Below, one piece after another: positions 1 to 64,000 of a stretch of 64,000 nt of DNA. The stretch is taken from positions 19,216 through 83,215 of the forward strand of contig JAZNWH010000105.1 in the NCBI GenBank assembly GCA_045593265.1, in the 5' to 3' direction. A program made the position numbers and the translations under genes. Position 1 is the first letter of the stretch. Every line of letters starts with the position of its first letter. The stretch is from Clostridia bacterium (lineage in GTDB: Bacteria; Bacillota; Clostridia; RGIG6154). The notes beneath the pieces are model-generated. The model saw nothing but the letters and a program-made list of their open reading frames with translations, had not been told where the DNA came from and ran no database searches.

Positions 1-182
1 TGTCCAGTTACCACCACCTGAGCTGCTTCTTTTATAAACAGCATCAGCAAGCTTAGTATTCATTTTAGTTTTCCAGATAACCTGAGGGTCAGGACGAAGA
101 AGAGTAATATTTCCCCATCTTTCCATCTTGTCTCCGTTTCCCGTCTGGATTATTTCATAGTCTTTCCACTTATCTGCAAGTA
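1..182 (-). CDS. N-terminal fragment (60 aa, runs off window start) of a putative SAM-dependent RNA methyltransferase-like protein
   Basis: Open frame from ATG at 182 reading leftward: MILADKWKDYEIIQTGNGDKMERWGNITLLRPDPQVIW... with no stops to the window edge. Family assignment by motif memory only. Confidence 0.3.
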
Positions 183-965
183 TCATAAATTTATTACTAC
201 CTCTCCTGTCATTAATGCTGCTTTGGTTTTGTCTTCAAATTCCACAACAAGACGGAATTCTTCATCAATATCAAGAACCTTTGCTGTTCCTCTGCCGGGA
301 ACTTCAACAACCTTTCCTTTAAGCAAATTCTTATTTTTGTATTCATTATAAAAAGTTTTTGCTTCGAGATTTTCATAATACACAAAAAACTTGTTTAAAA
401 CCCCTGCAATAATTCTGTTTTTCAAATCAGTTTCAACATTTGCAGTAAGAAATCCTGCTTTGTTTTCTATATCCTTGGGAAAACCGTCGGCGGGTGGATA
501 AACATTTATTCCAATTCCGAGGACACAAAAACTTTCATTTCCTGAAAACACAGATTCTGCAAGTATTCCACATACTTTTTTATTTTTAAAATATATATCA
601 TTGACCCACTTGATTTGTGTATTGATATTTAAAATCTCATCAAGTGCCAAAGAAACAGCAACTGCAGCTGCTGTTGTTATAAGCAAGCTTTTTTCTGCTG
701 TCATTTGGGGTCGAAGCAACACAGTCATATAAATTCCACTTTCATCAGGAGAAAAGAAGCTTCTGTCCATTCTGCCTCTGCCCGATGTCTGCATTTTCGA
801 TACAACCAATGTACCTTCTTCTTCACCGGTTACACCAAGTTCCTTTGCGTCTTTATTAGTTGATTCTGTAACATCTTTTACAATTATTTTTTTTAAACAA
901 TTTGTATATTTTTTTATTCCCTCTGACGTTATTTCGTCATTAATATTCATAGTTTTTTTAATCAT
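183..965 (-). CDS. birA: biotin--[acetyl-CoA-carboxylase] ligase (BirA catalytic + C-terminal domain, no HTH)
   Basis: 260 aa. Carries the GRGRMDRSF biotin-ligase signature with the typical downstream layout. Confidence 0.8.
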   Translation of the reverse strand: MIKKTMNINDEITSEGIKKYTNCLKKIIVKDVTESTNKDAKELGVTGEEEGTLVVSKMQTSGRGRMDRSFFSPDESGIYMTVLLRPQMTAEKSLLITTAAAVAVSLALDEILNINTQIKWVNDIYFKNKKVCGILAESVFSGNESFCVLGIGINVYPPADGFPKDIENKAGFLTANVETDLKNRIIAGVLNKFFVYYENLEAKTFYNEYKNKNLLKGKVVEVPGRGTAKVLDIDEEFRLVVEFEDKTKAALMTGEVVINL

Positions 966-1912
966 ACTATTCTGTTTTTGCTATTTTTATTTTCTTCATA
1001 AGATTTTATATTTTCAGCCACAGAGTCTACGCATCTGCATCTTGCTTCGAAAGACCCCCACGCCATATGAGGAGTAAGACACACATTTTCCATATCCTTA
1101 AGGGTATTATATACACTGCTTTCATCAAAGGGTTCAGTTGGGTAAACATCACAACCGAAGCCAGCTATTTTACCATCATTTAATGCACAAAGGACGGCTT
1201 CTTCGTCAACAACCTTTCCTCTTGCTGTGTTAACAACAATAACACCATTTTTCATTTTATCTATGGTCGCTTTGTTTATTATTCTGTCCGTTGACGGGCT
1301 GTGAGGAAGATGAATTGAGATAATATCGGAAATCTTGCAAAGTTCTTCAAGAGAAACTGTTTCAAATTCACTGTCGGGAGTTCTTTTGAAAACTACCACA
1401 CGACAGCCAAATGCTTTGGCAACACGGGCAACCTGTTTTCCTATATTTCCCGCACCAACAATTCCCCATACTTTACCTGAAAGCTCATAATAAACAGGTT
1501 CAAGACAATTTGCTTTCATGCTTTTAGTATATTCGCCGCTTTTTACAAAATCGGTATACTGCGACATTTTGTTTGCAAGATTTAAAACCATACCAACTGT
1601 TACCTGGACAACACTGTCAGTTGAATATCCGATAATGTTATAAACTGCAATAGAATTTTCTCTGCAGTAATCAATATCAATATTATCATAACCTGTTGCA
1701 GTAACACAAATCAGTTTAAGCTGTTTTGCATTTTTAAGATTTGCTTCATACAGCTTTATTTTATTTGTTATTATTACCTGACAATCTCTTATTCTGCTTT
1801 CAACTTCATCAGCTTGTGTTGTCTGGTAAATTTCAGTTTCATGAAACTTGGTTATCGGTGATAAATCTATATCCCTACCAAGAGTTGCTGCATCAAGAAT
1901 TACCGCTTTCAT
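962..1912 (-). CDS. D-isomer-specific 2-hydroxyacid dehydrogenase (glycerate/phosphoglycerate DH family)
   Basis: 316 aa. NAD-binding GIVGAGNIGKQVARVAKAFGCRVVVF with the usual catalytic region. Overlaps birA by 4 nt. Confidence 0.8.
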   Translation of the reverse strand: MKAVILDAATLGRDIDLSPITKFHETEIYQTTQADEVESRIRDCQVIITNKIKLYEANLKNAKQLKLICVTATGYDNIDIDYCRENSIAVYNIIGYSTDSVVQVTVGMVLNLANKMSQYTDFVKSGEYTKSMKANCLEPVYYELSGKVWGIVGAGNIGKQVARVAKAFGCRVVVFKRTPDSEFETVSLEELCKISDIISIHLPHSPSTDRIINKATIDKMKNGVIVVNTARGKVVDEEAVLCALNDGKIAGFGCDVYPTEPFDESSVYNTLKDMENVCLTPHMAWGSFEARCRCVDSVAENIKSYEENKNSKNRIV

Positions 1913-2288
1913 TTTTTACCTTCCTTGTCCCCGGTCTGAAGCTTCTCTTTTTTTGACTCTGCGATGGTTTCTTTCCGGTGTTTGAAATCTTTTTCTTTTC
2001 TGTCTTTTTTACAGGCTTGTCCTGCTTTATATTCTTATCCTGTTCTTTTTTAACAACTGTTTTGTTTTTCTGATATCCTTTTGTATTTCTCTGCTCTTTT
2101 TTTGTTGTTTCAAAGCTAAGTTTATTTTCGCTTATACCCATTAAAAGAGCCGCTGATATATCGTTAAGCAGATACCCTTTTTCCAACAGAGCTATAACTG
2201 CACGATAATATTTCATATCCACTCTGTTTTTCAGGATTTTTTCTGTTAATTCAACAAGGCTTTTTTCGTCCATGCCTTTTTTTTGCAT
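1893..2288 (-). CDS. hypothetical protein with small N-terminal domain and Lys-rich basic tail
   Basis: 131-aa ORF. About 55 aa of structured N-terminus, then a K-rich low-complexity C-terminus that could bind nucleic acid. Real start may be the internal Met at 2273. Confidence 0.45.
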   Translation of the reverse strand: MQKKGMDEKSLVELTEKILKNRVDMKYYRAVIALLEKGYLLNDISAALLMGISENKLSFETTKKEQRNTKGYQKNKTVVKKEQDKNIKQDKPVKKTEKKKISNTGKKPSQSQKKRSFRPGTRKVKNESGNS

Positions 2289-2300
2289 AACTATAATAAA

Positions 2301-3266
2301 TCACTCCTTAAGTTTTTCCAATTCTTTATCAGTAAGTATTAAATCACAAAATGCAACTGTATCCTTAAGCTGAGCTATATTTTTACAACCTACTACAGGC
2401 ATTGTAACAGGATTTTTTTGAGATATCAGGTATGCTATAACAACTGCTGCTATGCTTACACCCCTTTTTTGTGCAATCTCTCTTGCAGCAACATATCTTG
2501 CGATATTTTTATCACACCAATACCTCTCTTTTGATTTCCCGTCCAAAGTTCCTTTTTCATACTTTGAGAAAAAGCCTTTTGCCTGAGATGCAAAAGCAGT
2601 TACTTTCAAGTCGTTGTTTTGGTAAAATTCAAGTTCATCTTCATTCATCTCAACCAGTGTCGGGTCATCCTTGAAAAATGGAGAGGTTTCTGCCAAACTC
2701 CATTTAATTTCACTTGCAGCAAAACCTTTAAGTCCGTGAGACTTTGCATAATCGTTAGCTTCCTTTATTCTTGCTGATTTCCAGTTTGAGCATCCTATTG
2801 ATACTGTTTTTCCCTCTTTTATAAAGCTGTTAAGAGTTTCTATTATTTCTCCTGCATGGATCTTAACGTCATCACGATGCAGATAGTATAAATCCACACA
2901 TTCTGTATCAAGCCGAACCAGACTCTCTTCAATATCTCGTCTTAAGCTTTCAGAATCAAGACGGGATACATTCTGATAAGGAAATCCACCTTTGGTTGAA
3001 ACAAATATATCTTCACGCTTTTTTGTTTTCAGCCACTTACCTACAAGTATTTCACTCAATCCCTCACAGTACATATGTGCTGTATCGAAATGATTTCCGC
3101 CAAGGTCAAAATAAAAGTCAAACAAGCTCATAACTTCACTTTCAGGAACCAAAGTTCCCATATAATCTGTACCCATTATAAGCTTAGAGGTTTTCTTTTG
3201 TGATATTTCCGTATAAAGCATACAATCACCTATGATAATTGTACCATATTTTAAAGAAAGTTTCAA
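2301..3266 (-). CDS. aldo/keto reductase family oxidoreductase
   Basis: 321 aa with AKR motifs (GTDYMGT...FDTAHMY). Start may be the internal MLYTEIS. Confidence 0.8.
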   Translation of the reverse strand: MKLSLKYGTIIIGDCMLYTEISQKKTSKLIMGTDYMGTLVPESEVMSLFDFYFDLGGNHFDTAHMYCEGLSEILVGKWLKTKKREDIFVSTKGGFPYQNVSRLDSESLRRDIEESLVRLDTECVDLYYLHRDDVKIHAGEIIETLNSFIKEGKTVSIGCSNWKSARIKEANDYAKSHGLKGFAASEIKWSLAETSPFFKDDPTLVEMNEDELEFYQNNDLKVTAFASQAKGFFSKYEKGTLDGKSKERYWCDKNIARYVAAREIAQKRGVSIAAVVIAYLISQKNPVTMPVVGCKNIAQLKDTVAFCDLILTDKELEKLKE

Positions 3267-3344
3267 GATTTTATTAAATAGATATTTATTTTTTATCCAA
3301 AATGTGTTATTATATATCTATGAGTATATTAAACAGGAGCAATT

Positions 3345-3758
3345 ATGGTTATAACGTGCAAAAATTATGAAGAAACAATTGATGCCGGTTTTAAATTCGG
3401 ACTTACACTAAAAAAAGGAGACATAGTTTGTCTTACAGGTGATTTGGGTGCAGGAAAAACCACTTTCACCAAAGGGATTGCAAAAGCTGTTAATTCAATT
3501 TATGAGCCTGTAAGCCCTACATTCAATATTGTAAACGAATATCCCGGTGATATTACCATTTTTCATTTTGACCTTTACAGGCTTGAAAGTGAAAATGATT
3601 TGTATTCAGTTGATATCGACAACTATCTTTTTGGAGATGGAATATGCGTTATAGAATGGCCGCAAATTGCACTTAATTTAATTGACAAATACTATTCTGT
3701 GCAAATCAAGTATGATGCAGATGGCAGAATAATTGAAACAGAAAGGATTGAACGATAA
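3345..3758 (+). CDS. tsaE: tRNA threonylcarbamoyladenosine biosynthesis protein TsaE
   Basis: 137 aa. P-loop GDLGAGKTTFTKG. Confidence 0.85.
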   Translation: MVITCKNYEETIDAGFKFGLTLKKGDIVCLTGDLGAGKTTFTKGIAKAVNSIYEPVSPTFNIVNEYPGDITIFHFDLYRLESENDLYSVDIDNYLFGDGICVIEWPQIALNLIDKYYSVQIKYDADGRIIETERIER

Positions 3759-4439
3759 ATGAAGGTTCTTGCTATTGACACCTCTACTTCGTCTGCTTCG
3801 GCGGCAATCGTAAGCGACGGAAGACTTTTGGGCGAAATAACTTTAAATCCTGATAAAGCTCATTCTCAGGTCATTATGCCTGTGATAGAAAAATTACTTT
3901 CTCAGCTTGAGCTTACCCCTCGTGATATTGATATTTTTGCTGCAACTCAGGGGCCCGGCTCTTTTACCGGACTTCGAGTTGGCATCAGCACCGTAAAAGG
4001 TCTTGCCGATGCTCAGGATAAACCTGTTATAGGTGTTTCAACCATGGAAGCCATGAGCCATATGTTTGGTTTTAGAAATGATTACATATGTACTCTTATT
4101 GATGCAAGAAGAAATCAGGTATATTTTGCACTTTATCAATATGTTGACGGCAATATAACTACCGTAATGGAACCTGATGTTGAAGATATTTCAATTCTTT
4201 TAAGTAAACTTAGCTGCCTTAACAAACAGATTATTTTCACAGGCGACTGTGTGGAAAAATTCGTTGAACTTATTAAAGAACATATGGGCAGCAGTGCGAT
4301 AATGCCAATGCGTGCTTACTGTGTGAGTGTTGCCACAAGTGCAGCAATTCTTGCAGAAAAGATGTTCAACAAGAAAGAATACAAAAAAATCGAACCAGAC
4401 TATATGATTAAAGCTTATGTAGATCAGGAAAACAAATAA
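3759..4439 (+). CDS. tsaB: tRNA t6A biosynthesis protein TsaB
   Basis: 226 aa. N-terminus MKVLAIDTSTSSASAAIV is typical of the inactive Kae1 paralog. Confidence 0.85.
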   Translation: MKVLAIDTSTSSASAAIVSDGRLLGEITLNPDKAHSQVIMPVIEKLLSQLELTPRDIDIFAATQGPGSFTGLRVGISTVKGLADAQDKPVIGVSTMEAMSHMFGFRNDYICTLIDARRNQVYFALYQYVDGNITTVMEPDVEDISILLSKLSCLNKQIIFTGDCVEKFVELIKEHMGSSAIMPMRAYCVSVATSAAILAEKMFNKKEYKKIEPDYMIKAYVDQENK

Positions 4440-4451
4440 AGGAGAAAGATT

Positions 4452-4892
4452 ATGATAGCAATCGGTTGCGACCACGGTGGTCTTGAATTAAAGGAAAGTA
4501 TAATTAAGCATCTTAAAGACAGAGGTTTTGAGGTTAACGATTTTGGTACATACACAAAAGAGTCAGTTGATTATCCTGATATTGCAGCAAAGGTTTGTCC
4601 TGAAGTCTTAAACGGGAAATGTGAATTCGGTATATTGATATGCGGAACAGGAATAGGTATTTCTATCGCTGCAAATAAACATAAAGGCATCCGTGCTGCT
4701 CTCTGTTCCGACCCGTACAGTGCTGCAAAAACTAAAGAGCACAATAATGCAAATGTTATTTGTCTTGGTGGAAGAGTAACAGGTCCTGACCTTGCAAACA
4801 CCATTGTAGATGCATATATTGATGCAAAATTCGAAGGGGACAGACACGAAAAAAGAATCAAGAAAATTACAGATATTGAAAATAATCAATAA
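4452..4892 (+). CDS. rpiB: ribose-5-phosphate isomerase B
   Basis: 146 aa. MIAIGCDHGG is RpiB/LacAB family. Confidence 0.85.
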   Translation: MIAIGCDHGGLELKESIIKHLKDRGFEVNDFGTYTKESVDYPDIAAKVCPEVLNGKCEFGILICGTGIGISIAANKHKGIRAALCSDPYSAAKTKEHNNANVICLGGRVTGPDLANTIVDAYIDAKFEGDRHEKRIKKITDIENNQ

Positions 4893-4901
4893 GGAGCAAA
4901 T

Positions 4902-5396
4902 ATGGAAAGAATTGATAAAATAAATTATTATCTTGACATAGCAGAAACAGTGCTTGAAAGAGGAACATGCCTCAGACGTAATTACGGAGCTATCATCGTT
5001 AAGAATGACGAAATTATTTCAACGGGATATGTAGGCGCTCCAAGAATGAGAAAGAATTGTATTGATTTAGGTTATTGTCTGCGTCAGAAAATGAATATTC
5101 CACGTGGTACCCGTTATGAATTATGCCGTTCTGTTCATGCTGAAGCAAATGCAATAATCAGTGCTTCAAGACGTGATATGATTGGAGCAACTCTTTATCT
5201 TGTAGGAAGAGAAGTTGACAGTGGTGAATTGATTGAGAATGCATCCTCCTGTGCTATGTGTAAGCGTATGATTATCAATGCAGGAATTGAAAAAGTCTGT
5301 ATAAGAAACACGAAGGATAAATATACAATTATTGACGTTAATGACTGGATTGAAAATGACGATTCTCTTGAAGTTCCAGCTAAGGAAGGTTATTGA
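4902..5396 (+). CDS. comEB: dCMP deaminase (ComEB-like cytidine/deoxycytidylate deaminase)
   Basis: 164 aa. Zinc-binding HAEANAI and CAMCKRM motifs. Confidence 0.75.
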   Translation: MERIDKINYYLDIAETVLERGTCLRRNYGAIIVKNDEIISTGYVGAPRMRKNCIDLGYCLRQKMNIPRGTRYELCRSVHAEANAIISASRRDMIGATLYLVGREVDSGELIENASSCAMCKRMIINAGIEKVCIRNTKDKYTIIDVNDWIENDDSLEVPAKEGY

Positions 5397-6418
5397 TGGA
5401 TACACTTTTTGTAAAAGTAACTGTAGATGATACGAAAAATTTAAAGCAAGCCTCCGATATTATAAAAAACGGAGGTCTTGTTGCGTTTCCTACCGAAACG
5501 GTTTACGGTCTTGGAGGTAACGGGCTTAACAGTAATGCTGTAAAAAATATTTTTGCTGCAAAGGGCAGACCTATGGACAACCCTTTAATTCTTCACATCT
5601 GCAGTCTCTCGCAGCTTGAAGGTCTTGTAAAAGAAGTTACATCATGTGCAAAAACACTTATTGATAATTTCTGGCCGGGTCCTATGACATTAATTTTCAG
5701 AAAGAAAGACATTGTTCCTCCTGAAACTTCAGGAGGACTAAATACCGTAGCAATTCGTTTTCCCGAAAATGAAATTGCTCAGAAGTTCATTGAATTCTGC
5801 GACTTACCTATCGCGGCACCGAGTGCCAATACGTCCGGAAGACCAAGTCCTACAAAAGCACAACATGTTTTTGAGGATATGAATGGCAAAATTGAAATGA
5901 TACTTGATGGTGGTGAATGTGAAATAGGACTTGAATCCACCGTAATCGATGTAACAGGTGAAAACCCGGTTATATGCCGACCCGGTGGTATAACTTTAGA
6001 GCAAGTGAAAAAATTCTTTCCTCTTGCCTGTTACGACAAGCATTTAACAGAAGAAAACAGTGCTGACTTCAAACCTATAAGTCCCGGTATGAAATATAAA
6101 CATTATGCACCAAAGGGTGATTTAATTGTACTTGACGGAGATTTTGATAAAATCAAAGAAATAGTTTTAAATGATAAAGCTGCAGGTTTTATCACATTTG
6201 ACCAGTACAGAATTACAAACTCTGAAAAGGAATTTTCTCTTGGCAATATTAACTCACCTCTTGATTGCAGCCACAGACTTTTTGATATTCTGAGAAAATG
6301 CGACTCTTTAGGCTTAGAAAAGATTTATTCAATGTGTCCACCCTCCGACGGAATTGGTTTTGCTCTTTGCAACAGACTGTTTAAAGCGGCAGGCGGAAAA
6401 ATTATTAAACTGGATTGA
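5393..6418 (+). CDS. tsaC: L-threonylcarbamoyladenylate synthase (Sua5/TsaC with C-terminal Sua5 domain)
   Basis: 341 aa. AFPTETVYGLGGN is the YrdC signature. Overlaps comEB by 4 nt. Confidence 0.85.
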   Translation: MMDTLFVKVTVDDTKNLKQASDIIKNGGLVAFPTETVYGLGGNGLNSNAVKNIFAAKGRPMDNPLILHICSLSQLEGLVKEVTSCAKTLIDNFWPGPMTLIFRKKDIVPPETSGGLNTVAIRFPENEIAQKFIEFCDLPIAAPSANTSGRPSPTKAQHVFEDMNGKIEMILDGGECEIGLESTVIDVTGENPVICRPGGITLEQVKKFFPLACYDKHLTEENSADFKPISPGMKYKHYAPKGDLIVLDGDFDKIKEIVLNDKAAGFITFDQYRITNSEKEFSLGNINSPLDCSHRLFDILRKCDSLGLEKIYSMCPPSDGIGFALCNRLFKAAGGKIIKLD

Positions 6419-6422
6419 TTTT

Positions 6423-6872
6423 ATGGAATTTAAAATAGTTAAACTTGAAAGAAAACATCTTGCAGACTGCAATGAAATAGACCGTCTTTCTTTTTCATCG
6501 CCATGGTCTCCAAAGGAATTCGAAAAAGAGCTTGATAATGCTATTGCTCATTATTTTGTAGCAGAGTCAGACGAGAAAGCTGTTGGATACGGTGGTTACT
6601 GGTGGACCTTTGATGAAGCACAGATTACCAACATTGCTGTACATCCCGATTTCAGAAAGCGGGGTGTCGGACAGGCTATTTTAGAAAAAATGATTGAAGA
6701 AGTTAATGATGGATTTGTTAAAACCCTTACCCTTGAAGTTCGAAAAAGCAATATTGCTGCACAGAACCTTTACAGGAAAATGGGATTTGTACAGGTCGGG
6801 CTTCGTCCTAAATACTATGAACGCACCGAAGATGCTGTTTTAATGACAAAGGAGATAGAATACATTGATTAA
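6423..6872 (+). CDS. rimI: ribosomal-protein-alanine N-acetyltransferase (GNAT)
   Basis: GNAT fold. ATG at 6423 follows the tsaC stop directly. Sits in the conserved tsaB-rimI-tsaD context. Confidence 0.75.
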
Positions 6873-7866
6873 AATTCTTGCTATAGAAAGTTCCTGTGAT
6901 GAAACTGCTGCAGCTGTTGTAGTTGACGGAATTAATGTGTTATCAAATGTTATAAACTCACAGGCTGAACTACATAAAAAATATGGTGGAGTTGTTCCTG
7001 AAGTGGCTTCAAGACTTCATGTAGAAGTAATTGATTCCGTTGTGCACGAGGCTTTAAAAAAGGCAGATATGACACTTGATGACATTGATGCTATAGCTGT
7101 TACTCACGCACCCGGACTTGTAGGTTCTTTACTTGTAGGTCTTTCTTATGCCAAAGGTCTTGCCTTTTCAGCAGGAAAGCCATTAATCGGTGTTCATCAT
7201 ATTGAGGGACATTTATCTGCAAATTATTTATCAGGACTCACCCCTCCCTTTGTAACATTAGTTGCTTCCGGTGGACACAGTCATATAATATATGTGGAAG
7301 ATTATCGCAAATTCACCATTATGGGAAAAACCCGCGATGATGCTGCCGGCGAAGCTTTTGATAAGGTTGCACGCGTCTTGGGGCTTCCGTATCCCGGTGG
7401 GCCTAATATTGACAAAGCTGCAAAAGACGGCTGTGCTAATATTAAAATTACGAAACCAAAATTTCACGAGGAAACTCTTGATTTTTCTTTCAGTGGAATT
7501 AAGACCTTTATCATAAACTACGCTCACGGACTTGAACAAAAAAATATTCCTTTACCAATTAACGATATTGCTGCAAGCTTTCAAAATACTGTTGTGGAGA
7601 TTCTAACGGATAATACTTTTGAAGCTGCAAAGCGAACTAAGGTTAACAAAATTGCACTTGCAGGTGGTGTTGCTGCAAACACAGCACTAAGAACTGCTTT
7701 TGAAGAGCGGGCAAAAAAAGAAGGCAAAGAATTTTATTGTCCCCCATTTGTTTATTGCACAGATAATGCTGCTATGATTGGTGCAGCGGCATATCATTAC
7801 TATCTCGAGGGTAATTTTGCTGATATGAGTTTAAATGCAATACCATATAAACCTATAGGAGAATAA
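6865..7866 (+). CDS. tsaD: tRNA N6-adenosine threonylcarbamoyltransferase TsaD
   Basis: 333 aa. [19 protein letters not shown] with the HxxH metal site of the Kae1/TsaD family. Confidence 0.9.
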
Positions 7867-7868
7867 TT

Positions 7869-8126
7869 ATGCAATATTTAAAATTAACTCTTATAACGTG
7901 GAACATAATTGTGTTTTTATTATTTGCTGTTGATAAATACAAAGCTATAAAAAAGAAAAACAGAATTTCTGAATTCACACTGGTTTTCTGATCTGTTGCT
8001 GGTGGTGGATTAGGTGCAATACTCTCTATGATTATTTTCAATCATAAAACAAAAAAGCATAAATTCAGATTTTTTATACCCATAAGTCTTTTTATATGGA
8101 TTTATATTTTCTTTTATGTCCTTTAA
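7869..8126 (+). pseudogene. DUF1294 family small membrane protein interrupted by an in-frame TGA at 7989-7991
   Basis: Reads MQYLKLTLITWNIIVFLLFAVDKYKAIKKKNRISEFTLVF*SVAGGGLGAILSMIIFNHKTKKHKF..., which matches the DUF1294 consensus (DK..A......RIPE..L......GG.GA..GM..F.HKT.K..F) on both sides of the stop. Confidence 0.5.
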
Positions 8127-8151
8127 TTAAATTTGAACGGAAGATAAAACA

Positions 8152-9459
8152 ATGAATTTTACCTATTTAACAATACTTATATTTACCCTTACTTGCCTCG
8201 TTATGATTGCAATGATTTTAAAAAAGCCAACTATTCATTTAGGGAAAAGAGGATTTTCTTCTTATTGGGTTGTTGCTTTTTTAGGGGCGTTAACTATGCT
8301 TATATTTGGCAATATAACACCTTCGTTTACTGTAAATTCTATGCTTTCAAGCGGTTCTGTTAATCCAATAAAGATACTTGTTCTTTTTATTTCCATGACC
8401 TCAATTTCTGTGTTTCTCGACGAAACAGGTTTTTTCAAGTATCTTGCAGTTAAAACATTAAGACTTGCAGGAAACAGCCAGTATAAGCTATTTACGATGC
8501 TATATATAACGGTTTCTGTTTTAACGGTTTTTACATCCAATGATATAATTATACTTACCTTTACTCCGTTTATTTGTCATTTTGCCAAAAATGCAAACAT
8601 AAACCCTGTTCCATATCTTACTTTGGAATTTGTTGCCGCAAATACGTGGAGCATGCTTCTTATAATCGGAAATCCTACAAATATTTATCTTGCATCTTAT
8701 TTCAATACTGATTTTACAAGCTATACTAAAGTTATGGCATTCCCTACTATTATGGCAGGACTTACTTCCCTTGTAGTTATGCTTTTGCTTTTCAGAAAAG
8801 ATTTAAATAAAGAAACTGTTGTTTCCGATGTTAAAGCAGATGTTATTAACAAGCCTCTTATGATTATGGGTCTGTTCACTCTTGCTGTATGTACTGTAAT
8901 GCTTGCTGTAGCATCTTATATTAATTTACAAATGTGGCTTATAAGTCTCATGTGTGCTTTTATTCTGTTCGTATGTGTATATGTTTTCAATAAGATAAAT
9001 CACAATAGAAACAAAATAATAACTCATACTATGCAACGCGTTCCCTGGCAGCTTATCCCTTTTGTGCTTTCTATGTTTATTATGGTTATTGCTCTCGACT
9101 TTAACCATGTTACCAATTCAATTGCAAACATACTTTCAAAAATCCCTATGCCTGCCTTTACTTACACTTTCTCATCAGCGATTTTTGCAAACTTTCTTAA
9201 CAATATTCCTATGAGTGTTCTTTTCTGTTCAGTTTCACAGAATTCAGGATTCGGTCAATTAGCTGAATATGCAAGTATCATAGGTTCAAATATCGGTGCT
9301 TTAATCACACCGATAGGTGCATTGGCAGGAATTATGTGGACAGACATTTTAAGTGGTCTTAAGGTAAGGTACTCATTTAAAACATTTATTAAAAACGGGG
9401 TGTTGATTGCATTTCCCTCGCTTCTTGCCGCTGCTGCAGGTCTTAACTTTATATTTTGA
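8152..9459 (+). CDS. ArsB/NhaD-superfamily (CitMHS-like) anion permease
   Basis: 435-aa polytopic membrane protein with a GNPTNIY motif. Confidence 0.6.
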   Translation: MNFTYLTILIFTLTCLVMIAMILKKPTIHLGKRGFSSYWVVAFLGALTMLIFGNITPSFTVNSMLSSGSVNPIKILVLFISMTSISVFLDETGFFKYLAVKTLRLAGNSQYKLFTMLYITVSVLTVFTSNDIIILTFTPFICHFAKNANINPVPYLTLEFVAANTWSMLLIIGNPTNIYLASYFNTDFTSYTKVMAFPTIMAGLTSLVVMLLLFRKDLNKETVVSDVKADVINKPLMIMGLFTLAVCTVMLAVASYINLQMWLISLMCAFILFVCVYVFNKINHNRNKIITHTMQRVPWQLIPFVLSMFIMVIALDFNHVTNSIANILSKIPMPAFTYTFSSAIFANFLNNIPMSVLFCSVSQNSGFGQLAEYASIIGSNIGALITPIGALAGIMWTDILSGLKVRYSFKTFIKNGVLIAFPSLLAAAAGLNFIF

Positions 9460-9507
9460 AAATGTACTCTAATTTAAATCATCTTAAGAGAAAGGAAGAA
9501 CTTATAA

Positions 9508-10341
9508 ATGAAAACAGGAATAGTAGGCTTAGGATTAATAGGTGGTTCCTTTGCTAAAGCTTATAAAAAGGACGGACATCAGGTTTACGCGTATGACCTG
9601 AATGAAACTGTAACTGATTACGCAATTTCTTCAGGTGCTGTGGATTTTAAACTCGACAAGAAAAATATAAAAGAATGTGATTTAGTTATCATATGCATAT
9701 ATCCTAAAGCTGCAGTAGGCTTTTTAGAAGAATTTGCACCTTATTTTTCAAAAACTTCCATTGTTATTGATACTTGCGGTACCAAAAGATATGTATGTGA
9801 AAAAGCTTTTCCATTGGCACAAAAATATGGCTTTACATTTATTGGCGCCCATCCCATGGCAGGAACACATAATTCGGGATTTAAATATGCTAAAGAAACT
9901 ATGTTTTCAGGTGCCCCTATGGTTTTAGTACCACAACCTGAAACAGAACCTGACATTCTCGAAAAAGTAACAGAAATGCTCTCTCCCTGCAGATTTGGAC
10001 GTTACTCTGTTACAACAGCCGAAAAACATGACCAGATGATTGCTTTCACATCACAGATGGCACATGTTGTTTCAAATGCTTTTATCAAAAGCCCTACAGC
10101 CTGTGTTCATAAGGGATTTTCAGCAGGAAGCTACAAGGATTTAACGAGAGTTGCCTGGCTTAACCCGTCTATGTGGACAGAATTATTTCTCGAAAATAAA
10201 GATAATCTGATAAATGAAATAGACATTATGGTAAATGCTTTAAACAAATATAAAAAAGCTCTAAAGGATAATGATGAAAAGTATCTTTACGAGCTTCTTG
10301 ATGAAGGTAAGAAGAGAAAAGAAATGGTTGATGGAAGATAA
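9508..10341 (+). CDS. tyrA: prephenate dehydrogenase
   Basis: 277 aa. N-terminal Rossmann GIVGLGLIGGSFA in the TyrA family. Confidence 0.8.
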   Translation: MKTGIVGLGLIGGSFAKAYKKDGHQVYAYDLNETVTDYAISSGAVDFKLDKKNIKECDLVIICIYPKAAVGFLEEFAPYFSKTSIVIDTCGTKRYVCEKAFPLAQKYGFTFIGAHPMAGTHNSGFKYAKETMFSGAPMVLVPQPETEPDILEKVTEMLSPCRFGRYSVTTAEKHDQMIAFTSQMAHVVSNAFIKSPTACVHKGFSAGSYKDLTRVAWLNPSMWTELFLENKDNLINEIDIMVNALNKYKKALKDNDEKYLYELLDEGKKRKEMVDGR

Positions 10342-10401
10342 AAAAGGAAATATAAAAAAAGTTCATAATCGTAAAAATGCTTAAATTTAATATAATTAAA
10401 A

Positions 10402-10440
10402 GGAGACTGTAAAAAACTAAGTTTTTTACAGTCCTTTTCA
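10402..10440. terminator. bidirectional rho-independent terminator between convergent tyrA and the MATE gene
   Basis: GACTGTAAAAAAC-taa-GTTTTTTACAGTC hairpin flanked by T and A runs. Confidence 0.6.
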
Positions 10441-10449
10441 CATTCACTA

Positions 10450-11817
10450 TTATAAATCTTCAACAAGAGTCTTTCTGTTTTTCCATTTTCCTGAGAAGAA
10501 ATAAATCATACTTGGAATTGCAAAACCATATGGTGCAAGAGCATATCCAAGAACAAATCCATAAAATCCCCAATTAAACACCACACCGAAAAGCCAGCTT
10601 AATCCAATTCTTAAAAATACTCCATCAAGAAGTGCAAGTATCATACTAAAGCGTGCATTTCCTATCCCCTGAACAAAAGCTCCGCTGCCTCTCATTACAG
10701 CAAAGGCAGGAAACATCCATAATATTGCTTTTATAAAAGTCTTTGACATTTCGTGAACCTGATAATCGTCGGAGAATATCATAAACAGCTGTCTTCCAAA
10801 CACTATGTAAAGCATCATAAATATCAGTGTAAGTATTCCTGAATATACCCAAGCCCAATACACAATATGTTTTGCACGGTTTTTCTCGCCTGCACCTATA
10901 TTCTGACTTATCATAGGCATAGCCGCATGTTGTATTCCCTGAGAAATTTTATTTATTATATCGTCAATTCTTATACCTACGCCAAATGTTGCTGAAGCAA
11001 CTACACCTACCTGATTTATTATTGAATTAACAAAAAGCATTGATAAATTAATAAACCCCGACTGAATTGCCATAGGCGTTCCTAAGCTTATTATCATTTG
11101 TGCGCAATTCTTATCAATTTTAAAGCTCTCTTTCTTAAACTCAAATCCAAAAGAGTGTCTATGTTTATACAAATACCATATAGAAAACAAAAACGAAACT
11201 GCCTGACCGATTATTGTTGCCCATGCTGCACCTGCAACACCAAATCCCATTATGCCTGTAAACAAAATATCAAGAACTAAATTTGTAACAGAAGCTATAA
11301 CAATAAACAATAAAGGTCTTTTTGAATCTCCCATACCACGAAGTACTGCAGACACCATATTATATCCCGCAGTAAAAAACAACCCTAAACCACATATAAC
11401 AAGGTATTCTATTGCCATTTTATAAGACTCTGACGGAACATTCATTACATTCAATATGCCTTTTCTGAACACAACACAGACAGTAGAAAATATTATCGCC
11501 AAAATAGTCAACAAGCAAAACAAAGTGCCTATAATATCATTGAGTTTTTCACGTTTGTTTGAACCTATAGCCTGAGAAACAAGGACCTGACCTGCATTTG
11601 AAACTCCGAGACATATCATTGTAGCGAAATTCACTATCTGACTACTCAGGGAAACGGCTGATAAACCTGCTGTACCTACATAACGCCCCACAATCATCAT
11701 ATCAATTGTACTGTACAACACCTGCAACGCATTTGACAACATAAACGGCAGCATAAAAAACAATAGCTGACGTGCTATATTTCCCTTAGTAAAATCTTTT
11801 GTAATACCGTTACTCAT
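10450..11817 (-). CDS. MATE family efflux transporter
   Basis: 455 aa, 12-TM MATE architecture. Confidence 0.8.
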   Translation of the reverse strand: MSNGITKDFTKGNIARQLLFFMLPFMLSNALQVLYSTIDMMIVGRYVGTAGLSAVSLSSQIVNFATMICLGVSNAGQVLVSQAIGSNKREKLNDIIGTLFCLLTILAIIFSTVCVVFRKGILNVMNVPSESYKMAIEYLVICGLGLFFTAGYNMVSAVLRGMGDSKRPLLFIVIASVTNLVLDILFTGIMGFGVAGAAWATIIGQAVSFLFSIWYLYKHRHSFGFEFKKESFKIDKNCAQMIISLGTPMAIQSGFINLSMLFVNSIINQVGVVASATFGVGIRIDDIINKISQGIQHAAMPMISQNIGAGEKNRAKHIVYWAWVYSGILTLIFMMLYIVFGRQLFMIFSDDYQVHEMSKTFIKAILWMFPAFAVMRGSGAFVQGIGNARFSMILALLDGVFLRIGLSWLFGVVFNWGFYGFVLGYALAPYGFAIPSMIYFFSGKWKNRKTLVEDL

Positions 11818-11996
11818 TTTATAAGCTCTCCAATTTAAATAATAACTCTTTTAATTTGATCTGTTAAAATACCTTTTCATATAGAGTACAACAAATGTTA
11901 ATATTTTTGCAACTACGGCATATTGTAACATATTTCCCCAAAAAATACAACAAAAAAGTCAGAACACGCAAAATGTATTCTGACCTCTGATTTTTA

Positions 11997-12806
11997 TTAA
12001 TTTATTTCTGTCAGGCTGCCAAAAGAATATCCGAGTTCTTCCCATCTTTGAAGAAGTTCATCCAGTATCATACCGTTTGTTTTTGATGTGGAATGAAGTA
12101 GCACAATCGCTCCGGGATGAATTCTTGTGAGTAACTTTGAAAAAGCTTCGTCTTTAGTAGGCTGTTGCTTATCTATCCAATCTACATAAGCAAGAGACCA
12201 GAAAAATGTTTTATACCCTAATTCCTTTGCCATAGCAAGATTTTCTTCACTGAATTTTCCCTGAGGAGGTCTGTAAAATTTAAGCATTTCCTGTCCTGTT
12301 GTTTTTTTATACAGTTCTTCAAGAGAAGTAAGCTCATCGCTGAATTTTTCTTTAGATGAAATTTTGCTCATATCGGGATGAGAATATGTATGATTTGCAA
12401 CTATATGTCCCTCGTTACACATTCTTTTGACAATATCAGGATTTTTTTCAATATAGTTTCCTACCAGAAAAAATGTAGCTTTTACATCGTGCTTTTTAAG
12501 AGCGTCAAGAATTTGTTCTGTTGCACCGTTTTCATATCCTGCATCAAAGGTAAGATATATTCTTTTTTCGTCTGTAGGTGCAGTATAAAACGCATTATAC
12601 TGTCTTAAAAATTCACTGTCTGCATTACCTACAGGCTTTTCCCCATTAGTCTTATAACTAAGTCCCCAGTCATTTGTTTTAATATTTGAAAAAACCGAAG
12701 TAACAAATCCATTTGCACAAAAGAAATACAAAGCAAAGCCTAACAAAAACAAAGTTACAGCATAAATTATATGCTTACGTTTTAAAACATAAATCAAAAA
12801 AATCAC
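11997..12806 (-). CDS. polysaccharide deacetylase (NodB-domain; PdaA-like)
   Basis: 269 aa. N-terminal TM, then NodB motifs (TFDAGYENG ... HTYSHPDM). Confidence 0.8.
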   Translation of the reverse strand: MIFLIYVLKRKHIIYAVTLFLLGFALYFFCANGFVTSVFSNIKTNDWGLSYKTNGEKPVGNADSEFLRQYNAFYTAPTDEKRIYLTFDAGYENGATEQILDALKKHDVKATFFLVGNYIEKNPDIVKRMCNEGHIVANHTYSHPDMSKISSKEKFSDELTSLEELYKKTTGQEMLKFYRPPQGKFSEENLAMAKELGYKTFFWSLAYVDWIDKQQPTKDEAFSKLLTRIHPGAIVLLHSTSKTNGMILDELLQRWEELGYSFGSLTEIN

Positions 12807-12898
12807 CTCTAAAAAATTATAGTATTATAATTGAAAAATTATGACTTTTATGGTATACTATAACAAGTATATAATTTTTAACGGAAGGAGATATTCTT

Positions 12899-14803
12899 TT
12901 GATACTGCTTACTGCTTCAAAAGTAAAAAAGACATATGGTATAGAAACAATCTTAGAGGATATCTCTTTTACAGTTTCGTCAGGAGACAGAACAGGTATT
13001 TTGGGAATAAACGGAGCAGGTAAAACTACTCTCTTCAAGCTTATAACCGATGAAATTTCTCCTGATGAGGGAAATATATTCAGAAATAAAAATGTTAAAA
13101 TCAGTTATATGAAACAGTTCGGAGAATATTCCTCTGAAAAGAACGCTTTTGACGAAGTAATGACTGTTTTTTCTCATATGGTAGAAATGGAACAGGAATT
13201 AAATGAGCTTAACACCAAAATTGAAACCGACAGCAACGAAGAGCTGATTGCAAAATTTACTGAACTGAACCAAAAATATATTGACCTGGGTGGTCTTACC
13301 TATCGTAATCGTATAAAATCCACACTTACAGGGCTTGGCTTTGAGGAAGAACATTTAAGCGTACCTTTATCCGATTTAAGTGGTGGACAACGCACCCGAG
13401 TTATGCTTGCAAAGGTTCTTCTGGAAAATGCAGATATTCTTCTTCTCGACGAACCTACAAACCACCTTGATATAGACGCTGTTACCTGGCTTGAGGACTT
13501 TCTGTCGGGTTATCCGGGAAGTATCCTTTTAATCACCCATGACCGTTATTTCCTTGATAAGGTAACTAATAAAATATACGAAATAGAACATCATAAGCTT
13601 AAGGAATATAACGGAAACTATTCATACTACAGACAGAAAAAAGAAGCTGACCGTGCAGCACTTGAAAAGGATTATGCCTTAAAGGAAAAAGAAATCAAGC
13701 GTCTTGAAGGTATAATTGCTCAGCAAAAACAGTGGAACAGAGAAAGAAATATAAAAACTGCAGAAAGCAAACAAAAGGTTATTGACAGAATTGAACAGAC
13801 TATGGTAAAGCCTGAAAAAACGCTCGACACTTTAAACTTTAAGTTTAACTTTATGGCCGATTGCGCTAATGATGTTTTAACTGTAGAAAATGTTTCAAAA
13901 CACTTTGACGATGTGCCTTTATTTGAAAATGTCAATTTCGAAGTCAAAAAGAACGACCGTATTTTTATAATGGGTGCAAACGGATGTGGTAAAACTACAC
14001 TTCTTAAAATTCTTTTGGGCAGAACAAGGGCAGATTCAGGTCGTTACAAAATCGGACCGAGAGTTGAATGTGCCTACTATGATCAGGCACAGTGCGACCT
14101 TGATGATTCAAAGACTATATTTGAGGAAATTTCTGATTTTTTACCCGCCCTTGACAATACAACTATAAGAAGCGCTCTTGCAATTTTCTTATTTAAAGGT
14201 GAAGATGTTTTCAAACAAATAGGAACGCTGTCAGGTGGAGAAAAGGCACGTGTTGCTTTTGCAAAATTAATGCTTTCCAAAGCTAATTTCCTTCTTCTTG
14301 ACGAGCCTACAAACCATCTGGATATTCCATCAAAGGAAGCAATTGAATCAGCACTCAAAGCATATGAGGGAACTCTTCTTACAGTTTCCCATGACAGATA
14401 TTTTGTTAATAAGCTTGCAACTAAAATATATCTTCTCTCTAAAGAAGGTATAACTGTAATACACGGTGATTATGACGAATATATAAAAATTAAAAGTTTA
14501 AAAGAGAGCATATCTGAGCCTGAAAAAAAACCATCATCAAATGCTCTTGACTATAAACAACAAAAAGCTCTTGAATCAGAAAAGAGAAAATTAAAAACTA
14601 AAATCTCTCGCTTGGAAGAAAAAATATCTGTTCTTGAGGAAGAAATTAATTCTCTTTCAGAAGAGATTTCAAAACCTGAAAACTCTTCTGATTTTGAAAA
14701 AATTATGCTCCTTAACAATGAACTGACCGAAAAGACAGCTTTGCTCGAGGAAACTATGAAAGAATGGGAAGATTTTTGTACTGCTTTGGAAGAGCTTGAA
14801 TAA
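12899..14803 (+). CDS. ABC-F family ATPase (two ABC domains + C-terminal coiled coil)
   Basis: 634 aa. Two Walker A/LSGGQ/Walker B sets and no TMD. TTG start with GGAAGGAG RBS. Confidence 0.85.
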   Translation: MILLTASKVKKTYGIETILEDISFTVSSGDRTGILGINGAGKTTLFKLITDEISPDEGNIFRNKNVKISYMKQFGEYSSEKNAFDEVMTVFSHMVEMEQELNELNTKIETDSNEELIAKFTELNQKYIDLGGLTYRNRIKSTLTGLGFEEEHLSVPLSDLSGGQRTRVMLAKVLLENADILLLDEPTNHLDIDAVTWLEDFLSGYPGSILLITHDRYFLDKVTNKIYEIEHHKLKEYNGNYSYYRQKKEADRAALEKDYALKEKEIKRLEGIIAQQKQWNRERNIKTAESKQKVIDRIEQTMVKPEKTLDTLNFKFNFMADCANDVLTVENVSKHFDDVPLFENVNFEVKKNDRIFIMGANGCGKTTLLKILLGRTRADSGRYKIGPRVECAYYDQAQCDLDDSKTIFEEISDFLPALDNTTIRSALAIFLFKGEDVFKQIGTLSGGEKARVAFAKLMLSKANFLLLDEPTNHLDIPSKEAIESALKAYEGTLLTVSHDRYFVNKLATKIYLLSKEGITVIHGDYDEYIKIKSLKESISEPEKKPSSNALDYKQQKALESEKRKLKTKISRLEEKISVLEEEINSLSEEISKPENSSDFEKIMLLNNELTEKTALLEETMKEWEDFCTALEELE

Positions 14804-14842
14804 ATAATGTAACACCAATATTATTGAAAGGAGGAACATAAG

Positions 14843-16204
14843 GTGGCAACAATTAATGATTATACCCCTGATTTTGAACTGCTTAACGAAATGCTTGAAA
14901 ACAAACAGCTTCTTAATCTGAAAAAAGAAATATCCAATATGAATGAGGTTGATATAGCCGTCTTTATGGAGGAACTTGACTCCGACAAAGCCCTTATTGT
15001 GTTCCGACTTTTGAACAAAGACCTCGCAAACGAAGTTTTTGCTTGTCTTTCAACTGACACGCAGGAACATATTATTGAGTATATAAGTGATAAAGACCTT
15101 CACGATATGATTGAAGATTTATTTGTGGACGACGTAGTTGACTTGTTGGAAGAGCTTCCTGCAAATGTTGTTAAGCGTATTCTCAGAATAGCAACCCCCC
15201 AGACAAGAAATCTTATCAATCAGTTTTTAAAATACCCCGAGGACAGTGCGGGAAGTATTATGACTGCTGAGTATGTAGCTTTAAAGAAAACAATGAGTGT
15301 AGGCGATGCTATAAACTATATCAGAAAAACAGGCGTTGATAAAGAAACTATTTACACTTGTTATGTTACAAGTCCGCAACGTCTCTTGGAGGGTATTGTT
15401 TCTCTTAAAGACCTTATAATGGCTTCTCCTGATTGCATAATTGAAAACATAATGGATACAAATGTCATAAAGTGTGTAACCACCGAAGAACAGGAAGAAA
15501 TTGTGCAAACTTTTAATAAATATGATCTTCTTGCCCTTCCTGTTGTTGACCACGAAAACCGAATTGTTGGTATTATTACTGTCGATGACGTTTTTGACGT
15601 AATGGAAGAGGAAACAACCGAAGATATGGAAAAGATGGCAGCTATCACACCATCAGAAAAACCTTATCTTAAAACAGGAGTTTTTGAAACTTTTAAGCAA
15701 CGTATACCATGGCTTCTTATCCTTATGATTTCAGCCGCATTTACAGGGAAAATACTGACATTATATGAATCTGCATTAGCAAGCTGTATCATTCTTACAC
15801 AATTTATCCCCATGCTTATGAACACCGGTGGTAACTCAGGCAGTCAGTCTTCCGTTACTGTTATTCGTGGTCTCTCCATTGGTGAAATTGAATTTAAAGA
15901 CGTTTTTAAAGTTTTAGGTAAAGAGTTTTTAGTTTCTGTTCTATGCGGCTTAGTTCTTGCAATTGCTAATCTTGCTAAACTTATTCTTATAGATCGCATA
16001 GCGCTTGATATTGCAATAGTTGTTTGCCTTACTCTTCTTGTAACAGTTATTGCGGCAAAAATCGTCGGATGCTTGCTTCCTATGGCAGCTAAAAAAGTAG
16101 GCTTTGACCCTGCAGTTATGGCAAATCCGTTTATAACTACTATAGTCGACGCACTAAGTCTTGTAATATTTTTCAACATAGCAACATACATTTTAGGTAT
16201 CTGA
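14843..16204 (+). CDS. mgtE: magnesium transporter MgtE
   Basis: 453 aa. MgtE N-domain, CBS pair and C-terminal TM domain. GTG start after AAGGAGG. Confidence 0.85.
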   Translation: MATINDYTPDFELLNEMLENKQLLNLKKEISNMNEVDIAVFMEELDSDKALIVFRLLNKDLANEVFACLSTDTQEHIIEYISDKDLHDMIEDLFVDDVVDLLEELPANVVKRILRIATPQTRNLINQFLKYPEDSAGSIMTAEYVALKKTMSVGDAINYIRKTGVDKETIYTCYVTSPQRLLEGIVSLKDLIMASPDCIIENIMDTNVIKCVTTEEQEEIVQTFNKYDLLALPVVDHENRIVGIITVDDVFDVMEEETTEDMEKMAAITPSEKPYLKTGVFETFKQRIPWLLILMISAAFTGKILTLYESALASCIILTQFIPMLMNTGGNSGSQSSVTVIRGLSIGEIEFKDVFKVLGKEFLVSVLCGLVLAIANLAKLILIDRIALDIAIVVCLTLLVTVIAAKIVGCLLPMAAKKVGFDPAVMANPFITTIVDALSLVIFFNIATYILGI

Positions 16205-16220
16205 TGCCTGAAAGGAATGT

Positions 16221-17726
16221 TTGAATATGACAATTTTGGAACTTATTACGAACATAAACAAACAAATTAATACATTTTTATGGGACAAGCTCGGGCTTGT
16301 CCTTCTTATTTTAACAGGAATTATTTTTACTTTTGCAACACAATTTTTTCAATTGAAACATCTGTTTTTCTGGATAAGTCAACCCTTAAGAAACATAAAA
16401 AAAAGAAAGACAGACAATACACGCTCAGGCATAACCCAAATGCAGGCACTTTGTACCTCTCTTGCATCAACTATAGGTGTCGGAAGTGTTGTAGGTGTAT
16501 CTGCCGCAATCAAATCAGGTGGTTGCGGTGCTGTGTTCTGGATGTGGACAGCTGCATTTTTTTCGATGATGACAGCATATGCAGAAAATGTGCTTAGCAT
16601 ATATTTTAGAGAAAAAAATAAAGACGGAATATGGCAAGGAGGAACAATGTATGTTTTAAAAAATGCAGCCAAAACGAAAAAACACTTCAGAATATTATTT
16701 AAAATACTTGCCGTATTATTCTGCATATTCTGTATTTTAGCCTCTTTTGGTATAGGAAATTTGGGTCAGATTAACAAAATAACAGAAAACCTGATTTATT
16801 CCTTTCCTGTCTCACAATTATCTGACCGAACCTTTTTTAATATTCCTGTATATAATCTAATAATTGCCTTTGTGCTTACTTTTTTATGTGGATTCATAAT
16901 TACAGGTGGTCTTAAAAGAGTTGCAAAATTCGCTGAAAGAGTAGTTCCTCTTATGGTTTTATTTTTTGTTTCAGGAAGTCTTGTTGTAATATTTTATCAC
17001 AAAGAAAACATTACTTTTGCCATAAATTCTATTTTTACGGAAGCTTTTTCTGTAAAAGCTGCACTTGGTGCTGCGAATGGTATAACTCTTAAACATATTA
17101 TAACAACAGGTTGCAAAAGAGGTCTTTTTTCCACAGAGGCAGGAATGGGTTCTACCACACTTATCAATTCCTCCTCCAATGTTAAAGAACCTGCTAAGCA
17201 AGGAATGTGGGGCATTTTTCAGGTTTTTGTGGATACATTCTTAATATGCACAATAACTGCTCTTGTTATTTTAACATCAAAAGTTTCATGGAACCTGTCC
17301 GACTCAGTGATGGTTGCTGATGCATTTGCAACTGTATTCGGTGCCTGGGGAAATAAATTTGTTGCCATAAGTATTCTTATGTTTGCACTTACATCTACTA
17401 TAGGTTGGTCTCAATATGCATCTGTTGCAGTTGAATATCTTAAAATCCCTTTACTGAATATAATTTACAAGGCTTTATTTATAGCTACAATCCCTCTTGG
17501 ATGTATAATTACATCTGAACTTACATGGAGCATCTGTGATACATTTAATGCTCTTATGATGATTCCTAATTTGATTGCACTGATATGTTTGTTCCCCACA
17601 GTGATAAAAATACATAATAATTACTGCAACAGAACATTTAAACATAAAAACATTACACCCATGCTTTCCTTTGATAAGCATATACAAGCAAAGCATCAAA
17701 TGGCCTTAAAACGAGAAAAAGAATAA
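16221..17726 (+). CDS. alanine/glycine:sodium symporter (AGCS family)
   Basis: 501 aa with AGCS motifs (ITQMQALCTSLASTIGVGSVVG). Confidence 0.8.
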   Translation: MNMTILELITNINKQINTFLWDKLGLVLLILTGIIFTFATQFFQLKHLFFWISQPLRNIKKRKTDNTRSGITQMQALCTSLASTIGVGSVVGVSAAIKSGGCGAVFWMWTAAFFSMMTAYAENVLSIYFREKNKDGIWQGGTMYVLKNAAKTKKHFRILFKILAVLFCIFCILASFGIGNLGQINKITENLIYSFPVSQLSDRTFFNIPVYNLIIAFVLTFLCGFIITGGLKRVAKFAERVVPLMVLFFVSGSLVVIFYHKENITFAINSIFTEAFSVKAALGAANGITLKHIITTGCKRGLFSTEAGMGSTTLINSSSNVKEPAKQGMWGIFQVFVDTFLICTITALVILTSKVSWNLSDSVMVADAFATVFGAWGNKFVAISILMFALTSTIGWSQYASVAVEYLKIPLLNIIYKALFIATIPLGCIITSELTWSICDTFNALMMIPNLIALICLFPTVIKIHNNYCNRTFKHKNITPMLSFDKHIQAKHQMALKREKE

Positions 17727-17751
17727 GGCAGGGCCCGTATTTCCCTGCCTT
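17726..17751 (+). terminator. stem-loop immediately after the AGCS stop codon
   Basis: AAGGCAGGG-cccgtattt-CCCTGCCTT. No strong U-run follows, so it is only a putative terminator. Confidence 0.4.
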
Positions 17752-17908
17752 GCACTGTTGCAAATCTGCCGAAGGAGCAGTTTGCATAGAGGATGTGAAA
17801 TCACTTCACGCTTATATATTAACTTTTTATGTGTACAATATTCTGTACACATAATTTTTATTTATATAAAAAACTGCTTAAAAATTTTATTTTTAAACAG
17901 TTTATTTT

Positions 17909-18712
17909 TTATTTATTATCAAGTTTACTTAAGAATGCTTTTGTTCTCTCATGTTTTGGGTTATCAATAACCTCCTGAGGAGTCCCCTCCTCCATTACAA
18001 CACCGTCTGCCATAAATATTATTCTGTCAGACACATTCCTTGCAAATCCGATTTCGTGAGTTACAATAACCATTGTAACATTCTCTTTTGCAAGCTGCTT
18101 TATAACTCTCAAAATTTCTCCTGTAAGTTCAGGATCAAGGGCTGATGTAGGTTCATCAAAAAAGAGTATTCTCGGTTTAAGAGCAAGGGCACGAGCAATA
18201 GAAACTCTCTGTTTTTGACCGCCTGAAAGCTGACAGGGATAATTATTAATCTTGTCTGTTAAGCCAACACGATCAAGAATAGAAAGAGCATTTTTTTCAA
18301 TATCCTCACAAATTTGTTTTTTATTATCCTTATAGTCAGCACGTTCTTTGGCAAGTAGCTTTGGTGCAAGCATAACATTTTCAAGAACTGTATACTGAGG
18401 AAACAAATTAAAATCCTGAAACACAAGTCCGAAATTAAGCTGTTTACTTCTAATTTCCTTTGCTGATGCTTTTTTATGTTCAGCACCGTCAAAAAGAATT
18501 TCACCATCAAGGAAAATTTTTCCCTTATCTGCTCTTTCAAGAAAATTAATACATCTTAAAAGCGTAGTTTTGCCACTTCCCGATGAACCAATAACACTTA
18601 AAACCTCACCCTCCTGCATTGAAAAGTTTACGCCCTTCAAAACCTGAGTTTTACCGAAGTTTTTATAAAGATTTTGTATTTCTAAAATGTTCACAATATC
18701 CCCCCTACTCAA
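17909..18712 (-). CDS. polar amino-acid ABC transporter ATP-binding protein
   Basis: 267 aa. Walker A GSSGSGKTT, LSGGQKQR, GlnQ-like. Confidence 0.85.
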   Translation of the reverse strand: MSRGDIVNILEIQNLYKNFGKTQVLKGVNFSMQEGEVLSVIGSSGSGKTTLLRCINFLERADKGKIFLDGEILFDGAEHKKASAKEIRSKQLNFGLVFQDFNLFPQYTVLENVMLAPKLLAKERADYKDNKKQICEDIEKNALSILDRVGLTDKINNYPCQLSGGQKQRVSIARALALKPRILFFDEPTSALDPELTGEILRVIKQLAKENVTMVIVTHEIGFARNVSDRIIFMADGVVMEEGTPQEVIDNPKHERTKAFLSKLDNK

Positions 18713-19349
18713 AATAGCTTAACTTTTTCTCAATACGACTAAAGAGTATGGTAAGCAAACCGTTGAATATGAGAAAATATATTCCCGTAGAGAAAAGAGG
18801 CCATATTAAACCTTTTTTTGTAAATCTTTCAGCACACATAATAATTTCAGAAACACTAATTACTCTTGCAAGAGATGTATCCTTAACAAGGGTTATTACT
18901 TCGTTACTTATAGGTGCTACTATTCTTTTTACAACCTGAAACAGCACTACCTTGAAAAACGCCTGTGTTTTTGTCATACCAAGCACCTGACAAGCTTCAT
19001 ACTGTCCTTTTGAAATTGACTCTATACCACCTCTGAAGATTTCAGAAAAGTAAGCTGCATAGTTTATTACAAACGCAATTAATGTCGCTGTCATTCTTGA
19101 GCTTATGGGCATATCAAAAAGCATACCCGGAGCATACATAACAACGAAAAGCTGGAGCATCAGAGGTGTACCTCTGATGATCCAGACAAAAGTTCTCGTA
19201 ATCCATCTTATGGGAGCAAATTTCATCATTGAGCCAAATGAAATTATAAGTCCCAAAGGCAATGACATTAAAAGAGTGAGTACAAATATTATACAGTTTA
19301 CATAAAAACCTTCAAACAGAGAAGATATAATAGGTAAAATGTTATTCAT
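18705..19349 (-). CDS. polar amino-acid ABC transporter permease
   Basis: 214 aa, HisM/GlnP-like TMD with EAA loop. Confidence 0.8.
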   Translation of the reverse strand: MNNILPIISSLFEGFYVNCIIFVLTLLMSLPLGLIISFGSMMKFAPIRWITRTFVWIIRGTPLMLQLFVVMYAPGMLFDMPISSRMTATLIAFVINYAAYFSEIFRGGIESISKGQYEACQVLGMTKTQAFFKVVLFQVVKRIVAPISNEVITLVKDTSLARVISVSEIIMCAERFTKKGLIWPLFSTGIYFLIFNGLLTILFSRIEKKLSYFE

Positions 19350-19369
19350 TTAATATCCAATCTTTCAAA

Positions 19370-20191
19370 TTATTTTACTTTTGATACCATAACCTGCTTA
19401 TTCTGCATATATGGTACTGAAATGCTCATATTTTCAAGTCTTTCCTGGGTAATTGTCATACCGTTCCAGATACAGTCGATATTCTTTGAATTAAGCTCGA
19501 TTTCTTTTGCATCCCAGTTAATTTCAATAAAGTTTGCTTCAACACCTAACTTAGCACAAACTGCTTCAGCAAATTCTGTTTCAAAACCTACAAGCTTATT
19601 TGCATCATCATAATAGTTCATAGGTGCAAAAAGTGTAATACCGATGTTAAGTACACCTTTTTCCTTAACATAAGCAAGGTCGCCTTCAGTAATTTCTGTT
19701 TCGTTTGCTTTTCCGTCTTTAATAACAAGAGCATCAAGCTTATAGTTTTTACCGATAGCATCCATTGTTCCGTCAGCAGCAAGTTCTGCAATTGCAGCAT
19801 TTACTGCATTTGTAAGGTCGCTTCCTTTTCTGAAAGCAATACCATATTCTTCAGGGCTGAAATCTTTACCCTCAACAACTGCTAAATCAGCAAAATCTGT
19901 GCCTTCACCTATTGAACCGATTGATGTTACATAGTCAACAATTGCAATATCAGCTGTTCCTGCTTCAACTTCCATCAAAGCTTTTGCCATTGAATCTACA
20001 GGAGTAAATTCAGCATTTGCAAAGAAATCGTCGCCTGTTGCAAGTTCTTCACCTGCTGAACCTGCTTCAGCAACTACTTTTGCACCTTCAACTGACTGTG
20101 AATAATCAACATTTTCATCTGTGTTTGTACCGCATGCAGCAAGTGAAAACATAAGCATTGCTGCAAGAATTAATGATAATACTTTTTTCAT
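19370..20191 (-). CDS. amino-acid ABC transporter substrate-binding lipoprotein (SBP_bac_3-like, apparently circularly permuted)
   Basis: 273 aa. Lipobox LAAC|G. The lobe-2 and C-terminal segments (GAKVVAEAGSAGE ... EEYGIAFRKGS ... DGTMDAIGKNY) come before the canonical N-terminal segments (GFETEF ... GMTITQERLE ... PY). Confidence 0.75.
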   Translation of the reverse strand: MKKVLSLILAAMLMFSLAACGTNTDENVDYSQSVEGAKVVAEAGSAGEELATGDDFFANAEFTPVDSMAKALMEVEAGTADIAIVDYVTSIGSIGEGTDFADLAVVEGKDFSPEEYGIAFRKGSDLTNAVNAAIAELAADGTMDAIGKNYKLDALVIKDGKANETEITEGDLAYVKEKGVLNIGITLFAPMNYYDDANKLVGFETEFAEAVCAKLGVEANFIEINWDAKEIELNSKNIDCIWNGMTITQERLENMSISVPYMQNKQVMVSKVK

Positions 20192-20322
20192 TTTAATTTC
20201 TCCCTTCGGAATTTATTACTCTACCATTTTATCACTTTACTTTAGTAAAGTCAATAGTTTTCATAAAATATTTTTTATTGTATAAATGTTTACTCTGTGG
20301 TATACTTTTAAGTGGTGATAAT

Positions 20323-21078
20323 ATGGTAATAAGACTTGGAAAATCCAACGAAAAAGAAGAACTTAAAAGCTTATGGAGAGAGGTTTTTGATGAAGATGAA
20401 TTTTATCTTGAATACAAATTTGATAAAAACTTTAAACCATGTCAATCCGTTGTAGTTGTAGATAAAAAAATTATTGGAGCTGCCCATTATGATACGCTGT
20501 CCATAAATGGCAAAAAAGTTGCCTATATTAATGGTGTATCCATAAAAAGGGAACATCGCGGGAAAAATATTTCGTTAAGAATGATGGATTACCTGCATAA
20601 CCATTTATTAAACGAAGGCTTTGCTTACTGCTTTTTAAAACCTGCAATTAACAATTATTATGAAAAATTCGGATATAAAACTGTAATTAGTGCCGCAAAA
20701 AGCAATTTGACTTACAAAGAAGTTCCTTCTTACAGTGTTACCAATTACGGTTATATTGAAATTTTTGAAGAGATGTGTAAAAAGCATAGTATTTTTCTTC
20801 CCCGCTCTGAAAAGAGATTTGAAAAAATTAAAAAACTGTATAATAACTATGATGGAGGAATCATTTGTTTTGAAAGAGAAAAAGAGCTTTTAGGATATGC
20901 TCTGTACGCAAAAGAAGATGAAAAAATTGTCATTGAAGAATCTGTTTTCCTCAATGACAACGGTTTTGATATTATGGGTAATTACTTTGAAAATGCCTCT
21001 GTAAACGAACTTGCTGTGATGATTAAAGATTTAAATGATAAATTTGATTATCCTGATGCATTTATTAAAGTTGTTTAA
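20323..21078 (+). CDS. GNAT family N-acetyltransferase (Eis-like two-domain)
   Basis: RBS AAGTGGTGA before ATG at 20323. GNAT core with a C-terminal extension. Confidence 0.6.
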   Translation: MVIRLGKSNEKEELKSLWREVFDEDEFYLEYKFDKNFKPCQSVVVVDKKIIGAAHYDTLSINGKKVAYINGVSIKREHRGKNISLRMMDYLHNHLLNEGFAYCFLKPAINNYYEKFGYKTVISAAKSNLTYKEVPSYSVTNYGYIEIFEEMCKKHSIFLPRSEKRFEKIKKLYNNYDGGIICFEREKELLGYALYAKEDEKIVIEESVFLNDNGFDIMGNYFENASVNELAVMIKDLNDKFDYPDAFIKVV

Positions 21079-21988
21079 TTGTGAGTGTATACTTTTTGAT
21101 AAGTTCAAAGGGTTTGAACATTCTTTTAAACTGACGCAGTCCTGCTATTCCTAAATCAGGCCCTATATTAAAGTATTTTACTTCTTTAAATGAATTTTTT
21201 AATGATTCAACATAAATTGCTGTACCCAATCCTTTTATAAGGGGTTGGGTTGTTTTTTGATGGTATCCCATCAAGGTATCACCCAATATCTCACCTATAA
21301 AAAAAGCTGATGGTTTTGAATCCACGTATAAAATGCCTCCTTTTACAGGATACATATCATAATTATCAATAATTTCTTGTATAATATTTTTTTCACATGT
21401 ATACTCACATAAACTGCATTCTTTTCTTAAGCACCAGTTTTCACAGACTTTCATACAATCATTTTTATTATGACTGTTTATTTCTTCATACAGGTAGTCG
21501 TTATTATTGACAAAGGCGTTGTATTGCTCTCTCTTGTGGCGGTTTTGATTGCCACTCATATTTAAAAATTCCTTTATCTCATAAAGGTAATCCCATTGTT
21601 TTTCATCAGTTTCTATTTTTATAACCTTATCTCTAAAAATATCAGTTAAAATACCTTTCTTTTTTTCCGATAAATATGCCATACGCAAAATCTTGTATTC
21701 GTCAAGAAGTTCTTTGACCGTTTTTTCAAAATTTTTTCCTTTGAAATCCCCTAAAATATTTGTATATTCTTGACCTTTATCTTCAAACCTCAAAACATAA
21801 TAGTCATTCTTTTTAGCAAAATGTGCATTATCAATAGACGTATATACACAGGTAGGTGTAAAACCGTACTCATTAATTTTTTCATTTTGAAGATAAGGAA
21901 TACATTCTCTGAAATTTTCCTTATTAACTTTCACAAAATTCATCAAATCACCAAAGGCTATTATACCCCTTTTCTTGTGATAAATCAA
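21065..21988 (-). CDS. DUF2156-like protein (MprF C-terminal/aminoacyl-tRNA transferase-like fold) with Cys cluster
   Basis: 307 aa. C-terminus ...GLRQFKRMFKP resembles the LPG-synthase C domain. Cys cluster CENWCLRKECSLCEYTC. Confidence 0.5.
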   Translation of the reverse strand: MIYHKKRGIIAFGDLMNFVKVNKENFRECIPYLQNEKINEYGFTPTCVYTSIDNAHFAKKNDYYVLRFEDKGQEYTNILGDFKGKNFEKTVKELLDEYKILRMAYLSEKKKGILTDIFRDKVIKIETDEKQWDYLYEIKEFLNMSGNQNRHKREQYNAFVNNNDYLYEEINSHNKNDCMKVCENWCLRKECSLCEYTCEKNIIQEIIDNYDMYPVKGGILYVDSKPSAFFIGEILGDTLMGYHQKTTQPLIKGLGTAIYVESLKNSFKEVKYFNIGPDLGIAGLRQFKRMFKPFELIKKYTLTIKQL

Positions 21989-22004
21989 TAGAAAATTTCA
22001 AAAC

Positions 22005-22045
22005 AAAGTGGTGTAAAAATCAATGATTTTCACACCACTTATTTG
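22005..22045 (-). terminator. rho-independent terminator downstream of RNase J
   Basis: AAGTGGTGTAAAAATC...GATTTTCACACCACTT hairpin, then a U-rich tract on the minus strand. Confidence 0.55.
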
Positions 22046-22075
22046 CGATTTTGAACCTTTTTTACATCTCCTCTG

Positions 22076-23740
22076 TTAAACTTCAAGAATAACAGGAAGT
22101 ATCATAGGGCTTCTTTTTGTTTCTTCATATAGATACTGACTGAGAGAGTTTTTTATTGCAGCTTTGAGCGTTGACCAGTCATTATGATTTTTATGTTTGC
22201 ACATATTTACTGCGTCAAGGGCTTTTAATCTTATATTATCCATAAGAGTTTCTGATTCTCTCACATAAACAAAGCCTCTGGAAATAACATCAGGACCTGC
22301 AAGAATATCTCCTGTTACAGAAGAAATTCCTAAAACAACAACTATAAGTCCATCCTCTGAAAGATGCTTACGGTCTCTGATAACAATATTTCCTACATCA
22401 CCTACACCGTTTCCGTCCACAAATACTCTGCCTGCCTGTACTGAGCTTGTAATTTTAGCCTCCTTATAATCAAGTTCAAGAACCTGACCTATTCTCATAA
22501 TAAAAGAGTTTTCTGCAGGAATACCCATTTTCTCGGCAAGAGAAACGTGTTGAACAAGATGGCGATATTCACCGTGAACAGGTATAAAATATTTAGGATT
22601 TGCCACAGAAAGCATCAGTTTCAATTCTTCCTGACAAGCATGACCTGATACATGAATATCAGCAAGAGCTTTATAAATAACCTCTGCACCACGTTTGAAA
22701 AGCTCATCAATTACTCTGGCAATAAGTTTTTCGTTCCCCGGAATAGGACTTGCTGAAATTATAACAAGGTCGCCTCTCTTAATTTCAACATTTTTATGAT
22801 CACAGCTTGCCATTCTTGATAATGCAGCCATAGGCTCTCCCTGACTGCCGGTGGTAATAATCACAAGTTGTTCATCTTTATATCTGTTTATTTCAGAAAT
22901 ATCAATAAATGTTTTTTTAGGTGCTTTAAGGTAACCAAGCTCCATTGCAGAAGCAACTACATTTTCCATACTTCTGCCTGAAACAGCAACCTTTCTATTA
23001 TGTTTAACTGCTGAGTTCACAATCTGCTGAACACGGTGAATATTAGATGCAAAGGTGGCAACTATAATTCGTGAATTACAGTTTACAAAGTAGCTCTCCA
23101 AAGTTTCACCAACAGTTCTTTCGGACATAGAATAGCCTGGCTTTTCCACATTTGTGCTCTCAGACAAAAGTGCAAGCAAACCTTTTTTACCTAATTCTCC
23201 TATTCTTGCAAGGTCAATAATTTCACCATCGATAGGTGTTGAGTCTATTTTAAAATCCCCCGTATGCAAAACCGTTCCCACAGGAGTATGAAATGCAACA
23301 GCTACTGCATCTGCAATAGAATGGTTTGTTCTTATAAATTCAATACTGAAAGAACCAAGCTTTATTATATCTCCCGGGCAAACATCATAAGTTTTTGTAT
23401 TTTCCAAAAGACCGTGTTCTTTTAATTTATTTGCAAGTATACCCAAAGTCAGCTTAGTTCCGTAAACAGGAACAGGAACATCCTTCAAAAGATACGGAAT
23501 TGCACCTATATGGTCTTCATGTCCGTGAGTAAGAACTAACCCTCTGATTCTGTCTCTGTTTTTCAAAAGATATGAAAAATCAGGTATTACAAGGTCAATT
23601 CCAAACATTTCTTCATCAGGAAACGCAATTCCGCAATCAAGAATAATAATATCGTCTTCATATTCAAAAACAGTAATATTTTTACCGATTTCTTCAAGAC
23701 CACCTAAAGGAATAATTTTCAATTTTGATTTTTTTGTCAC
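22076..23740 (-). CDS. rnj: ribonuclease J
   Basis: 554 aa. Metallo-beta-lactamase HGHEDH and beta-CASP domains. Long 5' leader of about 230 nt. Confidence 0.9.
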   Translation of the reverse strand: MTKKSKLKIIPLGGLEEIGKNITVFEYEDDIIILDCGIAFPDEEMFGIDLVIPDFSYLLKNRDRIRGLVLTHGHEDHIGAIPYLLKDVPVPVYGTKLTLGILANKLKEHGLLENTKTYDVCPGDIIKLGSFSIEFIRTNHSIADAVAVAFHTPVGTVLHTGDFKIDSTPIDGEIIDLARIGELGKKGLLALLSESTNVEKPGYSMSERTVGETLESYFVNCNSRIIVATFASNIHRVQQIVNSAVKHNRKVAVSGRSMENVVASAMELGYLKAPKKTFIDISEINRYKDEQLVIITTGSQGEPMAALSRMASCDHKNVEIKRGDLVIISASPIPGNEKLIARVIDELFKRGAEVIYKALADIHVSGHACQEELKLMLSVANPKYFIPVHGEYRHLVQHVSLAEKMGIPAENSFIMRIGQVLELDYKEAKITSSVQAGRVFVDGNGVGDVGNIVIRDRKHLSEDGLIVVVLGISSVTGDILAGPDVISRGFVYVRESETLMDNIRLKALDAVNMCKHKNHNDWSTLKAAIKNSLSQYLYEETKRSPMILPVILEV

Positions 23741-23971
23741 AATTTACCTCTCTTTCAATATACAAAGCACGAAAGAAAAACCTCTTTAAGAGGGTACCTC
23801 CTGCTATTCAAATTTAACATACATTTCCATCTGTCTTTGGAAATTACCAATTCCGAACAATAATTTCAAACTCCTTCATTTAAAGGCACAGATATCCATG
23901 CATAAACCGTCCATTAATAAGTAAGTTCAGTATACCATATATTTACCCAATTTGCAACTAAAATATTCCAA

Positions 23972-24004
23972 ATAAAAAAGCTGAAGTGAAAATTCACTTC
24001 AGCT
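23972..24004 (-). terminator. rho-independent terminator after groEL
   Basis: AGCTGAAGTGAAaattTTCACTTCAGCT, then a T-run on the minus strand. Confidence 0.65.
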
Positions 24005-24024
24005 ATATTTATTAAAATTCAGGA

Positions 24025-25671
<1,647 letters not shown>

Positions 25672-25682
25672 TCAAATATTAA

Positions 25683-25961
25683 TTATAAAATCTTAGCAAG
25701 GATATCATCCTGGCTTACAATTCTGTATTCTACGCCATCAAGCTTAACCTTTTTACCTGTATATGAACAGATAACCTTATCACCCTTAGCTACATCCATA
25801 GAAACTAACTTTCCGTCTACCATTTTACCGGGACCTACTTCAACAACCTCTGCAATTTCGGGCTGTTCCTTAGCTGTTCCTGTAAGGATAATTCCTCCTG
25901 CTGTCTTTTCTTCTGCTTCAACCATTTTTATAACAACATTGTCATTTAAAGGTTTAATCAT
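25683..25961 (-). CDS. groES: co-chaperonin GroES
   Basis: 92 aa. Confidence 0.95.
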   Translation of the reverse strand: MIKPLNDNVVIKMVEAEEKTAGGIILTGTAKEQPEIAEVVEVGPGKMVDGKLVSMDVAKGDKVICSYTGKKVKLDGVEYRIVSQDDILAKIL

Positions 25962-25982
25962 TGTTTTCTCCTCCTTCTTCTT

Positions 25983-26009
25983 TTAGCACTCAAAGCTCAC
26001 GAGTGCTAA
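25983..26009. promoter_or_regulatory. CIRCE element (HrcA operator) upstream of groES
   Basis: Perfect TTAGCACTC-N9-GAGTGCTAA. A candidate sigmaA promoter (TTGAAG-16-TAAAAT) lies just upstream on the minus strand. Confidence 0.85.
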
Positions 26010-26148
26010 CACTATATATTTTAACATTTTTTTAAAATACTTCAACTTTTTAAATTCGCTGTTATATCTATTATATGAACATAATTGGTAAATTATTCAT
26101 CCAAAACTATATTTTTCTTAAATTTGCTTAGTTTTTCTTTCATTTTCT

Positions 26149-27156
26149 TCATTTTTCTTCGAAAGATATTCCAAGATAATCGTAAGCAAGCTTTGTTGCA
26201 CATCTGCCTCTTGGTGTTCTGTTAATAAACCCGATTTGCAAAAGATAAGGTTCACACACGTCCTCGACAGTATTGCTCTCTTCTCCTATAGATGCAGAAA
26301 TAGTTTCAAGACCAACAGGCCCTCCAGCGAAATTCTTTATAATTGTAGTTAAGATTCTTCTGTCTATGTTATCAAGGCCTAATTTATCAACCTCCATCAT
26401 ATCCAGCGCAGTATCTGCAATTTCCTTTGTTATAACGCCACTGCCTTTAATTTGTGCATAATCACGTACCCTCTTTAAAAGTCGGTTTGCAATTCTCGGT
26501 GTTCCTCTTGAACGCATTGCAATTTCTTCGGCCCCATCCTTTTCAATTGGAATATTGAGAATTGATGCAGAACGTTCAACTATAGAAGAAAGCTCCTCTT
26601 TGGTATACATTTCAAGTCTTGAAATATAACCAAATCTGTCTCGGAGCGGTGATGAAAGCATACCTGCTCTTGTAGTTGCACCAATCAATGTAAATTTAGG
26701 TAATGCGACACGAACTGTTTTTGCAGAGACACCTTTACCATAAACTATGTCAATAACAAAATCTTCCATAGCAGGATATAAGATTTCTTCTACACTCCTG
26801 CTCAGACGATGTATTTCATCAATAAATAAAATATCATTGGTATTAAGATTTGAAATTATTGCAGCTAAATCGCCCGGACGCTCTATAGCAGGTCCTGAGG
26901 TTACTCTTATATTTACGCCCATCTCGTTGGAGATTATACTTGCAAGGGTAGTTTTACCAAGTCCGGGAGGTCCGTAAAGAAGAATATGGTCAAGAGGCTC
27001 TTCTCTCATTTTAGCTGCCTCAATAAAAATTTCAAGGTTTTCTTTCGCTTTTTCCTGACCAACATAATCACAAAGACGTCTTGGTCTTAAAGAGCTTTCT
27101 ATATCTTCATCCTCTGTGGTAAAGGTAGAAGTTATAAGTCTGTCATCCATTTCCAT
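26149..27156 (-). CDS. ruvB: Holliday junction helicase RuvB
   Basis: 335 aa, AAA+ GPPGLGKTT. Confidence 0.95.
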
Positions 27157-27159
27157 TTA

Positions 27160-27753
27160 TCAGTTTCCTCTCATATTTTTTAAAGCCTGAGCTACCATTT
27201 CATCAACAGTCCCCGTAAGATTGCTGACAGCTTTTTTTGCTTCCATATTTGTATAACCTAAAACAGTAAGAACTTCTGCAGCCTCGCTTCTCGGATCACT
27301 ATCGTCAAAATCTGTACTAACTATATCTACATCTGCGTTTTCAGTTAAATCAAGAGAAATTTTATCCTTAAGCTCAAGGATTATTCTTCCTGCAGTTTTG
27401 GCCCCCACACCCGGAGATTTAGCAATAGCTTTAGCATCGCCTTTCGCAACTGCAACCTTAAACATATCAGGGGTCAATGTTGAAAGAATTGATATTCCTG
27501 CTTTGGGTCCTACCCCAGAAACAGTAATAAGAATTCTGTAAAGTTCAAGTTCATCTCTCGATAAAAAACCGTAAAGTTCCATCAAATCTTCTTTTACATT
27601 TAAATATGTGTATAACTTTACTTCTTTGCCGATAGCACCAAGCTTATTAATTGCAGAAGATGAAACATTAATCTTGTATCCGATACCACTATTTTCTACA
27701 ACTACATAACCAACACCTGCGTATGTAAGTTCACCTTTTATGTATTCATACAT
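27160..27753 (-). CDS. ruvA: Holliday junction DNA helicase RuvA
   Basis: 197 aa. Confidence 0.9.
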   Translation of the reverse strand: MYEYIKGELTYAGVGYVVVENSGIGYKINVSSSAINKLGAIGKEVKLYTYLNVKEDLMELYGFLSRDELELYRILITVSGVGPKAGISILSTLTPDMFKVAVAKGDAKAIAKSPGVGAKTAGRIILELKDKISLDLTENADVDIVSTDFDDSDPRSEAAEVLTVLGYTNMEAKKAVSNLTGTVDEMVAQALKNMRGN

Positions 27754-28264
27754 TTATATCACCAAGCTTTCCTGTTAAACTGGAAGAATTTCCGTGGCAT
27801 ATAGCAACAGCTAAGGCATCAGCAGTATCATCGGGTTTAGGTACTGCCTTTAATTTAAGGAACATCTTTACCATCTGCTGCACCTGATTTTTATCTGCTC
27901 TCCCGTAACCGGCTACTGCCTGTTTTATTTGCAGAGGAGTATATTCGTAAATTTTCAGTTTTGCCTGCCTTGCTGCAAGAATTATAACACCTCTTGCCTG
28001 TGCAACATTTATCGCTGTTGTTGTATTAGTGTTAAAAAAAAGCTCTTCAATTGCAAGCACATCAGGTTTGTAGGCTTCTATTATCTGTTTTAAACCCATA
28101 TAAACGGTATTTAATCTGTCAGGGAACTTTTCACCTGCCTCGGTAGTAATTTTCCCATAATCAACAGTTTTGAAATTTGCAGATTCATAATCTATTACCC
28201 CATAGCCAACAATTGCAAAGCCGGGGTCTATTCCAAGTATTCTCATAAAATTAACTCCAATCAA
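27746..28264 (-). CDS. ruvC: crossover junction endodeoxyribonuclease RuvC
   Basis: 172 aa. MRILGIDPG with RNase H-like fold residues. Confidence 0.9.
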   Translation of the reverse strand: MIGVNFMRILGIDPGFAIVGYGVIDYESANFKTVDYGKITTEAGEKFPDRLNTVYMGLKQIIEAYKPDVLAIEELFFNTNTTTAINVAQARGVIILAARQAKLKIYEYTPLQIKQAVAGYGRADKNQVQQMVKMFLKLKAVPKPDDTADALAVAICHGNSSSLTGKLGDINV

Positions 28265-28340
28265 ATAATATTATATTGATATTGGAGCAAAAAGTCAATA
28301 AATGCCACATAAAAATATCCTCTGAACAATAATAAAAATA

Positions 28341-28369
28341 ACGGTGTAAAAACAGGTTTTACACCGTAC
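28341..28369 (-). terminator. intergenic hairpin (GGTGTAAAA/TTTTACACC family) between the hypothetical gene and ruvC
   Basis: ACGGTGTAAAAacaggTTTTACACCGT, then a T-rich tract on the minus strand. Confidence 0.5.
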
Positions 28370-28384
28370 AATATTTTCAGAAAC

Positions 28385-28837
28385 TTAGTTAACTGTTCTT
28401 TTATCGTCGCGAACTTTCTGGAGTGCTGTAGAAATTGTATTTTCGAGGTCGTTAAGTGTTTTTGCAACATATTCTTTTGTTGCAAGACGCATATTTCTTG
28501 ACTCGTTCTGAGCATTTTCCATAATTTCAGCGGCTTTTTCATTTGCCTTTCTTGTTATCTCATGCTCATTAAGCATCAAATTAACCTTATCAGCTGTCTT
28601 TCTGATGATTTCATCAGCCTCGTGCTGAGCCTCATCTAAAATCTTCTGTCTGTTTTCAATTACATACTGTGCCTGCTTCAATTCTTCAGGATAACGTAAT
28701 CTTATTTGCTCTACAATTTCAAGCAGCTCTGATTTGTCATAAATTGCTTTATGGACAAATGGTATAGCCTTTGCGTCATCTATTGTCTCTTCAAGAAAAT
28801 CAACAATATTTATCAAGCTTTCCTGTTCTTTATTCAT
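28385..28837 (-). CDS. hypothetical coiled-coil protein (ATP-synthase-b/DivIVA-like heptad pattern)
   Basis: 150 aa, A/E/K-rich helical repeats, no clear family. Confidence 0.5.
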   Translation of the reverse strand: MNKEQESLINIVDFLEETIDDAKAIPFVHKAIYDKSELLEIVEQIRLRYPEELKQAQYVIENRQKILDEAQHEADEIIRKTADKVNLMLNEHEITRKANEKAAEIMENAQNESRNMRLATKEYVAKTLNDLENTISTALQKVRDDKRTVN

Positions 28838-28855
28838 TATAAAATCCTCCTGTGT

Positions 28856-29341
28856 TTATTTCAGATTAACTTTTTCTATTACTGCTTTTGCTACTCTTTC
28901 GGATACCAGCGAGTCAATTTTGCCTCCCAGTTTTGCTACTTCCTTTACGATGCTTGAACTAAGATAAGAATATTCCTGTCCTGTCATCATAAACAAAGTC
29001 TCAATGTCGGGACACAATTTTTTGTTTATCTGAGCCATCTGAAACTCATACTCGAAATCAGAAACAGCTCTAAGACCTTTTATAATTACACTTGCTTTTC
29101 TTTCGTACGCATAATCAACCAACAGTTTGTCCTCAAGCAAATGAACTTCAACATTAGGGTATTCTTTTACCTCTTCTTTAAGAAAATCCACGCGTTCCTG
29201 CATTGTAAACATCGGTTTTTTCTGAGAATTTACCGAAACTGCAACAATAAGCTTATCAAAAATGGCAGCAGACCTTTTAATTATATCAAGGTGTCCATAA
29301 GTTACAGGATCAAAACTGCCAGGATATATTGCTGTTTTCAT
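28856..29341 (-). CDS. coaD: phosphopantetheine adenylyltransferase
   Basis: 161 aa. [10 protein letters not shown]. Confidence 0.9.
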
Positions 29342-29874
29342 TAACTGTCTCCTTTTTTATAAACCGTAACAAATACACGTCCGTATTTTGCTCTTCTCAC
29401 AGATTTAAAACCATCGTATTCTACAGGTGGCTGCTCTGTTTCAAGTAAAATCACACCATCATCTTCTAAAATTTTTGAAAGTTGAGGAAAAATATTATCT
29501 TCAAGACCTTTGCTGTAAGGCGGGTCAAGAAAAATAATATCAAATTTCTCAGTGTTTGCATCAAGAAAGCTTTCTGCACTTTTAAGATGTGTAAAAGCAT
29601 AATTTTCAAGCTTTGTATGTCTCAAATTTTCAACAACACAATCATAGGATTTTTTACTTATATCTACAAAATGACAAACCGACGCTCCTCGGCTTATAGC
29701 TTCAATGCCCAGACTTCCTGAGCCTGCAAAAAGGTCAAGCACCTTAGCATTTTCAAGATAAGGATACAGAATCGAAAAAACAGATTCTTTTACCCTGTCA
29801 AGAGTAGGACGAACATCTTTAGAGTCAAGCGTCTTTAATTTATGACCTTTGGCAATTCCTGCAACTACTCTCAT
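29341..29874 (-). CDS. rsmD: 16S rRNA (guanine966-N2)-methyltransferase RsmD
   Basis: Start taken at [13 protein letters not shown], the canonical RsmD N-terminus. SAM-binding fold with a DPPY motif. Confidence 0.8.
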
Positions 29875-30013
29875 AATCCCTCCGTATGATTGATGTGCAT
29901 ACAAACACATATACATAATACATTTTATACTATTAAAAAAATTTGTCAACCCTTTAAACGAAAAAAAACTTATTTTTTTTATTTTTTTACGTTTTTTTGA
30001 ATAAAATTCAATT

Positions 30014-32059
30014 TTAATTTATGATATTACAATTATTATCCATATTATACATATTTTTTATACCAAAATCGATTAATTCCATTTCTGTATCATCTATTTC
30101 CAACGTTCTGTTTACAATCATTTCCCAAGCTTCCTTGGTTTTATATAAAAGCTCTACCTCTGAAACAGGATTGGAATTTTTAAGAGGCGGCAAACCACTT
30201 TGACGTGTACCGAAATAGTCGCCCGGTCCTCTCATTAACAAGTCCTGTTCACTTATATAAAATCCGTCTGTAGAAGATTCTATTACTCTCAGCTTACTTA
30301 TTGTTTCCTGACTTTTAGTATTTGCAACAAGAATACAAAATGATTCTCTCGAGCCTCTGCCAACTCTTCCTCTTAACTGATGAAGTTGAGAAAGACCAAA
30401 TCTTTCGGCATTTTCTATAACCATTAAGGACGCATTTGGTACATCGACACCTACCTCAATTACTGTAGTTGAAACAAGAACATCAAAATCACCGTTTTTA
30501 AATGACTCCATCACTGAAACCTTTTCTGTTTCTTTCATTTTACCGTGAAGAAGTCCAACTTTAAGTGGTTTAAGTTTCTGACTTAAAATATTGGAATATT
30601 CAACTGCTGCTTTAAGGTTTTGAGTATCACTTTCTTCAACCATAGGACAAACAACATAGCTTTGCCCCCCACTTTGAGCCTGTTTCTTTATAAAATTATA
30701 AATTCTTTCGTGCATACTCTCGCCAACAAGATATGTTTTTATTTGTTGTCTTCCTGGAGGCAGCTCATCAATTACAGAAACAGCAAGGTCCCCATACATT
30801 ATTATAGCCAAAGTTCTTGGAATAGGGGTAGCTGTCATTACCATCAGATGAACATTTTCACCCTTTTCGATTAATTTTTGACGCTGTCTTACTCCGAAAC
30901 GATGTTGCTCATCAGCAACCACAAAAGCAAGATTTTTAAAGGTTACGTCAGGCTCAATTAATGCATGCGTTCCTATCAAAACATCACATTCTCCACTTTT
31001 AGTTGCTTCAATTATGCGCATCTTTTCAGATTTTTTCACCGATGAGGTAAGCAACTCAATTTTTAAATGAGGCATAATTTCTCTGGCTTTAAGATAGTGC
31101 TGTCGCGCCAGAATTTCAGTAGGTGCCATAAGGGCACTTTGCATACCATTCTGTGCAGTTAAATATATTCCCTCCAGAGCAATAGCAGTTTTACCTGAGC
31201 CCACATCTCCCTGAATTAATCTTTTCATTGCTTTGCCTGATTTAAAATCAAGCTTTATCTGTTCCGATACTTTCTTTTGTGCATTGGTATAAGTAAATTC
31301 TAATTTTTCATAAAAGCCTTCGCTGTTAATAGTTTTATAAATTTTCCCACCATTTACCTCTACCGTACGCATTTTATAGAGGCCTGCCTGAAACAAAAAC
31401 AATTCTTCAAAAACAAAGCGTCTTCTTGCTCTCAAAGCATTTTCTTCTGTTTCGGGAAAATGTACATTTTTAACGGCATCTACTATTCCCATCAAATTAA
31501 ATTTCTGACGAATGTTTAATGGCAAAATTTCAGGCAATAAACCCGAAAATTTTTCCAAAGCCTCCCAAACAGCTTTCTGCATTACTTTTTGAGTAATTCC
31601 CTTTGTACTCTTGTATACAGGCAAAATTTTGCCTGTAAATGCTTTTTCATTTTTTAATGTTTCAACAGTAGGGTTACTAAGAACAAGTTTATTTTGATTT
31701 TTTGATATCTTACCGAAAAATATGTATTCTGTTCCTGAACGCAGGGTTTTCTCCATAAAACGATTGTTGTACCATACAACTCCTATTTCTCCACTTTCGT
31801 CAAAAACATTTCCCTGAGATATAAGCATTGACTTTCTGACTCTTATATTCTTGATTCTGTTTTTTAAAGTAGCTTTTACGCATACCTCCATCCCCTCACA
31901 CAAACTGTCTATTGACACAAATTCGCTTCTGTCCTGATATCTTACGGGGAAGGCAAAAAGAAGGTCATAAACAGAGTTTATTCCCAATAGCGAAAATACA
32001 ATTTTCCTTTTTTCTCCAACGCCACTTAAGTCAGTAAGAGGCATATTTAGTATATTCAT
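30014..32059 (-). CDS. recG: ATP-dependent DNA helicase RecG
   Basis: 681 aa. Wedge domain plus SF2 helicase motifs. Confidence 0.9.
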   Translation of the reverse strand: MNILNMPLTDLSGVGEKRKIVFSLLGINSVYDLLFAFPVRYQDRSEFVSIDSLCEGMEVCVKATLKNRIKNIRVRKSMLISQGNVFDESGEIGVVWYNNRFMEKTLRSGTEYIFFGKISKNQNKLVLSNPTVETLKNEKAFTGKILPVYKSTKGITQKVMQKAVWEALEKFSGLLPEILPLNIRQKFNLMGIVDAVKNVHFPETEENALRARRRFVFEELFLFQAGLYKMRTVEVNGGKIYKTINSEGFYEKLEFTYTNAQKKVSEQIKLDFKSGKAMKRLIQGDVGSGKTAIALEGIYLTAQNGMQSALMAPTEILARQHYLKAREIMPHLKIELLTSSVKKSEKMRIIEATKSGECDVLIGTHALIEPDVTFKNLAFVVADEQHRFGVRQRQKLIEKGENVHLMVMTATPIPRTLAIIMYGDLAVSVIDELPPGRQQIKTYLVGESMHERIYNFIKKQAQSGGQSYVVCPMVEESDTQNLKAAVEYSNILSQKLKPLKVGLLHGKMKETEKVSVMESFKNGDFDVLVSTTVIEVGVDVPNASLMVIENAERFGLSQLHQLRGRVGRGSRESFCILVANTKSQETISKLRVIESSTDGFYISEQDLLMRGPGDYFGTRQSGLPPLKNSNPVSEVELLYKTKEAWEMIVNRTLEIDDTEMELIDFGIKNMYNMDNNCNIIN

Positions 32060-32083
32060 ATTCTGATTCTACCTTTAAAACAA

Positions 32084-32113
32084 ATGCGGTGTAAAAATCT
32101 TGATTTTACACCG
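32084..32113 (-). terminator. intergenic hairpin (GGTGTAAAA/TTTTACACC family) after the yloV homolog
   Basis: GCGGTGTAAAAatcttgaTTTTACACCGC, then aTTTGTTTT on the minus strand. Confidence 0.5.
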
Positions 32114-32122
32114 CTAATATTC

Positions 32123-33778
32123 TTACTCGATTGAAATATAGTAATAATATAGTGCCTGACCGCCCGGATATATATTAACCGAAACATCAGGATACTTTTC
32201 ACAAAGCAAGCTTTCAATAGCTTCACTTTGCTCCTGAGTTACATCCTTACCTGCGAACAGTGAAATTTCTGATGTGTCCGAGTCAACCATGTTTTCAATA
32301 ACTTCCTGGCAAATTGAATTAACATCTTCACCTACAGCTTTTATTTTACCTTCAACAAGACCCATTACATCGTCCTTGTGAATTTCCAGACCTTCAATCT
32401 CGCAATCTCTTGCTGCAAATGTAACAGAACCCGACTTAACCGACTGAGCAGCCGCAAGCATTGACTCCTCATTCTCCTGTGCTGTGTTATCTTCTTCAAA
32501 AGCCATTAAAGCACTTATTCCCTGAACAATAGTTTTAGTAGGAATAACTACAACATTTTTGCCGCTCATTTCCTGTGCCTGCTGAGCTGCCATAATAATA
32601 TTTTTATTATTTGGAAATACAAATATTGTTCCGGCATTAAGCTTTTCTATTTCACTTATAAAATCATCTGTAGAAGGGTTCATTGTCTGTCCGCCTCTGA
32701 TTATACCGTCGCAACCGAGTTCTTCGAAAAGCTGAACTATTCCATCGCCATTGGCAACGGTAATGAAGGCATTTTCTTTAAAAGGAACAGGTGCTTTCTG
32801 CTCTGAAGATACATCTTTTTTTACAGCATCTTCAGCATCACCATAACTCGAATGCTCGCTCTGTTCACGCATATTATCAATTTTTATATTAATAATAGAA
32901 CCATGCTCCATAGCTTCGTTAAGTACAGTACCGGGCTGATCTGAATGCACATGCACCTTGATTATATCTTTGTCATTGATAACAAGAACACAATCACCAA
33001 TACATTCGAGCGTTTTTCTCAATGCTTTCCAATTGGATTTTTTTGCTTTTTCCTTCTTAATAAGGAATTCTGTGCAATATCCGAATTTTATATCAGATGT
33101 ATCAATTACAGCTTCTTTCTTAACAGTTACTGTTTCTTCATCTTCTGCTGAAACAACTTCTCCATTTTCAAGATAGTACAGCGCACCCTCTAAAAGAAGC
33201 ATCAAGCCTTTGCCACCTGAATCAACAACGCCTGCACTTTTTAAAGCAGGTAAAAGCTCAGGAGTTCTTTCAAGAGATGCGTTTCCGCATTCAACAGCTT
33301 TTTTGAGAAATTCTTTAACATCATCGCCCTCAAATTCAGCAACACCCTCATACATTTCTCTCGCTACTGTTAAGATTGTACCTTCCTGAGGCTTCATAAC
33401 AGCTTTATATGCGTGCTTTTGTGCATTATAAAGCATCTTTTTCGCAATATCAACATTAATCTCGGTAACATTTTCCAAAGCCTTTGCATAGCCACGGAAA
33501 AACTGAGATAAAATTACACCCGAATTACCCCTTGCACCACGAAGTGAAGCAGTCGAAGAATAAGACGCAACCTCTGAACAGGTATCGTAATCAACACCTG
33601 ATAATTCTCTCTTAACTGCCATTATTGTGAGTGCCATATTTGTACCTGTATCGCCATCGGGAACAGGAAACACATTAAGTTCGTCAACAAGCTTTTTATG
33701 ATTACAAAGGTTATTTGCACCTGAAATAATCATTTGCTTGAATACACTGCTATTTACAGTGCTACTCAAAACAACCAC
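32123..33778 (-). CDS. yloV: DAK2 domain fusion protein YloV
   Basis: 551 aa. DAK2 N-domain plus a DegV-like C-region, in the conserved yloU-yloV-recG context. Confidence 0.85.
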   Translation of the reverse strand: MVVLSSTVNSSVFKQMIISGANNLCNHKKLVDELNVFPVPDGDTGTNMALTIMAVKRELSGVDYDTCSEVASYSSTASLRGARGNSGVILSQFFRGYAKALENVTEINVDIAKKMLYNAQKHAYKAVMKPQEGTILTVAREMYEGVAEFEGDDVKEFLKKAVECGNASLERTPELLPALKSAGVVDSGGKGLMLLLEGALYYLENGEVVSAEDEETVTVKKEAVIDTSDIKFGYCTEFLIKKEKAKKSNWKALRKTLECIGDCVLVINDKDIIKVHVHSDQPGTVLNEAMEHGSIINIKIDNMREQSEHSSYGDAEDAVKKDVSSEQKAPVPFKENAFITVANGDGIVQLFEELGCDGIIRGGQTMNPSTDDFISEIEKLNAGTIFVFPNNKNIIMAAQQAQEMSGKNVVVIPTKTIVQGISALMAFEEDNTAQENEESMLAAAQSVKSGSVTFAARDCEIEGLEIHKDDVMGLVEGKIKAVGEDVNSICQEVIENMVDSDTSEISLFAGKDVTQEQSEAIESLLCEKYPDVSVNIYPGGQALYYYYISIE

Positions 33779-33783
33779 CTCCG

Positions 33784-34161
33784 TTATTCGCTGTCTTCAT
33801 CAACCATAAGGCTTTCAACTGTTACAATTACAGATACAACCTCAAGTCCTGTAGACTGTTCAACTGCATACTTAACCTGCTCAATCAAAGATTCACAAGA
33901 GGAAGCAAGATTAACACCGTATCTGCCTATTACATGAATTTCAAGCTTAACCTTTGATGCATTTATACTAACCTTTACACCCTTTGCTGCTGCATTCTTT
34001 TTAAGAAGCGTTGCAAGTTCGTCCGCCTTTGAACGGCTTGCAAGTCCTACAATACCTACACTGTTGGCAAGTGCTGCACATCCTGCAATTTTAGCTATAA
34101 CTTCTTCAGTTATTATTACGTCCCCATAACGGTTTATCTGTTTTGCGGGCATATTTTTCAT
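33784..34161 (-). CDS. Asp23/Gls24 family envelope stress protein (YloU)
   Basis: 125 aa. Confidence 0.8.
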   Translation of the reverse strand: MKNMPAKQINRYGDVIITEEVIAKIAGCAALANSVGIVGLASRSKADELATLLKKNAAAKGVKVSINASKVKLEIHVIGRYGVNLASSCESLIEQVKYAVEQSTGLEVVSVIVTVESLMVDEDSE

Positions 34162-34167
34162 CCTTTC

Positions 34168-35091
34168 TTATTCAAACTTTCCAAGAAATTTTATTTCAGG
34201 GTAAATCATAACCCCTTGTTTTTCAAAAACTGTCTTTTGACAATGTTTTATTAATTTATATATGTCAAGAGCTTTTGCATTTCCCTTATTTACTATAAAA
34301 CCACAATGCTTTTCGGAAACACAGGCATCACCAATTGAATACCCTTTAAGTCCACTGTCCTCAATTAATTTTGCTGCAAAATACCCTTCCGGACGCTTGA
34401 ACGCCGAGCCTGCACTCGGATAATTGAGAGGCTGTTTTTCAAGACGTCGTGATGCGAGCTCATTCATAAGAGCGCTTATTTCATCCTTATTTCCCTTTTC
34501 AAGCTTAAAGGTTGATTCGAGGACATATAACCTTTCGTCAGAAAACATACTGTGTCGGTAAGAAAGATGTGCATCCTTTCCATCAACACAAAAAACATTT
34601 CCTGCTTCATCGCAATATTCGACTTTTTCAAGAACATCCTTAAGCTCACCACCATAAGCTCCTGCGTTCATAACAACGCCACCACCGGCAAATCCCGGTA
34701 TGCCTGAAGCAAATTCAAAGCCTTTAAGGGAATTGTTTAATGCAACTCCTGCGATTTTCGCAAGACTTACACCACAACCGGCAATGATTCTGTCTCCATC
34801 GCAATATACGTGGTCGATACATTCGGTAAGAACAACCACTCCGTCAAACCCATCATCTGAAACCAATAAATTTGAACCATTTCCAACAACTGTATATTCA
34901 AGAGATGTATCTTTCAGGTACTTTATAATTTCAACAAGCTTTTCTTTGGACTGAGGCTTTACAACTACCTTTGCTTCCCCACCTGTCCGAAAGCTTGTAT
35001 GTTTTTTCATAGGTTCATTATACAGAACATTTGCATTACCGCAAATATCTCTTAATCTGTTCATTGAAACCTCCCGAAAAAATTTATTCAT
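34168..35091 (-). CDS. murB: UDP-N-acetylenolpyruvoylglucosamine reductase
   Basis: 307 aa. FAD-binding plus MurB C-terminal domain. Confidence 0.85.
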   Translation of the reverse strand: MNKFFREVSMNRLRDICGNANVLYNEPMKKHTSFRTGGEAKVVVKPQSKEKLVEIIKYLKDTSLEYTVVGNGSNLLVSDDGFDGVVVLTECIDHVYCDGDRIIAGCGVSLAKIAGVALNNSLKGFEFASGIPGFAGGGVVMNAGAYGGELKDVLEKVEYCDEAGNVFCVDGKDAHLSYRHSMFSDERLYVLESTFKLEKGNKDEISALMNELASRRLEKQPLNYPSAGSAFKRPEGYFAAKLIEDSGLKGYSIGDACVSEKHCGFIVNKGNAKALDIYKLIKHCQKTVFEKQGVMIYPEIKFLGKFE

Positions 35092-36037
35092 TTAAAAGTG
35101 CCGCTCCTATAATACCGGCATCATTTCCTGTAGTTGCAGCTACAATTCTTGTCTGAGGAACACCTGTCATATTTCCGTATATCTGAGACATTACTTTTTC
35201 TCTTAACGGTGCCAGAAGATTTTCCCCCTCATTTGCAACACCACCACCAATAACAAGGACCTCAGGCATAAAAATATTAATCATATTCGCTACACCGCAA
35301 GCAAGATAATTTATGTATGTTTCAACTACCTCGCAAGCAGCCTTATCGCCATCGTCAGCCGCTAAAAATGCTGTTCTGCCACTCCATTGGCCTTTTTCAT
35401 TATAATATTCCCACATAAGAGAATCCTTATTCTGTTCAGCTTTTTCCTTGGTCATGCGAATTAAAGCTGTTGCAGATGAATATGCCTCCCAGCATCCTAC
35501 TCTTCCACAGCTGCATGGAATACCATTTTCTTCGATAACAACATGACCAAGCTCAGCACCACAATAATTAAAACCACTGTAAAGTCTGCCGTTTATAATA
35601 ATACCGCCGCCTACACCTGTTCCCAATGTTATCATAACAGCATTTTCGGTTCCCTTTGCAGCCCCTGCAACAAATTCTGCCCAGGCAGCACAGTTTGCAT
35701 CATTATCAATATATATATCAACATTTCTGCCGAAATATTCAATCATCTTGTCTCTTATAGGCATATTATTAAAATCGAGATTGTTAGCATAAAGAACCTT
35801 ACCATTTTTTTTATCAATGGTGCCGGGAGAACCGATACCTACCGACTTTATATCATCAAATGTAATTTTCTGTTCTTCAAGTAAATTCAAAACAATTTTA
35901 CTCATTGCCTGAACAATGTATTCTCCACCTTTTTCTGCACAAGTAGGAACGCTTTTCTTTAAAATAATCTTTCCTTCTTCATCAACAATACCTGCCGCGA
36001 TATTTGTACCGCCCAGGTCTATACCAACATAATACAT
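35084..36037 (-). CDS. glcK: ROK family glucokinase
   Basis: 317 aa. YVGIDLGGTNI, with the CxCGxxGCxE zinc motif. Confidence 0.8.
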   Translation of the reverse strand: MYYVGIDLGGTNIAAGIVDEEGKIILKKSVPTCAEKGGEYIVQAMSKIVLNLLEEQKITFDDIKSVGIGSPGTIDKKNGKVLYANNLDFNNMPIRDKMIEYFGRNVDIYIDNDANCAAWAEFVAGAAKGTENAVMITLGTGVGGGIIINGRLYSGFNYCGAELGHVVIEENGIPCSCGRVGCWEAYSSATALIRMTKEKAEQNKDSLMWEYYNEKGQWSGRTAFLAADDGDKAACEVVETYINYLACGVANMINIFMPEVLVIGGGVANEGENLLAPLREKVMSQIYGNMTGVPQTRIVAATTGNDAGIIGAALLNE

Positions 36038-36055
36038 AAGTTTAAACCCTTCCTG

Positions 36056-37003
36056 TTAATTATTTTCTGTTTTCTTAGCCATACCGTCCATAAGGCGCTG
36101 ATTTAATTCCTCTGCTGCATTGTAACCCATTTTCTTCTGACGGTTATTCATTGCCGCAACTTCAATAATTACTGCCAGGTTTCTGCCCGGTCTCACAGGA
36201 ATTGTAAGAGCAGGTATTTCTATGCCCAAAATTTCAGTATATTCGTTCTGCAGTCCCAGTCTATCATACTTTTTGTGTTCGTCCCACTGTTCAAGATTTA
36301 TTACCATATCTATTTTCTCGGTATCTTTAACAGCACCCATACCAAATATTTTCTTAACATCCACGATTCCTATACCGCGAAGCTCTATAAAATGACGAAT
36401 AATTTCTGGAGCTGAGCCTACAAGGGATATTGCTGAAACCTTTTTAATTTCAACTGCATCATCAGCAACAAGACGATGACCTCTCTTAACAAGTTCGATT
36501 GCCGCCTCGCTTTTACCTACTCCACTTTCACCTAAAATAAGAACACCTTCACCATATACTTCCACAAGAACACCATGACGGGTTATTCTTTCGCCAAGCT
36601 CTACATTTAAAAAGCTTACCATACGGCTTGAAAAACGAGAAGTATTATCTTCCGTTCTTAAAACAGGAACTTTATATTTTTCCGATGCCTGTTTCATTTC
36701 TTCAAACATATCCTGATTTCTTGTAATGACTACAGCAGGTATGTCTTTAGAGAACAAGGCATCAAGACGTTTTGCACGTTCATCGCTTTCAAGTCCTTGC
36801 ATATAAGTATGCTCAACTCTGCCGAATAATTGAATTCTTGTTTTTTCAAAATAATCAAAAAAACCGCAAATCTGCAATCCCGGTCGATTAACATCAGAAT
36901 TGATAATTTTAATTTCTGCAAGCCTGTCAGCATTAGTAAGTACTTCAAGCTTGAAATTCTCAACTATTCTTTCAAGACTTACCGAAAATTCAAAATTCTC
37001 CAT
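36056..37003 (-). CDS. hprK: HPr kinase/phosphorylase
   Basis: Start at MENFEFS, preceded by an AGGAGA RBS. P-loop GESGVGKSE. Confidence 0.9.
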   Translation of the reverse strand: MENFEFSVSLERIVENFKLEVLTNADRLAEIKIINSDVNRPGLQICGFFDYFEKTRIQLFGRVEHTYMQGLESDERAKRLDALFSKDIPAVVITRNQDMFEEMKQASEKYKVPVLRTEDNTSRFSSRMVSFLNVELGERITRHGVLVEVYGEGVLILGESGVGKSEAAIELVKRGHRLVADDAVEIKKVSAISLVGSAPEIIRHFIELRGIGIVDVKKIFGMGAVKDTEKIDMVINLEQWDEHKKYDRLGLQNEYTEILGIEIPALTIPVRPGRNLAVIIEVAAMNNRQKKMGYNAAEELNQRLMDGMAKKTENN

Positions 37004-37128
37004 AGCTTTTCTCCTGTCAAAAAAATCTTCGGTATTATATACCAATATTATTTTACAACAAAAATAAGAATTTATCAAGTGTTTTTGCATATTTATAAAT
37101 CAATAACAAAAAATGCAGATATAGTAAA

Positions 37129-37770
37129 CTATATCTGCGAAAAATCTGTTATGTATTTATCTGAAACTGATTTTATTTCTTCTGTAAGGTCGTCCGATGA
37201 CTTATCATAAACACCTAATGTAAACATGCCTGCTTCCTTTGCTGTTTTAAGAGCGATAAAATTATCTTCTGCAAAAACACATCTGTCAACGGTTGTATTA
37301 AGTCTTTGAGCAGCCTTTTCGTAAATTATTGTTTCTGCTTTCGAATGTCCAAAATCATCAATAGACCAAACATTATCAAACAAATCAAATATACCTATTC
37401 TTTCAAGACAAGGGTCAAGATATATGTGTGGAGATGCTGTCAGAACATTTAAGCTGTACCCTTTATTTTTTAGCCTTTTCAAAGTTTTTGTTACATTCCT
37501 TTTTTCGGGAATCTCAAAACCATATCTTTGAGATAGTATATTATGATTATGCTCGGCTATTTTCTCAACGCTCATATTAAGTCCTAAAGATATGCAATAT
37601 TTTGCCGCTCCGCTGTTACCAAGAGGAGTTATAATTTTAACAATATCATCAGGATAATCAATTTTATGTTCATCAAGAAGCTTTGTATAAATACCTGCCC
37701 ATGTATCCATAGAATCAACCAAAGTCCCATCAAAATCAAAAATATAAGTTTTTTGTTCCATTTCGCACAC
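37129..37770 (-). CDS. HAD-superfamily hydrolase (beta-phosphoglucomutase-like subfamily)
   Basis: 213 aa. DxDGTLVDS motif I. Confidence 0.7.
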   Translation of the reverse strand: MCEMEQKTYIFDFDGTLVDSMDTWAGIYTKLLDEHKIDYPDDIVKIITPLGNSGAAKYCISLGLNMSVEKIAEHNHNILSQRYGFEIPEKRNVTKTLKRLKNKGYSLNVLTASPHIYLDPCLERIGIFDLFDNVWSIDDFGHSKAETIIYEKAAQRLNTTVDRCVFAEDNFIALKTAKEAGMFTLGVYDKSSDDLTEEIKSVSDKYITDFSQI

Positions 37771-37926
37771 ACTTTCAATTATTTTCCATTGATTATAATA
37801 GAAAACTTTCGTTTTCTGTGAAATTAAACAAATCCTTTATCATACGCTGCAGGCGTATTTCATATTGCGAAGTAATATTTCACTCCCGAAGGGTATTTCA
37901 CGAATCCTGAAAGGATTTATTTCATT

Positions 37927-37988
37927 GAAAAACGACTTGTCGAAACAAGTCGTCAGCCCGCTGACAAAGTCAAAGTCAGCGGGCTGAC
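37927..37988 (-). terminator. tandem hairpins + U-run (terminator/attenuator-like) in the leader upstream of the HAD-hprK operon
   Basis: Perfect 14-bp GC-rich inverted repeat GTCAGCCCGCTGAC-N9-GTCAGCGGGCTGAC. A second hairpin ACGACTTGT-cgaa-ACAAGTCGT and TTTTT follow directly on the minus strand. Confidence 0.4.
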
Positions 37989-38049
37989 ACCCCATAGGAT
38001 GTTTTTTCGTTGGAAGAGCCGAATGATTTAGATGCCGTATATTTTTTAG

Positions 38050-38141
38050 GCGATATACTCGCTCACGCTCGTGCGATATATTTGCTTTGCAAATTCGATA
38101 TAATCTCACTTCGTTCGATTGCGATATGATATAAAATTCCT
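38050..38141. repeat. intergenic repeat element copy A (CGATAT-rich; similar to 59550-59639)
   Basis: Small hairpin CACGctCGTG, then AAATtCGATATAAtCtCActt...TTGCGATATGAtAtAAAATTCCT. About 70-75% identical to copy B. Confidence 0.45.
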
Positions 38142-38231
38142 TTATCTCGTTGCCGAAAGGCAACATATCGCATCGAAGATATATCGCGTACGAAGTACAT
38201 ATAACAAATTACGTCAGGAATTTATATCGTT

Positions 38232-38270
38232 AAAAAAGACATTTTTCAAAAATGAAAAATGTCTTTTTTT
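38232..38270. terminator. rho-independent terminator downstream of the tRNA pair
   Basis: AAAAAAGACATTTTTCA-aaaa-TGAAAAATGTCTTTTTTT. Confidence 0.6.
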
Positions 38271-38271
38271 C

Positions 38272-38347
38272 TGGTGGGAACAATAGGGCTCGAACCTATG
38301 ACCCTCTGCTTGTAAGGCAGATGCTCTCCCAGCTGAGCTATGCTCCC
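38272..38347 (-). tRNA. tRNA-Val (anticodon TAC)
   Basis: Reverse complement is GGGAGCATAGCTCAGCTGGGAGAGC...CTTACAA...GGTTCGAGCCC...CCCACCA. Cloverleaf fits and CCA is encoded. Confidence 0.85.
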
Positions 38348-38368
38348 ATAACTGTGTCGGAATTCCAC

Positions 38369-38445
38369 TGGTAGCGGCGAGTAGACTTGAACTACCGACC
38401 GTTCGGGTATGAACCGAATGCTCTAGCCAACTGAGCTACACCGCC
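38369..38445 (-). tRNA. tRNA-Met elongator (anticodon CAT)
   Basis: Reverse complement is GGCGGTGTAGCTCAGTTGGCTAGAGC...TTCATAC...CGCCGCTACCA. Closely resembles Firmicutes elongator tRNA-Met. Confidence 0.8.
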
Positions 38446-38468
38446 ATATGAATTCCGACAGCTTTCTT

Positions 38469-38497
38469 ATTATAATATAGTTACCTTAATTTGTCAA
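38469..38497 (-). promoter_or_regulatory. sigmaA-type promoter for the tRNA-Met/tRNA-Val transcription unit
   Basis: Minus strand reads TTGACA-17 nt-TATAAT, about 20 nt upstream of the tRNA-Met 5' end. Confidence 0.55.
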
Positions 38498-38520
38498 GTG
38501 TTTTTTGAAAAATTATTTTA

Positions 38521-39036
38521 TTACTTTTCAACAGACTTCAAAAAGAGCTTTGCCTGACGCCTGTTTTTAAACTTAATTACTTTAACTCCTACAGCAGAAT
38601 CCAACATTTGCTTATAATTTTCGCTGTGTTGCTTTTTGAACTTTATGACATTCCTGTAAAGTGATAATTTCTGTTTATCAAAATGTTCAGGACAATTACC
38701 ACCCATATCAACTCTTGTTTTTCCGTAGTTTGCTATTATTCTTTTGGTTATTCCCCAAAGGCAAACAATAGTTGGAATGTCAAAATAAAAAACTGTATCG
38801 CAGTATTTTAATCTGTGAGGCAGAGTTCGGTTAAAGTTTCCATCAATAATCCATTCAGTTTTTTCTAATTCTTTTTGCAGTATAATGTCAAATTCCTCTC
38901 TATCAACATACTCCCAGTTTCCACTCCAAAATATTTTATCCAGATGCACAAGAGGTAATTTTGTTTTTTGAGCGAGTTTTCTTGCAAAAGTAGTTTTACC
39001 GCTCCCTGCATTTCCGATTATTAACACTCGTTTCAT
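38521..39036 (-). CDS. P-loop NTPase, topology-modulation/adenylate-kinase-like (FlaR/Tmp family)
   Basis: 171 aa. MKRVLIIGNAGSGKTTFARKL. Confidence 0.6.
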   Translation of the reverse strand: MKRVLIIGNAGSGKTTFARKLAQKTKLPLVHLDKIFWSGNWEYVDREEFDIILQKELEKTEWIIDGNFNRTLPHRLKYCDTVFYFDIPTIVCLWGITKRIIANYGKTRVDMGGNCPEHFDKQKLSLYRNVIKFKKQHSENYKQMLDSAVGVKVIKFKNRRQAKLFLKSVEK

Positions 39037-39136
39037 ATTTAATCCTCACCGTTGATTTTGATGAGATTATATCATAAGTGCAACAACATTTCAATGCCAT
39101 GTTTTTTTATTATAAAACAAATTTATCTATTTTATA

Positions 39137-40651
39137 TCATTTGCTGTTACGAGTAGCATTAAATAAAGCCTCATGTATATTCCAATCACGGGAAACTAAA
39201 AGTTCTTCGGCTTCATTTTCATTTATCTTCAGTATTTCGCAAATCATAGCTACAGCTCTTTTCTTCAGTTTTATGTTTGATGGATTCATATGTGTCATAT
39301 AGTTTTGCCAAGTGCATCCCATTTTAACAAAAACTGCAGTAGAAAACATATTAAGTATCATTTTCTGGGCACTTCCTGCTTTCATTCGGGTAGAGCCTTT
39401 GATGACCTCTGCACCTGTCAACGCCTCTATTGCTATATCGGATAAATCTGCCATTTCTGTATCAAGGTTGTTGACGATTGCTCCCACCTTACAACCACAC
39501 TCTTTAGCTTTTTCCATAAATGCAACTACAAATGGTGCACGTCCTGCAGCAGAAATTCCGATAATTAAATCGTTTTTTGTACAGTTTTGTTTTTCAAATG
39601 CTGCAACACCTGCCTGGCGATTGTCTTCGCAACCTTCTGAGGCATTGGTAATGGCTTTTTCTCCTCCCGCAATTACAGCAGTTATGGTTTCTCTTGAAAC
39701 ACCATATGTCGGTGGACATTCTGCCGCATCGGCTACAGCCAGACGACCACTTGTGCCTGCACCACAGTATATAATACGTCCACCATTTTTCAAAGCTTCT
39801 ACCCCTGCATCAACTAATTTTGCAACCTGTGGAATACAGCTCTTAACAATTGCAGAAACTGATGCATCCTCTCTTTGAATTATTCGTAAAATTGATTGGG
39901 TTGAACCATCTGCTATTCTGTCAGAACGAATATTTCGTGTTTCGGTACGAACATAATTATTATCCCCTTTTTTAGGTATAAAGCTGTTATAATAACGAGT
40001 GATGGCTATAGGATTTGTAATAGCCTTTCCTATGACAACAGCATCTGCTCCTATATTAAAGGCTTCTCTTATATCCTCGCTGCCCCAGATACGCCCTTCT
40101 GCCACAACCTTACAAGGAAGTTTAGCATCAACAATCTGAGATAACAATGTAAAATCAGGCACATACAATTCGTCATCGGTATGTAATGCACCGGGAATAT
40201 ATCCTGCCAATGTAGTGGATACTGCATCAACTCCCATATTTGCAGCGTTAACTGCTTCTTCAAAAGTTGAAATGTCTGCCATAACAGGAATACCAAGTTC
40301 TTCGTGAATACGACGAATTAGTTCTCTGCGTTCTTCTGCAATATCGCTGGGGTAAAAGGTTGCGTCAAGGGCAATAATGCTTGCACCTGCCTCGTATATT
40401 TTTTTAGCACCTTCAAAATCAGGTGTGATTACTGTTCTGCCTGTGGAGTCTTTACGTTTATCAATACCGATAATAGGAATTGAAACACGTTTACGCATAG
40501 CACTTATGTCCTCTACACCGTTGGCACGTATTGCTGATGCACCTCCAATAGCAGCAGACTCTGCCATAAGTGCAAGTGCCTGAGAATTGCGGAAAGGGTT
40601 TCCTTCAAGTGCCTGTGCAGACACAATTAATCCTGTTGGAAAGTCAATCAT
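39137..40651 (-). CDS. bifunctional fusion: N-acetylmannosamine-6-phosphate 2-epimerase (NanE) domain + N-acetylmuramic acid 6-phosphate etherase (MurQ, SIS) domain
   Basis: Single 504-aa ORF. Residues 1 to about 225 are NanE-like (GLIVSAQ, AIRANGV, IPIIGIDKR, SIIALDATF, VSTTLAGY). Residues 228-504 are MurQ-like (TETRN..., GGRIIYCGAGTSGRLAVADAAECPPTYGV). Confidence 0.8.
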   Translation of the reverse strand: MIDFPTGLIVSAQALEGNPFRNSQALALMAESAAIGGASAIRANGVEDISAMRKRVSIPIIGIDKRKDSTGRTVITPDFEGAKKIYEAGASIIALDATFYPSDIAEERRELIRRIHEELGIPVMADISTFEEAVNAANMGVDAVSTTLAGYIPGALHTDDELYVPDFTLLSQIVDAKLPCKVVAEGRIWGSEDIREAFNIGADAVVIGKAITNPIAITRYYNSFIPKKGDNNYVRTETRNIRSDRIADGSTQSILRIIQREDASVSAIVKSCIPQVAKLVDAGVEALKNGGRIIYCGAGTSGRLAVADAAECPPTYGVSRETITAVIAGGEKAITNASEGCEDNRQAGVAAFEKQNCTKNDLIIGISAAGRAPFVVAFMEKAKECGCKVGAIVNNLDTEMADLSDIAIEALTGAEVIKGSTRMKAGSAQKMILNMFSTAVFVKMGCTWQNYMTHMNPSNIKLKKRAVAMICEILKINENEAEELLVSRDWNIHEALFNATRNSK

Positions 40652-41580
40652 TTATCTTTCGCTCCTTTAATATATAAATCTTTTGCAATTTTAAAAGTTC
40701 CTTTAATAAGACCGTCAGAAACATAGTGTATTTTAACATTGGGCAAAATTTGACTTACTGCAGCTTCAAAATACTCTTTCCAGAATTTACAGGAATGAAT
40801 AAGACCTCCCGTAACAACAATATTTGGAATTTCTCCTGTAAGCTTTTTCGCAGTACATACAACCAATTCCGAAAGCTTTTCACCGGAATACTTAAATATA
40901 TCAAGAGCTGTTTTATCGCCCTTTTCTGCAAATTTTGCAACTATTTTCGACAGAGAGGCAATGTTTTGCCTGTCAAGAGGATAAAGATTTCCTCGTATCT
41001 GGTCTCTTTTGTCTCTGTAAACTGTTGGGTCATCAGTTGCAGAAAGGGGTCTTATGCAATTACACAGTTCCTGTGTGAGAGGAGACAATTCTTCTGTATT
41101 ATCCAGTGCACGCAAACTCATACGAATTGCCTGAAGTCCGATATCATAGCCACTTCCGTCATCTCCTATATTTATTCCCCATCCACCTGTGATTACAAAA
41201 CCATTATCCGATTTTCCAACTGCAATTGCTCCCGTTCCTGCCATAAGAACAATGGGAGCATTATATTCTTCTCCTAATGCATAGGCAGCAGTACCTTCTG
41301 ATTCACGAAAAATTTTTAGTGGTGTATCAGGGAAAAACTTTTTGAAACAAAGTTTAACCTGCTCTGTGTTTCGTCCTCCAAGATTTATGGAAACAGCTCC
41401 GATATTTTCTTTATCTGGGATTTCGTTAATCTGTTTTTCAAGAGAAGGAAGTTCCAAAGTACTATCTACAGCACTTGCAATTCCACCTGAAACAGACTCA
41501 TGTATTATATTTCCTTCTATGTCTGTTATTTTAAGTCGTGTATTGGTACCACCAATATCAGCGATAAATAGATGTTTCAT
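40648..41580 (-). CDS. murK: BadF/BadG/BcrA/BcrD-type ATPase, MurNAc/GlcNAc kinase (MurK-like)
   Basis: 310 aa. N-terminal LFIADIGGTNTR and a DGSG motif. MurQ context as in the Clostridium murK locus. Confidence 0.65.
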   Translation of the reverse strand: MKHLFIADIGGTNTRLKITDIEGNIIHESVSGGIASAVDSTLELPSLEKQINEIPDKENIGAVSINLGGRNTEQVKLCFKKFFPDTPLKIFRESEGTAAYALGEEYNAPIVLMAGTGAIAVGKSDNGFVITGGWGINIGDDGSGYDIGLQAIRMSLRALDNTEELSPLTQELCNCIRPLSATDDPTVYRDKRDQIRGNLYPLDRQNIASLSKIVAKFAEKGDKTALDIFKYSGEKLSELVVCTAKKLTGEIPNIVVTGGLIHSCKFWKEYFEAAVSQILPNVKIHYVSDGLIKGTFKIAKDLYIKGAKDK

Positions 41581-41592
41581 ATTTCTCCTTTC

Positions 41593-43482
41593 TTAAAACA
41601 ATCCTTTTTTCAAAGCAACACCAAAGCCAAGACCCATAAGAATTTCAGCTACAGTCCATCCGCTTTCTATACAGCATGGCCCCCAACCCACATCGTGAGG
41701 CATACCATATATTTCCATACGCTTAAGGTCAAGGCATCTTGCCCATGCACCATCATTTTTTTTATCATCGCTTACAATTTGTGCATCTGACATAAACTTA
41801 GCTATATCTTCCCATTTTTTCAGGAAGATTACATCATTGGTTACATAATAAGCATAAGAAAACCCTAAAGGCAACCAATTAAGAGAATACAGCATCTCAG
41901 CTATTTCATTTCCATTATCTGCAAGCATAGAAGATTCTGTGCCTGCTGTTCTGCTTCTATATGCTGTATAGCCAGGGTCAACTTCGGTATATCCACCGGT
42001 TTTATGGCGATAGATTTCAAGACGCTGACAAACATCATAGAGCCATTGTTTATGTTCTTCACTTCCTGTAACCTGATAAAGGCACGCAAGTGGAAAAATG
42101 AGTCTGCACAATTCTTCCGTTTCGCTTATTGCACGCATAGTTTCGGGATATACTCCCATAATGGTTGACAAGCCTTTTACAGCCGTTTCCTTGTATATTT
42201 CCTTGTGGTTGAGCTGATATGCAAGAAGAAGTGCAGCGCTGTAGTAGGCATTACGATGTGCACAGTACTGATTTGAAGGTTTTGATGTCATTTCCTTTAT
42301 TTTTTCATCAGTAAGATAGCTTGTATGAACACCATGTTCCATAAGTCCGTCAGTACCCGTTATACTGATAAGAAAATCAAGAGCTGCTTCAACCTGAGGC
42401 AACAGACTCATATCTTTGGTATACATCATATAAAATAAAGTACTGATAACAGCTCTTCCTGTATCATCTCCGTATACGGTACACCACGCACCTTCTGTCC
42501 ATCTGAGCATTCCTGAAAATTTCCCTGTTTTAATCTGCATTTTATCAAAAATGAAACTCGAAAGATTCTTGTAAACAGCAAGGGATTCTTTGTTATTCGA
42601 CAGAATATAATCAAAAAGATATGCACCTGCTATCTCCCCTACACAATCAACACGAACATTGTTTCTTTCAGCCTGAACACCATCAGGAGTAATTGGATGA
42701 GCCATACCCTCTCTTGCACCATCTTTTCCGTTGTCAAGAAGAATGTTGCATCCATCAAACCATGCCATTCCTCTGTCAAAAGTGCCCTGTGCATCACAGT
42801 TACTGCCAAGAGTATAGTATGGAGCGGGCATCTGTATTTGCTCTACTCCTAAATGATTAAGAATAATTTCAAGAATTCCACACCAGGATTCAAAAGGAGC
42901 AAATCTTGCTTTTACAAAGTTTGAAATACGAAATGAACATACAAGTCTGTTTTCGTTATAATACCAGAGTCGCCAGTCTCTTGTTGCAATCTCATCAGTT
43001 TTTATTTTTGACGCATCTATGTGGTCGTGGCTGACAATATGCCCACCATTATAGAGTATTGGATATGCATTATCAGGTAAAAAAATATGGTTGCACCCTC
43101 TATTTGCCTGGCTGTCAAGCAAATCACCAAATGTCAAGCTTTCGGTATCGCTTCCGATATATACATATCTGTTCATAGTATCACTCATAGAATCTCTGCC
43201 ATCATTGTAATCATCACCATCGGTATAAGTATATCCAAGGCTTGCACACCATTCGTAGAATATCGGCTTACCACTTTCAGCGAACTCCTCCGTTTTAACA
43301 CGAAGTGATGCACTAAGCACACGTGGTCTTGTATTCTCTGTTCCACAAAGCAAAGCTATAGCCGAATAGACAGATAAATCTTTGAGTTCAGCTTCCTTGA
43401 ACGAGAGCATTTCACATTTTCCTGAGTTCATTAAAATATTGCTTAAATCACTTTTGTTATCACTTATAATCAATATAGACAT
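41593..43482 (-). CDS. uncharacterised 629-aa cytoplasmic protein (N-terminal ~220-aa domain + probable alpha/alpha-toroid-like C-terminal domain)
   Basis: No signal peptide, TM or recognisable catalytic motif. First gene of the MurNAc operon, divergent from murR. Contains a GWGPCCIESGW segment. Confidence 0.6.
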   Translation of the reverse strand: MSILIISDNKSDLSNILMNSGKCEMLSFKEAELKDLSVYSAIALLCGTENTRPRVLSASLRVKTEEFAESGKPIFYEWCASLGYTYTDGDDYNDGRDSMSDTMNRYVYIGSDTESLTFGDLLDSQANRGCNHIFLPDNAYPILYNGGHIVSHDHIDASKIKTDEIATRDWRLWYYNENRLVCSFRISNFVKARFAPFESWCGILEIILNHLGVEQIQMPAPYYTLGSNCDAQGTFDRGMAWFDGCNILLDNGKDGAREGMAHPITPDGVQAERNNVRVDCVGEIAGAYLFDYILSNNKESLAVYKNLSSFIFDKMQIKTGKFSGMLRWTEGAWCTVYGDDTGRAVISTLFYMMYTKDMSLLPQVEAALDFLISITGTDGLMEHGVHTSYLTDEKIKEMTSKPSNQYCAHRNAYYSAALLLAYQLNHKEIYKETAVKGLSTIMGVYPETMRAISETEELCRLIFPLACLYQVTGSEEHKQWLYDVCQRLEIYRHKTGGYTEVDPGYTAYRSRTAGTESSMLADNGNEIAEMLYSLNWLPLGFSYAYYVTNDVIFLKKWEDIAKFMSDAQIVSDDKKNDGAWARCLDLKRMEIYGMPHDVGWGPCCIESGWTVAEILMGLGFGVALKKGLF

Positions 43483-43503
43483 ATGTAATCCTCCTTGTGA
43501 TTA

Positions 43504-43535
43504 ATTGTTACATTAATATATTTTTATGTAACAAT
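43504..43535. promoter_or_regulatory. candidate MurR (RpiR) operator: perfect inverted repeat in divergent promoter region
   Basis: ATTGTTACAT-N12-ATGTAACAAT between the divergent 629-aa operon and murR. Confidence 0.45.
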
Positions 43536-43665
43536 TATACATTTATATATTGTAAATGTCAATACTTTTTGATAAAAGTATTGCAAAAATAATAAAAACA
43601 TTGTAGAATTAAAGAAACAATGTTACAAAAAATATTATTTCTGAACAGAAAGGTTTTATTTTACT

Positions 43666-44508
43666 ATGAGGAAAGATCTTGTCCAATTTATCACAGAAAA
43701 ATATACATCTATGACAAATAGTGAAAAAACTATAGCAGATTATATAATCAACAATCTCGAACACGTGCTTACCATAAGTGTGCAGGCACTGTCTGCAGAA
43801 CTAAACATCAGTGTCGCAACAATTGTTCGTTTTGCTCAACATTTAGGCTTTGACGGATATAAAGAATTCAGGCTGTGTCTTGCACAACTTGGTAATGAAC
43901 ACGAAGATTTTATTTTAGATTTTCACAAAAACGAAAACTCCCCCGATGCACAGATTTCAAAAATGCTTATATCCTGTTCAGAATGTTTAAACCTTACACG
44001 TCAAAATATAGATTATGATACTTTAACTGATATTGTCCAGGCAATTCACAGTGCTGAAAAAATAGCCTTCTTCGGTGTCGGAACTTCATATATAGTTTGT
44101 CAGGATGCATCCGTTAAATTCAAACGAATAGGAATTAATGCAGAATGTGCCTGTGAATCAACATCGGCATCACTCATTTTACTAAACATGAAAAAAGGTG
44201 ATGTGGTTTTTGGTATTTCTCATTCGGGAAACAACGAAACTGTAGAGAAAATATTAAAAATGGCACAAAAGATGGGACTGACAACAATTGCAGTAACAAC
44301 TTTCAGCAACACTAATATTTGCAAAACAGCAGATTACACGTTATTTACACAAACAAGAGAAAGTCCTTTGCACAAAATTGCCATCACATCCCGTGTAAGT
44401 CAATTCGCTATGATGGATTCTCTGTTTATGGCATATCTTACAATCAATTATGACCAGTGTATCAGTAACATCGAAAAAACTCATGAAATAAGTGAAGGTT
44501 TAAAATAG
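43666..44508 (+). CDS. murR: RpiR family transcriptional regulator (MurR-like; HTH_6 + SIS)
   Basis: 280 aa. Confidence 0.8.
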   Translation: MRKDLVQFITEKYTSMTNSEKTIADYIINNLEHVLTISVQALSAELNISVATIVRFAQHLGFDGYKEFRLCLAQLGNEHEDFILDFHKNENSPDAQISKMLISCSECLNLTRQNIDYDTLTDIVQAIHSAEKIAFFGVGTSYIVCQDASVKFKRIGINAECACESTSASLILLNMKKGDVVFGISHSGNNETVEKILKMAQKMGLTTIAVTTFSNTNICKTADYTLFTQTRESPLHKIAITSRVSQFAMMDSLFMAYLTINYDQCISNIEKTHEISEGLK

Positions 44509-44524
44509 AATATGCTTTAACTTA

Positions 44525-44560
44525 AAACTGCCCGGCTGAGTTTCAGCCGGGCAGTTTTTA
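44525..44560. terminator. bidirectional terminator between murR and the MATE gene
   Basis: AAAACTGCCCGGCTGA-gtttc-AGCCGGGCAGTTTTT. Confidence 0.7.
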
Positions 44561-45940
44561 ATTTTTATAAGAATTTTGTTCAAGCTTTATATATTGGTCA
44601 GATTTCCACTTGCCTGTAAGGAAAATAACTGTTGCAAATATCAATTCAGTAATATACGCACCGCTAAGTGCTATATGCACCCCATAAATTCGAATTTCGT
44701 AAGGCAATACAGCAAACATAATATAAGCATATACAACATAAGAAATTGCATAAATCAAAGTTGAAATAAACATAAGTGTTCCTGAACCGACCGCCCTGAA
44801 AATTCCGTGGAAAAGGTTATTGAATACATTGAAAAGTATGAAAGGAAATAAAATTCTTATCGTATTAACACTCACGGTAAAGCTTTGAGCGTCGTTAACA
44901 GGATCTAAAAACAAGGCAGTAAACTGCTTGGCAAAAATCATAAAGAATGAAAGAGTTACGCCAAAAAATACCAATCCCTGCGTTGTACCGATTTTTATCC
45001 CTGTCTTTATCTTATCAATTTTCCCCGCTCCCATAGCCTGAGCCACAAAGTTTGTATTTGCTTTAGTTGAATTCTGATAAACTGCCAAAATTAAACTTCT
45101 CGCTTTATTTGCTACTGCATAGCCTGAAAGTGCTGCTGTTGCACAGGTGTTGGTAAGAGGCGAAACCAACGCAGTACAAGCATACATTGCCATCTGCTGA
45201 AACATTGATGGGGTTCCATAGTCTACCGACTTTTTAAACATTTCTTTATTGAATTTAATCCCTCTTATTTTTACCCCCATATTTTTAAACAGTTTTATAT
45301 AAATATAAATATAAACAATTGTTGTAACCAATGCTGCAATTACCGTTGCCAGAGCACTATACCCGATTCCTTTGTGGAAAACGGATAAAAACAGATAGTT
45401 CAGTCCCACATTAATAATCCCTGTAATTACTGAGGCTGTAAGTGGAAGTTTGGTAAGCCCCAATCCGTTTGAAATATATGTAAATCCCCAGTTAAACTGA
45501 AAAACTATATATCCTAAAGCGTATGTTCTGAAATATAGCTCGGCATTTTGGTAAACCTCATCATTTACATTCAATATGTCAAAAATCTTGTCGCAAAACA
45601 AATTACATCCAAGTGAAATAATAATTGCAAAAGAAAGTGTAATCAAAAAATTCACTTTAATAACATTTAACATTTTTTCATATTCACTTTTACCAAAGAG
45701 CACCGAAACATATATTCCTATACCTGTAAGATATCCGAAAAAAATTGAATTTAAAAGCTCAATCAACTCAGCAGTAACTGCTGTTGCAGCAAATGCATCA
45801 CTTCCGATAAACTTGCCTATCATCATTGAATTAACAAAACTGTATGATTGTGAAAGAAGTGCAGATAAAATAAGAGGAATTGCGAATAACAAATACTTTT
45901 TGCGCATATTCCCTTCATATAATTTTTCGATTTTCTTCAT
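44558..45940 (-). CDS. MATE/MOP-superfamily transporter
   Basis: 460 aa, 12 TM. Confidence 0.8.
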   Translation of the reverse strand: MKKIEKLYEGNMRKKYLLFAIPLILSALLSQSYSFVNSMMIGKFIGSDAFAATAVTAELIELLNSIFFGYLTGIGIYVSVLFGKSEYEKMLNVIKVNFLITLSFAIIISLGCNLFCDKIFDILNVNDEVYQNAELYFRTYALGYIVFQFNWGFTYISNGLGLTKLPLTASVITGIINVGLNYLFLSVFHKGIGYSALATVIAALVTTIVYIYIYIKLFKNMGVKIRGIKFNKEMFKKSVDYGTPSMFQQMAMYACTALVSPLTNTCATAALSGYAVANKARSLILAVYQNSTKANTNFVAQAMGAGKIDKIKTGIKIGTTQGLVFFGVTLSFFMIFAKQFTALFLDPVNDAQSFTVSVNTIRILFPFILFNVFNNLFHGIFRAVGSGTLMFISTLIYAISYVVYAYIMFAVLPYEIRIYGVHIALSGAYITELIFATVIFLTGKWKSDQYIKLEQNSYKN

Positions 45941-46059
45941 ATATCTGTGTGCTCCTTGACTTTTATATTTAAATTAAGTATAATTTAACAAATAGGAAAA
46001 ATCAATATTTGCGAAAATATTTCAAAATAATCAACAAAAATCACGAAGGAAGCGATTAT

Positions 46060-46806
46060 ATGTATCAACAGGAGAGAATGGACAAAATAATGAAAATACT
46101 AAAGGAAAATCACTATGTAACCGTAGATTTTCTTGTAAGTGAAATAAAATACAGTCCCGCAAGTATAAGAAGGGATTTAACTCTTCTTGAAAAACAAGGA
46201 CTCATTACAAGAAGCTACGGTGGTGTTACATATAAAGATGCCAATATCTCTCCATTCAGATTTCGTCAGCACAGTATGAAATCCGCAAAAAACGCAATCG
46301 CTCAAAAAGCTGCAACCCTCGTTAAAAATGGTGATTTTGTTTTTATTGATGGTTCATCAACCACTCAATATATGGGACACTTTCTGACGGACAAGAAAGG
46401 TATAACCGTACTTACCTGTAATATGCTTCTTGCGGATTTTTTAAGCGAGCATGGCATAAACACTTATTGTACAGGTGGACAAATTGTGGAATACCCCGGA
46501 ATTTTAGGCGGCAGCTATATGCTGGATACATTGTCAAAATTCAACATAGATATAGCTTTCTTTTCCTCCACCGCATTTAGTTCCAAAGGGCAAATTATAT
46601 CTCTTGGTGAAAGCGGTTTGCTTAATCATCAATCATTAAGGAAGAATTCAAAGAAACTTGCATACCTCTGCGGAAGTGATAAATTTGATACTAACGGAAA
46701 ATTTGTAAGTCTTACATTAAACGATATTGATTACTTTATAAGTGATAAAAATCTTCCCGAAAGTCTGAAACAAAATTACAAAACCACATTTATATGTACG
46801 AAATAG
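46060..46806 (+). CDS. DeoR/GlpR family transcriptional regulator
   Basis: Start at MYQQERMDKIMKIL after a GAAGGAAG RBS. HTH plus DeoR C-terminal sugar-binding domain. Confidence 0.8.
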   Translation: MYQQERMDKIMKILKENHYVTVDFLVSEIKYSPASIRRDLTLLEKQGLITRSYGGVTYKDANISPFRFRQHSMKSAKNAIAQKAATLVKNGDFVFIDGSSTTQYMGHFLTDKKGITVLTCNMLLADFLSEHGINTYCTGGQIVEYPGILGGSYMLDTLSKFNIDIAFFSSTAFSSKGQIISLGESGLLNHQSLRKNSKKLAYLCGSDKFDTNGKFVSLTLNDIDYFISDKNLPESLKQNYKTTFICTK

Positions 46807-46825
46807 ATACTATTTAAATATAAAG

Positions 46826-46857
46826 AATGCTCGCCTACTATTTGATAGACGAGCATT
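46826..46857. terminator. stem-loop after the DeoR gene / spoIVB remnant
   Basis: AATGCTCG-16 nt-CGAGCATT. Confidence 0.4.
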
Positions 46858-46861
46858 TAAT

Positions 46862-46998
46862 TTATTTGATTTTCTCTTCTTCTGCCAGCATATTCTCGAT
46901 GAATATCCCGTATCCTCTCGTTGGGTCATTCACAAAAACGTGTGTTACAGCGCCGACAAGTTTCCCATTCTGAATCACTGGAGACCCAGACACAAGTG
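46862..46998 (-). pseudogene. truncated 3' remnant (~44 codons) of a spoIVB-like S55 peptidase gene
   Basis: Minus-strand translation ...[43 protein letters not shown]. Intact gene at 51005-51135 encodes ...[44 protein letters not shown]. Nucleotide identity is about 80%, with mainly synonymous differences. Confidence 0.65.
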
Positions 46999-47001
46999 AT
47001 G

Positions 47002-47871
47002 TCAATATGGGACAACAATATTTTTTGCCACTTTGATTTCTTCATCTGTTGGTAAGGTCTGTGGCAGCGTATTTTTCATATTTAACGCAGCATATTTTGA
47101 GCCAGCATAATTATGATACGGCAAAACTTTTACCCTTGTTATATTTTGAAGCTGTTTTAAAGATTCTGCAATTTTTTCAATTTGGTCAGAATTATATTCA
47201 GGTACATATGGTATACGAATTTCTGTTTCTTTGCCCAAAGAATCGATATATTTAAGATTATCCAATATAATTTTATTGCTTTGTCCTGTGCATTTAACAT
47301 GCACATTCTCATCAATTGCCTTAATATCATATAAAAATGTATCGGTGTAAGGCAAAACCTTATCAATACTTTCTTTTGGTACATATCCACAGGTATCAAC
47401 TGCTGTATTTATACCTTCTTTTTTTAACATATGTAAAAGCTCTGCACAAAAATCTGCCTGCATAAGACATTCTCCGCCCGAAAGTGTTACTCCGCCGCCG
47501 CTTGTTTCATAAAAGTCCTTATCTTCAAGTAATATCGGCAAAAGTTCATCTACTGTCATTTCCTTGCCGTAAAATTTCAGTGCTTCGCCAAGACAAGCCT
47601 TTTCACATTTTCCGCAAGCAACACATAAATCTCTTTCAAAAATATGACCTTCTCGTGTGATTTTGTGTGCACCTGATGGGCATACAAAAACGCATTCGCC
47701 GCAACTGATGCACTTGTTTTCGTAATATGCAAGCTGAGGCTTAAAATCAATGCTTTCGGGATTGTGGCACCACACACATTTTAGTGGACAGCCTTTGAAA
47801 AATACCGTTGTTCTTATTCCGTCACCATCGTGTACAGCAAAATGTTTTATATCAGAAATTAATGCTTTCAT
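47002..47871 (-). CDS. glycyl-radical enzyme activating protein (radical SAM, with two ferredoxin-like 4Fe-4S motifs)
   Basis: 289 aa. Radical [11 protein letters not shown], then [12 protein letters not shown] and [11 protein letters not shown]. Overlaps the GRE by 4 nt. Confidence 0.85.
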
Positions 47872-50105
47872 TTAGCATTCTCCGCTCTTAAAATATATGC
47901 ATCCTGCTCTTTTTTGCTCATATTATTCCAAAGAGTATTCCAACCACAAACTCTAACCTGCAGATTTTGATATTTTTCCGGATTTTTTTGTGCATCACGC
48001 AGAGTGTCTGTATTAAAAATATTGAACTGAATTGACTGACCGCCTTTGTTAAGATAGGTCATAAGAACACCTTTTAGCACATTTAATCCATCCTCGCCTT
48101 CAACTGCACTCGGGTGAAGCATAACATCAACACAAAACGATTCGTGATAATCAGACGGAATGAGCTTAGTCGCAGACTCAACCAAAGCCGTAACACCTTT
48201 TTTATCCATACTGACAACGGGAGAAGCATTTTTAGACAGTTCTTCTCCTTTTAATCTTCCATCCGGCAAAGCTCCGGTTTTTTCTCCCTGGTTTATAAAA
48301 GCACGGGCAGTGTGGAATATCGCTTTATACACACCGCCTCTGCCATTAGGTACATTATTCACCTTATTTGCAAAATAGCTTGCCATAGCTGATGCGTAAG
48401 TATCTGCCACAGCATCGTTGTTACCATATTTATGTGGCGATTTTTTTATTTGAATCTGTAATTTTTCGTAACCCTTCCAGTTAACTTCCAAAACCTTTGC
48501 AAGCTCAGACAGCGTTATTTCTTTTTTATCAAAAACAAATTCTTTTACCGCCATAATGCTGTCAACCGCACTGGCAAAACCGCAGTTAAGCATCGCATTG
48601 TTATTGAACTTAACACCACCGCCGTATCCGTCTCTGCCGTTTTTCAAAGAAGTTTCAATTGTCGCAGAATACATAGATGACGGATTTACAAATGCAAGAA
48701 AACGTTCTGCATCATTTGTGATTTTCATACTTTGCTCAATGAGATATTCCCATTGTTTTAAAAAGGCAAAATAGAAATCTTCAAATGTTTTGATTTCTGA
48801 AATCTCACCTGTTTTTACACCAACCTGTTTTTTAATCCCATAATCATACCCATTAGTAAACACAAACTCCACGGCTTTTGCCACATTTACATATCCCGAA
48901 GATGAACAAACCTCATTTGCCCTGACTCCTGTTTCATAACATCCTCTGATATCATAGTTAATCGCTTCTTCATAAGTAGCTCCATAACCCATTATAGCTT
49001 TTATCATAGCAGGCTCACAACAAAATACAATGCTGGCATTTTTTCGGCGAACCATATCAAAAGCTTTATTTAAGATTTTATCAGGTGTATTTTTATTTAT
49101 CTTCAACTGTATTTTAGGGTTATAGATTTCAAGCTCATCATATACATCAAGAATTTCGTATGAAAGTTCGTTGTACTTCGTGTTGCTGTTTAAATCGGTG
49201 CCACCCATATAAAACGGTTGCCCCCAATAGTTGCCTATGGCAGACCACTGCATAAAAAAGTAAGATAAATAATTTCTTATATCCTCTTTTGTGCATTTCC
49301 CCGACTCCAGATCATTTTTATAAAATCCGTACAACGTATTATCAAGACCGTTGCCTAGAGAACGAACCTGATAACTGTCTATTGATTCAGATATTATAAA
49401 AAATATATAAATAAACTGTAATGCCTCATAAAAACAAGTTGGATGTCCATCACGAAGATTTTTTAAACACTCAGCTATTTGAGGTGCCTTTTCAAAGGTT
49501 AATTCGCAAGCAGTACGATACATTCTGTCAATTAAATCAATAATTGCTGTGTATTGAATTTCAATGCCATCGAAAAATGCTTCTGTTTCTTTAGTCATAG
49601 TTTTGTTCTCACTGTGCATTTTACGGTATTCTCTTGCTCTTTCACGAATGCCAACAAACCCTAATTCCATTAAAGATTTCCAGTCAGGAACAACATGATC
49701 ATAGTCTGTACGTAGTGTTACTGCACCTGAATTGTTAAAATCATTGGAGCACTCCATAGTCTCGGGATTTCTTAAGGTGTGTGATTCTTTTTCCCATTTT
49801 TTGAAGGTGCTTTCGTTAGCTAAACGATTCAGCGAATAAAGACCTACAAAATAATCGTGCTCATTTATATACAAACGTTGATTTTCAAGAACATATTTAA
49901 TGGCTTTTGCTCTTACAATCGGGTGAGGTAAATTTTCGTTCTCCTTCGAAAGCTGTTCAAGTCCTTTTAACAGTTCCTCATCAACTATCCCACTTTCCTC
50001 TATATAGCCTGTTCCGTGATATGCCATACGGCTAAATGCATCAAATTCTTTTTCGGGATCGTGATATTTTCGTTCAATAAAATATCTGTCTGCAGAATTA
50101 ATCAT
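47868..50105 (-). CDS. glycyl radical enzyme, PFL2/glycerol-dehydratase-like clade, substrate unknown
   Basis: 745 aa from MINSADRY; RBS AGGTGGAG. The ORF could extend to 50129. C-terminal glycyl motif LQVRVCGWNT. Cys loop IRGCYETG sits 332 residues upstream of the radical Gly. Confidence 0.85.
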   Translation of the reverse strand: MINSADRYFIERKYHDPEKEFDAFSRMAYHGTGYIEESGIVDEELLKGLEQLSKENENLPHPIVRAKAIKYVLENQRLYINEHDYFVGLYSLNRLANESTFKKWEKESHTLRNPETMECSNDFNNSGAVTLRTDYDHVVPDWKSLMELGFVGIRERAREYRKMHSENKTMTKETEAFFDGIEIQYTAIIDLIDRMYRTACELTFEKAPQIAECLKNLRDGHPTCFYEALQFIYIFFIISESIDSYQVRSLGNGLDNTLYGFYKNDLESGKCTKEDIRNYLSYFFMQWSAIGNYWGQPFYMGGTDLNSNTKYNELSYEILDVYDELEIYNPKIQLKINKNTPDKILNKAFDMVRRKNASIVFCCEPAMIKAIMGYGATYEEAINYDIRGCYETGVRANEVCSSSGYVNVAKAVEFVFTNGYDYGIKKQVGVKTGEISEIKTFEDFYFAFLKQWEYLIEQSMKITNDAERFLAFVNPSSMYSATIETSLKNGRDGYGGGVKFNNNAMLNCGFASAVDSIMAVKEFVFDKKEITLSELAKVLEVNWKGYEKLQIQIKKSPHKYGNNDAVADTYASAMASYFANKVNNVPNGRGGVYKAIFHTARAFINQGEKTGALPDGRLKGEELSKNASPVVSMDKKGVTALVESATKLIPSDYHESFCVDVMLHPSAVEGEDGLNVLKGVLMTYLNKGGQSIQFNIFNTDTLRDAQKNPEKYQNLQVRVCGWNTLWNNMSKKEQDAYILRAENAK

Positions 50106-50217
50106 ATAATCTCCACCTTTCAAACGCATTTTAGCATAAAAAGAAATTTAATACAATGAATTAAAAGAAACATTTGACTTTTTAGAAACAAAATTATATA
50201 ATAAATACGGTGATTAT

Positions 50218-50988
50218 ATGATTAATTTTATGAAACATGATTTTATTATTGATAAAATTGAGCTTGCATGTATAGTAAAAGCCGGAAAAGGTTCAATGAT
50301 TCACAAAAACAGAGCAAGCAATGGATTGGCTCTGTTTTTAGGTGGCGAAAGAACTTTCTGCTTTGATGAGAAAAAGTTTAAGGTTACCAAAAACACAATC
50401 GTGTATTTTCCAAAAGGCTCAAACTACGTGATTAAAGAAAGAGAAGCTTCTGATTGCTATGCAATTAACTTTCAAATGCCTGATAACGTATTTTTTGAGC
50501 CGTTTGCATTTAAAATAAAAAATCTTAACACATATTTAGAAAACTTCAAAAACAGTCAGAAAATATGGGATAAAAAATCTACGGGGTATTTTTCGAAAGT
50601 TAAATCTGAGCTTTACAGCATAATTTACAATATGCAGTCAGAATATCTTATTCCGTACGGTAATTCATCTGTAATTAAGCCAGCTATTGATTATATACAC
50701 TCGAATTATTATAAAGAGAACATAAGTGTTGTGCATCTGGCATCACTCTGCGATATCAGCGTTGTGCATTTAAGAAACTGCTTTATTAAAAATTTCGCCC
50801 TATCGCCTGTTAAATATATAAATTTTCTTAAGCTAACTCGTGCAAAAGAGTTGCTTGAGTCAGGAATGTATACTGTTGGTGATGCTTGCTTCTTATCCGG
50901 CTATAATGACGAAAGCTATTTTTCCCGTGAATTTAAAAAGTCTTTTAAAAAATCACCAAAAGAATATGCAAAAGCATCCCGTAAATAG
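50218..50988 (+). CDS. AraC family transcriptional regulator (cupin-like sensor + HTH), divergent from GRE
   Basis: 256 aa with a C-terminal AraC HTH. Confidence 0.8.
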   Translation: MINFMKHDFIIDKIELACIVKAGKGSMIHKNRASNGLALFLGGERTFCFDEKKFKVTKNTIVYFPKGSNYVIKEREASDCYAINFQMPDNVFFEPFAFKIKNLNTYLENFKNSQKIWDKKSTGYFSKVKSELYSIIYNMQSEYLIPYGNSSVIKPAIDYIHSNYYKENISVVHLASLCDISVVHLRNCFIKNFALSPVKYINFLKLTRAKELLESGMYTVGDACFLSGYNDESYFSREFKKSFKKSPKEYAKASRK

Positions 50989-51004
50989 CAGGATGCTTTT
51001 TCTG

Positions 51005-52063
51005 TCACTTTATTCTTTCAGCCTCAGCCAGCATATTCTCGATGAATATTCCATAACCTCTCGTTGGGTCATTTACAAAAACATGGGTTACTGCACCTAT
51101 CAGTTTCCCATTTTGAACTAAAGGTGAACCCGACATTCCCTGCACGATGCCTCCTGTCAGGTTCAGGAGTGTTTTGTCGGTAATTTTAATTGTAAAGCCT
51201 TTTATAGTATTATCACCGCCACGAAGTATTTTACTGATTTTTACGCTATATTCTTTTACTTCTCCTCCTGCTATATTACTCAGAAGCATTGCCTCGCCCT
51301 CTGTAATTTCCTGAGAACTTGCAATCTCGATTTGAGGTGAATTGATATCTATGGACAGATTTCCTGCTATTCCGTTTGGTGAATTAGTTTTTATAGAACC
51401 TATAATCTTTCCGTTATTGCCGAAAGAGCCTGTTATCTCCCCTGTTTTACCTAAGGTCGGTTTTGTTATTTTAAAATTATCTGCAAAAAAACATTCTGCA
51501 AAAGAAATAGTAAAAGACACATTCGTATCAACATCATTTATAGGATGACCCAATGCCATAAACTTTTTGTTTTGCGTATCATAAAAAGTAACTGTTCCTA
51601 TTCCTGCAGTACTGTCCCGAACCCAGAGTCCTGCTCTTGTAGTATTTTCTTTAGTTATATGTGGTTCTAATGAAACCGTAAGTTTTTTTCCTTCTCTTAT
51701 TATATCTAATTTAACTTGTTTTTTATTTTGAATTTTTTCAGAAAAATCCGAAATCGAAAAGAGCTTTTTGTTATCTACGTGGGTTATATAATCACCCTTT
51801 TTTAATCCTGCTTCTTTTCCCGGAGAAACGTTTCCGTTATTCGTTTTTAATTCAGTTATATCTACTATAAGTATTCCGTCTGAGAAAAGCTTGATTCCTG
51901 CTATTTGCCCACCAGGAACAACTGTTCTTGGTGCGTAAACAGCTTCTGCAACGGACACATTATCTTTAAAGCCATTGAGACACGCGTTAAAAAAAAGCGC
52001 ACATAAAAGAAAAATTATCAAAGATAAACAAATTTTCTTTTTCGTAATTATCATTCCTTTCAT
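51005..52063 (-). CDS. spoIVB: SpoIVB-like S55 serine peptidase (PDZ + peptidase)
   Basis: 352 aa. N-terminal TM/signal, PDZ domain, GMSGSPLV serine motif. Confidence 0.7.
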   Translation of the reverse strand: MKGMIITKKKICLSLIIFLLCALFFNACLNGFKDNVSVAEAVYAPRTVVPGGQIAGIKLFSDGILIVDITELKTNNGNVSPGKEAGLKKGDYITHVDNKKLFSISDFSEKIQNKKQVKLDIIREGKKLTVSLEPHITKENTTRAGLWVRDSTAGIGTVTFYDTQNKKFMALGHPINDVDTNVSFTISFAECFFADNFKITKPTLGKTGEITGSFGNNGKIIGSIKTNSPNGIAGNLSIDINSPQIEIASSQEITEGEAMLLSNIAGGEVKEYSVKISKILRGGDNTIKGFTIKITDKTLLNLTGGIVQGMSGSPLVQNGKLIGAVTHVFVNDPTRGYGIFIENMLAEAERIK

Positions 52064-52113
52064 TTTTTATTTGATATTAAGTTTTGTAAATTTAAAATAT
52101 ATATGCTGTCAAA

Positions 52114-52146
52114 TAAAAAAAGCATCTCCAAAAAAAGAGATGCTTT
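52114..52146 (-). terminator. rho-independent terminator after the fumarase-alpha-like gene
   Basis: AGCATCTC-N8-GAGATGCT, then TTTTTT on the minus strand. Confidence 0.6.
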
Positions 52147-52159
52147 CATTGAAATGGTT

Positions 52160-53002
52160 TTATAAAATTATTGTCTTATGTCTTGTTACATGGCAGCTTA
52201 TATTTACAGCAACAGGAAGTCCTGCAATATGAGTGGGATAAGTTTCTATATTAACTCCCAATGCAGTTGTTTTTCCTCCCAAGCCTGAAGGGCCGATGCC
52301 AAGAGCGTTAATTTTTTCCAATAATTCATTTTCAAGCTTGGCATAATATAAATTTTCATTTGACGTATCAATGTTCCTTGTAAGTGCTTTTTTGGCAAGA
52401 ATTGCACATTTTTCAAAGCTTCCTCCTATTCCTACACCAACTACTATAGGCGGACAAGGATTGCTTGATGCTTTTTTTACTGTTTCAAGCACAAAATTTT
52501 TGACTCCCTCTTCACCATCTGATGGCTTTAACATTTTTACTGCACTCATATTTTCACTGCCAAAGCCTTTGGGTGCTATTGTTATTTCAATATTATCCCC
52601 GTCAACAATTTCATAGTGAATTACTGCAGGTGTGTTATCGTTTGTGTTTTTTCTTTCTAATGGGTCGCTTACAACTGAACATCTTAAGTATCCGTTTATA
52701 TACCCATTTCTTACACCCTTATTAATAGCATCGGTTATATTTTCACCTTCAATAAAAACATTATTACCTATTTTCACGAAAAATATTGCCATTCCTGTAT
52801 CCTGGCAAACAGGTACATTTTCATTTTCAGCAATTTTATAATTATTAATTATATCCGTTAAAATTTCTTTGGCAATTTGTTTATTTTCATCTTTATATGC
52901 TTTATCAAGTGCACATCTAATATCATCCGGAAGATAACAGTTTGCTTCTATACAAAGCTTTTCAACTGCACTTGCTATAAATTCAGAATTAATTTTTCTC
53001 AT
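52160..53002 (-). CDS. Fe-S hydro-lyase alpha subunit (class I fumarate hydratase / L(+)-tartrate dehydratase alpha-type)
   Basis: 280 aa. Conserved Cys ligands in the FumA N-domain family. No beta-subunit gene is adjacent. Confidence 0.7.
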
Positions 53003-53015
53003 TTGTACACCTCTT

Positions 53016-55115
53016 TTAATTTACAATAACCATATCTATTTTACCATCCTCGGGGTATGATGCAACTATTTGAGTTTTTATTATATCACCTATACGGAAA
53101 ATTTTTCCTGTTCTTGTCCCAATAGCAGACAACGTTTCGCTGTCAAATTCGAAATAATCGTAATCAATATCCGCAAAGCGAACCAATCCTTCTACAGTAT
53201 TAGGATATTCTACAAACATACCAAAAGAAGTAATTGATGAAATTACACCTTTTGTCTCTTCACCTATGTGTTCAAGGGCATATTCAGCCTTTTTGATATC
53301 CATAATATCCCGCTCCGCATCCTGAGCTACTATTTCACATTCGCTTGAATTTTCACTTGCCGAAGATACAAATTCTGACAACTTAAATATATCCTCCGGA
53401 CTTAGTGTTCCTCTCAGTTGTTTTTTCAGTATCCTGTGAATTACCAAATCAGGATATCTTCTTATTGGAGAAGTAAAATGACAGTAATACTTTGAACCAA
53501 GTCCCCAATGTCCAAGACACTGTGGTGAATATCTTGCTTTCATCAGAGAGCGAAGCATCAAAGTTGAAAGAACCCTTTCTTCGGGCTTCCCCTGTGATTG
53601 AGTAATTAATTTATTAAACTGAGACGAATGAATTTCCTTTGCATTTTTCATATTATAACCAAGAAAACCAAGCATTTTTCTAAGGTTGTAAATTTTGTTT
53701 TCGTCCGGAGTTTCGTGAACTCTGTAAACAAAAGGCAGCTCACTCCAGAAGCTGTGTTCTGCTACAGTCTCATTACATACAATCATAAATTCTTCAATAA
53801 TTGAATTAGAAATTGTGTTTTCTCTTAAAACTATATCAATCGCTTTACCATTTTCATCAAGAATTGCTTTAGCTTCCGGAAAGTCAAAGGCTATACTGCC
53901 TCTTCTGTCTCTTTTTTGGGAAAGAATTTTACTGAGTTCTTCCATATCCTTAAGCATCGACACTATTTTCGCATACTTTTCACAAAGACTCTTATCTCCG
54001 TTAAGAATTGCTGTAACATCGCTGTATGTCATCCTGAAATCTGACTTGATAACACTTTCTGATATATCATAATTAATTACTCTTCCTTCAATATCAATTT
54101 CCATAGTTACGGACATCGTGAGCTTCTCTTCATCAGGATTAAGAGAACAAGCTCCATTTGAAAGTGCTTTTGGAAGCATAGGTATAACACGGTCTGCGAA
54201 ATAAACACTTGTCCCTCTTTTATATGCCTCTTTATCAAGCAGACTGTTTTCTGTTACATATTCACTTACATCAGCTATATGAACTGTAAGTAAATAATTA
54301 TCATCCTTTTTACAAAGACTTACCGCATCATCAAGGTCTTTTGCGTCTGAACCGTCAATCGTTATTGTAAGAAGATGTCTTAAATCCTTTCGTTTCTTAA
54401 GCGAAATCGGTTTTGATGCTGACTTTTCTGCCTGTTCGAGCAATTTATCAGAAAATGTATCACGAATTCCATAATTGCGTATAACACTCATTACGTCAAC
54501 GCCCTTTTCTCCGTAATATCCCAAAATCTCTGTAATAACACCTGCAGCACATCTGTCCTTATCAGGCCACCTTAAAATACGTGCAACTGCTTTCATTCCA
54601 TTTTTGTATTTTTTACTTGCCGAATTTGATATAAATATATCGGAACCCAAATTTTCATCATCAGGAATTAAAAAAACAATTCGTCTGTTTATATGGATTG
54701 TTCCTACAACGCTGGTATTACTTCTTGACACTATTTTTACAACCTTGCCTTCAAGAGAAGCCCCTGATTGTTCTTTTATAACTTTAACAAGAACCTTGTC
54801 CTTGTTCATTGCAAAAGCAGAATGTTCTGCAGAAATAAATATATCATTAATACTTTTGTCATCAGGACGCAAAAAGCCGAACCCTTTTTTGTTTTTACAA
54901 AAGGTTCCTGATATCAGGTTTTCAGTTTCGCAAGGAACGTATTTGCCATCACGGGTTTTTATAATTCTTCCTTCGTATACAAGTTCATCAAGAAACTTTC
55001 CTAAAGCAAGCATATCCCCCTGAGGAACAGCTAAAATTGCAGCTATATCTTTATATTTCATAGGAACATATTCTTTATCGTGAAGAAAATTATCCAGCAA
55101 TTGTTTTCTATCCAT
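53016..55115 (-). CDS. rnr: ribonuclease R
   Basis: 699 aa. RNB domain plus C-terminal S1. Confidence 0.9.
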   Translation of the reverse strand: MDRKQLLDNFLHDKEYVPMKYKDIAAILAVPQGDMLALGKFLDELVYEGRIIKTRDGKYVPCETENLISGTFCKNKKGFGFLRPDDKSINDIFISAEHSAFAMNKDKVLVKVIKEQSGASLEGKVVKIVSRSNTSVVGTIHINRRIVFLIPDDENLGSDIFISNSASKKYKNGMKAVARILRWPDKDRCAAGVITEILGYYGEKGVDVMSVIRNYGIRDTFSDKLLEQAEKSASKPISLKKRKDLRHLLTITIDGSDAKDLDDAVSLCKKDDNYLLTVHIADVSEYVTENSLLDKEAYKRGTSVYFADRVIPMLPKALSNGACSLNPDEEKLTMSVTMEIDIEGRVINYDISESVIKSDFRMTYSDVTAILNGDKSLCEKYAKIVSMLKDMEELSKILSQKRDRRGSIAFDFPEAKAILDENGKAIDIVLRENTISNSIIEEFMIVCNETVAEHSFWSELPFVYRVHETPDENKIYNLRKMLGFLGYNMKNAKEIHSSQFNKLITQSQGKPEERVLSTLMLRSLMKARYSPQCLGHWGLGSKYYCHFTSPIRRYPDLVIHRILKKQLRGTLSPEDIFKLSEFVSSASENSSECEIVAQDAERDIMDIKKAEYALEHIGEETKGVISSITSFGMFVEYPNTVEGLVRFADIDYDYFEFDSETLSAIGTRTGKIFRIGDIIKTQIVASYPEDGKIDMVIVN

Positions 55116-55195
55116 CTGTCCTCCAAATCAAACAATATAAAAAACAGGCTGTCCATTTCTGCGAAACAAACAAACCTGCCTTAATTAAATTTAAA

Positions 55196-55429
55196 TTATG
55201 CTGTTAACACATAAAGTAACACTGACAATATAATAAACAATACAGCTAAAATTGATGTAATCTTGCTTAAGATACCGTCGATTGTTCTTCCTTTATTTTT
55301 ACCAAAAAATGTTTCAGCACCACCGGCAATACTTCCGGGAAGACCCTGAGTTTTGCCTGACTGCATAAGTACTGTAATTATAAGAGCTATCGAAACAATA
55401 ATTTGTACAATTGATAAGGCAATCTGCAT
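55196..55429 (-). CDS. secG: preprotein translocase subunit SecG
   Basis: Start at MQIALSIVQIIVSIALI, 8 nt after GGAGG. The track ORF extends upstream to 55483. Confidence 0.8.
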   Translation of the reverse strand: MQIALSIVQIIVSIALIITVLMQSGKTQGLPGSIAGGAETFFGKNKGRTIDGILSKITSILAVLFIILSVLLYVLTA

Positions 55430-55486
55430 TTGTAACACCTCCATAGTATTTGTAATTTTATCACAAAATATAAGCTTTGTCAACAG

Positions 55487-55963
55487 TTATCTTTTAAATA
55501 TTTCGTTTTTATTAACAACTGTATACAGCATCTGTCCCAATAAACCGCAGGAAATAATTTCTCCTAACGCTACTGTAAACATAATAAACCCAAAACTTTC
55601 TTTTGCGCCATAAACATACATTAATACAAATGGTACTATAATTGCATTGGAAAGTATTGGTGGAACAGGAAGAAGCCATCTGTTTTTAATTTTTGATGTA
55701 AAATATGCTCCTATAAAAGTAGCAACACTGCCAAATACAATATCCCACAATGCACATCCTGTCAAAAGATTTGCAATAACACAACCTACCGTTAATCCAA
55801 GGACAGCTTCAGGGAAGAAATACGGAAGTATTGTAAGAGCTTCTGAAAATCTTACCTGCACTACCGAACCCGAAAGTCCAAATATTGCAGAAATCAGTGT
55901 AAGTACCACATACAAAGCTCCTATTGCCGATGCTTTTGTTAAATACTTGATTTTTTTGTTCAT
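55487..55963 (-). CDS. queT: queuosine precursor transporter QueT (ECF S-component, DUF988)
   Basis: 158 aa, 5-6 TM, QueT-like, with a preQ1 riboswitch directly upstream. Confidence 0.7.
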   Translation of the reverse strand: MNKKIKYLTKASAIGALYVVLTLISAIFGLSGSVVQVRFSEALTILPYFFPEAVLGLTVGCVIANLLTGCALWDIVFGSVATFIGAYFTSKIKNRWLLPVPPILSNAIIVPFVLMYVYGAKESFGFIMFTVALGEIISCGLLGQMLYTVVNKNEIFKR

Positions 55964-55971
55964 TTGTAAAT

Positions 55972-56014
55972 TCTCCTTAGTTTTGTTTTGAGTGAGGATG
56001 GTTACGAACTCACT
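55972..56014 (-). ncRNA. preQ1-I riboswitch controlling queT translation
   Basis: Minus strand reads AGUGAG-UUCGUAACCAUC-CUCACU-CAAAACAAAACUAAGGAG, then AAUUUACAAAUG. Compare T. tengcongensis CUGGG-UCGCAGUAACC-CCAG-UUAACAAAACAAGG and B. subtilis ...AUAAAAAACUAAGG. The SD sequence lies in the 3' tail. Confidence 0.6.
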
Positions 56015-56020
56015 TTTATA

Positions 56021-56962
56021 TTAATAAAATGTTGCTACTTCCTGCTCAGGTTTTTCTGAATATTCCATAGCTGTTACATACATTACAGGGCCTCTACCTC
56101 TGTAAATTTTATGTTTTTCAACTTTAATTTTTGCTGTAACTGTTACCCAGTCTTTTAATTTCAAATTCATCATTTCATCGCCGACACAAACAACACCTCG
56201 GTATTCTATGTCATCCACACAACATGTCATAATGTGTCTCCCTATTATTGCTGTGTTTTCAGGCATTTTTGCATCCTTTGCAACAATACCCTTAAAGCAA
56301 ACCTTTTTACCATCGTATTTTGTAAAATCCTCTACCAGATCACGATACCATAAAGCATAATCTTTATCTTCTATACTTATTATATCTGCGTTGATATCAA
56401 ATGGAAGAGGGTCTTCAATCTCGTCTATTTCCACAACGCCTTTTATGTTTTCGTAAAGAATTTCCGTTTTTCTTGATACACCTCTTACCAGCTTATGCAA
56501 CTGGGGCTTTATATCATCGTCGTCAGCACGATTAAATACCACAAGCTCACAATTATTAAGCTTGTCTACAACCAGATTTCTCATATTTGCATTGTACTGC
56601 AATATAGTAGTAGCATCGGCAAACATAACCTCCTGATAGACAACCCAGTTATCAGGCATCTGAGTATAAAGATGAGGTAAATCCCACATACCGTTATACT
56701 CTATCATTACTCTTTCACAACCTGTTTCTTTCTCAAGCTTTTTTAAAGAAACCAGAGAAATATCTTCTTTATCATCTATCTCTCTGATAATAACATTCTT
56801 ACACACAAATCTTGAAGGGTCGTATTCTTCTTCCCCGTCTTCACACATAAGAAGAAGCGTTTTTTCAGCATTGTTGAATTTTTTATCTTCCAGTGTTTCC
56901 TGAATGAATTTTGTTTTACCTGATTCAAGAAATCCTGTAAATAAATATACGGGTATCTCCAT
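56021..56962 (-). CDS. COG0523 (CobW/HypB/UreG G3E GTPase) family paralog, degenerate
   Basis: 313 aa. Walker A degraded to GFLESGKT and the CxCC metal motif is absent (LLMCEDGEE). CobW_C-like C-terminal domain. Confidence 0.65.
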   Translation of the reverse strand: MEIPVYLFTGFLESGKTKFIQETLEDKKFNNAEKTLLLMCEDGEEEYDPSRFVCKNVIIREIDDKEDISLVSLKKLEKETGCERVMIEYNGMWDLPHLYTQMPDNWVVYQEVMFADATTILQYNANMRNLVVDKLNNCELVVFNRADDDDIKPQLHKLVRGVSRKTEILYENIKGVVEIDEIEDPLPFDINADIISIEDKDYALWYRDLVEDFTKYDGKKVCFKGIVAKDAKMPENTAIIGRHIMTCCVDDIEYRGVVCVGDEMMNLKLKDWVTVTAKIKVEKHKIYRGRGPVMYVTAMEYSEKPEQEVATFY

Positions 56963-56972
56963 AACTTACTCC

Positions 56973-58061
56973 TTATTCTATACCAAATAACTCGGTGATT
57001 TTATGCTCATCGATTTTTGAACCTATTACACAAATTCTTCCTGTTATATCAGCTCCGCCTGAACGTACATCAGGTTCGCCCGGAACATAGTCAAAATGAA
57101 TCCAACTTGAATCTTCTGCTTCTACAATTCCCTTTGCTCTCAAAATCATACCATATTCAGTTTCATCATTCAAAGCATTAAGTATACGTTCAATTTCTTC
57201 AACTGTAAACTTTTTAGTAGTTTCAGTTCCCCAGCTTGTAAACACCTCGTCAGCATGATGATGTTCGTGATGATGGTCATGACAGCCACAAGAACATTCT
57301 TCACCATGATGGTGCTCATGTTCATGATGATGCTCATGTTCATGATGGTGCTCGTGCTCATGGTGATGTTCGTGTTCATGGTGATGTTCGTGTTCATAAT
57401 GATGACCACATACAGGACAAGCACTTTCCTGTTCGTCTTTTAATTTTTCAAGAACAGCATCAAGTGTAGACTCTCTTTCTATCGCTTCAAGAAGCTGTTT
57501 TCCTGTGAGCATATCCCATGGAGTCGTAACTATAACTGCATCTTTATTATGCTCTCTAATAAGCTCTGCTGCTTTTTTTGTTTTTTCCTCGCCTACTGTT
57601 TGAGTATGACTTAAAACAATACATCCTGCATGCTCAATCTGATCATTGTAAAATTCACCGAAATTTTTCATATACATTTTGCATTTTCCTGCATCTGCAA
57701 CAGCAGTAAATCCATTTAACACCACATCATCGGCTTCTATATCTCTTACAGCTTTTATTACATCACTCAGTTTGCCAACGCCTGAAGGTTCAATCAAAAT
57801 TCTGTCAGGAGAAAAATCTGCAAGAACTTTTTTAAGTGCTTCGCCAAAATCTCCTACAAGACTACAGCAAATACATCCCGAATTCATTTCTGTAATTTCT
57901 ATTCCTGCTTCCTTTAAAAACCCTCCGTCAATACCTATTTCACCAAACTCATTCTCTATTAAAACAACCTTTTCACCACAATAAGCTTCCTGAATAAGTT
58001 TTTTAATGAGAGTAGTTTTTCCTGCACCTAAAAAACCTGAAAATATATCTATCTTTGTCAT
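56973..58061 (-). CDS. COG0523 family metallochaperone GTPase with His/Glu-rich metal-binding tract
   Basis: Start MTKIDIFSGFLGAGKTT after AGGAGG. Has the GCICC motif. Tract CPVCGHHYEHEHHHEHEHHH...HGEECSCGCHDHHHEHHH. Upstream TTGACA-17-TATAAT promoter. Confidence 0.8.
   Translation of the reverse strand: MTKIDIFSGFLGAGKTTLIKKLIQEAYCGEKVVLIENEFGEIGIDGGFLKEAGIEITEMNSGCICCSLVGDFGEALKKVLADFSPDRILIEPSGVGKLSDVIKAVRDIEADDVVLNGFTAVADAGKCKMYMKNFGEFYNDQIEHAGCIVLSHTQTVGEEKTKKAAELIREHNKDAVIVTTPWDMLTGKQLLEAIERESTLDAVLEKLKDEQESACPVCGHHYEHEHHHEHEHHHEHEHHHEHEHHHEHEHHHGEECSCGCHDHHHEHHHADEVFTSWGTETTKKFTVEEIERILNALNDETEYGMILRAKGIVEAEDSSWIHFDYVPGEPDVRSGGADITGRICVIGSKIDEHKITELFGIE
57255..57410. repeat. 18-bp tandem coding repeat (x5-6) encoding (HEHEHH)n within the COG0523 gene
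   Basis: ttcatgatggtgctcatg / ttcatgatgatgctcatg / ttcatgatggtgctcgtg / ctcatggtgatgttcgtg / ttcatggtgatgttcgtg. Confidence 0.8.
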
Positions 58062-58178
58062 AACTTTTTTCCTCCTTTGAATCTTATAATTTGCAGCATA
58101 CACTAAATACTAATTATACATAACTTTTTCATTCCTGTCAATTGCTCTTCATAACCAATCAGATAGAATTTAAAACAC

Positions 58179-58697
58179 TTATCTTTTCGAAAGTTTTACT
58201 ACTTTGTCGTGTATCAAATGCCAATTACCCTTATCATTAATTTTAATTGCCTTGTCTGTTTTATATAATGTTTTAACAGAATTATTACTGTAATCAACAC
58301 TAACATAATTTGATAGATATTGATTAAGTTCTTTATGCAAAGGAATTGCCTCTTTTATCATATCAGGATTATTTTTCATAATTCTTAAAAGAAGCTTATA
58401 ATCATCAATTAAATACTCTAAAAACATGTCCCTCTTCGGATAAATTGTATAATAAAAAACAAACTCTTCTTCTATCTTATCACAAATATTTATGGCATTA
58501 ATTATTGAAGATTCAAAATATCTGTTAGGCTCATCATCTGAATACATATTCTCATACAAATTAGATAATTGATGTATATTTGAAATTATATAATCAGAAA
58601 TATTCTTTGATATTCTTTGCTTGTTGTTTACATGCACTACATTAATTATTCCCAGAACAACAATCACTGCAACCAACAATGTAACAATTTTCTTCAC
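58179..58697 (-). CDS. hypothetical membrane-anchored protein (N-terminal TM, 172 aa)
   Basis: Very AT-rich, no homology recognised. Confidence 0.45.
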   Translation of the reverse strand: MKKIVTLLVAVIVVLGIINVVHVNNKQRISKNISDYIISNIHQLSNLYENMYSDDEPNRYFESSIINAINICDKIEEEFVFYYTIYPKRDMFLEYLIDDYKLLLRIMKNNPDMIKEAIPLHKELNQYLSNYVSVDYSNNSVKTLYKTDKAIKINDKGNWHLIHDKVVKLSKR

Positions 58698-58750
58698 TCT
58701 AATTACCTCCTCATTACAGCCATAATAACAGTCTATAACAAATATCGAAG

Positions 58751-59446
58751 TTATTCTTTAATGGTTCTATTTATATAAGTTGCGTATATAAGTGGCACTA
58801 TTATCAAAAACATAGGAACTATATATAATGACATTGAATTTTCAATATTAAATACAGAAAGTGAATTCATTAAAGAATGTGTAATTATACAAGGGATGAG
58901 TGATTTACTTTTATAAAATATAATAACAAATAAATATCCGATTGAAAAAGCATAGCATATTTGCATTAATGTTGGAATTAATTCTGCACCGTTTAACAAA
59001 TTAATTATATGTCCTATTCCAAAAGTAATTGCATTTACAATTATTGCAATTCTAACATTATCTTTTTCCATCATTTTAAATAAAAACCCTCTGAAAATTA
59101 TTTCCTCAATAAATCCAACATTTATCATGGTTAGCACATAAAATACAATATCGCCTGTTGAATGATTTATGTTAATTCCATTCCACAAGTTTACAGTTGA
59201 TATTAGAATTAATGGAAAGAAAAATAAATATTTCTTTGGATTTTTGATTTTGGTAATACCATAATATTTTGTCCTGCCCAAAGCAATCATCAATACTATT
59301 AAAAATACAGAAAAAACAGTATTAACAATTGTGCTTCTATAATCAATTAAACCGAAATTCTGAATACAATAAGAGTTTATAATCAGATAAAGTAAAACTA
59401 ATAATATACAAAATAAAGTTTCATTCTTTTCAAATATTTTTTTCAT
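58751..59446 (-). CDS. CPBP family intramembrane metalloprotease (CAAX protease/Abi-like)
   Basis: 231 aa. EEIIFRGFLF, HIINLL and HSLMNS motifs. Confidence 0.75.
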   Translation of the reverse strand: MKKIFEKNETLFCILLVLLYLIINSYCIQNFGLIDYRSTIVNTVFSVFLIVLMIALGRTKYYGITKIKNPKKYLFFFPLILISTVNLWNGININHSTGDIVFYVLTMINVGFIEEIIFRGFLFKMMEKDNVRIAIIVNAITFGIGHIINLLNGAELIPTLMQICYAFSIGYLFVIIFYKSKSLIPCIITHSLMNSLSVFNIENSMSLYIVPMFLIIVPLIYATYINRTIKE

Positions 59447-59549
59447 AAGTTCACTCTAATCTTTTATATGATATTCTCTGTCTTTTTAACAAATTCAACA
59501 TAATTCTTACAAGGCTTAAGGTTTAGATATAAACCATTATAGCAATATA

Positions 59550-59639
59550 TTCACGAGCTTCGTGCTTTAATTTTCACTCTATTCAAATGCGATATAACTC
59601 CATTTTGCGACCTTGCGATATGAAATTTAGGAAATTCCT
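59550..59639. repeat. intergenic repeat element copy B (similar to 38050-38141), containing an extended -10 promoter-like sequence on the minus strand
   Basis: CACGAGCttCGTG hairpin, then AAATGCGATATAACTCC...CCTTGCGATATGAAATTTAGGAAATTCCT. Minus strand has TGcTATAAT about 100 nt upstream of the CPBP gene. Confidence 0.45.
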
Positions 59640-59982
59640 ATTCAGCAACAATAAGAGCAATAAAAACAAGCATTTCATCACCGGTATTTCTAATTGAGTG
59701 CCCCTGCCCCGACGGGGTTAATGTTACCATTCCCGGAGCTACTTCAATTTTGTTTCCGTTATCATTATAACTACCTTGTCCCGAAAGAATAAAGTATGTT
59801 TCACTTTCTCCAACGTGCATATGATAATCCACTGCCTCACCCGGTTTTATCTGCACCAAAGAGAACGTTCTTATTCTCGGATCTGATACATCAAAGTCTG
59901 CAAGGTCAGTCATAAACATTTTTTCCCTGCCTTCATTATTTAACTTTGTTTTCGTTTTTAGTTGTTGTATTTTTTTGTGCAT
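59638..59982 (-). CDS. cupin domain protein
   Basis: 114 aa with a small-barrel His cluster. Confidence 0.6.
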   Translation of the reverse strand: MHKKIQQLKTKTKLNNEGREKMFMTDLADFDVSDPRIRTFSLVQIKPGEAVDYHMHVGESETYFILSGQGSYNDNGNKIEVAPGMVTLTPSGQGHSIRNTGDEMLVFIALIVAE

Positions 59983-60226
59983 ATTAAACCCTTTCTACAA
60001 TTAAAAATTATATTTTACTTAAGCTTATTATATACGGGATATAAAGTTTAGCTTTTCTCAATTTTGATATCTGTTTCGTTTTTTCATACTCATTTACCGC
60101 AACCAATGCACCAGCACAAATATTTGTTGATATTTTACCATAATTATATTATAAGCAGGCAAAATTGTCAATGTATTGTATACGCCTTGTGTTCGTTTGA
60201 TATTCCCTGTTTTAAGCTTGTATTAA

Positions 60227-60262
60227 GTTAAAAAAAGTCCAGAATTATCCGGACTTTCAGAA
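60227..60262. terminator. bidirectional terminator after the alcohol dehydrogenase gene
   Basis: AAAAAAAGTCC-agaattatcc-GGACTTT; U-run on the minus strand. Confidence 0.55.
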
Positions 60263-60344
60263 CTTTTTTACAGCTTGTGAAATCAAGTTTATACTGTGGC
60301 AACTTTAGATAACAATTTCTCGATAAATATCACCTTTTCGTACT

Positions 60345-61370
60345 TTACATTTCAACAACAGCTTTTATTAGGTTTTTATCTTTAGATTTTAAAAGCTCAA
60401 CTGCGTTTGGCAGTTCATCAAGGGTAAATGTATGTGTAACCATATCATGAACGTTTAATCTTCCACTTGCTACAAGAGTAACAAGCGAATCCCAACCTGC
60501 ACAGTACTCAAGAATTCCGTGAAGTCTTAACTGCTTCATAAGCATTTTCATAAATGGAAACGAAATCTGTGCCTTTTCGTCAGGAATTCCGTAATATAAA
60601 ACATCTCCACCTATTTTGCACACATCAAAGCAAAGTAATATACTGTCAACACTTCCGGCAGCGTCAATAACATAATCACAACCTTCTCCGTTTGTCAGTT
60701 CCATTACTCTTCCAAGTACATTTTCGTTCTGTGCATCAATGACCACATCTGCTCCAAAGAACTTTGCATATTCAAGTCTTTTTTCGCCCTTTGCAGAAAC
60801 TATTATTTTTCCTGCTCCACTAAGCTTTGCCGCCTGTATAAACGCAATTCCTGCAGGGCCTGCCCCCTGAATCAACACACTGCTTCCGGGTTTAATTCCT
60901 ATTCTAAGCACAGCACCAAACGGGCAAGCAACACTTTCAAGTATTGCCGCATCCCTGAACGGAATCTCTTCCGGTAATTTTACAAGACACTGCGCCGGAA
61001 CTCTTACAAACTCAGCATATCCTCCATCATAAGGTGTATAACCTATCTCCATTCTGTCAGGACAAAGTTCCTTTCTGCCCCTTTTGCAAGCCGGGCATTG
61101 TCCACAGGAAATAATTGTATCAATTACAACTCTGTCGCCCTTTTTCCAGCCTTTTACACCCTTGCCTATATCTTCAATCTCTCCGGCAATTTCGTGCCCC
61201 AGCACATGCGGAGGCTTTGCAAGAGATATATTTCCTGAAATCATATGCACATCTGTTGCACAAACACCAACTGCCTTCACCTTTACAACAACATGACCTT
61301 CATCTGCCACGGGCTTCGGTCTTTCGCATATGCTGACGTGATTTATTGCGTCCCAAACCGCTGCTTTCAT
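60345..61370 (-). CDS. zinc-dependent medium-chain alcohol/polyol dehydrogenase (sorbitol/threonine DH-like)
   Basis: 341 aa. GHE...GD catalytic zinc motif, structural-zinc Cys cluster, GAGPAG NAD-binding motif. Confidence 0.8.
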   Translation of the reverse strand: MKAAVWDAINHVSICERPKPVADEGHVVVKVKAVGVCATDVHMISGNISLAKPPHVLGHEIAGEIEDIGKGVKGWKKGDRVVIDTIISCGQCPACKRGRKELCPDRMEIGYTPYDGGYAEFVRVPAQCLVKLPEEIPFRDAAILESVACPFGAVLRIGIKPGSSVLIQGAGPAGIAFIQAAKLSGAGKIIVSAKGEKRLEYAKFFGADVVIDAQNENVLGRVMELTNGEGCDYVIDAAGSVDSILLCFDVCKIGGDVLYYGIPDEKAQISFPFMKMLMKQLRLHGILEYCAGWDSLVTLVASGRLNVHDMVTHTFTLDELPNAVELLKSKDKNLIKAVVEM

Positions 61371-61386
61371 AATACTTCTACCGCCT

Positions 61387-62283
61387 TTATTTTATCTTTT
61401 TAATACCTCTGAACAATTCGTCAAGTTCAGCATACATAGAAAGTCTGAGAGCTCTTATTGCCTGTTCATCGACTACCTGACAATGCCCCATTGAAAAACC
61501 TCTCTGCTCAAAAACAAGCTTATATCCACTTGGGAACATAACAGAATCCGCAAGTCTTAGAAGTTTGAGTGCCTTACGGTTCAAATCCTGTGCCTCGGCA
61601 ATATGTCCTGCATTAAAAAGCTCATATATTTTTGCATTAATTTCGGGAACAATTACCGAAAATGCCGTAACCGAACCCACGCAACCTGCAAGAAGCGCCG
61701 GTACAATACAGTCATCTGTACCTGTCATAAGTGAAAAATCCGGACGGTTCCTGCGGACTATATCTGCTTCGTGAGCTATCTGCTTCATATTTCCTGAAGA
61801 ATCCTTCATGCCGACAATACGTCTTTCCTGAAGCAGTGTTTCAAAAGACGGAAGCTCTATAGTATTGGTAAACATCGGAATTTTGTAAAGAACAAGGTCG
61901 ATAATATTCTGGTCTGCCATATACTTATAGTACCTTATAACATCATCCTGTTTCATGGTAAAATAATACGGTGGACAAATCATCGCAGCATCATATCCAT
62001 ACTCCTGCGCTGCCTTCAAATATTTTATAGAAGTTGCAGGATTGGGATCTGAAGCACCAGCAAGAAGTTGTTTCTTGCCACGAAGATGCTTCGCTGTAAA
62101 CGCCATAAGTTCAATATTTTCTTCAGGAGAAAGACTTACAAACTCTCCCGTTGTGCCACAGGCAAAAAATCCCTGAATATCAGATTTTAATAAAAAATCC
62201 AATTGAATTTCAAATGCATTATAGTCAACTTTTCCCTCTTCGGTAAAAGGAGTTAACAGAACACCATATGGTCCTCTAAACAT
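61387..62283 (-). CDS. DapA/NanA-family class I aldolase (dihydrodipicolinate synthase family)
   Basis: 298 aa. GTTGE motif. Confidence 0.8.
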   Translation of the reverse strand: MFRGPYGVLLTPFTEEGKVDYNAFEIQLDFLLKSDIQGFFACGTTGEFVSLSPEENIELMAFTAKHLRGKKQLLAGASDPNPATSIKYLKAAQEYGYDAAMICPPYYFTMKQDDVIRYYKYMADQNIIDLVLYKIPMFTNTIELPSFETLLQERRIVGMKDSSGNMKQIAHEADIVRRNRPDFSLMTGTDDCIVPALLAGCVGSVTAFSVIVPEINAKIYELFNAGHIAEAQDLNRKALKLLRLADSVMFPSGYKLVFEQRGFSMGHCQVVDEQAIRALRLSMYAELDELFRGIKKIK

Positions 62284-62289
62284 TTTCTT

Positions 62290-62937
62290 CTATCCTTTCA
62301 CAATATATTCCTCTTTGTCCAGTGGAAGATTACACAATCTCTCATAACCATTTTCTGTAATCAAATAATTATTCTCAAGCCTTATGCCGAATTTCCCCGG
62401 ATAATAAACTGCCGGTTCAAGCGTTACCACCATACCGGGCTTGAGCGTTTCTTCACATTCAGGAACAAACCTCGGCTCTACAACTATTTCCTCTGTAGGA
62501 AACGTACCTATACGATGTCCTGCATGGTGTGTAAAAGCATATTCCGAGCCGGTTGCTTTGCGAACAAGGTCCCACAAATCCTTACCCTTTTTCCCGGAGT
62601 ACAGATTTGCCTCTCCTGCCTTAAGTGCATTTATAACCTGGTTATATGCATTTTCTTGCTCCCCCGATATTCCCCCTATAAAATATACACGGGTTAAATC
62701 AGACCAACAATTTTCTGCACAAATCTGCAAATCGAGTAAAACCACATCACCGTATTTTATGACACGGTCGGTAGGTAGCCCCTCAATCTCTGCAGTTCGC
62801 TCCCCTGAAATCAAATCGCCTTGCCAATCAGAACAAACACTTGTGATTACATCAGCAAGCTCCTTTTCTGTCATACCTGCATGTAATTTCTCTTTTACAG
62901 CTTTATGAACCAGGCTCTGAAGTTCCCACGTGGTCAT
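62290..62937 (-). CDS. M24-family (pita-bread) metallopeptidase-like protein, catalytic domain only
   Basis: 215 aa. D, D, H, E, E ligand pattern. No N-terminal creatinase/prolidase domain. Confidence 0.6.
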   Translation of the reverse strand: MTTWELQSLVHKAVKEKLHAGMTEKELADVITSVCSDWQGDLISGERTAEIEGLPTDRVIKYGDVVLLDLQICAENCWSDLTRVYFIGGISGEQENAYNQVINALKAGEANLYSGKKGKDLWDLVRKATGSEYAFTHHAGHRIGTFPTEEIVVEPRFVPECEETLKPGMVVTLEPAVYYPGKFGIRLENNYLITENGYERLCNLPLDKEEYIVKG

Positions 62938-64000
62938 TATTTCACCTCGTAATGTTTAAGAACATCCTCGTCAATTTCAACACCAAGTCCTGGCTTTTGA
63001 GGAATATTCACAAAGCCCTTATCATCAATAGCAAAATGCTTTTTAACAAGCTTCTTTGAAAGAACTGTTTCCTGACAGCAATATTCAAGCCAAAGAGCGT
63101 TAGGAGTAGCTGCAATAACCTGTAATGAAGCACTCATAAGTATGCCTGTCTTGAAAGCATGAGGAATAACAGGAATCTTATGAAGATATGCCATATCAAT
63201 AACCTTTTTGGCAATAGTAATACCACCGCAACGACTGATATCCGGCTGAATAATGTCAATTCCGCAACCTGCAATAAGTTCGTTGAATTCAAACATTGTT
63301 CCAACCTGCTCACCTGCAGAAATTCTCATATCAACACTGTGAGTAAGTCTCTTATATGCTTCAAGGTCATCAGGAGTAAAAGGTTCCTCAACCCAATAAA
63401 CATTCTCCTGTTCAAACTCTTTACAAAGTCGAATAGCCGTCTTTACATCTCTCCATACCATACCGATATCAATCATAAGCTGAGGGTCATCACCCATAGC
63501 CTTACGGCACATCTTTACAAGCTCAAGGTCTCTCTTGTCGCTCTGACCAAGTGCACCCCAACCAAACTTGATACCTGTATATCCCTGTGGAAGATATGTA
63601 TCTGCAATTCTTTTAATTTCATCTTCGTTATCAGGCATAAGCACACTGCAGTATGCAGGAATCTTATCACGGAAAGCTCCGCCTATCAGCTTATGAACCG
63701 GAACACCAAGTTTTTTACCAAGAATATCCCAAATTGCCATATCAATACCACTCATTGCGTGGATAGCAACACTGCGTCGTCCATAATAGTTTGCAAGATT
63801 ATACATCTTATACCAGATTTTTTCAACATCAAATGGATCTTCGCCTACAACTATATCACGAAGTCCCATACATACCATATGAGATGCCGGAGATTCAACT
63901 ATTGCCTTAACTACATAAGGAGATGAGTCTACCTCACCAATACCGGTAATTCCCTCATCTGTCATAACCTTGATAACAACAGTATCCTGACTTCCGTCAC
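62937..64000 (-). CDS. enolase-superfamily enzyme (mandelate racemase/muconate lactonizing enzyme / sugar-acid dehydratase-like), N-terminus beyond window
   Basis: The open frame continues past 64000 without a stop. Enolase-superfamily TIM-barrel metal ligands. Confidence 0.8.
   Translation of the reverse strand, partial: DGSQDTVVIKVMTDEGITGIGEVDSSPYVVKAIVESPASHMVCMGLRDIVVGEDPFDVEKIWYKMYNLANYYGRRSVAIHAMSGIDMAIWDILGKKLGVPVHKLIGGAFRDKIPAYCSVLMPDNEDEIKRIADTYLPQGYTGIKFGWGALGQSDKRDLELVKMCRKAMGDDPQLMIDIGMVWRDVKTAIRLCKEFEQENVYWVEEPFTPDDLEAYKRLTHSVDMRISAGEQVGTMFEFNELIAGCGIDIIQPDISRCGGITIAKKVIDMAYLHKIPVIPHAFKTGILMSASLQVIAATPNALWLEYCCQETVLSKKLVKKHFAIDDKGFVNIPQKPGLGVEIDEDVLKHYEVK

Follow-up and report, generated by a model that had tools for sequence, protein, structure and literature searches.

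The gene at 19370-20191 (-) of the window (the whole 64,000-nucleotide stretch of DNA that was analysed) encodes a substrate-binding protein (SBP) whose segments follow one another in rotated order, and our alignments support reading it as a type II (Cluster F, SBP_bac_3) lipoprotein for amino-acid binding that has undergone a clean circular permutation. The overall explanation that we regard as very probable is that this protein is the permuted lipoprotein SBP of a polar-amino-acid ABC importer, and that it arose by duplication and truncation, a process repeated within its clade. Taken by itself, the gene is an ordinary part of a transporter that is unusual in its chain topology, and the main interest lies in its family context, i.e., an apparently recurrent series of permutations with multiple breakpoints and surviving intermediates.

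A complete binding fold in rotated chain order

Searches of PDB chains (phmmer) matched the protein to canonical structures in two stretches of reversed order. Residues 178-271 aligned with residues 9-103 of AncQR (4zv1; 51.5 bits, i-E 1e-12) and residues 28-147 with residues 109-227 of the same chain (40.7 bits, i-E 2e-9), and this pattern was repeated against dozens of solved canonical amino-acid SBPs. The C-terminal stretch corresponds to the first half of canonical polar-amino-acid SBPs (the lobe-1 core and crossover strand 1), and the N-terminal stretch to their second half (lobe 2, crossover strand 2, and the C-terminal helices). Profile scans were likewise split and inverted, with no canonical N-to-C order: Pfam SBP_bac_3 (PF00497) scored 106.8 bits in two stretches (gathering cut-off 26.4), residues 23-149 matched profile positions 118-241 of the NCBIfam GlnH model, and residues 154-271 matched positions 16-135 of the NCBIfam cystine-binding model. 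The PDB-chain and HMM alignments thereby confirmed the segment order proposed by an earlier sequence-only reading, which had lobe 2 and the C-terminal helix at the front, then a linker, and the lobe-1 N segment last.

When the chain was cut in silico between residues 165 and 166 and de-permuted (166-273 followed by 22-165), the two reversed matches became one colinear stretch, in which positions 13-234 aligned with AncQR 9-227 at 105 bits (E 3.8e-29). The canonical order (lobe-1 N part, crossover 1, lobe 2, crossover 2, lobe-1 C part) is recovered only after rotation. On an HMM of 249 positions built from 48 canonical relatives, the doubled mature sequence covered positions 4-248 at 324 bits, where canonical proteins score 241-347 bits; given this coverage at a canonical-range score, no part of the fold is missing. 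The protein has the bilobed architecture of Cluster F type II SBPs, with both lobes and two crossover strands, and also the hallmarks of a circular permutant: exchanged segments, joined old termini, and new termini that are adjacent (HMM columns 111 and 126).

Gene anatomy and operon

The open reading frame (273 aa, ATG start) lies at exactly 19370-20191 on the minus strand, and its lipobox LAAC with Cys20 satisfies the Gram-positive lipoprotein pattern [LVI][ASTVI][GAS]C. The features of the gene and its neighbours are as follows:

20226..20254 (-), promoter-like site TTGACT-17-TAAAAT with TG extension, top-scoring in the region with 10/12 matches; a consensus match only
20200..20207 (-), Shine-Dalgarno GAAGGGAG, 8 nt 5' of the SBP ATG, read off the sequence
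20132..20191 (-), lipoprotein signal peptide MKKVLSLILAAMLMFSLAAC, aa 1-20, lipobox LAAC
20087..20131 (-), tether and entry loop, aa 21-35, new N-terminus; aligns with AncQR 104-117 in the de-permuted search
19862..20086 (-), lobe 2, aa 36-110, HMM columns ~126-200, contains E42, S45, and D86
19829..19861 (-), crossover (hinge) strand 2, aa 111-121 (FSPEEYGIAFR); DSSP strand 111-121 in the AF2 model
19718..19828 (-), canonical C-terminal helices and lobe-1 tail, aa 122-158, ending NYKLDALVIK (compare the P0130 C-terminus NYKLEAQLIAK, followed by the stop)
19685..19717 (-), fusion linker from old C-terminus to old N-terminus, aa 159-169 (DGKANETEITE)
19409..19684 (-), canonical N-terminal helix and lobe-1 core, aa 170-261, HMM columns ~10-101, contains T186, W226, N243, G244, T246, and R251
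19373..19408 (-), crossover (hinge) strand 1, aa 262-273 (MQNKQVMVSKVK), new C-terminus; DSSP strand 262-271
19370-19372 (-), SBP stop codon
18705..19349 (-), ABC permease (BPD_transp_1), 214 aa, starting 20 nt past the SBP stop; Pfam 60.7 bits
17909..18712 (-), ABC ATPase (ABC_tran), 267 aa, overlapping the permease stop; Pfam 123 bits

The break falls at HMM columns ~112-125 of 249, in the loop just after crossover strand 1 (residue 271 maps to column 111 and the new N-terminal side to column 126), and the entry loop holds VDYSQSVEG, the canonical loop after that strand. At the junction, the canonical C-terminus (NYKLEAQLIAK in P0130) is fused to the canonical mature N-terminus (SDLDYIKEKGKMIIG), and the linker is flanked by the canonical C-terminal tail on one side and the canonical N-terminal helix on the other. 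The sequence-only reading had estimated this linker at about 15 aa, which is close in size, but the truly new linker is ~11 aa (residues 159-169); within it D159, G160, and A162 are each at least 90% conserved in the family alignment, and pLDDT is ~85-88 in the AF2 model. That reading had also relocated the termini to the hinge. The break is indeed at the lobe-2 end of crossover strand 1, but the termini lie just past the hinge and strand 262-271 still crosses it. Only crossover strand 2 joins the two lobes as a through-going covalent chain.

The cognate permease and ATPase are encoded directly downstream, with the permease as a separate gene (no fusion) after a clean 20-nt gap without leftover B segment (the second-half segment discussed below). 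Among one-genome-per-species GTDB contigs, relatives of the SBP are encoded in 456 stretches. In the best 80 of these, the permease adjoins the SBP in 77 and the order SBP-permease-ATPase is kept in 72, the remaining loci being mostly contig edges or neighbours under the scoring threshold. Rfam found no riboswitch or T-box in the 86-nt leader that could serve as a substrate clue, and a search of the window for a second SBP paralog found none.

Conservation and purifying selection

A search for homologs sharing the permutation showed that it is widespread. All of the best 80 of the 456 stretches encode proteins colinear with the window's SBP (56-92% identity; few cut by contig ends), and the best 120 clusters at 90% identity are full-length and colinear at 69-92% identity, so that at least 120 such clusters and at least 80 species genomes carry the permuted order, both as lower bounds. 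The hosts of the best 80 stretches are uncultured gut Clostridia, for the most part from the guts of ruminants and other animals; they comprise Ructibacterium, Feifaniaceae, Ca. Fimenecus, Acutalibacteraceae, and Oscillospiraceae, and the closest among them is a Feifaniaceae metagenome-assembled genome (92% identity). Neither Cys20 nor the binding motifs vary in the alignment of the family (42 aligned members). Where computable, dN/dS against seven orthologs was 0.086-0.215, and residues 151-177, including the linker, showed zero nonsynonymous change against the closest ortholog at a pS of 0.40. These data show that the permuted protein is under purifying selection.

Structure model and ligand site

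The AF2 monomer model was confident (pLDDT 86, pTM 0.75, with low pLDDT at residues 20-24) from an input alignment that was shallow in diversity (69-92% identity), and Foldseek matched it to canonical SBPs lobe by lobe, in agreement with the permuted type II fold proposed from the sequence. Each structure search matched half of the protein at a time, and ~83 residues of the lobe-1 core aligned with canonical SBPs at 1.1-1.3 Å. The best Foldseek match of all was an engineered lobe of TmArgBP, the contiguous N+C construct of lobe 1 (D1, 6GPC/7A99; the D2 construct is 6GPM), which shows that joining the old termini is structurally benign. These lobes, like permuted biosensor binding proteins, are laboratory constructs, whereas the protein described here is the product of a natural, selected gene. 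OpuAC and EgtU chains aligned full-length but poorly (TM 0.40-0.45), and fold and sequence searches of the PDB found no solved chain with the same connectivity. Taken together, the per-lobe matches and the sequence suggest that the protein would be equivalent in three dimensions to the canonical fold.

Of the solved structures, Tv2483 (6DET) is the closest to lobe 1; it is a selective L-arginine-binding lipoprotein whose ligand contacts are R89 (carboxylate), D173 (amino group), E128 (guanidinium), W64, S23, and S84. By index mapping from the alignment, these correspond to R251, D86, E42, W226, T186, and T246, and the aligned alpha-amino-acid clamp comprises R251, D86, T246, T186, and S45 (against R89, D173, S84, and S23 in Tv2483). 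Except for the Arg, the contact residues are nearly invariant in all permutation phases and canonical relatives, which indicates that the two-lobe binding site is preserved; R251 itself occurs here and in 8 of 10 analysed phase-1 sequences. From these residue matches, the ligand is likely a basic or polar L-amino acid and possibly L-arginine, an assignment based on six aligned residues at ~30% overall identity to Tv2483, in which E42 does not discriminate because its equivalent is conserved across the whole clade. None of the NCBIfam equivalogs examined (GlnH, cystine-binding, ArtI/ArtJ, and HisJ/ArgT) reached its cut-off, the best score being 107 bits against 312 (cystine; GlnH 63 against 303), and the protein is therefore not assigned to a substrate-specific family.

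We propose that the protein would act as the membrane-tethered substrate-binding part of a three-gene polar-amino-acid ABC importer in an uncultured Clostridia bacterium of the gut, with the usual two-lobed Venus-flytrap fold and an alpha-amino-acid site to which both lobes contribute, in permuted chain order. From the lipidated Cys20, the chain would enter lobe 2, pass along crossover strand 2 to the former C-terminal helices, and continue by way of the 11-aa linker into the former N-terminal helix and the core of lobe 1, ending in crossover strand 1. The lipid tether, only ~8-15 residues long, would exit from lobe 2 beside the hinge and not from lobe 1, and one of the two inter-lobe links would be a terminal, hydrogen-bonded strand and not a through-going chain. 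With its ordinary fold and intact site, the protein would be expected to bind its ligand and dock on the permease in the canonical way, capturing a polar, possibly basic, L-amino acid and delivering it to the permease. We infer the ligand identity, the monomeric fold in vivo, and the functional equivalence to canonical SBPs from these comparisons. The gene looks functional, and not like a fragment, from its Shine-Dalgarno site, lipobox, intact operon, conserved full-length orthologs, dN/dS, contact residues, and AF2 model.

Four permutation phases among close relatives

An exhaustive HMMER search of 1.84 billion representatives recovered 8,099 relatives, 217 of them below 1e-30. Permutation phases were called on the best 150 relatives by mapping of the two halves, together with a canonical-HMM scan of doubled mature sequences. 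Permuted proteins made up ~30 of about 100 single-domain representatives, and the permutants among the nearest relatives fell into four discrete phases, every one of which has a Met, a signal peptide, and a lipobox of its own:

Phase 1, cut like the window's SBP: P0126, P0138, P0148, P0164, P0176, P0186, P0224
Phase 2, N-terminus ~35 residues into lobe 2 and C-terminal sequence ...GSAGE...: seven clusters, e.g., P0142 and P0185
Phase 3, N-terminus shortly ahead of crossover strand 2 and C-terminus within lobe 2: six clusters, e.g., P0129 and P0144
Phase 4, in which the C-terminal end of the chain carries the lobe-1 N-terminal helix and strand 1: six clusters, e.g., P0179 and P0215

A further phase-3 candidate, P0151, was rejected as a canonical protein with a long N-terminal extension. 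All permutants keep the signal peptide and lipobox. Every phase cut falls in loops, the natural cut sites being those at HMM columns ~40, 112-125, 150, and 190, and the phase-3 cut coincides with the lowest-confidence loop of our model (residues 95-98).

Relationships were assessed with a neighbour-joining (NJ) tree on the rotated alignment (200-replicate bootstrap), in which terminal branches are long. Several well-supported clades mix phases or combine permuted and canonical proteins: phase-2 P0185 with phase-4 P0215 (bootstrap 88%, or 99% with P0231 included), phase-3 P0203 with canonical P0268 (98%), and phase-4 P0179 with canonical P0190 (82%). The clade of the window's SBP has 100% bootstrap, and its nearest neighbours are canonical P0130 (59-61% identity) and phase-3 P0129 (56-59%). 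Several phase-1 proteins are nearer to canonical proteins than to other phase-1 members (P0148, 62% to P0192; P0176, 60% to P0208), and overall permutants and canonical forms share 55-62% identity within one transporter family. A single-clade origin of each phase was not supported in this tree.

Two comparisons at the operon level carry the same message. The operon of phase-3 P0129 is also SBP-permease-ATPase, and its permease and ATPase are 70% and 73% identical to those of the window, which indicates the same transporter lineage with the SBP cut differently. P0185 (phase 2) and P0215 (phase 4) are 76% identical with swapped blocks and lie in orthologous operons. Their signal peptides align in place (68%), the mature blocks are swapped at 75-76% with the same B-to-A linker, and the DNA shows the same exchange of halves at 78-80% identity, followed by a permease gene that is colinear between the two (71% nt, 76% aa). 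From these alignments and the tree, we claim that permutation probably recurred within the clade; the number of independent events is uncertain because the deep NJ nodes are weak.

Probable origin by duplication and truncation

Permutation by duplication fits the fused canonical termini at the junction described above. In this model, an in-frame head-to-tail duplication of the mature coding region (A-B) would start the process, and the first A segment and the last B segment would then be lost with the signal peptide (SP) staying in place; this would have been repeated in the clade at differing cut points. Several surviving architectures correspond to steps of such a pathway:

SP-A-B-A-B, two full tandem units, lipoprotein: P0158
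SP-B-A-B: ORF 3995-5179 of locus L064, 394 aa, from a Ca. Fimenecus genome
SP-B-A-B: P0168, 409 aa
SP-B-A plus partial second B: P0170, 344 aa
SP-B-A, one A and one B segment: the window's SBP

The 1.5-domain lipoproteins (SP-B-A-B) would be the intermediates expected from duplication followed by truncation, and we infer the order of the evolutionary steps from such forms. The Ca. Fimenecus protein is chimeric, its first B segment being 65% identical to that of the window's SBP and its second only 37%, and it may accordingly be a secondary fusion and not a frozen intermediate; as a sequence, it nevertheless indicates that B-A-B forms can be viable. Giant tandem arrays (P0121-P0125; 6-8 units, up to 2001 aa) were rejected as bacterial intermediates because their contigs are eukaryote-like, AT-rich, and ORF-poor (19-22% GC with flanks of 7-16% GC and almost no other ORFs); these proteins end in a hydrophobic tail.

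Relation to known binding proteins

The sequence-only reading regarded natural permutation of a type II binding fold as unusual. This needs qualification, as binding-protein precedents exist (TpMglB-2, and OpuAC/ProX/ModA/CysB), but we found none for the SBP_bac_3 family. TpMglB-2 (Tp0684) of Treponema pallidum is a natural permutant of the type I fold for which the class "Type Ic / Cluster Bc" was proposed (PMC4990184). Like the protein studied here it is a permuted ABC ligand-binding lipoprotein; its family occurs in tethered proteins of spirochetes and Gram-positive gut bacteria, the first three N-lobe strands are shifted to the C-terminus, and ligand binding is retained (PMC4990184). It differs in its type I sugar fold, unrelated sequence, fourth hinge crossover, and poorly conserved permuted segment (PMC4990184), whereas the protein studied here has a type II fold, halves clearly homologous to canonical proteins, and relatives in which several cut points coexist. 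No MglB-type chain was among the matches listed, and the protein is an analogue of that class but does not belong to it. Permutation relations detected by CPSARST link the glycine-betaine binders OpuAC/ProX with ModA and CysB at <24% identity, which likewise indicates that the type II superfamily tolerates natural permutation, but those are ancient, functionally different families whose relation is detectable by structure only (PMC2395249).

With canonical Cluster F SBPs (AncQR 4ZV1, TmArgBP 4PRS/6SVF, Tv2483 6DET, GlnH, and HisJ/LAO), the protein shares both lobes, crossover strands, ligand-contact positions, operon partners, and lipoprotein tethering. Its identity is ~30-35% to solved canonical members and 59-61% to P0130, the nearest canonical relative, which is uncharacterised, and it departs from them in its rotated order, its 11-aa linker, and a tether on lobe 2 instead of lobe 1. 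The head-to-tail SBD1-SBD2 domains of GlnPQ (6H30) belong to the same family, and the permuted chain is colinear across such tandem junctions; tandem SBDs are presumably the raw material for permutation. Unlike GlnP-type proteins, which hold two or more complete SBDs and in many cases are fused to the permease, the protein is a single fold unit of 253 mature residues without permease fusion or second site.

Alternative explanations

Tandem and 1.5-domain relatives exist, so truncation products must arise, and the gene might then be a non-functional, decaying remnant of an SBD1-SBD2 protein that lost its first and last half-domains. We give this very little credence and consider it largely refuted: length and architecture are kept across 80 or more species and 120 or more clusters, dN/dS is 0.09-0.2 with the linker included, the fold is complete at a score (324 bits) on par with canonical proteins, the binding residues are kept, and the operon is intact with a clean 20-nt junction to the permease and no residual B segment. 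Another reading keeps the protein functional and has it assemble in trans, as a domain-swapped dimer or oligomer in which lobe 2 closes on lobe 1 of another chain. The free end on the terminal crossover strand would allow this, as would the example of TmArgBP, a close solved relative, which is a C-terminal-helix-swapped dimer, and B-A-B proteins show one A segment being offered two B segments. The AF2 monomer is, however, confident overall (pTM 0.75), the linker is conserved and of sufficient length, and the termini sit at adjacent canonical columns (111 and 126), as an intramolecular permutant requires, so we judge assembly in trans improbable and prefer a monomeric permutant.

Whether the topology is itself adaptive is a separate question. 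A lobe-2 tether and a freed crossover strand might tune opening and closing or docking in Gram-positive envelopes; the TpMglB-2 type is likewise found among lipid-tethered proteins, in treponemes and Gram-positives, the authors who described it made the same suggestion, and among the proteins studied here all permutants carry the signal peptide and lipobox, with purifying selection across many species. Against this, four cut points, with the tether on either lobe, coexist with canonical forms, even in orthologous operons, and near-neutral topological drift fits such coexistence better than a specific advantage, which leaves adaptation rather doubtful. As for novelty, the sequence-only reading allowed that the permuted order might be common and already catalogued. 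It is common in this lineage, but we saw no sign of cataloguing in models, names, or literature. Natural permutation in binding proteins is documented and these proteins are numerous in public databases, so prior description has a real, if minor, chance. On the other side, a full-text search, in which subscription journals are thinly covered, turned up no publication that describes permuted SBP_bac_3 proteins or permuted polar-amino-acid SBPs, and the CIRPIN survey makes no mention of SBP_bac_3-type binding proteins. Similarly, we found no specific NCBIfam or Pfam model for the permuted form, database names are generic, no NCBIfam model is colinear with the protein or reaches its cut-off, and no solved chain shares its connectivity. 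On the literature, family models, database names, and solved chains covered, the permuted SBP_bac_3 family is thus probably, though not certainly, unreported.

Implications for the SBP_bac_3 family

We lean towards the view that this clade of tethered amino-acid SBPs from gut Clostridia is an unreported natural hotspot of circular permutation, with at least four cut points, all in surface loops, repeated independent events, living 1.5- and 2-domain intermediates, and a permuted pair at 76% identity. It is rare for canonical forms, permutants, and duplicated intermediates to survive together at 50-76% identity, and the duplication-truncation pathway can be reconstructed stepwise from the surviving forms. 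There are also practical consequences: colinear HMMs and other order-assuming tools under-score permutants and could mis-call them as fragments, and the four natural cut sites show where scaffolds of amino-acid biosensors tolerate permutation or the insertion of a domain. As experiments of nature, the permutants ask whether two through-going hinge strands and a lobe-1 tether are needed in closure and docking. If the hotspot view is true, the clade would provide a natural "permutation series" in which permutation by duplication, chain connectivity, and tether position in Venus-flytrap dynamics could be tested.

Probable re-permutation and extra half-domains among relatives of the query lipoprotein

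Among the relatives of the permuted SBP_bac_3 lipoprotein, whose circular-permutation cut points fall into four discrete phases (the query being phase 1), two cluster representatives form a closely related pair:

L086:2737-3591, P0185, phase 2 circular permutant
L087:296-1141, P0215, phase 4 circular permutant

P0185 and P0215 share 76% identity despite their different permutation. Their signal peptides stay in register, they have a common fusion linker, and the permeases downstream of them are orthologous and colinear, which indicates a recent re-permutation within a single operon lineage.

Other relatives carry more than one copy of a half-domain (A, the canonical first half with the lobe-1 core and crossover strand 1; B, the second half):

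L064:3995-5179, signal peptide-B-A-B lipoprotein of 394 aa (Ca. Fimenecus sp., JAZNWU010000009.1)
P0168, signal peptide-B-A-B lipoprotein with 1.5 domains, 409 aa
P0170, B-A form followed by an incomplete second B, 344 aa

The two B copies of the L064 lipoprotein share only 44% identity and each resembles a different subfamily, and the protein is thus chimeric.

Larger still are five proteins (P0121, P0122, P0123, P0124, and P0125) with 4–8 SBP_bac_3 domains in tandem and up to 2001 aa, of which P0122 is encoded at two loci:

L084:4901-9307, tandem array protein P0122
L085:808-5214, tandem array protein P0122

These proteins are closed by a short hydrophobic tail similar to a GPI signal or membrane anchor. 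The contigs with such arrays have a GC content of 19–22%, falling to 7–16% in the flanking regions, which are nearly without further ORFs. Their source looks like an AT-rich gut eukaryote, either an anaerobic fungus or a ciliate, which appears to have taken up a bacterial SBD and then amplified it into tandem arrays.

Genomic surroundings of the operon

In the window, the SBP operon is accompanied by the following features:

17827-17854, perfect palindromic hairpin with an 11-bp stem, ~55 nt after the stop codon of the ATPase gene
20278-21078 (+), GNAT acetyltransferase gene
21065-21988 (-), stand-alone LPG_synthase_C gene (aminoacyl-phosphatidylglycerol synthase C-terminal domain)

The hairpin may serve the operon as a bidirectional terminator. 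The acetyltransferase gene is transcribed divergently from the operon and converges on the LPG_synthase_C gene with a 14-nt overlap. A tie of these two neighbours to amino-acid supply is conceivable, but LPG_synthase_C is kept in only one of the best 80 of 456 related loci. RNA genes lie further along:

37852-37927 (-), 38275-38347 (-), and 38372-38445 (-), Gut-1 RNA (Rfam RF01706, 61.9 bits) with two tRNA genes beside it

The Gut-1 RNA is consistent with gut Clostridia as the source of the window. GC content is ~35% window-wide and drops locally to 27.7% (58001-60000), and the strongly negative GC skew from ~22 kb through the end is consistent with the minus-strand location of most genes.

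Ligand contacts across the family

R251 of the query, at HMM column 91 of the rotated family alignment, is the Arg clamping the alpha-carboxylate of the ligand. Around half of the canonical relatives and the majority of phase-3 proteins have Leu, Val, or Ile there instead; the Asp, Trp, Glu, and Ser/Thr ligand contacts remain conserved. Judged from these residues, part of the clade may bind a ligand other than a free alpha-amino acid.

Follow-up and report, generated by a model that had tools for sequence, protein, structure and literature searches.

Introduction

The ManNAc-6-P 2-epimerase NanE and the MurNAc-6-P etherase MurQ are individually well understood. In the Staphylococcus aureus epimerase (SaNanE), residues Q11, R40, K63, D124 and E180 are essential: activity is lost altogether when R40, K63 or D124 is substituted, and only 0.05% of kcat remains in E180A (PMC8482478). 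A sixth active-site residue, Arg208, binds O3/O4 of the sugar (the C3/C4 hydroxyls), and R208A keeps ~4% of kcat with a KM that is roughly 10-fold higher; catalysis involves abstraction of the C2 proton from the open-chain sugar (PMC8482478). The canonical role of NanE is in sialic-acid catabolism, and nan operons are reported to be under the control of RpiR-type regulators (PMC13635753). NanE also occurs joined to another amino-sugar catabolic enzyme in bifunctional NanE-NanK proteins, which have the canonical Arg208 and a ROK kinase and lack MurQ.

MurQ is an etherase of the SIS fold, exemplified by the Haemophilus influenzae (1NRI/4LZJ) and Escherichia coli proteins. Work by Hadi and colleagues from 2008 reportedly identified Glu83 and Glu114 as the catalytic glutamates of E. 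coli MurQ and is said to have described abstraction of the C2 proton from an open-chain sugar. Known genetic systems include MurT-MurK-MurQ and MurR-MurQ-MurP (PMC5790795). The specificity of Tannerella forsythia MurK involves the small residues S133/P134/L135 together with T94, which leave room for the lactyl ether (PMC10465942). In the literature searched, nothing relevant to a fusion or an operon of NanE with MurQ was found, nor was a pathway for joint processing of ManNAc and MurNAc described. Here, we consider a gene of a gut Clostridia bacterium that encodes both enzymes as one polypeptide within the window, i.e., the whole 64-kb stretch of DNA that was analysed.

A Conserved NanE-MurQ Fusion Protein

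The fusion gene (39137..40651, minus strand) begins with ATG and encodes 504 amino acids followed by a stop codon, without internal stops when read from 40651 to 39137; the plus-strand frame over the same interval contains many stops. An earlier, sequence-only reading had recognized the continuous 504-residue frame and missed its strand; the domain boundaries that it proposed (1 to about 225 and 228–504) were correct within a few residues. Residues 1–225 (39977..40651, minus strand) make up a NanE-type (β/α)8 2-epimerase domain, which matches NCBIfam PRK01130 over residues 5–225 (218.4 bits; cut-off 189), Pfam PF04131 over residues 27–224 (E 5e-49, 166.6 bits; cut-off 27) and the Clostridium perfringens NanE 4UTT over residues 7–222 (E 2e-37). 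Residues 234–504 (39137..39952, minus strand) form the MurQ domain, with matches to PRK05441 over residues 234–501 (324.8 bits; cut-off 168), to PRK12570 (295.2 bits; cut-off 255) and to H. influenzae MurQ over ~260 aligned residues (E 5e-68), and with a score of 281.7 against the strict equivalog TIGR00274 that lies slightly under the cut-off of 302. With curated models matched above their cut-offs on both sides, the claim that a NanE domain is joined directly to a full MurQ stands. ThiG, IMPDH and NMO TIM-barrel models matched the N-terminal domain weakly, at or below the cut-offs of those families, and the domain is a NanE rather than a ThiE/ThiG-like protein, the kind of match that the same reading had named as grounds for refutation.

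The linker between the domains (39953..39976, minus strand; about residues 226–233, ~10 residues) is predicted to be disordered, with AF2 pLDDT values below 50 for residues 224–231, and the AF2 model of the whole protein shows no fixed orientation between the domains (pTM 0.58).

A search for the same fusion elsewhere recovered the NanE-MurQ architecture in about 70 clusters (90% identity clustering) at a query coverage of at least 97%, with identities that descend from 99 to ~45% and with sequences drawn from four data sources (ENA, JGI, NCBI and Logan assemblies). The linker differs in length and sequence across the family, yet the frame is kept in every case. An assembly or frameshift error that fused two neighbouring genes might be imagined, as unfused loci exist in which NanE and MurQ genes stand side by side in the same order. 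This explanation has a negligible probability and was ruled out because some 70 clusters from independent assemblies show the same architecture in an uninterrupted frame. The fusion protein is genuine and evolutionarily conserved as one polypeptide. The annotation in current use for such proteins is only "MurNAc-6-P etherase", and the epimerase half is overlooked.

Active Sites and a Lys-Asn Signature in NanE

Both active sites are intact. In the MurQ domain, E311 in DAAECPP aligns with DASECPP of H. influenzae MurQ and E339/E342 in SEGCED align with VEGAED; these glutamates are invariant family-wide, in 19 of 19 sampled fusions with 45–86% identity. The domain differs from known MurQ proteins in being joined, as the C-terminal half, to a second domain and in scoring slightly below the TIGR00274 cut-off. 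In the NanE domain, Q13, R42, K65, D126 and E185 correspond to Q11, R40, K63, D124 and E180 of SaNanE and are likewise invariant in the 19 sampled fusions. With the S. aureus (6VVA) and C. perfringens (4UTT) enzymes, the domain shares its TIM-barrel family, the xPxIGIxK motif and the catalytic Lys, Glu, Arg, Asp and Gln.

The sixth active-site residue departs from the canonical pattern. The NanE signature Val-Gly-[Ser/Gly]-Ala-x-Thr-Arg (VG[SG]AxTR) is not matched in the fusion, which reads VIGKAITN: the equivalent of Arg208 is always Asn (N213; nt 40013-40015), and the canonical Gly/Ser is always Lys (K209; nt 40025-40027). The Asn is not specific to fusions. It is common among stand-alone NanEs. 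The 150 nearest NanE representatives include numerous NanE-NanK (ROK) fusions (P0242, P0245, L105-L113 and others), and the Arg208 equivalent is missing from about half of the 150. It is the Lys-Asn pair, rather than Asn alone, that tracks MurQ. The 20 Lys-Asn NanE sequences all fall within a single clade, and every member with sufficient flanking sequence has MurQ fused to it or next to it. An independent scan covered 80 metagenome loci: five of the six with a Lys-Asn NanE had MurQ fused or adjacent, versus one of the 74 others (p = 1.5e-6). Only Lys-Asn NanEs were found fused or adjacent to MurQ, with the exception of one independent fusion in the reverse order, MurQ-NanE (P0338/L090), which has Thr at the Lys209 position and is adjoined by a BadF kinase gene.

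Loci related to the window operon show how this linkage varies. In L094 and L116, an unfused module has the order kinase-NanE-MurQ, and the NanE and MurQ genes overlap by 23 nt or lie 2 nt apart; L088 carries RpiR-MurQ-GH42-like-kinase-NanE-SBP, also unfused. Fusion has fixed the NanE/MurQ linkage on at least two occasions. Lys-Asn loci usually also encode a cytoplasmic glycosidase-like protein, which varies in identity (the UNK630 protein described below, a GH42-like protein or another). Some loci contain carbohydrate esterases or deacetylases, such as SASA in L094 and Polysacc_deac_1 in L085, and in the neighbourhood of L085 there is a sialidase-like (BNR_2) gene. A deeper subgroup of fusions (P0076-P0081; 476–482 residues, ~38% identity) has an intact MurQ and has lost the Q, R, K and E residues from the N-terminal domain; the sole genomic context examined from this subgroup (P0079, L086) is without a kinase.

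Operon Structure, Regulator, and Kinase

The fusion gene stands last in an operon of three, after those for UNK630 and a BadF-type kinase. A perfect σ70-type promoter, TTGACA-17-TATAAT (43534..43562, minus strand), precedes the operon, and both of its hexamers are kept in related loci; ribosome-binding sites are present, the kinase stop codon overlaps the fusion start (ATGA), and no internal terminator is found. Divergent from the operon lies a gene for an RpiR/MurR-family regulator with HTH_6 and SIS domains (43666..44508, plus strand), followed on its 3' side by a strong terminator-like hairpin (44524-44558). A 36-nt palindrome with the core TTGTTACAT-N12-ATGTAACAA (43502..43537) is located between the −10 element and the ribosome-binding site; it occurs once in the window, its half-sites are kept in L001, L004, L006 and L007, and it is a candidate RpiR operator. 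A second conserved inverted repeat, AACATTGT-N12-ACAATGTT (43597..43624), in the divergent intergenic region may be a second operator. The regulator probably represses the operon through the palindromic operator.

The kinase (40648..41580, minus strand; 310 residues) belongs to the BadF/BadG/BcrA/BcrD family of sugar kinases. Its best match among solved structures is MurK (8ZO3), a MurNAc/GlcNAc kinase, with a full-length alignment at E 3e-18. Like MurK, it is a BadF/NagK-family protein encoded beside a MurQ, but the relationship is distant; only 8ZO3 was matched, and the operon kinase is too far from T. forsythia MurK in sequence for the specificity determinants of that enzyme to be mapped onto it. 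With a BadF-family kinase of predicted specificity directly upstream and a divergent RpiR gene, the context resembles that of known MurQ genes; in contrast to the known systems, the operon has neither MurP nor MurT as transporter. The linkage of kinase, Lys-Asn NanE and MurQ recurs. A MurK-like BadF-family kinase accompanies Lys-Asn NanE in every sampled locus bar two contigs shorter than 2 kb, and kinase and fusion are adjacent in each intact subfamily examined (L001-L007, L003, L084, L085, L087, L102). The operon kinase may alternatively be a ManNAc kinase, because kinases of the same family are also found beside, or fused to, Asn-type NanE at loci without MurQ (P0251, P0268, L091).

Neither nanA nor nanK was found in the locus or the window at the cut-offs of curated models, as the sequence-only reading had stated. 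The window encodes a single ROK protein (35084-36037), which passes the model for glucokinase and not that for NanK. The only DHDPS-family protein (61387-62283), encoded 21 kb away beside a sugar-acid dehydratase gene, fails the cut-offs for both NanA and DapA. That reading had overlooked the changes in the NanE motif as well as the kinase and the 629-residue partner.

UNK630, a Partner Without a Named Family

The first gene of the operon (41593..43482, minus strand) encodes a 629-residue cytoplasmic protein of an unnamed family, here called UNK630, with an N-terminal α/β domain of ~215 residues and an (α/α)6 barrel. The window protein has no Pfam or NCBIfam match; its N-terminal domain gives a weak DJ-1/PfpI-like signal, and 32 homologues give scattered weak matches to GH47, GH127, GH88 and GH76. 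UNK630 is only 10–13% identical to the six-hairpin (α/α)6 enzymes (AGE/cellobiose 2-epimerase/YihS, GH88, GH76) and differs from them by the extra N-terminal domain. By sequence it belongs neither to AGE/cellobiose 2-epimerase nor to GH76/GH88; the likeness is one of fold only, and no single family is clearly closest. UNK630 represents a new (α/α)6 family and is glycosidase-like. A literature search on DUF4127 returned nothing relevant.

The family occupies at least 245 genome loci. In Paenibacillus, Cohnella, Oceanobacillus, Radiobacillus and peat or soil contigs, UNK630 accompanies stand-alone or ROK-fused NanE and ABC sugar transporters, and in P. montanisoli the gene order is NanE-RpiR-UNK630-MurQ-ROK kinase. 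One homologue (P0234) carries, in addition, a fused phosphodiesterase domain of the GDPD type.

Alternative Interpretations

The two domains might catalyse consecutive steps, as fused enzymes usually do. The Lys-Asn NanE would then epimerize a 3-O-substituted (lactyl-bearing) amino-sugar 6-phosphate, e.g., the C2 epimer of MurNAc-6-P, to MurNAc-6-P for cleavage by MurQ, and its substrate would not be ManNAc-6-P. The Arg208 that is replaced here by the smaller Asn contacts the C3/C4 hydroxyls, and it is C3 of MurNAc that bears the lactyl ether; the Lys four residues before this Asn occurs only in MurQ-linked NanEs, and C2 proton abstraction from an open-chain sugar is common to NanE and, reportedly, MurQ. 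However, Asn is also frequent in NanEs without MurQ nearby (13 loci), so that the enlarged pocket is not MurQ-specific, the Lys could merely make up for the charge that loss of Arg removes at the phosphate, and the reverse-order fusion has Thr instead. No natural origin for this epimer was found, "manno-muramic acid" being absent from the literature searched, and we regard this account as doubtful, tending toward unlikely. An unlikely reading is that the operon serves the linkage unit of teichoic acids or secondary cell-wall polymers (ManNAc-β1,4-GlcNAc-1-P-6-MurNAc), with UNK630 or the GH42-like protein as a β-N-acetylmannosaminidase. [quoted passage not shown] The esterases and deacetylases of several loci would fit as well, and the GDPD fusion of P0234 is the only direct hint. 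Yet a phosphodiesterase gene is absent from the window operon and from the other fusion loci, NanE and MurQ are both missing from the vicinity of UNK630 in ~65 of 80 genome loci, the variable third partner argues for several different glycans, and no catabolism or recycling of the linkage unit was found in the literature searched.

Sialic-acid catabolism would require nanA and a transporter elsewhere in the genome, with MurQ merely co-located and both routes feeding GlcNAc-6-P. The canonical role of NanE, the reported RpiR-type control of nan operons (PMC13635753), the sialidase-like gene near L085 and the SASA esterase of L094 are consistent with it. It is nevertheless quite improbable: the kinase is BadF/MurK-like rather than a ROK NanK, the MurQ linkage is exclusive to the Lys-Asn clade and has become fixed as a fusion on two or more occasions, and a DHDPS/NanA-like gene occurs in 0 of 14 Lys-Asn loci, a weak control given that just 4 of 51 Arg-type loci have one. 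The earlier view that the locus may not serve sialic-acid catabolism is in keeping with this context (MurQ, the MurK-like kinase, a glycosidase-like partner and the lack of NanA-like genes), although the specific linkage-unit substrate proposed with it does not share in that support. Very improbable is a NanE domain that lacks catalytic activity and serves MurQ as a scaffold or regulatory module. The degenerate N-terminal domains of P0076-P0081 beside an intact MurQ, the missing kinase of P0079 and the lack of a fixed domain orientation would suit such a role. Against it, the five essential residues and, apart from the Lys/Asn change, both signature motifs are invariant in the window protein and in all 19 sampled relatives of at least 45% identity, which indicates selection for NanE catalysis.

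A Proposed Salvage Pathway and Its Significance

The most likely role of the operon is to salvage amino sugars from bacterial cell walls and not sialic acid. Of the specific accounts, we favour, with somewhat better than even confidence, a bifunctional cytoplasmic enzyme in an RpiR-controlled operon that converts cell-wall HexNAc 6-phosphates to GlcNAc-6-P. In this proposal, for which substrates and direction of flux are predicted, a cell-wall glycan oligosaccharide would enter through a transporter encoded elsewhere, neither a transporter nor a phosphodiesterase being encoded in the window operon. UNK630, as a glycosidase-like protein, would break the oligosaccharide down in the cytoplasm, a role that may fall to a GH42-like or other protein in other lineages, and the MurK/NagK-like kinase would phosphorylate the freed N-acetylhexosamines at C6. 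The MurQ domain would remove D-lactate from MurNAc-6-P to give GlcNAc-6-P, and the NanE domain would invert C2 of ManNAc-6-P, or of a close 2-epimer, to the same product. Compared with 6VVA and 4UTT, the fusion adds MurQ and has a BadF-type instead of a ROK kinase in a locus without NanA; compared with NanE-NanK proteins, its fusion partner is an etherase.

A further proposal, put forward tentatively and held to be doubtful, is that the Lys209/Asn213 clade has a new specificity that co-evolved with MurQ (e.g., for lactyl-ether or other 3-O-substituted HexNAc-6-P) and, together with a MurK-like kinase and the glycosidase-like partners (UNK630, GH42-like), constitutes an undescribed salvage route for ManNAc/MurNAc cell-wall fragments. 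If so, UNK630 would be the founder of a new family of carbohydrate-active enzymes, possibly a β-N-acetylmannosaminidase.

The repeated, conserved fusion of NanE and MurQ is "Rosetta-stone" evidence for joint processing of ManNAc-type and MurNAc-type sugars, and the two-residue Lys209/Asn213 signature predicts MurQ linkage. UNK630, a widespread family without Pfam or NCBIfam matches, is now tied to amino-sugar metabolism. The hosts include many uncultured gut and rumen Clostridia, in which the genes are fused, and bacteria of biogas, sediment and soil, in which they are unfused; the fusion offers a concrete starting point for studying how debris of bacterial cell walls is scavenged by anaerobes.

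A Bifunctional NanE-MurQ Protein

The gene at 39137..40651 on the minus strand encodes a 504-aa fusion of NanE (ManNAc-6-P 2-epimerase) and MurQ (MurNAc-6-P etherase), the translation of which has no internal stop. The sequence-only reading had the domains, their order and the continuous frame right, as translation and Pfam and NCBIfam searches confirmed, but not the strand; the plus-strand reading of this interval contains many stops. The domain scan that it proposed matched both halves of the protein. PF04131 (NanE, Pfam) matches residues 27-224 (E 5e-49), with SIS/GKRP_SIS domains C-terminal to it, and PRK01130 (NanE, NCBIfam) matches residues 5-225 with 218 bits vs. a cut-off of 189. PRK05441 (MurQ, NCBIfam) matches residues 234-501 with 325 bits vs. 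a cut-off of 168, PRK12570 is also above cut-off, and the strict MurQ equivalog TIGR00274 scores 281.7, slightly below its cut-off of 302. Other TIM-barrel families were rejected for the N-terminal domain, as they score sub-threshold only.

The same fusion, which the earlier reading suggested seeking in other genomes, was found by protein search in ~70 clusters (90% identity) of 497-515 aa that cover at least 97% of the query. These span 99% to ~45% identity, derive from ENA, JGI, NCBI and Logan assemblies, and are carried mostly by ruminant and human gut Clostridia MAGs, plus one Lentisphaeria MAG; source annotation, where it names them, reads solely “MurNAc-6-P etherase.” From the end of the NanE barrel to the first conserved residues of MurQ, the linker is variable in both sequence and length and always keeps the frame, which, across ~70 clusters, excludes a frameshift artefact as the origin of the fusion for practical purposes. 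An AlphaFold model contains two well-folded domains (pLDDT ~90) and a disordered linker (residues 224-231), and its pTM of 0.58 means that no fixed domain orientation is predicted. The fusion is a real bifunctional protein and a variant of known enzymes; no description of it or its pathway was found in the literature searched.

Active Sites

The active site of Staphylococcus aureus NanE consists of Gln11, Arg40, Lys63, Asp124, Glu180, and Arg208, and the NanE signature motifs are xPxIGIxK[basic] and VG[S/G]AxTR; Arg208 binds sugar O3/O4, while the backbone amide at the Ser/Gly motif position binds phosphate (PMC8482478). The fusion and all 19 sampled relatives of at least 45% identity have Q13, R42, K65, D126, and E185 without exception. 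In the fusion and the same relatives (19/19 for each position), Asn (N213) stands in place of Arg208 and Lys (K209) in place of the motif Ser/Gly, a combination referred to here as Lys-Asn NanE. The MurQ domain aligns with Haemophilus influenzae MurQ (1NRI/4LZJ; E 5e-68) and keeps the glutamates of DAAECPP (E311) and SEGCED (E339/E342), presumably Glu83 and Glu114 of Escherichia coli MurQ. As judged from these sequences, both catalytic centers are under selection. A deeper subgroup of fusion clusters (P0076-P0081; 476-482 aa, ~38% identity) has an intact MurQ domain and an N-domain that has lost the Q, R, K, and E of NanE, and which resembles a pseudo-enzyme domain that an active etherase has kept. 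No kinase was adjacent to the P0079 fusion (L086 8001-9446), the sole context of this subgroup examined.

Operon Structure and Regulation

The fusion gene is the last in a compact operon on the minus strand. This operon opens with a gene (43482-41593) for a 629-aa protein without a Pfam or NCBIfam match, named here UNK630, and its second gene (41580-40648) encodes a BadF/BadG/BcrA/BcrD-family kinase, the stop codon of which overlaps the fusion ATG (ATGA). The best solved relative of this kinase is the MurNAc/GlcNAc kinase MurK (8ZO3), matched over its full length (E 3e-18). A perfect promoter, TTGACA-17-TATAAT (43562-43534, minus), is followed by a 36-nt palindrome with the core TTGTTACAT-N12-ATGTAACAA, the only copy in the window, with half-sites conserved in four related loci. 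A further inverted repeat (43597-43624) is likewise conserved, and an RpiR/MurR-type regulator gene (43666-44508) is divergent from the operon.

The absence of nanA and nanK, already claimed from the sequence, was borne out. The sole ROK gene of the window (35084-36037, next to murB and hprK) qualifies as a glucokinase by model score and not as NanK, and the sole DHDPS-family gene (61387-62283, beside a sugar-acid dehydratase) falls below the NanA and DapA cut-offs. A DHDPS-family ORF was found at 0/14 Lys-Asn loci, a weak control since only 4/51 canonical loci have one.

Conservation of the Module

The kinase adjoins the fusion in all intact subfamilies examined. UNK630 is the third partner in loci L001-L007, L003, and L102, a GH42-like protein takes its place in L084 and L087, and the Lentisphaeria locus L085 has no third partner. 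In L101 (3-1892), a 629-aa ORF joins an unknown ~310-residue N-terminal half to a BadF-type kinase and adjoins a truncated NanE, with a MurQ-like match flagged nearby.

A search with the NanE domain alone queried 1.8 billion representatives, and the 150 nearest relatives were compared. Arg208 is not universal among them, being Arg in about half and Asn or Asp in many, and, outside the fusions, the Lys-Asn pair occurs in just three stand-alone proteins and a single fragment. The stand-alone Lys-Asn protein P0243 lies in the order RpiR-MurQ-GH42-like-BadF kinase-NanE-SBP, an unfused version of the module. P0251 and P0268 are BadF kinase-NanE fusions; further fusions among P0248, P0383, P0349, and P0336 are NanE-SIS_2, NanE-phosphoglucomutase, FAD oxidoreductase-NanE, and NanE-GDSL esterase.

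Generic NanE peptide patterns, run against metagenome contigs, yielded 80 further loci (L093-L172), which were typed by the two motif residues. MurQ was fused or adjacent at five of six Lys-Asn loci, the sixth being a contig of 1.8 kb, and at none of the 13 x-Asn or 51 x-Arg loci; BadF kinases occurred at 5, 11, and 5 loci of these types, and ROK kinases at 0, 0, and 21, respectively. Fisher tests, whose p-values overstate independence because Lys-Asn NanE is one clade, gave p = 1.5e-6 for Lys-Asn with MurQ, p = 6e-9 for Asn213 with BadF kinase, and p = 3e-4 for Arg with ROK kinase. The linkage of kinase, Lys-Asn NanE, and MurQ is recurrent and clade-specific. The residue at the Arg208 position also predicts kinase family, Asn accompanying a BadF-type kinase at 16/19 loci and Arg a ROK kinase at 21/51 loci vs. 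0/19 for Asn, which suggests two coevolved kinase/epimerase pairs.

In a neighbor-joining tree of 226 NanE domains, built without bootstrap support, 20/20 Lys-Asn sequences form one exclusive clade in which fused and unfused members interleave. P0338 (L090 599-2179), a Thr-Asn type fusion in the reverse order, MurQ-NanE, with an ABC permease upstream and a BadF-like kinase downstream, groups among Thr-Asn types. This topology implies a minimum of two fusion or fission events, and probably three. In the unfused Lys-Asn loci L094 and L116, the genes run kinase-NanE-MurQ, and the NanE and MurQ frames either share 23 nt or are separated by 2 nt; stop-codon loss in such an arrangement would produce the fusion.

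The UNK630 Partner

Homologs of UNK630 form 148 clusters, called hypothetical where sources name them; precomputed Pfam domains occur only in P0165 (GH127-like) and P0234 (an added GDPD phosphodiesterase domain). At least 245 stretches of species-representative genomes encode a relative, carriers including Paenibacillus, Cohnella, Oceanobacillus, Radiobacillus, Clostridium amylolyticum, and Fumia. The AlphaFold model, which is confident (pLDDT 93.7, pTM 0.92), consists of an N-terminal α/β domain of ~215 residues and an (α/α)6 barrel. Profile searches found no solved relative, and lenient Pfam scans of homologs gave only scattered weak six-hairpin and DJ-1/PfpI matches. The family has many invariant acidic and aromatic residues, e.g., Y337-x-D339-D340-x-x-R343.

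Neighbors are not fixed for most UNK630 genes. At six Bacillota loci, UNK630 occurs with a stand-alone canonical NanE and an RpiR regulator, in differing combinations with a ROK kinase, an ABC sugar transporter and glycosidases or DUFs (DUF4127, DUF4855, GH95-, GH123-, and GH94-like); the order in Paenibacillus montanisoli is NanE-RpiR-UNK630-MurQ-ROK. In peat and soil contigs, UNK630 adjoins NanE-ROK fusions. Because it co-occurs with Lys-Asn, stand-alone and ROK-fused NanE, UNK630 is linked to NanE in general, a link best explained if UNK630 supplies a ManNAc-type sugar.

At the Paenibacillaceae/Bacillaceae loci L069 (11923-15217), L073, L039, and L068, genes for NanE, UNK630, an ABC transporter, and a ROK kinase occur together with DUF4127, DUF4855, GH95-like, GH123, GH94-like, and Gfo/Idh/MocA genes. 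No NanA was seen at these four loci, which look like uncharacterized ManNAc-glycan utilization loci; DUF4127 was not mentioned in the literature searched.

Other Features of the Window

A Gut-1 RNA (Rfam RF01706; 37852-37927, minus) scores 61.9 bits vs. a gathering score of 50, and two tRNA genes (38275-38347 and 38372-38445) immediately precede it. A 108-aa ORF (37840-38166) is probably spurious, since it overlaps this RNA and has no family match. The region 47002-50988 encodes a PFL-like glycyl-radical enzyme (753 aa), a radical-SAM activase and a divergent AraC regulator, and the related MAG locus L001 has a similar enzyme/activase pair close to its fusion operon. A minus-strand cluster at 60345-63965, probably a sugar-acid pathway, encodes a Zn-dependent dehydrogenase, the DHDPS-family aldolase, a truncated-looking M24 peptidase-like ORF and an enolase-superfamily sugar-acid dehydratase. 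Spore formation by the organism is indicated by two minus-strand genes, one (11997-12806) for a PdaA-like muramic δ-lactam de-N-acetylase that scores 292 bits vs. a cut-off of 298, and one (51005-52063) for a SpoIVB peptidase. Muramic lactam of the spore cortex is further MurNAc-derived material that the cell has to turn over.

Functional Interpretation

Along with the fusion, the operon encodes a MurK-like kinase and a glycosidase-like protein. Catabolism of the wall-teichoic-acid linkage unit (ManNAc-GlcNAc-P-MurNAc), proposed from the sequence alone, is a candidate function compatible with the evidence. The Lys/Asn replacement, which falls at the O3/O4-binding position and the phosphate loop, leaves open that this NanE acts on a different substrate, notably a lactyl-bearing 2-epimer; the NanE and MurQ domains would then catalyze consecutive steps. 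The most economical mechanism for the operon is a cytoplasmic funnel, through which cell-wall-derived N-acetylhexosamines would be converted to GlcNAc-6-P.

Follow-up and report, generated by a model that had tools for sequence, protein, structure and literature searches.

The ManNAc-GlcNAc linker of wall teichoic acid (WTA) is joined to C6 of MurNAc by a phosphodiester, and the glycerophosphodiesterase GlpQ trims WTA down to this linker (PMC7086022). In the literature searched, no enzyme is described for the breakdown of the ManNAc-GlcNAc linker, whether the cell recycles its own wall or gut and soil bacteria scavenge it, and the terms 'N-acetylmannosaminidase' and 'mannosaminidase' do not occur. 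The enzymes NamZ (DUF1343), MupG (DUF871) and NagZ (GH3), which release amino sugars in cell-wall recycling, act at the point of a pathway at which a glycosidase precedes a sugar kinase and MurQ or NanE, leading to GlcNAc-6-P. The 629-residue protein described here, called X below, is unrelated to these three enzymes by sequence, without a Pfam match, and is proposed to occupy a like position, with ManNAc as its product rather than MurNAc or GlcNAc. The best mechanistic analogue of X would be glycoside hydrolase family GH76 (Bacillus circulans Aman6; Bacteroides BT2949 and BT3792). BcGH76 works by a retaining mechanism in which Asp124 serves as nucleophile and Asp125 as acid/base (PMC8362039). 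X shares the (α/α)6 barrel of the GH76 enzymes, but its similarity to them is non-significant (∼12% identity, E above 0.04, no PF03663 match). Moreover, X is cytoplasmic, carries an additional N-terminal domain resembling class I glutamine amidotransferases (GATase1-like), and is found in a genomic context of ManNAc metabolism, not of yeast mannan.

X is encoded in a 64,000-nucleotide stretch of DNA from a Clostridia bacterium, referred to as the window. Its gene, the largest of a three-gene operon, comes first, is followed by a BadF-type sugar kinase and a NanE::MurQ fusion, and is divergent from an RpiR/MurR-family regulator (Table 1). The position of X at the head of a murR-divergent operon, noted in an earlier sequence-only reading of the locus, is borne out by the open reading frames and by domain models. 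Only 12 nucleotides separate X from the kinase gene, and the start of the fusion gene overlaps the kinase gene by 4 nucleotides. The kinase shows a weak match to the NagK model NF046058. Residues 5–225 of the fusion protein form a ManNAc-6-P 2-epimerase domain (NanE) and residues 232–501 a MurNAc-6-P etherase domain (MurQ); the MurQ domain scores 325 bits against NF003915 (cut-off 168), and the fusion scores 218 bits against NF002231 (cut-off 189). The next downstream gene (38521–39036) has a strong promoter-like site of its own, and the operon is therefore read as comprising three genes. No transporter gene is present in the X operon of the window. The palindrome between the −10 box and the ribosome-binding site occurs once in the window, against 0.01 copies expected by chance, and is kept at the same position 5′ of an orthologue with 83% identity (L002, L083–85). 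It is a candidate operator for the divergent RpiR regulator. The N-terminus of X, MSILIISDNKSDLSNILMNSGK, contains no hydrophobic signal sequence as read from the translation, in agreement with a cytoplasmic location.

Table 1. Features of the X locus, with positions in the window
Feature	Position	Strand	Basis
X, 629-aa open reading frame, ATG start	41593..43482	minus	ORF listing
N-terminal domain of X, ~residues 1–215, class I glutamine-amidotransferase-like (GATase1)/ThuA-like fold	42838..43482	minus	predicted structure
C-terminal (α/α)6 barrel of X, ~residues 222–629, presumed catalytic domain	41596..42819	minus	predicted structure
Asp339-Asp340, candidate catalytic pair (translation YGDD)	42463..42468	minus	conservation and weak GH76 alignment
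GWGPCC segment, residues 599–604	41671..41688	minus	residue conservation
BadF/BadG/BcrA/BcrD-family sugar kinase (N-acetylhexosamine kinase type), operon gene 2	40648..41580	minus	PF01869 E 7e-21
NanE::MurQ fusion	39137..40651	minus	PF04131 E 5e-49 (NanE domain); NF003915; NF002231
RpiR/MurR-family regulator, HTH_6 + SIS, divergent from X	43666..44508	plus	Pfam/NCBIfam models
Promoter-like site TTGACA-17-TATAAT upstream of X, 12/12 sigma-70 consensus	43534..43562	minus	consensus match only
Palindrome TGTTACA-N14-TGTAACA between −10 box and ribosome-binding site	43506..43533	none	unique in window
Ribosome-binding site AAGGAGG, 7 nt 5′ of X ATG	43490..43496	minus	read from sequence

Searches with X against Pfam-A and NCBIfam return zero families at E values up to 0.1, and a comparison with PDB sequences at this threshold, made with X alone and with a profile of its family, gives no match. 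These results are in line with the sequence-only reading, which considered X uncharacterised and found no GH3 (NagZ), DUF1343 (NamZ), DUF871 (MupG), amidase or NagA motifs; a confident match to a characterised family unrelated to amino-sugar metabolism was not found either. The close homologues of X, of which there are at least 148, are all labelled 'hypothetical', and no informative name was found in any source for any relative, including the distant ones. No relevant literature on DUF4127 and DUF4855 was found in the literature searched. Full-length relatives with 36–98% identity are present in more than 500 species genomes, which places the X reading frame far beyond chance, and further relatives occur on more than 500 metagenome contigs. 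An exhaustive HMM search yields 933 family representatives at 50% identity. A definition of the family would improve the annotation of several hundred genomes. The carriers are mainly Clostridia (rumen, gut and digester MAGs) and Bacilli (Paenibacillus, Cohnella, Oceanobacillus, Radiobacillus and Rossellomorea), with Victivallales as an occasional carrier; the closest named relative, at 76%, is from Faecousia sp. Some distant relatives have no more than the barrel in common with X; the CBM32, Laminin_G and fn3 modules that they carry are typical of glycan-cleaving enzymes.

The AlphaFold2 model of X, built on a 55-sequence alignment, has a pLDDT of 94.9 and a pTM of 0.93, and divides the protein into two domains. 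An α-helical toroid had been suspected in the C-terminal half, and in the model this region indeed forms an (α/α)6 barrel. The barrel is as similar to that of GH76 as to those of GH88 and AGE-family enzymes, with ∼10% identity, and GH127 is not among the best 60 matches; the fold comparison of the model thus assigns X a fold class, not a family. With its twelve-helix barrel and conserved polar residues at one end of the inner helices, the predicted structure has the characteristics of the six-hairpin glycosidase-like superfold, and X is best explained as a member of a new, unnamed family within this superfold. The N-terminal domain, read as an accessory domain, conserves D12, E77, R105 and H152 but not the customary Cys nucleophile. 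The Cys-His-Glu triad of class I glutamine amidotransferases, with its nucleophile Cys at the elbow after strand 4, is absent from X: the Cys79 position differs between family members, and the invariant residue is E77. GATase1-like accessory domains of the same fold are found in GH42, GH164 and a Paenibacillus α-L-fucosidase, in which the catalytic domain is not known to be an (α/α)6 barrel. The combination of a GATase1-like domain and an (α/α)6 barrel was not seen among the solved structures searched.

The X family contains 58 invariant alignment columns. The invariant polar residues of the barrel are D279, D339, D340, H409, E457, N535, W536, W609 and E613, with H409 as the only invariant barrel histidine. 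In the model, invariant acidic, aromatic and His residues are located at the N-termini of helices 2, 4, 6, 8, 10 and 12, and the invariant cluster sits at one mouth of the barrel. The active sites of six-hairpin enzymes are usually found at this mouth, at the N-termini of the inner helices. Most of the invariant barrel residues are retained in a distant tier of relatives with 20–24% identity, as are E258, R277, E500, E516, R582, D585, D597 and W600. No invariant Cys is seen in the family; C280, beside D279, is conserved at 90% or more.

Catalysis in X would take place in the acidic pocket that the even-numbered helices of the barrel form with their N-termini. The proposed roles of Asp339 and Asp340 are those of the GH76 pair, nucleophile and acid/base. 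The Asp339-Asp340 pair is invariant in all 55 family members and is kept in ∼90% of the distant relatives. In a search of PDB sequences with a profile of 67 deliberately diverse family sequences, the best matches are GH76 α-1,6-mannanases, with non-significant E values of 0.04–0.9. The corresponding HMMER alignment, likewise non-significant (E 0.05–0.9), is in register and places Y337-G-D339-D340 of X on the GH76 'FNDD' motif, of which the DD position reads FNDN in the GH76 D125N crystal variant. The same DD-to-DD match is obtained with 70% probability when X is compared by hhalign to a 93-residue GH76 segment. This segment also matches other six-hairpin families, out of register; such weak cross-matches arise because the hairpin motif is common to all six-hairpin families. 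A homologue search seeded with the segment found nothing, and a PDB search with it gave only Aman6 variants among the alignments listed. On the basis of the conservation and the weak alignment, we propose with low-to-moderate confidence that X uses a GH76-like Asp-Asp dyad, formed by D339 and D340.

The GWGPCC segment, singled out previously in the C-terminal half, is present, and its G599 and W600 are invariant. In place of C603, other family members carry W, H, F or R, and in place of C604 they carry A, S or V, so that the two cysteines are no functional hallmark. Together with a precomputed PF07944 tag on the relative P0045, it had made a GH127-like Cys/Zn enzyme a candidate, which was rejected. 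The Cys nucleophile and Zn-ligand cysteines of GH127/GH146 (PF07944) have no conserved counterpart in X, and the PF07944 matches of relatives are sub-threshold or borderline, partial and out of order along the barrel, with none for X itself. X also has no match to GH88/GH105 (PF07470; unsaturated glucuronyl/rhamnogalacturonyl hydrolases), for which P0045 scores 22.5 bits against a cut-off of 26.6. Membership of the AGE superfamily, which includes N-acylglucosamine 2-epimerase, cellobiose 2-epimerase, mannose isomerase and YihS, was rejected as well: profile-profile comparison by hhalign with seven AGE-family proteins gives a probability of 42%, out of register, X has no PF07221 match, and the catalytic Arg/His/Glu/His set of these enzymes is not recoverable in X. 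Genuine AGE genes are found beside X.

In the clade of the window, the order X-kinase-NanE does not vary over the range of 98% to 65% identity. The divergent RpiR regulator, the BadF kinase and NanE accompany X at 86, 83, 76, 72, 71 and 65% identity, and the kinase is detected by tblastn in L001 and L003. A MurQ domain or fusion is found only with X orthologues of at least 76% identity, and is lacking from the 71% and 65% orthologues. In the nearest outgroup (52%) X is found with an MBL-fold protein and an AGE-type 2-epimerase; here, as in several further lineages, the place of NanE is taken by the AGE-type GlcNAc/ManNAc 2-epimerase family, which is not homologous to it. An AGE-family gene adjoins X in L091, is directly upstream of X and translationally coupled in L063, is directly downstream in L055, and lies near X in L059, L101 and one human-gut lineage. 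At distant Bacilli and metagenome loci, with 37–43% identity, X is clustered with NanE, RpiR, a ROK or BadF kinase and an ABC importer (L030, L035, L060, L064, L069, L075, L127 and L170/L172). A MurQ-like gene placed directly after X is seen in L035, one of these distant loci, as a separate gene, and in Paenibacillus montanisoli. In the tree of X the associations with ManNAc genes fall in separate clades. The AGE family as defined by PF07221 also includes cellobiose 2-epimerases and mannose isomerases, and the AGE neighbours of X need not all use ManNAc.

After de-replication of the loci at 60% identity, 53 lineages remain for counting genes within the examined flank. NanE (7) or an AGE-family gene (7) is near X in 14 of these lineages, the RpiR regulator in 8 and MurQ in 2. 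By rough reasoning, a gene present in one or two copies would be expected within a flank of this kind in about 1% of cases. The recurrent partner of X is thus ManNAc metabolism, not MurNAc, and the signal is clear, though partial. Approximately three quarters of the lineages have no ManNAc-related neighbour of X, many homologues stand alone among unrelated genes, and in 77 species genomes the 138 immediate neighbour genes of X contain 150 Pfam families. The lineages without ManNAc partners point either to more than one specificity within the family or to partner genes located elsewhere. The murQ/murK neighbourhood expected from the window is accordingly not a family-wide property. A NanA-type aldolase (sialic-acid lyase) is not found near X in any NanE locus, and the window contains a single DHDPS-family gene, ∼19 kb away (61387–62283). 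The NanE loci are therefore not sialic-acid clusters, which removes a canonical nan cluster from consideration, and their ManNAc must come from elsewhere. All NanE loci share X, and no other uncharacterised candidate enzyme is present in every one of them.

The most plausible role of X is that of a glycosidase-like enzyme which feeds the downstream amino-sugar genes, as the sequence-only reading had anticipated in calling it a candidate novel (phospho)glycosidase or lyase. That reading had predicted release of MurNAc and/or ManNAc from an imported conjugate; comparative genomics favours the ManNAc part of this prediction and speaks against the MurNAc part. We give about an even chance to X being a cytoplasmic enzyme that releases ManNAc from a glycoside. 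X would hydrolyse an imported ManNAc-containing oligosaccharide, possibly a cell-wall fragment, to yield free ManNAc. The downstream BadF-type kinase would phosphorylate this sugar, and the resulting ManNAc-6-P would be turned into GlcNAc-6-P by NanE. Lineages that have an AGE-type epimerase instead would reach the equivalent result without phosphorylation. Widespread in Bacillota, unannotated, and found repeatedly with ManNAc-converting enzymes and without a sialic-acid lyase, the X family provides a concrete, testable candidate for this activity. It is possible, though rather doubtful, that X both founds a new family of glycoside hydrolases and is the first N-acetylmannosaminidase to be described.

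Several other functions have to be weighed against ManNAc release. X might instead liberate MurNAc, for example by exo-muramidase action on MurNAc-GlcNAc or muropeptides inside the cell, and so be a functional analogue of NamZ or MupG that feeds MurK and MurQ, as the sequence-only reading proposed. The operons of the window and its closest relatives, in which X is joined by a MurQ domain and by a BadF-type kinase of the family called murK in that reading, and the MurQ-like gene following X in P. montanisoli would fit such an enzyme. It is nevertheless improbable, given the rarity of MurQ across the lineages, the retention of NanE and kinase without MurQ in the 71% and 65% orthologues, and the AGE replacements, which fit ManNAc and not MurNAc. 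An equally improbable function is that of an AGE-like 2-epimerase or isomerase, which would not be a hydrolase but would convert (N-acetyl)hexosamines or disaccharides between the gluco and manno configurations. In addition to the out-of-register profile comparison, the AGE Arg/His/Glu/His set is unmatched, X has a single invariant barrel histidine, such an activity would be redundant where X adjoins a bona fide AGE enzyme or NanE, as it often does, and the carbohydrate-binding modules of the distant relatives are typical of glycan-cleaving enzymes.

It is also unlikely that X is a GH88/GH105-type hydratase, another lyase-coupled enzyme or a phosphorylase, acting on an unsaturated or modified sugar such as a polysaccharide lyase product or a phosphodiester- or pyruvyl-substituted ManNAc. 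No lyase genes recur beside X, a GH127-style Cys-Cys pair is not conserved in the family, and the presence of the kinase argues that the product is a free, unphosphorylated sugar. Finally, the family could be functionally heterogeneous, with the X protein of the window acting on a non-amino-sugar glycan and its place in the operon being incidental or regulatory. The variety of neighbours elsewhere, which include fucosidases, GH2, GH3, GH32, GH95, GH123 and rhamnose isomerase, and the many solitary homologues are consistent with this explanation. It is made highly improbable for the window by the translational coupling and by the strict conservation of X-kinase-NanE, which share a single promoter and a single RpiR regulator, between 98% and 65% identity, as well as by the recurrence of the X-kinase-NanE partnership in distant Bacilli.

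If X releases ManNAc, the most specific guess at its substrate is the ManNAc-β-1,4-GlcNAc linker of wall teichoic acid or a secondary cell-wall polymer. This assignment to a teichoic-acid-type linker is tentative, and we hold it to be well short of an even chance. The linkage unit could then be divided among the neighbouring enzymes, with a GDPD glycerophosphodiesterase acting on the GroP chain, X on ManNAc-GlcNAc, the kinase and NanE, or AGE, on ManNAc, and MurQ on the MurNAc-6-P end. A linker substrate would explain both the GDPD partners of X and the late recruitment of MurQ, as MurNAc-6-P represents the other end of the linkage. If true, X would supply a step in the recycling and scavenging of teichoic acids and cell-wall polymers for which no described enzyme was found in the literature searched; even if the substrate guess is wrong, X would represent a new carbohydrate-active family with an unusual GATase1-like plus (α/α)6 architecture. 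The GDPD gene is located directly upstream of X in L058, L118, L120 and L122, and in P0114 it is fused to or contiguous with X. The adjacency of GDPD to X is concentrated in one large rumen/gut lineage. In L122 an additional gene of the Fe-dependent alcohol/glycerol(-phosphate) dehydrogenase family is present.

The arrangement of NanE and MurQ across the loci of X, the uncharacterised 629-aa protein, differs among orthologous operons. Fusion of the two enzymes into a single polypeptide is confined to orthologous operons in which X shares at least 76% identity (loci L001-3 and L083-85). The orthologous loci at 71% and 65% identity contain a standalone NanE, and both lack MurQ. In Paenibacillus montanisoli (L035), NanE and MurQ are encoded by separate genes, one on either side of X.

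Between the -10 box and the ribosome-binding site of X lies a perfect 7+7 palindrome, TGTTACA-N14-TGTAACA, which occurs only once in the 64-kb window (0.01 occurrences expected) and is retained at an unchanged position upstream of the 83% orthologue. This palindrome probably serves as an operator of the divergent RpiR regulator. The small P-loop ORF immediately downstream of the operon probably forms a separate transcription unit, because it is preceded by its own promoter-like site. The three genes of the X operon encode no importer. Genes for a glycyl-radical enzyme, its activase and an AraC regulator adjoin the operon, and this synteny is kept in the 83% relative (L083), which contains two such pairs. 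A MATE/Polysacc_synt/MurJ-like gene, convergent with the RpiR gene, has no evident connection to the X operon.

Coordinates of features in the window, in loci of X homologues from other genomes (L-numbers) and in an X-related protein (P-number)
Feature	Location	Strand
Small P-loop NTPase/kinase-like ORF	window 38521-39036	-
Its 11/12 promoter-like site, extended -10	window 39094-39066	
NanE::MurQ fusion, 504 aa	window 39137-40651	-
Palindrome upstream of X	window 43506-43533	
Strong bidirectional terminator-like hairpin	window 44524-44558	
MATE/Polysacc_synt/MurJ-like membrane protein	window 44558-45940	-
Glycyl-radical enzyme (PFL-like, 753 aa), radical-SAM activase, AraC regulator	window 47002-50988	
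GDPD glycerophosphodiesterase, directly upstream of X homologue	L058 668-1441	
Same	L118 3684-4490	
Same	L120 3719-4525	
Same	L122 7094-7867	
GDPD fused to or contiguous with X	P0114 residues 630-720	
MBL-fold protein, 535 aa, weak Lactamase_B match	L091 3792-5399	
DUF4127, DUF4855 (+CBM32) genes accompanying X	L060 9923-13217	
Same	L081 4298-6775	

At more distant loci X has other partners. Besides the GDPD gene, L122 contains an Fe-ADH-family dehydrogenase gene two genes downstream, and together these suggest a glycerol-phosphate theme. In L091, an outgroup locus at 52% identity, the MBL-fold gene is translationally coupled and placed between X and an AGE-family epimerase; its product may act as a phosphodiesterase or esterase in the pathway of X. 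X is accompanied by DUF4127 and DUF4855 (+CBM32) genes in Oceanobacillus, and DUF4855 is likewise found with X in Paenibacillus; a literature search on these two families yielded no publication on either. L060 further holds Gfo/Idh/MocA oxidoreductases and xylose-isomerase-like TIM-barrel proteins.

The distant tier of the superfamily (P0162-P0267, 20–24% identity) comprises multidomain proteins of 700–1900 aa, every one unannotated, in which modules of the CBM32, Laminin_G, fn3 and Ig-like types occur; these proteins probably represent secreted forms of the X-type catalytic barrel.

Follow-up and report, generated by a model that had tools for sequence, protein, structure and literature searches.

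The 3' end of the sporulation protease gene spoIVB was found twice in a 64-kb stretch of Clostridia DNA (hereafter the window), once in the intact gene and once as a remnant, in the orientation of spoIVB, on the far side of a glycyl radical enzyme (GRE) module. This arrangement raises the questions of how a second gene end came to lie there and which of the two ends is native to the site. A preliminary description of this DNA ascribed it to Campbell-type integration of foreign DNA. The comparisons presented here indicate that a site-specific integrative cassette from a family of serine-recombinase elements probably lies between the two ends, one of which would mark its attL side and the other its attR side.

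Two spoIVB 3' Ends Enclose a GRE Module

A repeat search of window positions 45500-52500 reported a single family of direct repeats, which paired 46866-46992 with 51009-51135 (127 nt, 80% identity, 4143 nt apart) and deviated by no more than a few bases from the repeat described previously. The TG with which the repeat starts is directly followed by the Ser codon of the catalytic motif SGSP. When 46862-46990 and 51005-51133 were aligned in the codon register of the minus strand, 101 of 129 nucleotides and 37 of 42 amino acids were identical, and the two copies shared identical runs of 17 and 23 nt. Third codon positions accounted for 22 of the 28 differences (Nei-Gojobori estimates: pS 0.73, dS saturated at about 2.7, dN 0.059, dN/dS about 0.02). 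Since synonymous sites are saturated, the copies do not stem from a recent duplication within the genome, as the preliminary description had already argued from the mostly synonymous differences. A reading of the repeat as a decayed paralogue was also considered and dropped.

The intact spoIVB gene (51005..52063, minus strand) encodes a protein of 352 aa with a PDZ and a Peptidase_S55 domain (Pfam accession PF05580, E=1e-74). A terminator scan placed a hairpin at 50970..51000 on the minus strand, which serves both spoIVB and a convergent AraC gene and has one arm within the coding end of the latter. The repeats enclose exactly the three genes named in the preliminary description: an AraC-family regulator (50218..50988, plus strand; Pfam HTH_18 and HTH_AraC), a GRE of the dehydratase/PFL2 type (47868..50129, minus strand; Pfam PFL-like and Gly_radical), and a GRE-activating radical SAM enzyme (47002..47871, minus strand; Pfam Radical_SAM and Fer4_12). 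The closest solved structure to the GRE was HypD (6vxc, E=9e-80). These cargo genes are the only genes of the unit at 46991-51133. The remnant (46862..46990, minus strand) begins 8 nt past the stop codon of the activase gene, and it has its own stop codon as well as its own terminator hairpin at 46826..46857 (minus strand, terminator scan), with the arms AATGCTCGTCTAT...TAGGCGAGCATT.

Horizontal Transfer and the Origin of the Two Ends

Close relatives of the locus came from the protein database and contig look-ups; in a contig scan with SpoIVB as the query, identities did not exceed 46%. The body of spoIVB was 75.6-88.7% identical at the nucleotide level to relatives that share the gene order QueT-SecG-RNase R-fumarase-spoIVB. 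The AraC/GRE/activase block, in turn, was 86-95% identical to blocks found behind spoIVB in genomes where SpoIVB was only 46-76% identical. For example, in comparison with locus L084, the GRE and AraC proteins were 97.6% and 99.2% identical, in contrast to 75.8% for SpoIVB and 76.3% for RNase R, and the cassette included stretches of 600-800 nt at 100% nucleotide identity. Compared with L239, the GRE and AraC proteins were 89.8% and 88.3% identical and the block was 86% identical in nucleotides from the SGSP boundary to the conserved arm at its far end (the P arm, described below), in contrast to 46% for SpoIVB. The GRE module had been called a horizontally acquired island, and the difference between cargo and host proteins in L084 and L239 bears this out: judged by sequence comparison, the GRE cassette has been transferred horizontally. 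Base composition and codon bias, which had been suggested as a further line of evidence, gave no discrimination (GC of 0.351 in the cassette and 0.346-0.364 in the flanks).

The empty site anticipated in the preliminary description was present in L253-L255, where spoIVB is followed directly by a terminator. The stem of this terminator in L253 and L254 is that of the hairpin at window positions 46826-46857, and L253, whose spoIVB end is single-copy, aligned co-linearly with the remnant and its terminator at 76% identity, the same value as the divergence of the core. Conversely, the 3' flank of the end at 51005..51133 was unrelated to the flank of the empty site. This end (minus strand; SGSP to stop, 42 codons and TGA) was co-linear with the cassette in L239, where 8970-13103 corresponds to window positions 47000-51136 at 86% nucleotide identity, and in L084 (15053-19118), although the SpoIVB bodies of these loci are only 46% and 76% identical to that of the window in amino acids. 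In addition, the sequence of the hairpin at 50970..51000 recurs identically after the cassette-associated copy in L084 and L081, which marks it as cassette-borne.

The cassette and a spoIVB 3' copy thus travel together in L084, L081, and L239, and it is the end at 51005-51133 that does so. The polarity proposed earlier, in which the remnant was the copy from a foreign ortholog, is therefore reversed: the end of the intact gene is foreign, and the remnant is the displaced resident end, consisting of a half-site (B') within 42 codons and TAA. On these alignments, the intact spoIVB is a chimera with a resident body up to the ATG codon at 51134-51136, followed by a 3' end supplied by the cassette.

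A Fixed Boundary and a Conserved 27-nt Arm

Additional spoIVB 3' ends in the same orientation were found in 14 of 84 other spoIVB loci, with one or two per locus located 0.7-4.3 kb downstream. Among these 14 loci and about 100 metagenome loci, nearly all of the extra copies start at xSGSP, and the boundary codon is identical across dozens of unrelated lineages.

A conserved, non-coding motif of 27 nt, TGTTGTCCCnTATTGACAnCAnTCGTG, lies directly 5' of every well-preserved remnant. This motif, termed the P arm, has no homology to spoIVB. It was retained in 46 non-redundant junctions in which the sequence further upstream was otherwise unrelated, and it was conserved at every right junction, even in lineages with SpoIVB proteins 40-46% identical. 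In the window it occupies 46991..47017 on the minus strand as TGTTGTCCCATATTGACATCACTTGTG, the candidate element-side half of attR; this was the only match in the 64 kb, with one mismatch, where shuffled sequences gave an expectation of 0. The arm contains the palindromic element TGTTGTC-N7-GACAACA, seen in the window as the inverted repeat TGTTGTC...GACA(t)CA. As read from the sequence, the last codons and the stop codon of the activase gene fall within the arm. The same type of junction recurs in L239, while L084 has a spacer of 195 nt in its place.

The junction behaves as a hybrid att site, with a constant P arm on one side, host-specific sequence 3' of the TG on the other, and a break in both identity and GC content between them. 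In one family of elements carrying large serine recombinases (LSRs), the 400 nt before the junction were mostly 89-94% identical with a GC of 0.45, whereas beyond it at least five different host sequences followed, with a GC of 0.60-0.68 and flanks about 25% identical. The boundary in this family, between the P arm and the SGSP codons, is also the boundary in the window. All repeats and all high-identity cassette blocks start at the TG at 51134-51135, and attR junctions with one common P arm are host-specific from the first base after it. This dinucleotide would accordingly be placed as the crossover core by position, and the gene-side half-site of attL (51134..51160, minus strand; the B arm, codons ...TGGIVQGM) ends in it. 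The first ~25 nt of the replacement end would then be the P' half-site. The P' and B' half-sites resemble each other, an unusual feature among LSR att sites; this counts against a cassette of LSR origin, a reading that leaves directionality unaccounted for.

Linkage to a Triplet of Large Serine Recombinases

In a metagenome scan, a spoIVB fragment followed the motif in 100 of 110 matches. Three tandem LSR genes ended 12-209 nt before the motif in 56 of the 75 loci with more than 1.7 kb of upstream sequence. Similarly, all eight IMG/VR contigs that bear only a C-terminal spoIVB fragment had the P arm, and an orthologous LSR1-LSR2-LSR3 triplet was present in all seven with enough sequence upstream (L118 is cut inside the first gene). 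The order was always 1-2-3, co-oriented with spoIVB, and proteins at the same position were about 45-55% identical across contigs, compared with 25-33% between positions. All have the Resolvase (PF00239) and Recombinase (PF07508) domains, and Zn_ribbon_recom was found in all except LSR3 of L106. This linkage suggests that the triplet catalyzes the integration reaction.

Several candidates were set aside during these searches. A first scan of viral contigs with the P arm mostly matched an unrelated conserved gene of giant viruses, with L098 as the only genuine case. Of ten GenBank records labeled 'Bacteriophage sp.' that match the C-terminal peptide, nine were ordinary bacterial contigs with an intact spoIVB, often followed by spo0A, and the LSR triplet was present in MT836038 alone. 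The left end (attL) was not found for any recombinase-bearing element: an alignment-based scan of viral sequences and searches with two degenerate GMSGSP patterns returned ordinary spoIVB-spo0A loci or nothing. Autonomous elements presumably also carry a replacement end, to judge from the cassettes and from L103, where another LSR gene follows a copy.

No recombinase gene was found in the 64-kb window, and hence none in the GRE cassette, nor within 10 kb of the array-carrying loci among the 84 genomic spoIVB loci. A recombinase next to the att site is thus seen in the related P-arm elements with the same target and not in the window, and we infer LSR mobilization of the GRE cassette from these relatives. 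With no recombinase of its own, the window unit can be at most a non-autonomous member of the LSR elements.

The absence of a nearby recombinase is also what would be expected if homologous recombination through RecA had brought in the cassette, either by the Campbell-type single crossover proposed earlier or by a double-crossover swap through conserved flanking copies, with no site-specific enzyme acting in this lineage. The shared runs of 17 and 23 nt agree with this, as does the mosaic identity of copies and cassette, whose breakpoints lie away from the att positions: the cassette-borne copy in the window (copy A) and copy 1 of L084 differed over their first ~95 nt, where identity was only 70-85%, and were 100% identical beyond, and the high-identity block shared with L084 stops inside the activase gene, short of the P arm. 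These patterns indicate that homologous recombination or gene conversion also acts at this locus, and it could be the route by which the GRE cassette arrived. As the explanation of the arrangement itself, however, we consider it unlikely. A Campbell insertion would have its junctions within homology and use no recognition sequence, whereas here an invariant boundary codon is accompanied by a non-homologous arm of 27 nt at every right junction, including lineages with SpoIVB proteins as distant as those noted above. Homology accounts neither for the tight linkage of this arm to the LSR triplet nor for the sharp break between element and host, and 78% identity over 129 nt makes a poor substrate for RecA. 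The topology of the earlier proposal, a circular element joined by one reciprocal crossover, is retained, but the crossover was probably not homologous, given the invariant codon and the LSR-linked motif. RecA recombination may nonetheless lie behind the secondary spread of existing cassettes.

The cassettes could alternatively have decayed in place, such that the GRE module is the immobile leftover of an autonomous LSR element whose recombinases were deleted. In L129, a unit lying between two copies has a truncated LSR, which would be an example of such decay, and cargo genes abutting the P arm would fit it as well. Yet the LSR genes of autonomous elements stop 12-62 nt short of the P arm, so that decay would require a deletion of ~5 kb that spared the 27 nt, independently for many unrelated cargos. 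Moreover, four genomes, with SpoIVB identities of 46-94%, have this GRE cassette behind spoIVB with the same ends and without a recombinase, which implies that the cassette has moved or been exchanged as a unit and makes decay in place quite improbable.

Arrays of Cassettes

Where more than one copy is present, the distal remnants are decayed: the second remnant of L084 has a stop codon, and those of L009 and L239 are truncated. Intermediate forms also occur, namely L129 and L103 as noted above and L135, in which an LSR element is inserted ahead of a cassette. The cargo at spoIVB sites included several different glycyl radical enzymes, glycoside hydrolases, and defence genes.

Stacks of promoter-proximal insertions without recombinases, next to an arm with a palindromic element, also bring to mind capture by an integron or by a tyrosine recombinase of the Xer type, with the P arm and spoIVB copy as an attC-like or dif-like site. 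No tyrosine recombinase was linked to the site in about 200 loci, as against the serine recombinases in 56 of 75. The site had no match to Rfam or another known structured element, and the cassettes bear their own regulators, promoters, and terminators. Capture of this kind is accordingly very hard to sustain.

Discussion

The preferred reading, a site-specific cassette of LSR-element origin, would work as follows. In Clostridia, a family of mobile elements would have its insertion site in spoIVB at the TG that precedes the codons of the catalytic serine (GM|SGSP). At the right end, autonomous members carry three tandem LSR genes and then the P arm, as a recognition arm of ~27 nt. As the crossover site would lie 42 codons upstream of the stop codon of the protease gene, the mobile unit would bring along its own 42 codons and terminator, located at the left end. 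Once the unit is inserted, the resident body would read into the incoming copy and spoIVB would stay intact, while the old 3' end of the resident gene would come to lie beyond the element, immediately next to the P arm. The gene junction rebuilt in this way would resemble an unoccupied site, so that further units could insert in front, and repeated insertion would yield arrays in which remnants become older and more decayed with distance from the gene. The window unit consists, in order, of a replacement end, terminator, AraC, GRE, activase, and P arm. Lacking a recombinase, it would be a non-autonomous or decayed member, which presumably depends on recombinases in trans or on homologous exchange through its conserved flanks.

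Triplet serine-integrase modules are known from streptococcal ICEs, which insert in mutT, traG, or hsdM, disrupt these genes, and generate direct repeats of 2-8 bp (Ambroset et al., 2016, PMC4701971). The spoIVB elements resemble them in that one extremity carries three tandem LSR genes whose order is fixed and whose orientation relative to the target gene is constant, in domain content, and in site-specific integration within a protein-coding gene (PMC4701971). Unlike in the streptococcal modules, the target consists of the catalytic-serine codons of spoIVB, a replacement end of 42 codons restores the gene, and arrays of recombinase-less cassettes build up. The triplet was found in the autonomous relatives at spoIVB and not in the window cassette.

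SCCmec, psi-SCC, and ACME islands are integrated at the 3' end of rlmH (orfX) by the large serine recombinases CcrAB or CcrC, leaving a repeat that spans roughly the last 15-18 nt of the gene. Both systems appear to insert close to the 3' end of a conserved housekeeping gene that stays intact, presumably through serine recombinases in the case of spoIVB, and to grow by tandem accretion between direct repeats of the gene end. As in psi-SCC, there are recombinase-less members with adaptive cargo, which here would likewise rely on recombinases in trans. In contrast to SCC, the crossover lies 129 nt upstream of the stop codon and the repeat is a long, independently diverging coding sequence; the number of linked recombinases is three in place of one or two, the carriers are Clostridia, and catabolic modules make up most of the cargo. 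The target here is spoIVB and not the rlmH 3' end used by the Ccr recombinases; the resemblance is one of working and not of family.

Integrative elements of the ICESt3/fda type, which sit at the 3' ends of tRNA or protein genes and bring a replacement 3' end, and the cis-mobilizable elements (CIMEs) that arise by accretion use tyrosine integrases, with integrase-adjacent att sites that include arm-type sites. Such replacement-3'-end elements and CIMEs share with the spoIVB units a block of identity from the crossover to the gene end, a target that is kept, and tandem arrays of integrase-less units between att sites. As a unit bounded by TG|SGSP junctions and the P arm, with no recombination or transfer genes, 46991-51133 in the window belongs to this type. 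The enzymes linked to the P arm in related elements differ from those of ICESt3/fda-type elements in being serine recombinases.

Among endospore formers, large serine recombinases with sporulation-gene targets are also found in skin, which splits sigK (SpoIVCA), and SPbeta, which splits spsM (SprA), both excised in the terminally differentiated mother cell. Unlike these genes, spoIVB is never split and is supplied with a replacement end, which would fit the production of SpoIVB in the forespore, whose genome is inherited. Integrons share recombinase-less cassettes stacked at a fixed site with the newest beside the platform; the spoIVB units differ in having no IntI, attI, or attC and in being multigene units with regulators and terminators of their own.

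In the literature searched for spoIVB in connection with integrases, serine recombinases, attB sites, and mobile elements, this arrangement was not described. The DNA behind spoIVB emerges as a hotspot for foreign, self-regulated metabolic modules in many Oscillospiraceae and other Clostridia. The boundaries of these modules are recognizable by the 27-nt motif and the repeated gene end, which offers a practical means of delimiting horizontally acquired cargo in gut metagenomes. The site also provides a putative natural attB/attP pair for a widespread family of triplet serine recombinases, whose targets in Clostridia are largely uncharted, and illustrates how a site within a catalytic motif may be exploited, without damage to the host, by an element that brings the rest of the gene. 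For annotation, it warns that the 3' end of spoIVB may differ in origin from the rest of the gene.

As a more speculative extension, which we put forward only tentatively, the GM|SGSP codons could serve gut and rumen Clostridia as a platform for acquiring cassettes, where minimal circular units composed of the P arm, the 42-codon end, and any cargo are captured, stacked, and exchanged by triplet serine recombinases supplied in trans. The three recombinases might then correspond to the three types of half-site at this position (B, P, and B'/P'). If so, the platform would be a serine-recombinase counterpart of the integron, stockpiling whole regulated catabolic modules such as glycyl-radical-enzyme operons.

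A diverged spoIVB end brackets the glycyl radical enzyme cassette

In the window, spoIVB (51005-52063, minus strand) was identified through a domain search by its PDZ and Peptidase_S55 domains. Behind it lie a convergent AraC gene (50218-50988, plus strand), a glycyl radical enzyme (GRE) gene encoding 753 aa (47868-50129, minus strand), an activase gene (47002-47871, minus strand) and, starting 8 nt past the stop of the activase gene, a second spoIVB end of 42 codons (the remnant; 46862-46990, minus strand). The GRE falls in the dehydratase/PFL2 group, with HypD as the nearest solved structure (E=9e-80). The preliminary description of a diverged repeat flanking the GRE module was accurate: a repeat search found a sole direct-repeat family within 7 kb, of 127 nt at 80% identity and 4143 nt apart. 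In codon register, the remnant and the end of the intact gene (copy A, 51005-51133) agree at 101 of 129 nt and at 37 of 42 residues; third codon positions hold 22 of the 28 differences. With a saturated pS of 0.73 and a dN of 0.059, dN/dS is about 0.02, which upholds the view that both copies diverged as working gene ends; each has its own stop codon and terminator hairpin.

Extra spoIVB ends share a fixed boundary across Clostridia

The repeated spoIVB end is not confined to the genome of the window. The 42-residue SpoIVB end was searched by tblastn against 84 spoIVB loci of other Clostridia. In 14 of these, further 3' ends, one or two per locus, lie 0.7-4.3 kb past the intact gene and share its orientation. 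Nearly all of these additional copies begin at one and the same codon, xSGSP, the catalytic-serine motif, and directly 5' of every well-preserved copy is a conserved non-coding motif, TGTTGTCCCnTATTGACAnCAnTCGTG, referred to here as the P arm. It occurs in the window at 46991-47017 (minus strand) with one mismatch, the only match in 64 kb, where none was expected. An alignment of 46 non-redundant junctions showed conservation of the motif and of the SGSP codons, with nothing but unrelated cargo farther upstream. The cargo between copies is highly diverse, including glycoside hydrolases, oxidoreductases, transporters, HTH regulators, and other GRE operons, and no recombinase was found among it at the array-bearing genomic spoIVB loci.

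The activase reading frame of the window terminates within the P arm, which supplies its last four codons and TGA stop (47002-47023, minus strand; …NIVVPY*). The activase of L239, a locus from another genome, likewise runs into the P arm, which is degenerate there.

The end of the intact gene travels with the cargo

The cassette was compared with the core genes in two other genomes. Relative to L084, the core reaches 75.6% nt identity from QueT to spoIVB (SpoIVB 75.8% aa, RNase R 76.3% aa), while 47070-51135 reaches 95.2% nt (GRE 97.6% aa, AraC 99.2% aa), with runs of 600-800 nt at 100%. Relative to L239, SpoIVB is only 46% identical in aa, while 47000-51136 matches L239 8970-13103 at 86% nt, the match beginning at the SGSP boundary and ending at the P arm. 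The proposed reading of the GRE module as an acquired island is supported; GC and codon bias, suggested as a test of the cassette against its flanks, gave no discrimination. In the closest relative, L081 (flanks 88.7% nt identical), the first cassette is a different one, and the window's AraC end comes after it, following the second copy. Hence, the final 42 codons of intact spoIVB move together with the cargo, as does the terminator behind them, which overlaps the stop codon of AraC.

The remnant and its terminator (46826-46992) are co-linear with the single spoIVB end of the relatives L253-L255, at 76% identity, the same as the core, and the remnant hairpin stem AATGCTCGTCTAT/...AGGCGAGCATT is also the stem at this empty site. 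The remnant is therefore the displaced resident end, and the polarity initially assigned, with the remnant as the foreign copy, is reversed.

The copies and cassettes are also mosaics. Copy A is 70-85% identical to copy 1 of L084 for ~95 nt and identical thereafter, and the last 290 nt of the activase are only ~67% identical between the two. A 195-nt spacer precedes the P arm in L084 and is missing from the window; part of it recurs ahead of a truncated remnant in L009, another comparison locus.

Tandem serine recombinases often precede the motif

The C-terminal spoIVB fragment was found alone on eight IMG/VR contigs and one GenBank virome contig, with the motif 5' of it in each. Wherever upstream sequence suffices, three tandem genes of 520-575 aa precede the motif, and contig L118 begins inside the first of them. 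Since they contain Resolvase and Recombinase domains, together with Zn_ribbon_recom in all scanned but one, they are identified as large serine recombinases (LSRs). They are orthologous by position across contigs, with ~45-55% identity within and 25-33% between positions.

A scan of metagenome contigs with a motif-plus-SGSP pattern yielded at least 120 loci. Among the matches listed, 110 extend far enough downstream, and in 100 of them the spoIVB end follows the motif; of the 75 with more than 1.7 kb upstream, 56 have the LSR1-2-3 triplet, which ends 12-209 nt before the motif. The other 19 listed loci have no adjacent triplet; five of these have an intact spoIVB body upstream and are therefore cassette arrays. 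No recombinase was found in the window's unit or anywhere within the 64 kb, and the left end of a recombinase-bearing element was not recovered by a viral contig alignment scan or degenerate GMSGSP pattern scans.

In the recombinase-bearing element of locus L223 (34-9253, motif strand), defence and stress cargo adjoins the triplet: BrxL (a BREX Lon-like protease), an Mrr-type restriction endonuclease, a Y-family (ImpB/UmuC) polymerase, an ImmA/IrrE peptidase with an XRE repressor, and a PemK toxin. A Y-family polymerase is also present in the small unit of L129. Some junctions deviated from the common form. In L223 (14349-14613) and L178 (997-1100; both motif strand), of which one follows an LSR element and the other a cassette, the spoIVB-like sequence past the P arm breaks off after ~20 nt (CGSPII) and the same unrelated sequence follows, which represents either an old truncated remnant common to two hosts or an att variant that neither carries nor meets a full gene end. 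In L150 (2861-3000, motif strand), the P arm and 12 spoIVB-end codons are followed by a second spoIVB piece that restarts ~17 codons upstream of SGSP (…ISVTDPDLIAATGGIVQGMSGSAILQ); this junction is rearranged or nested.

Probable site-specific integration and accretion at spoIVB

The preliminary description attributed the repeat to Campbell-type homologous integration. The fixed xSGSP boundary, the P arm, and the LSR linkage favour site-specific integration by serine recombinases, which probably replaces that mechanism, with an enzymology that we infer. Within a single element family, identity is mostly 89-94% over the 400 nt leading up to the junction (GC 0.45), and beyond it come at least five different spoIVB ends with unrelated flanks (GC 0.60-0.68). 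The first base past ...GTG already varies among junctions with an identical arm (AGC, AGT, TCG, TCC, TCA), which places the crossover at or just before it. The TG that the ATG codon of the gene shares with the GTG of the arm would be the obvious candidate for a 2-bp core. Homologous exchange via conserved flanks clearly also happens, and it may be how the window's cassette reached its genome.

Under site-specific integration, a unit would consist of a replacement end, terminator, cargo (with or without the LSR triplet), and P arm, and would insert between GM and SGSP, leaving spoIVB intact. Because the rebuilt junction would look like an unoccupied site, newer units could enter ahead of older ones. 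Such accretion fits the distal position of decayed remnants (a stop codon in L084 copy 2, truncations in copy 2 of L009 and L239), a cassette with an LSR element in front (L135), two copies enclosing a unit whose LSR is truncated (L129), and a copy followed directly by another LSR gene (L103).

The wider neighbourhood of spoIVB

In the classical arrangement, spoIVB is followed by spo0A. This was observed in many other Clostridia (L109, L117, L242-L251), where incidentally no second spoIVB end was seen; spo0A is not directly behind spoIVB in the window's lineage and relatives. For the DeoR (46009-46806), MATE (44558-45940), and RpiR (43666-44508) genes that follow the remnant, none of the relatives examined has a counterpart downstream of spoIVB, and the stretch from these genes to a 629-aa ORF without a Pfam match (41593-43482) yielded neither another remnant nor another P arm. 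L254 and L253/L255 encode an identical SpoIVB protein and share ~400 nt past the terminator before diverging, into a DivIC-like gene in the former versus a 629-aa protein and GH28 in the latter. No P arm or remnant was present at this divergence, implying a second, non-att-associated variability behind spoIVB. Upstream, a MATE transporter gene directly precedes the cobW-QueT-SecG-RNase R block in L084 (2548-3900) and L253 (2531-3912). The window's homologue (10450-11802; 73-74% nt) is ~46 kb distant from that block, which indicates a rearrangement or large insertion on the upstream side in this lineage.

Relation to known systems

Streptococcal ICEs carry serine-integrase triplets and disrupt mutT, traG or hsdM, leaving 2-8 bp repeats (PMC4701971). 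The LSR-bearing relatives here likewise carry three, but their target gene would stay intact. In its working, the spoIVB arrangement would most closely resemble SCCmec/psi-SCC accretion at rlmH, and also att-flanked cis-mobilisable elements. It is set apart from known systems by its target, a replacement end of 42 codons, a set of three recombinases, and the many catabolic cassettes that lack a recombinase. Nothing relevant on spoIVB as an integrase, recombinase or mobile-element target was found in the searchable literature, which does not by itself establish novelty.

In two distantly related genomes (L084 11045-21044, L239 3583-22235), several different GRE operons, IclR or AraC regulated and encoding GREs of 647-745 aa, are stacked serially behind spoIVB. 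In these organisms, GRE modules collect at the spoIVB site.
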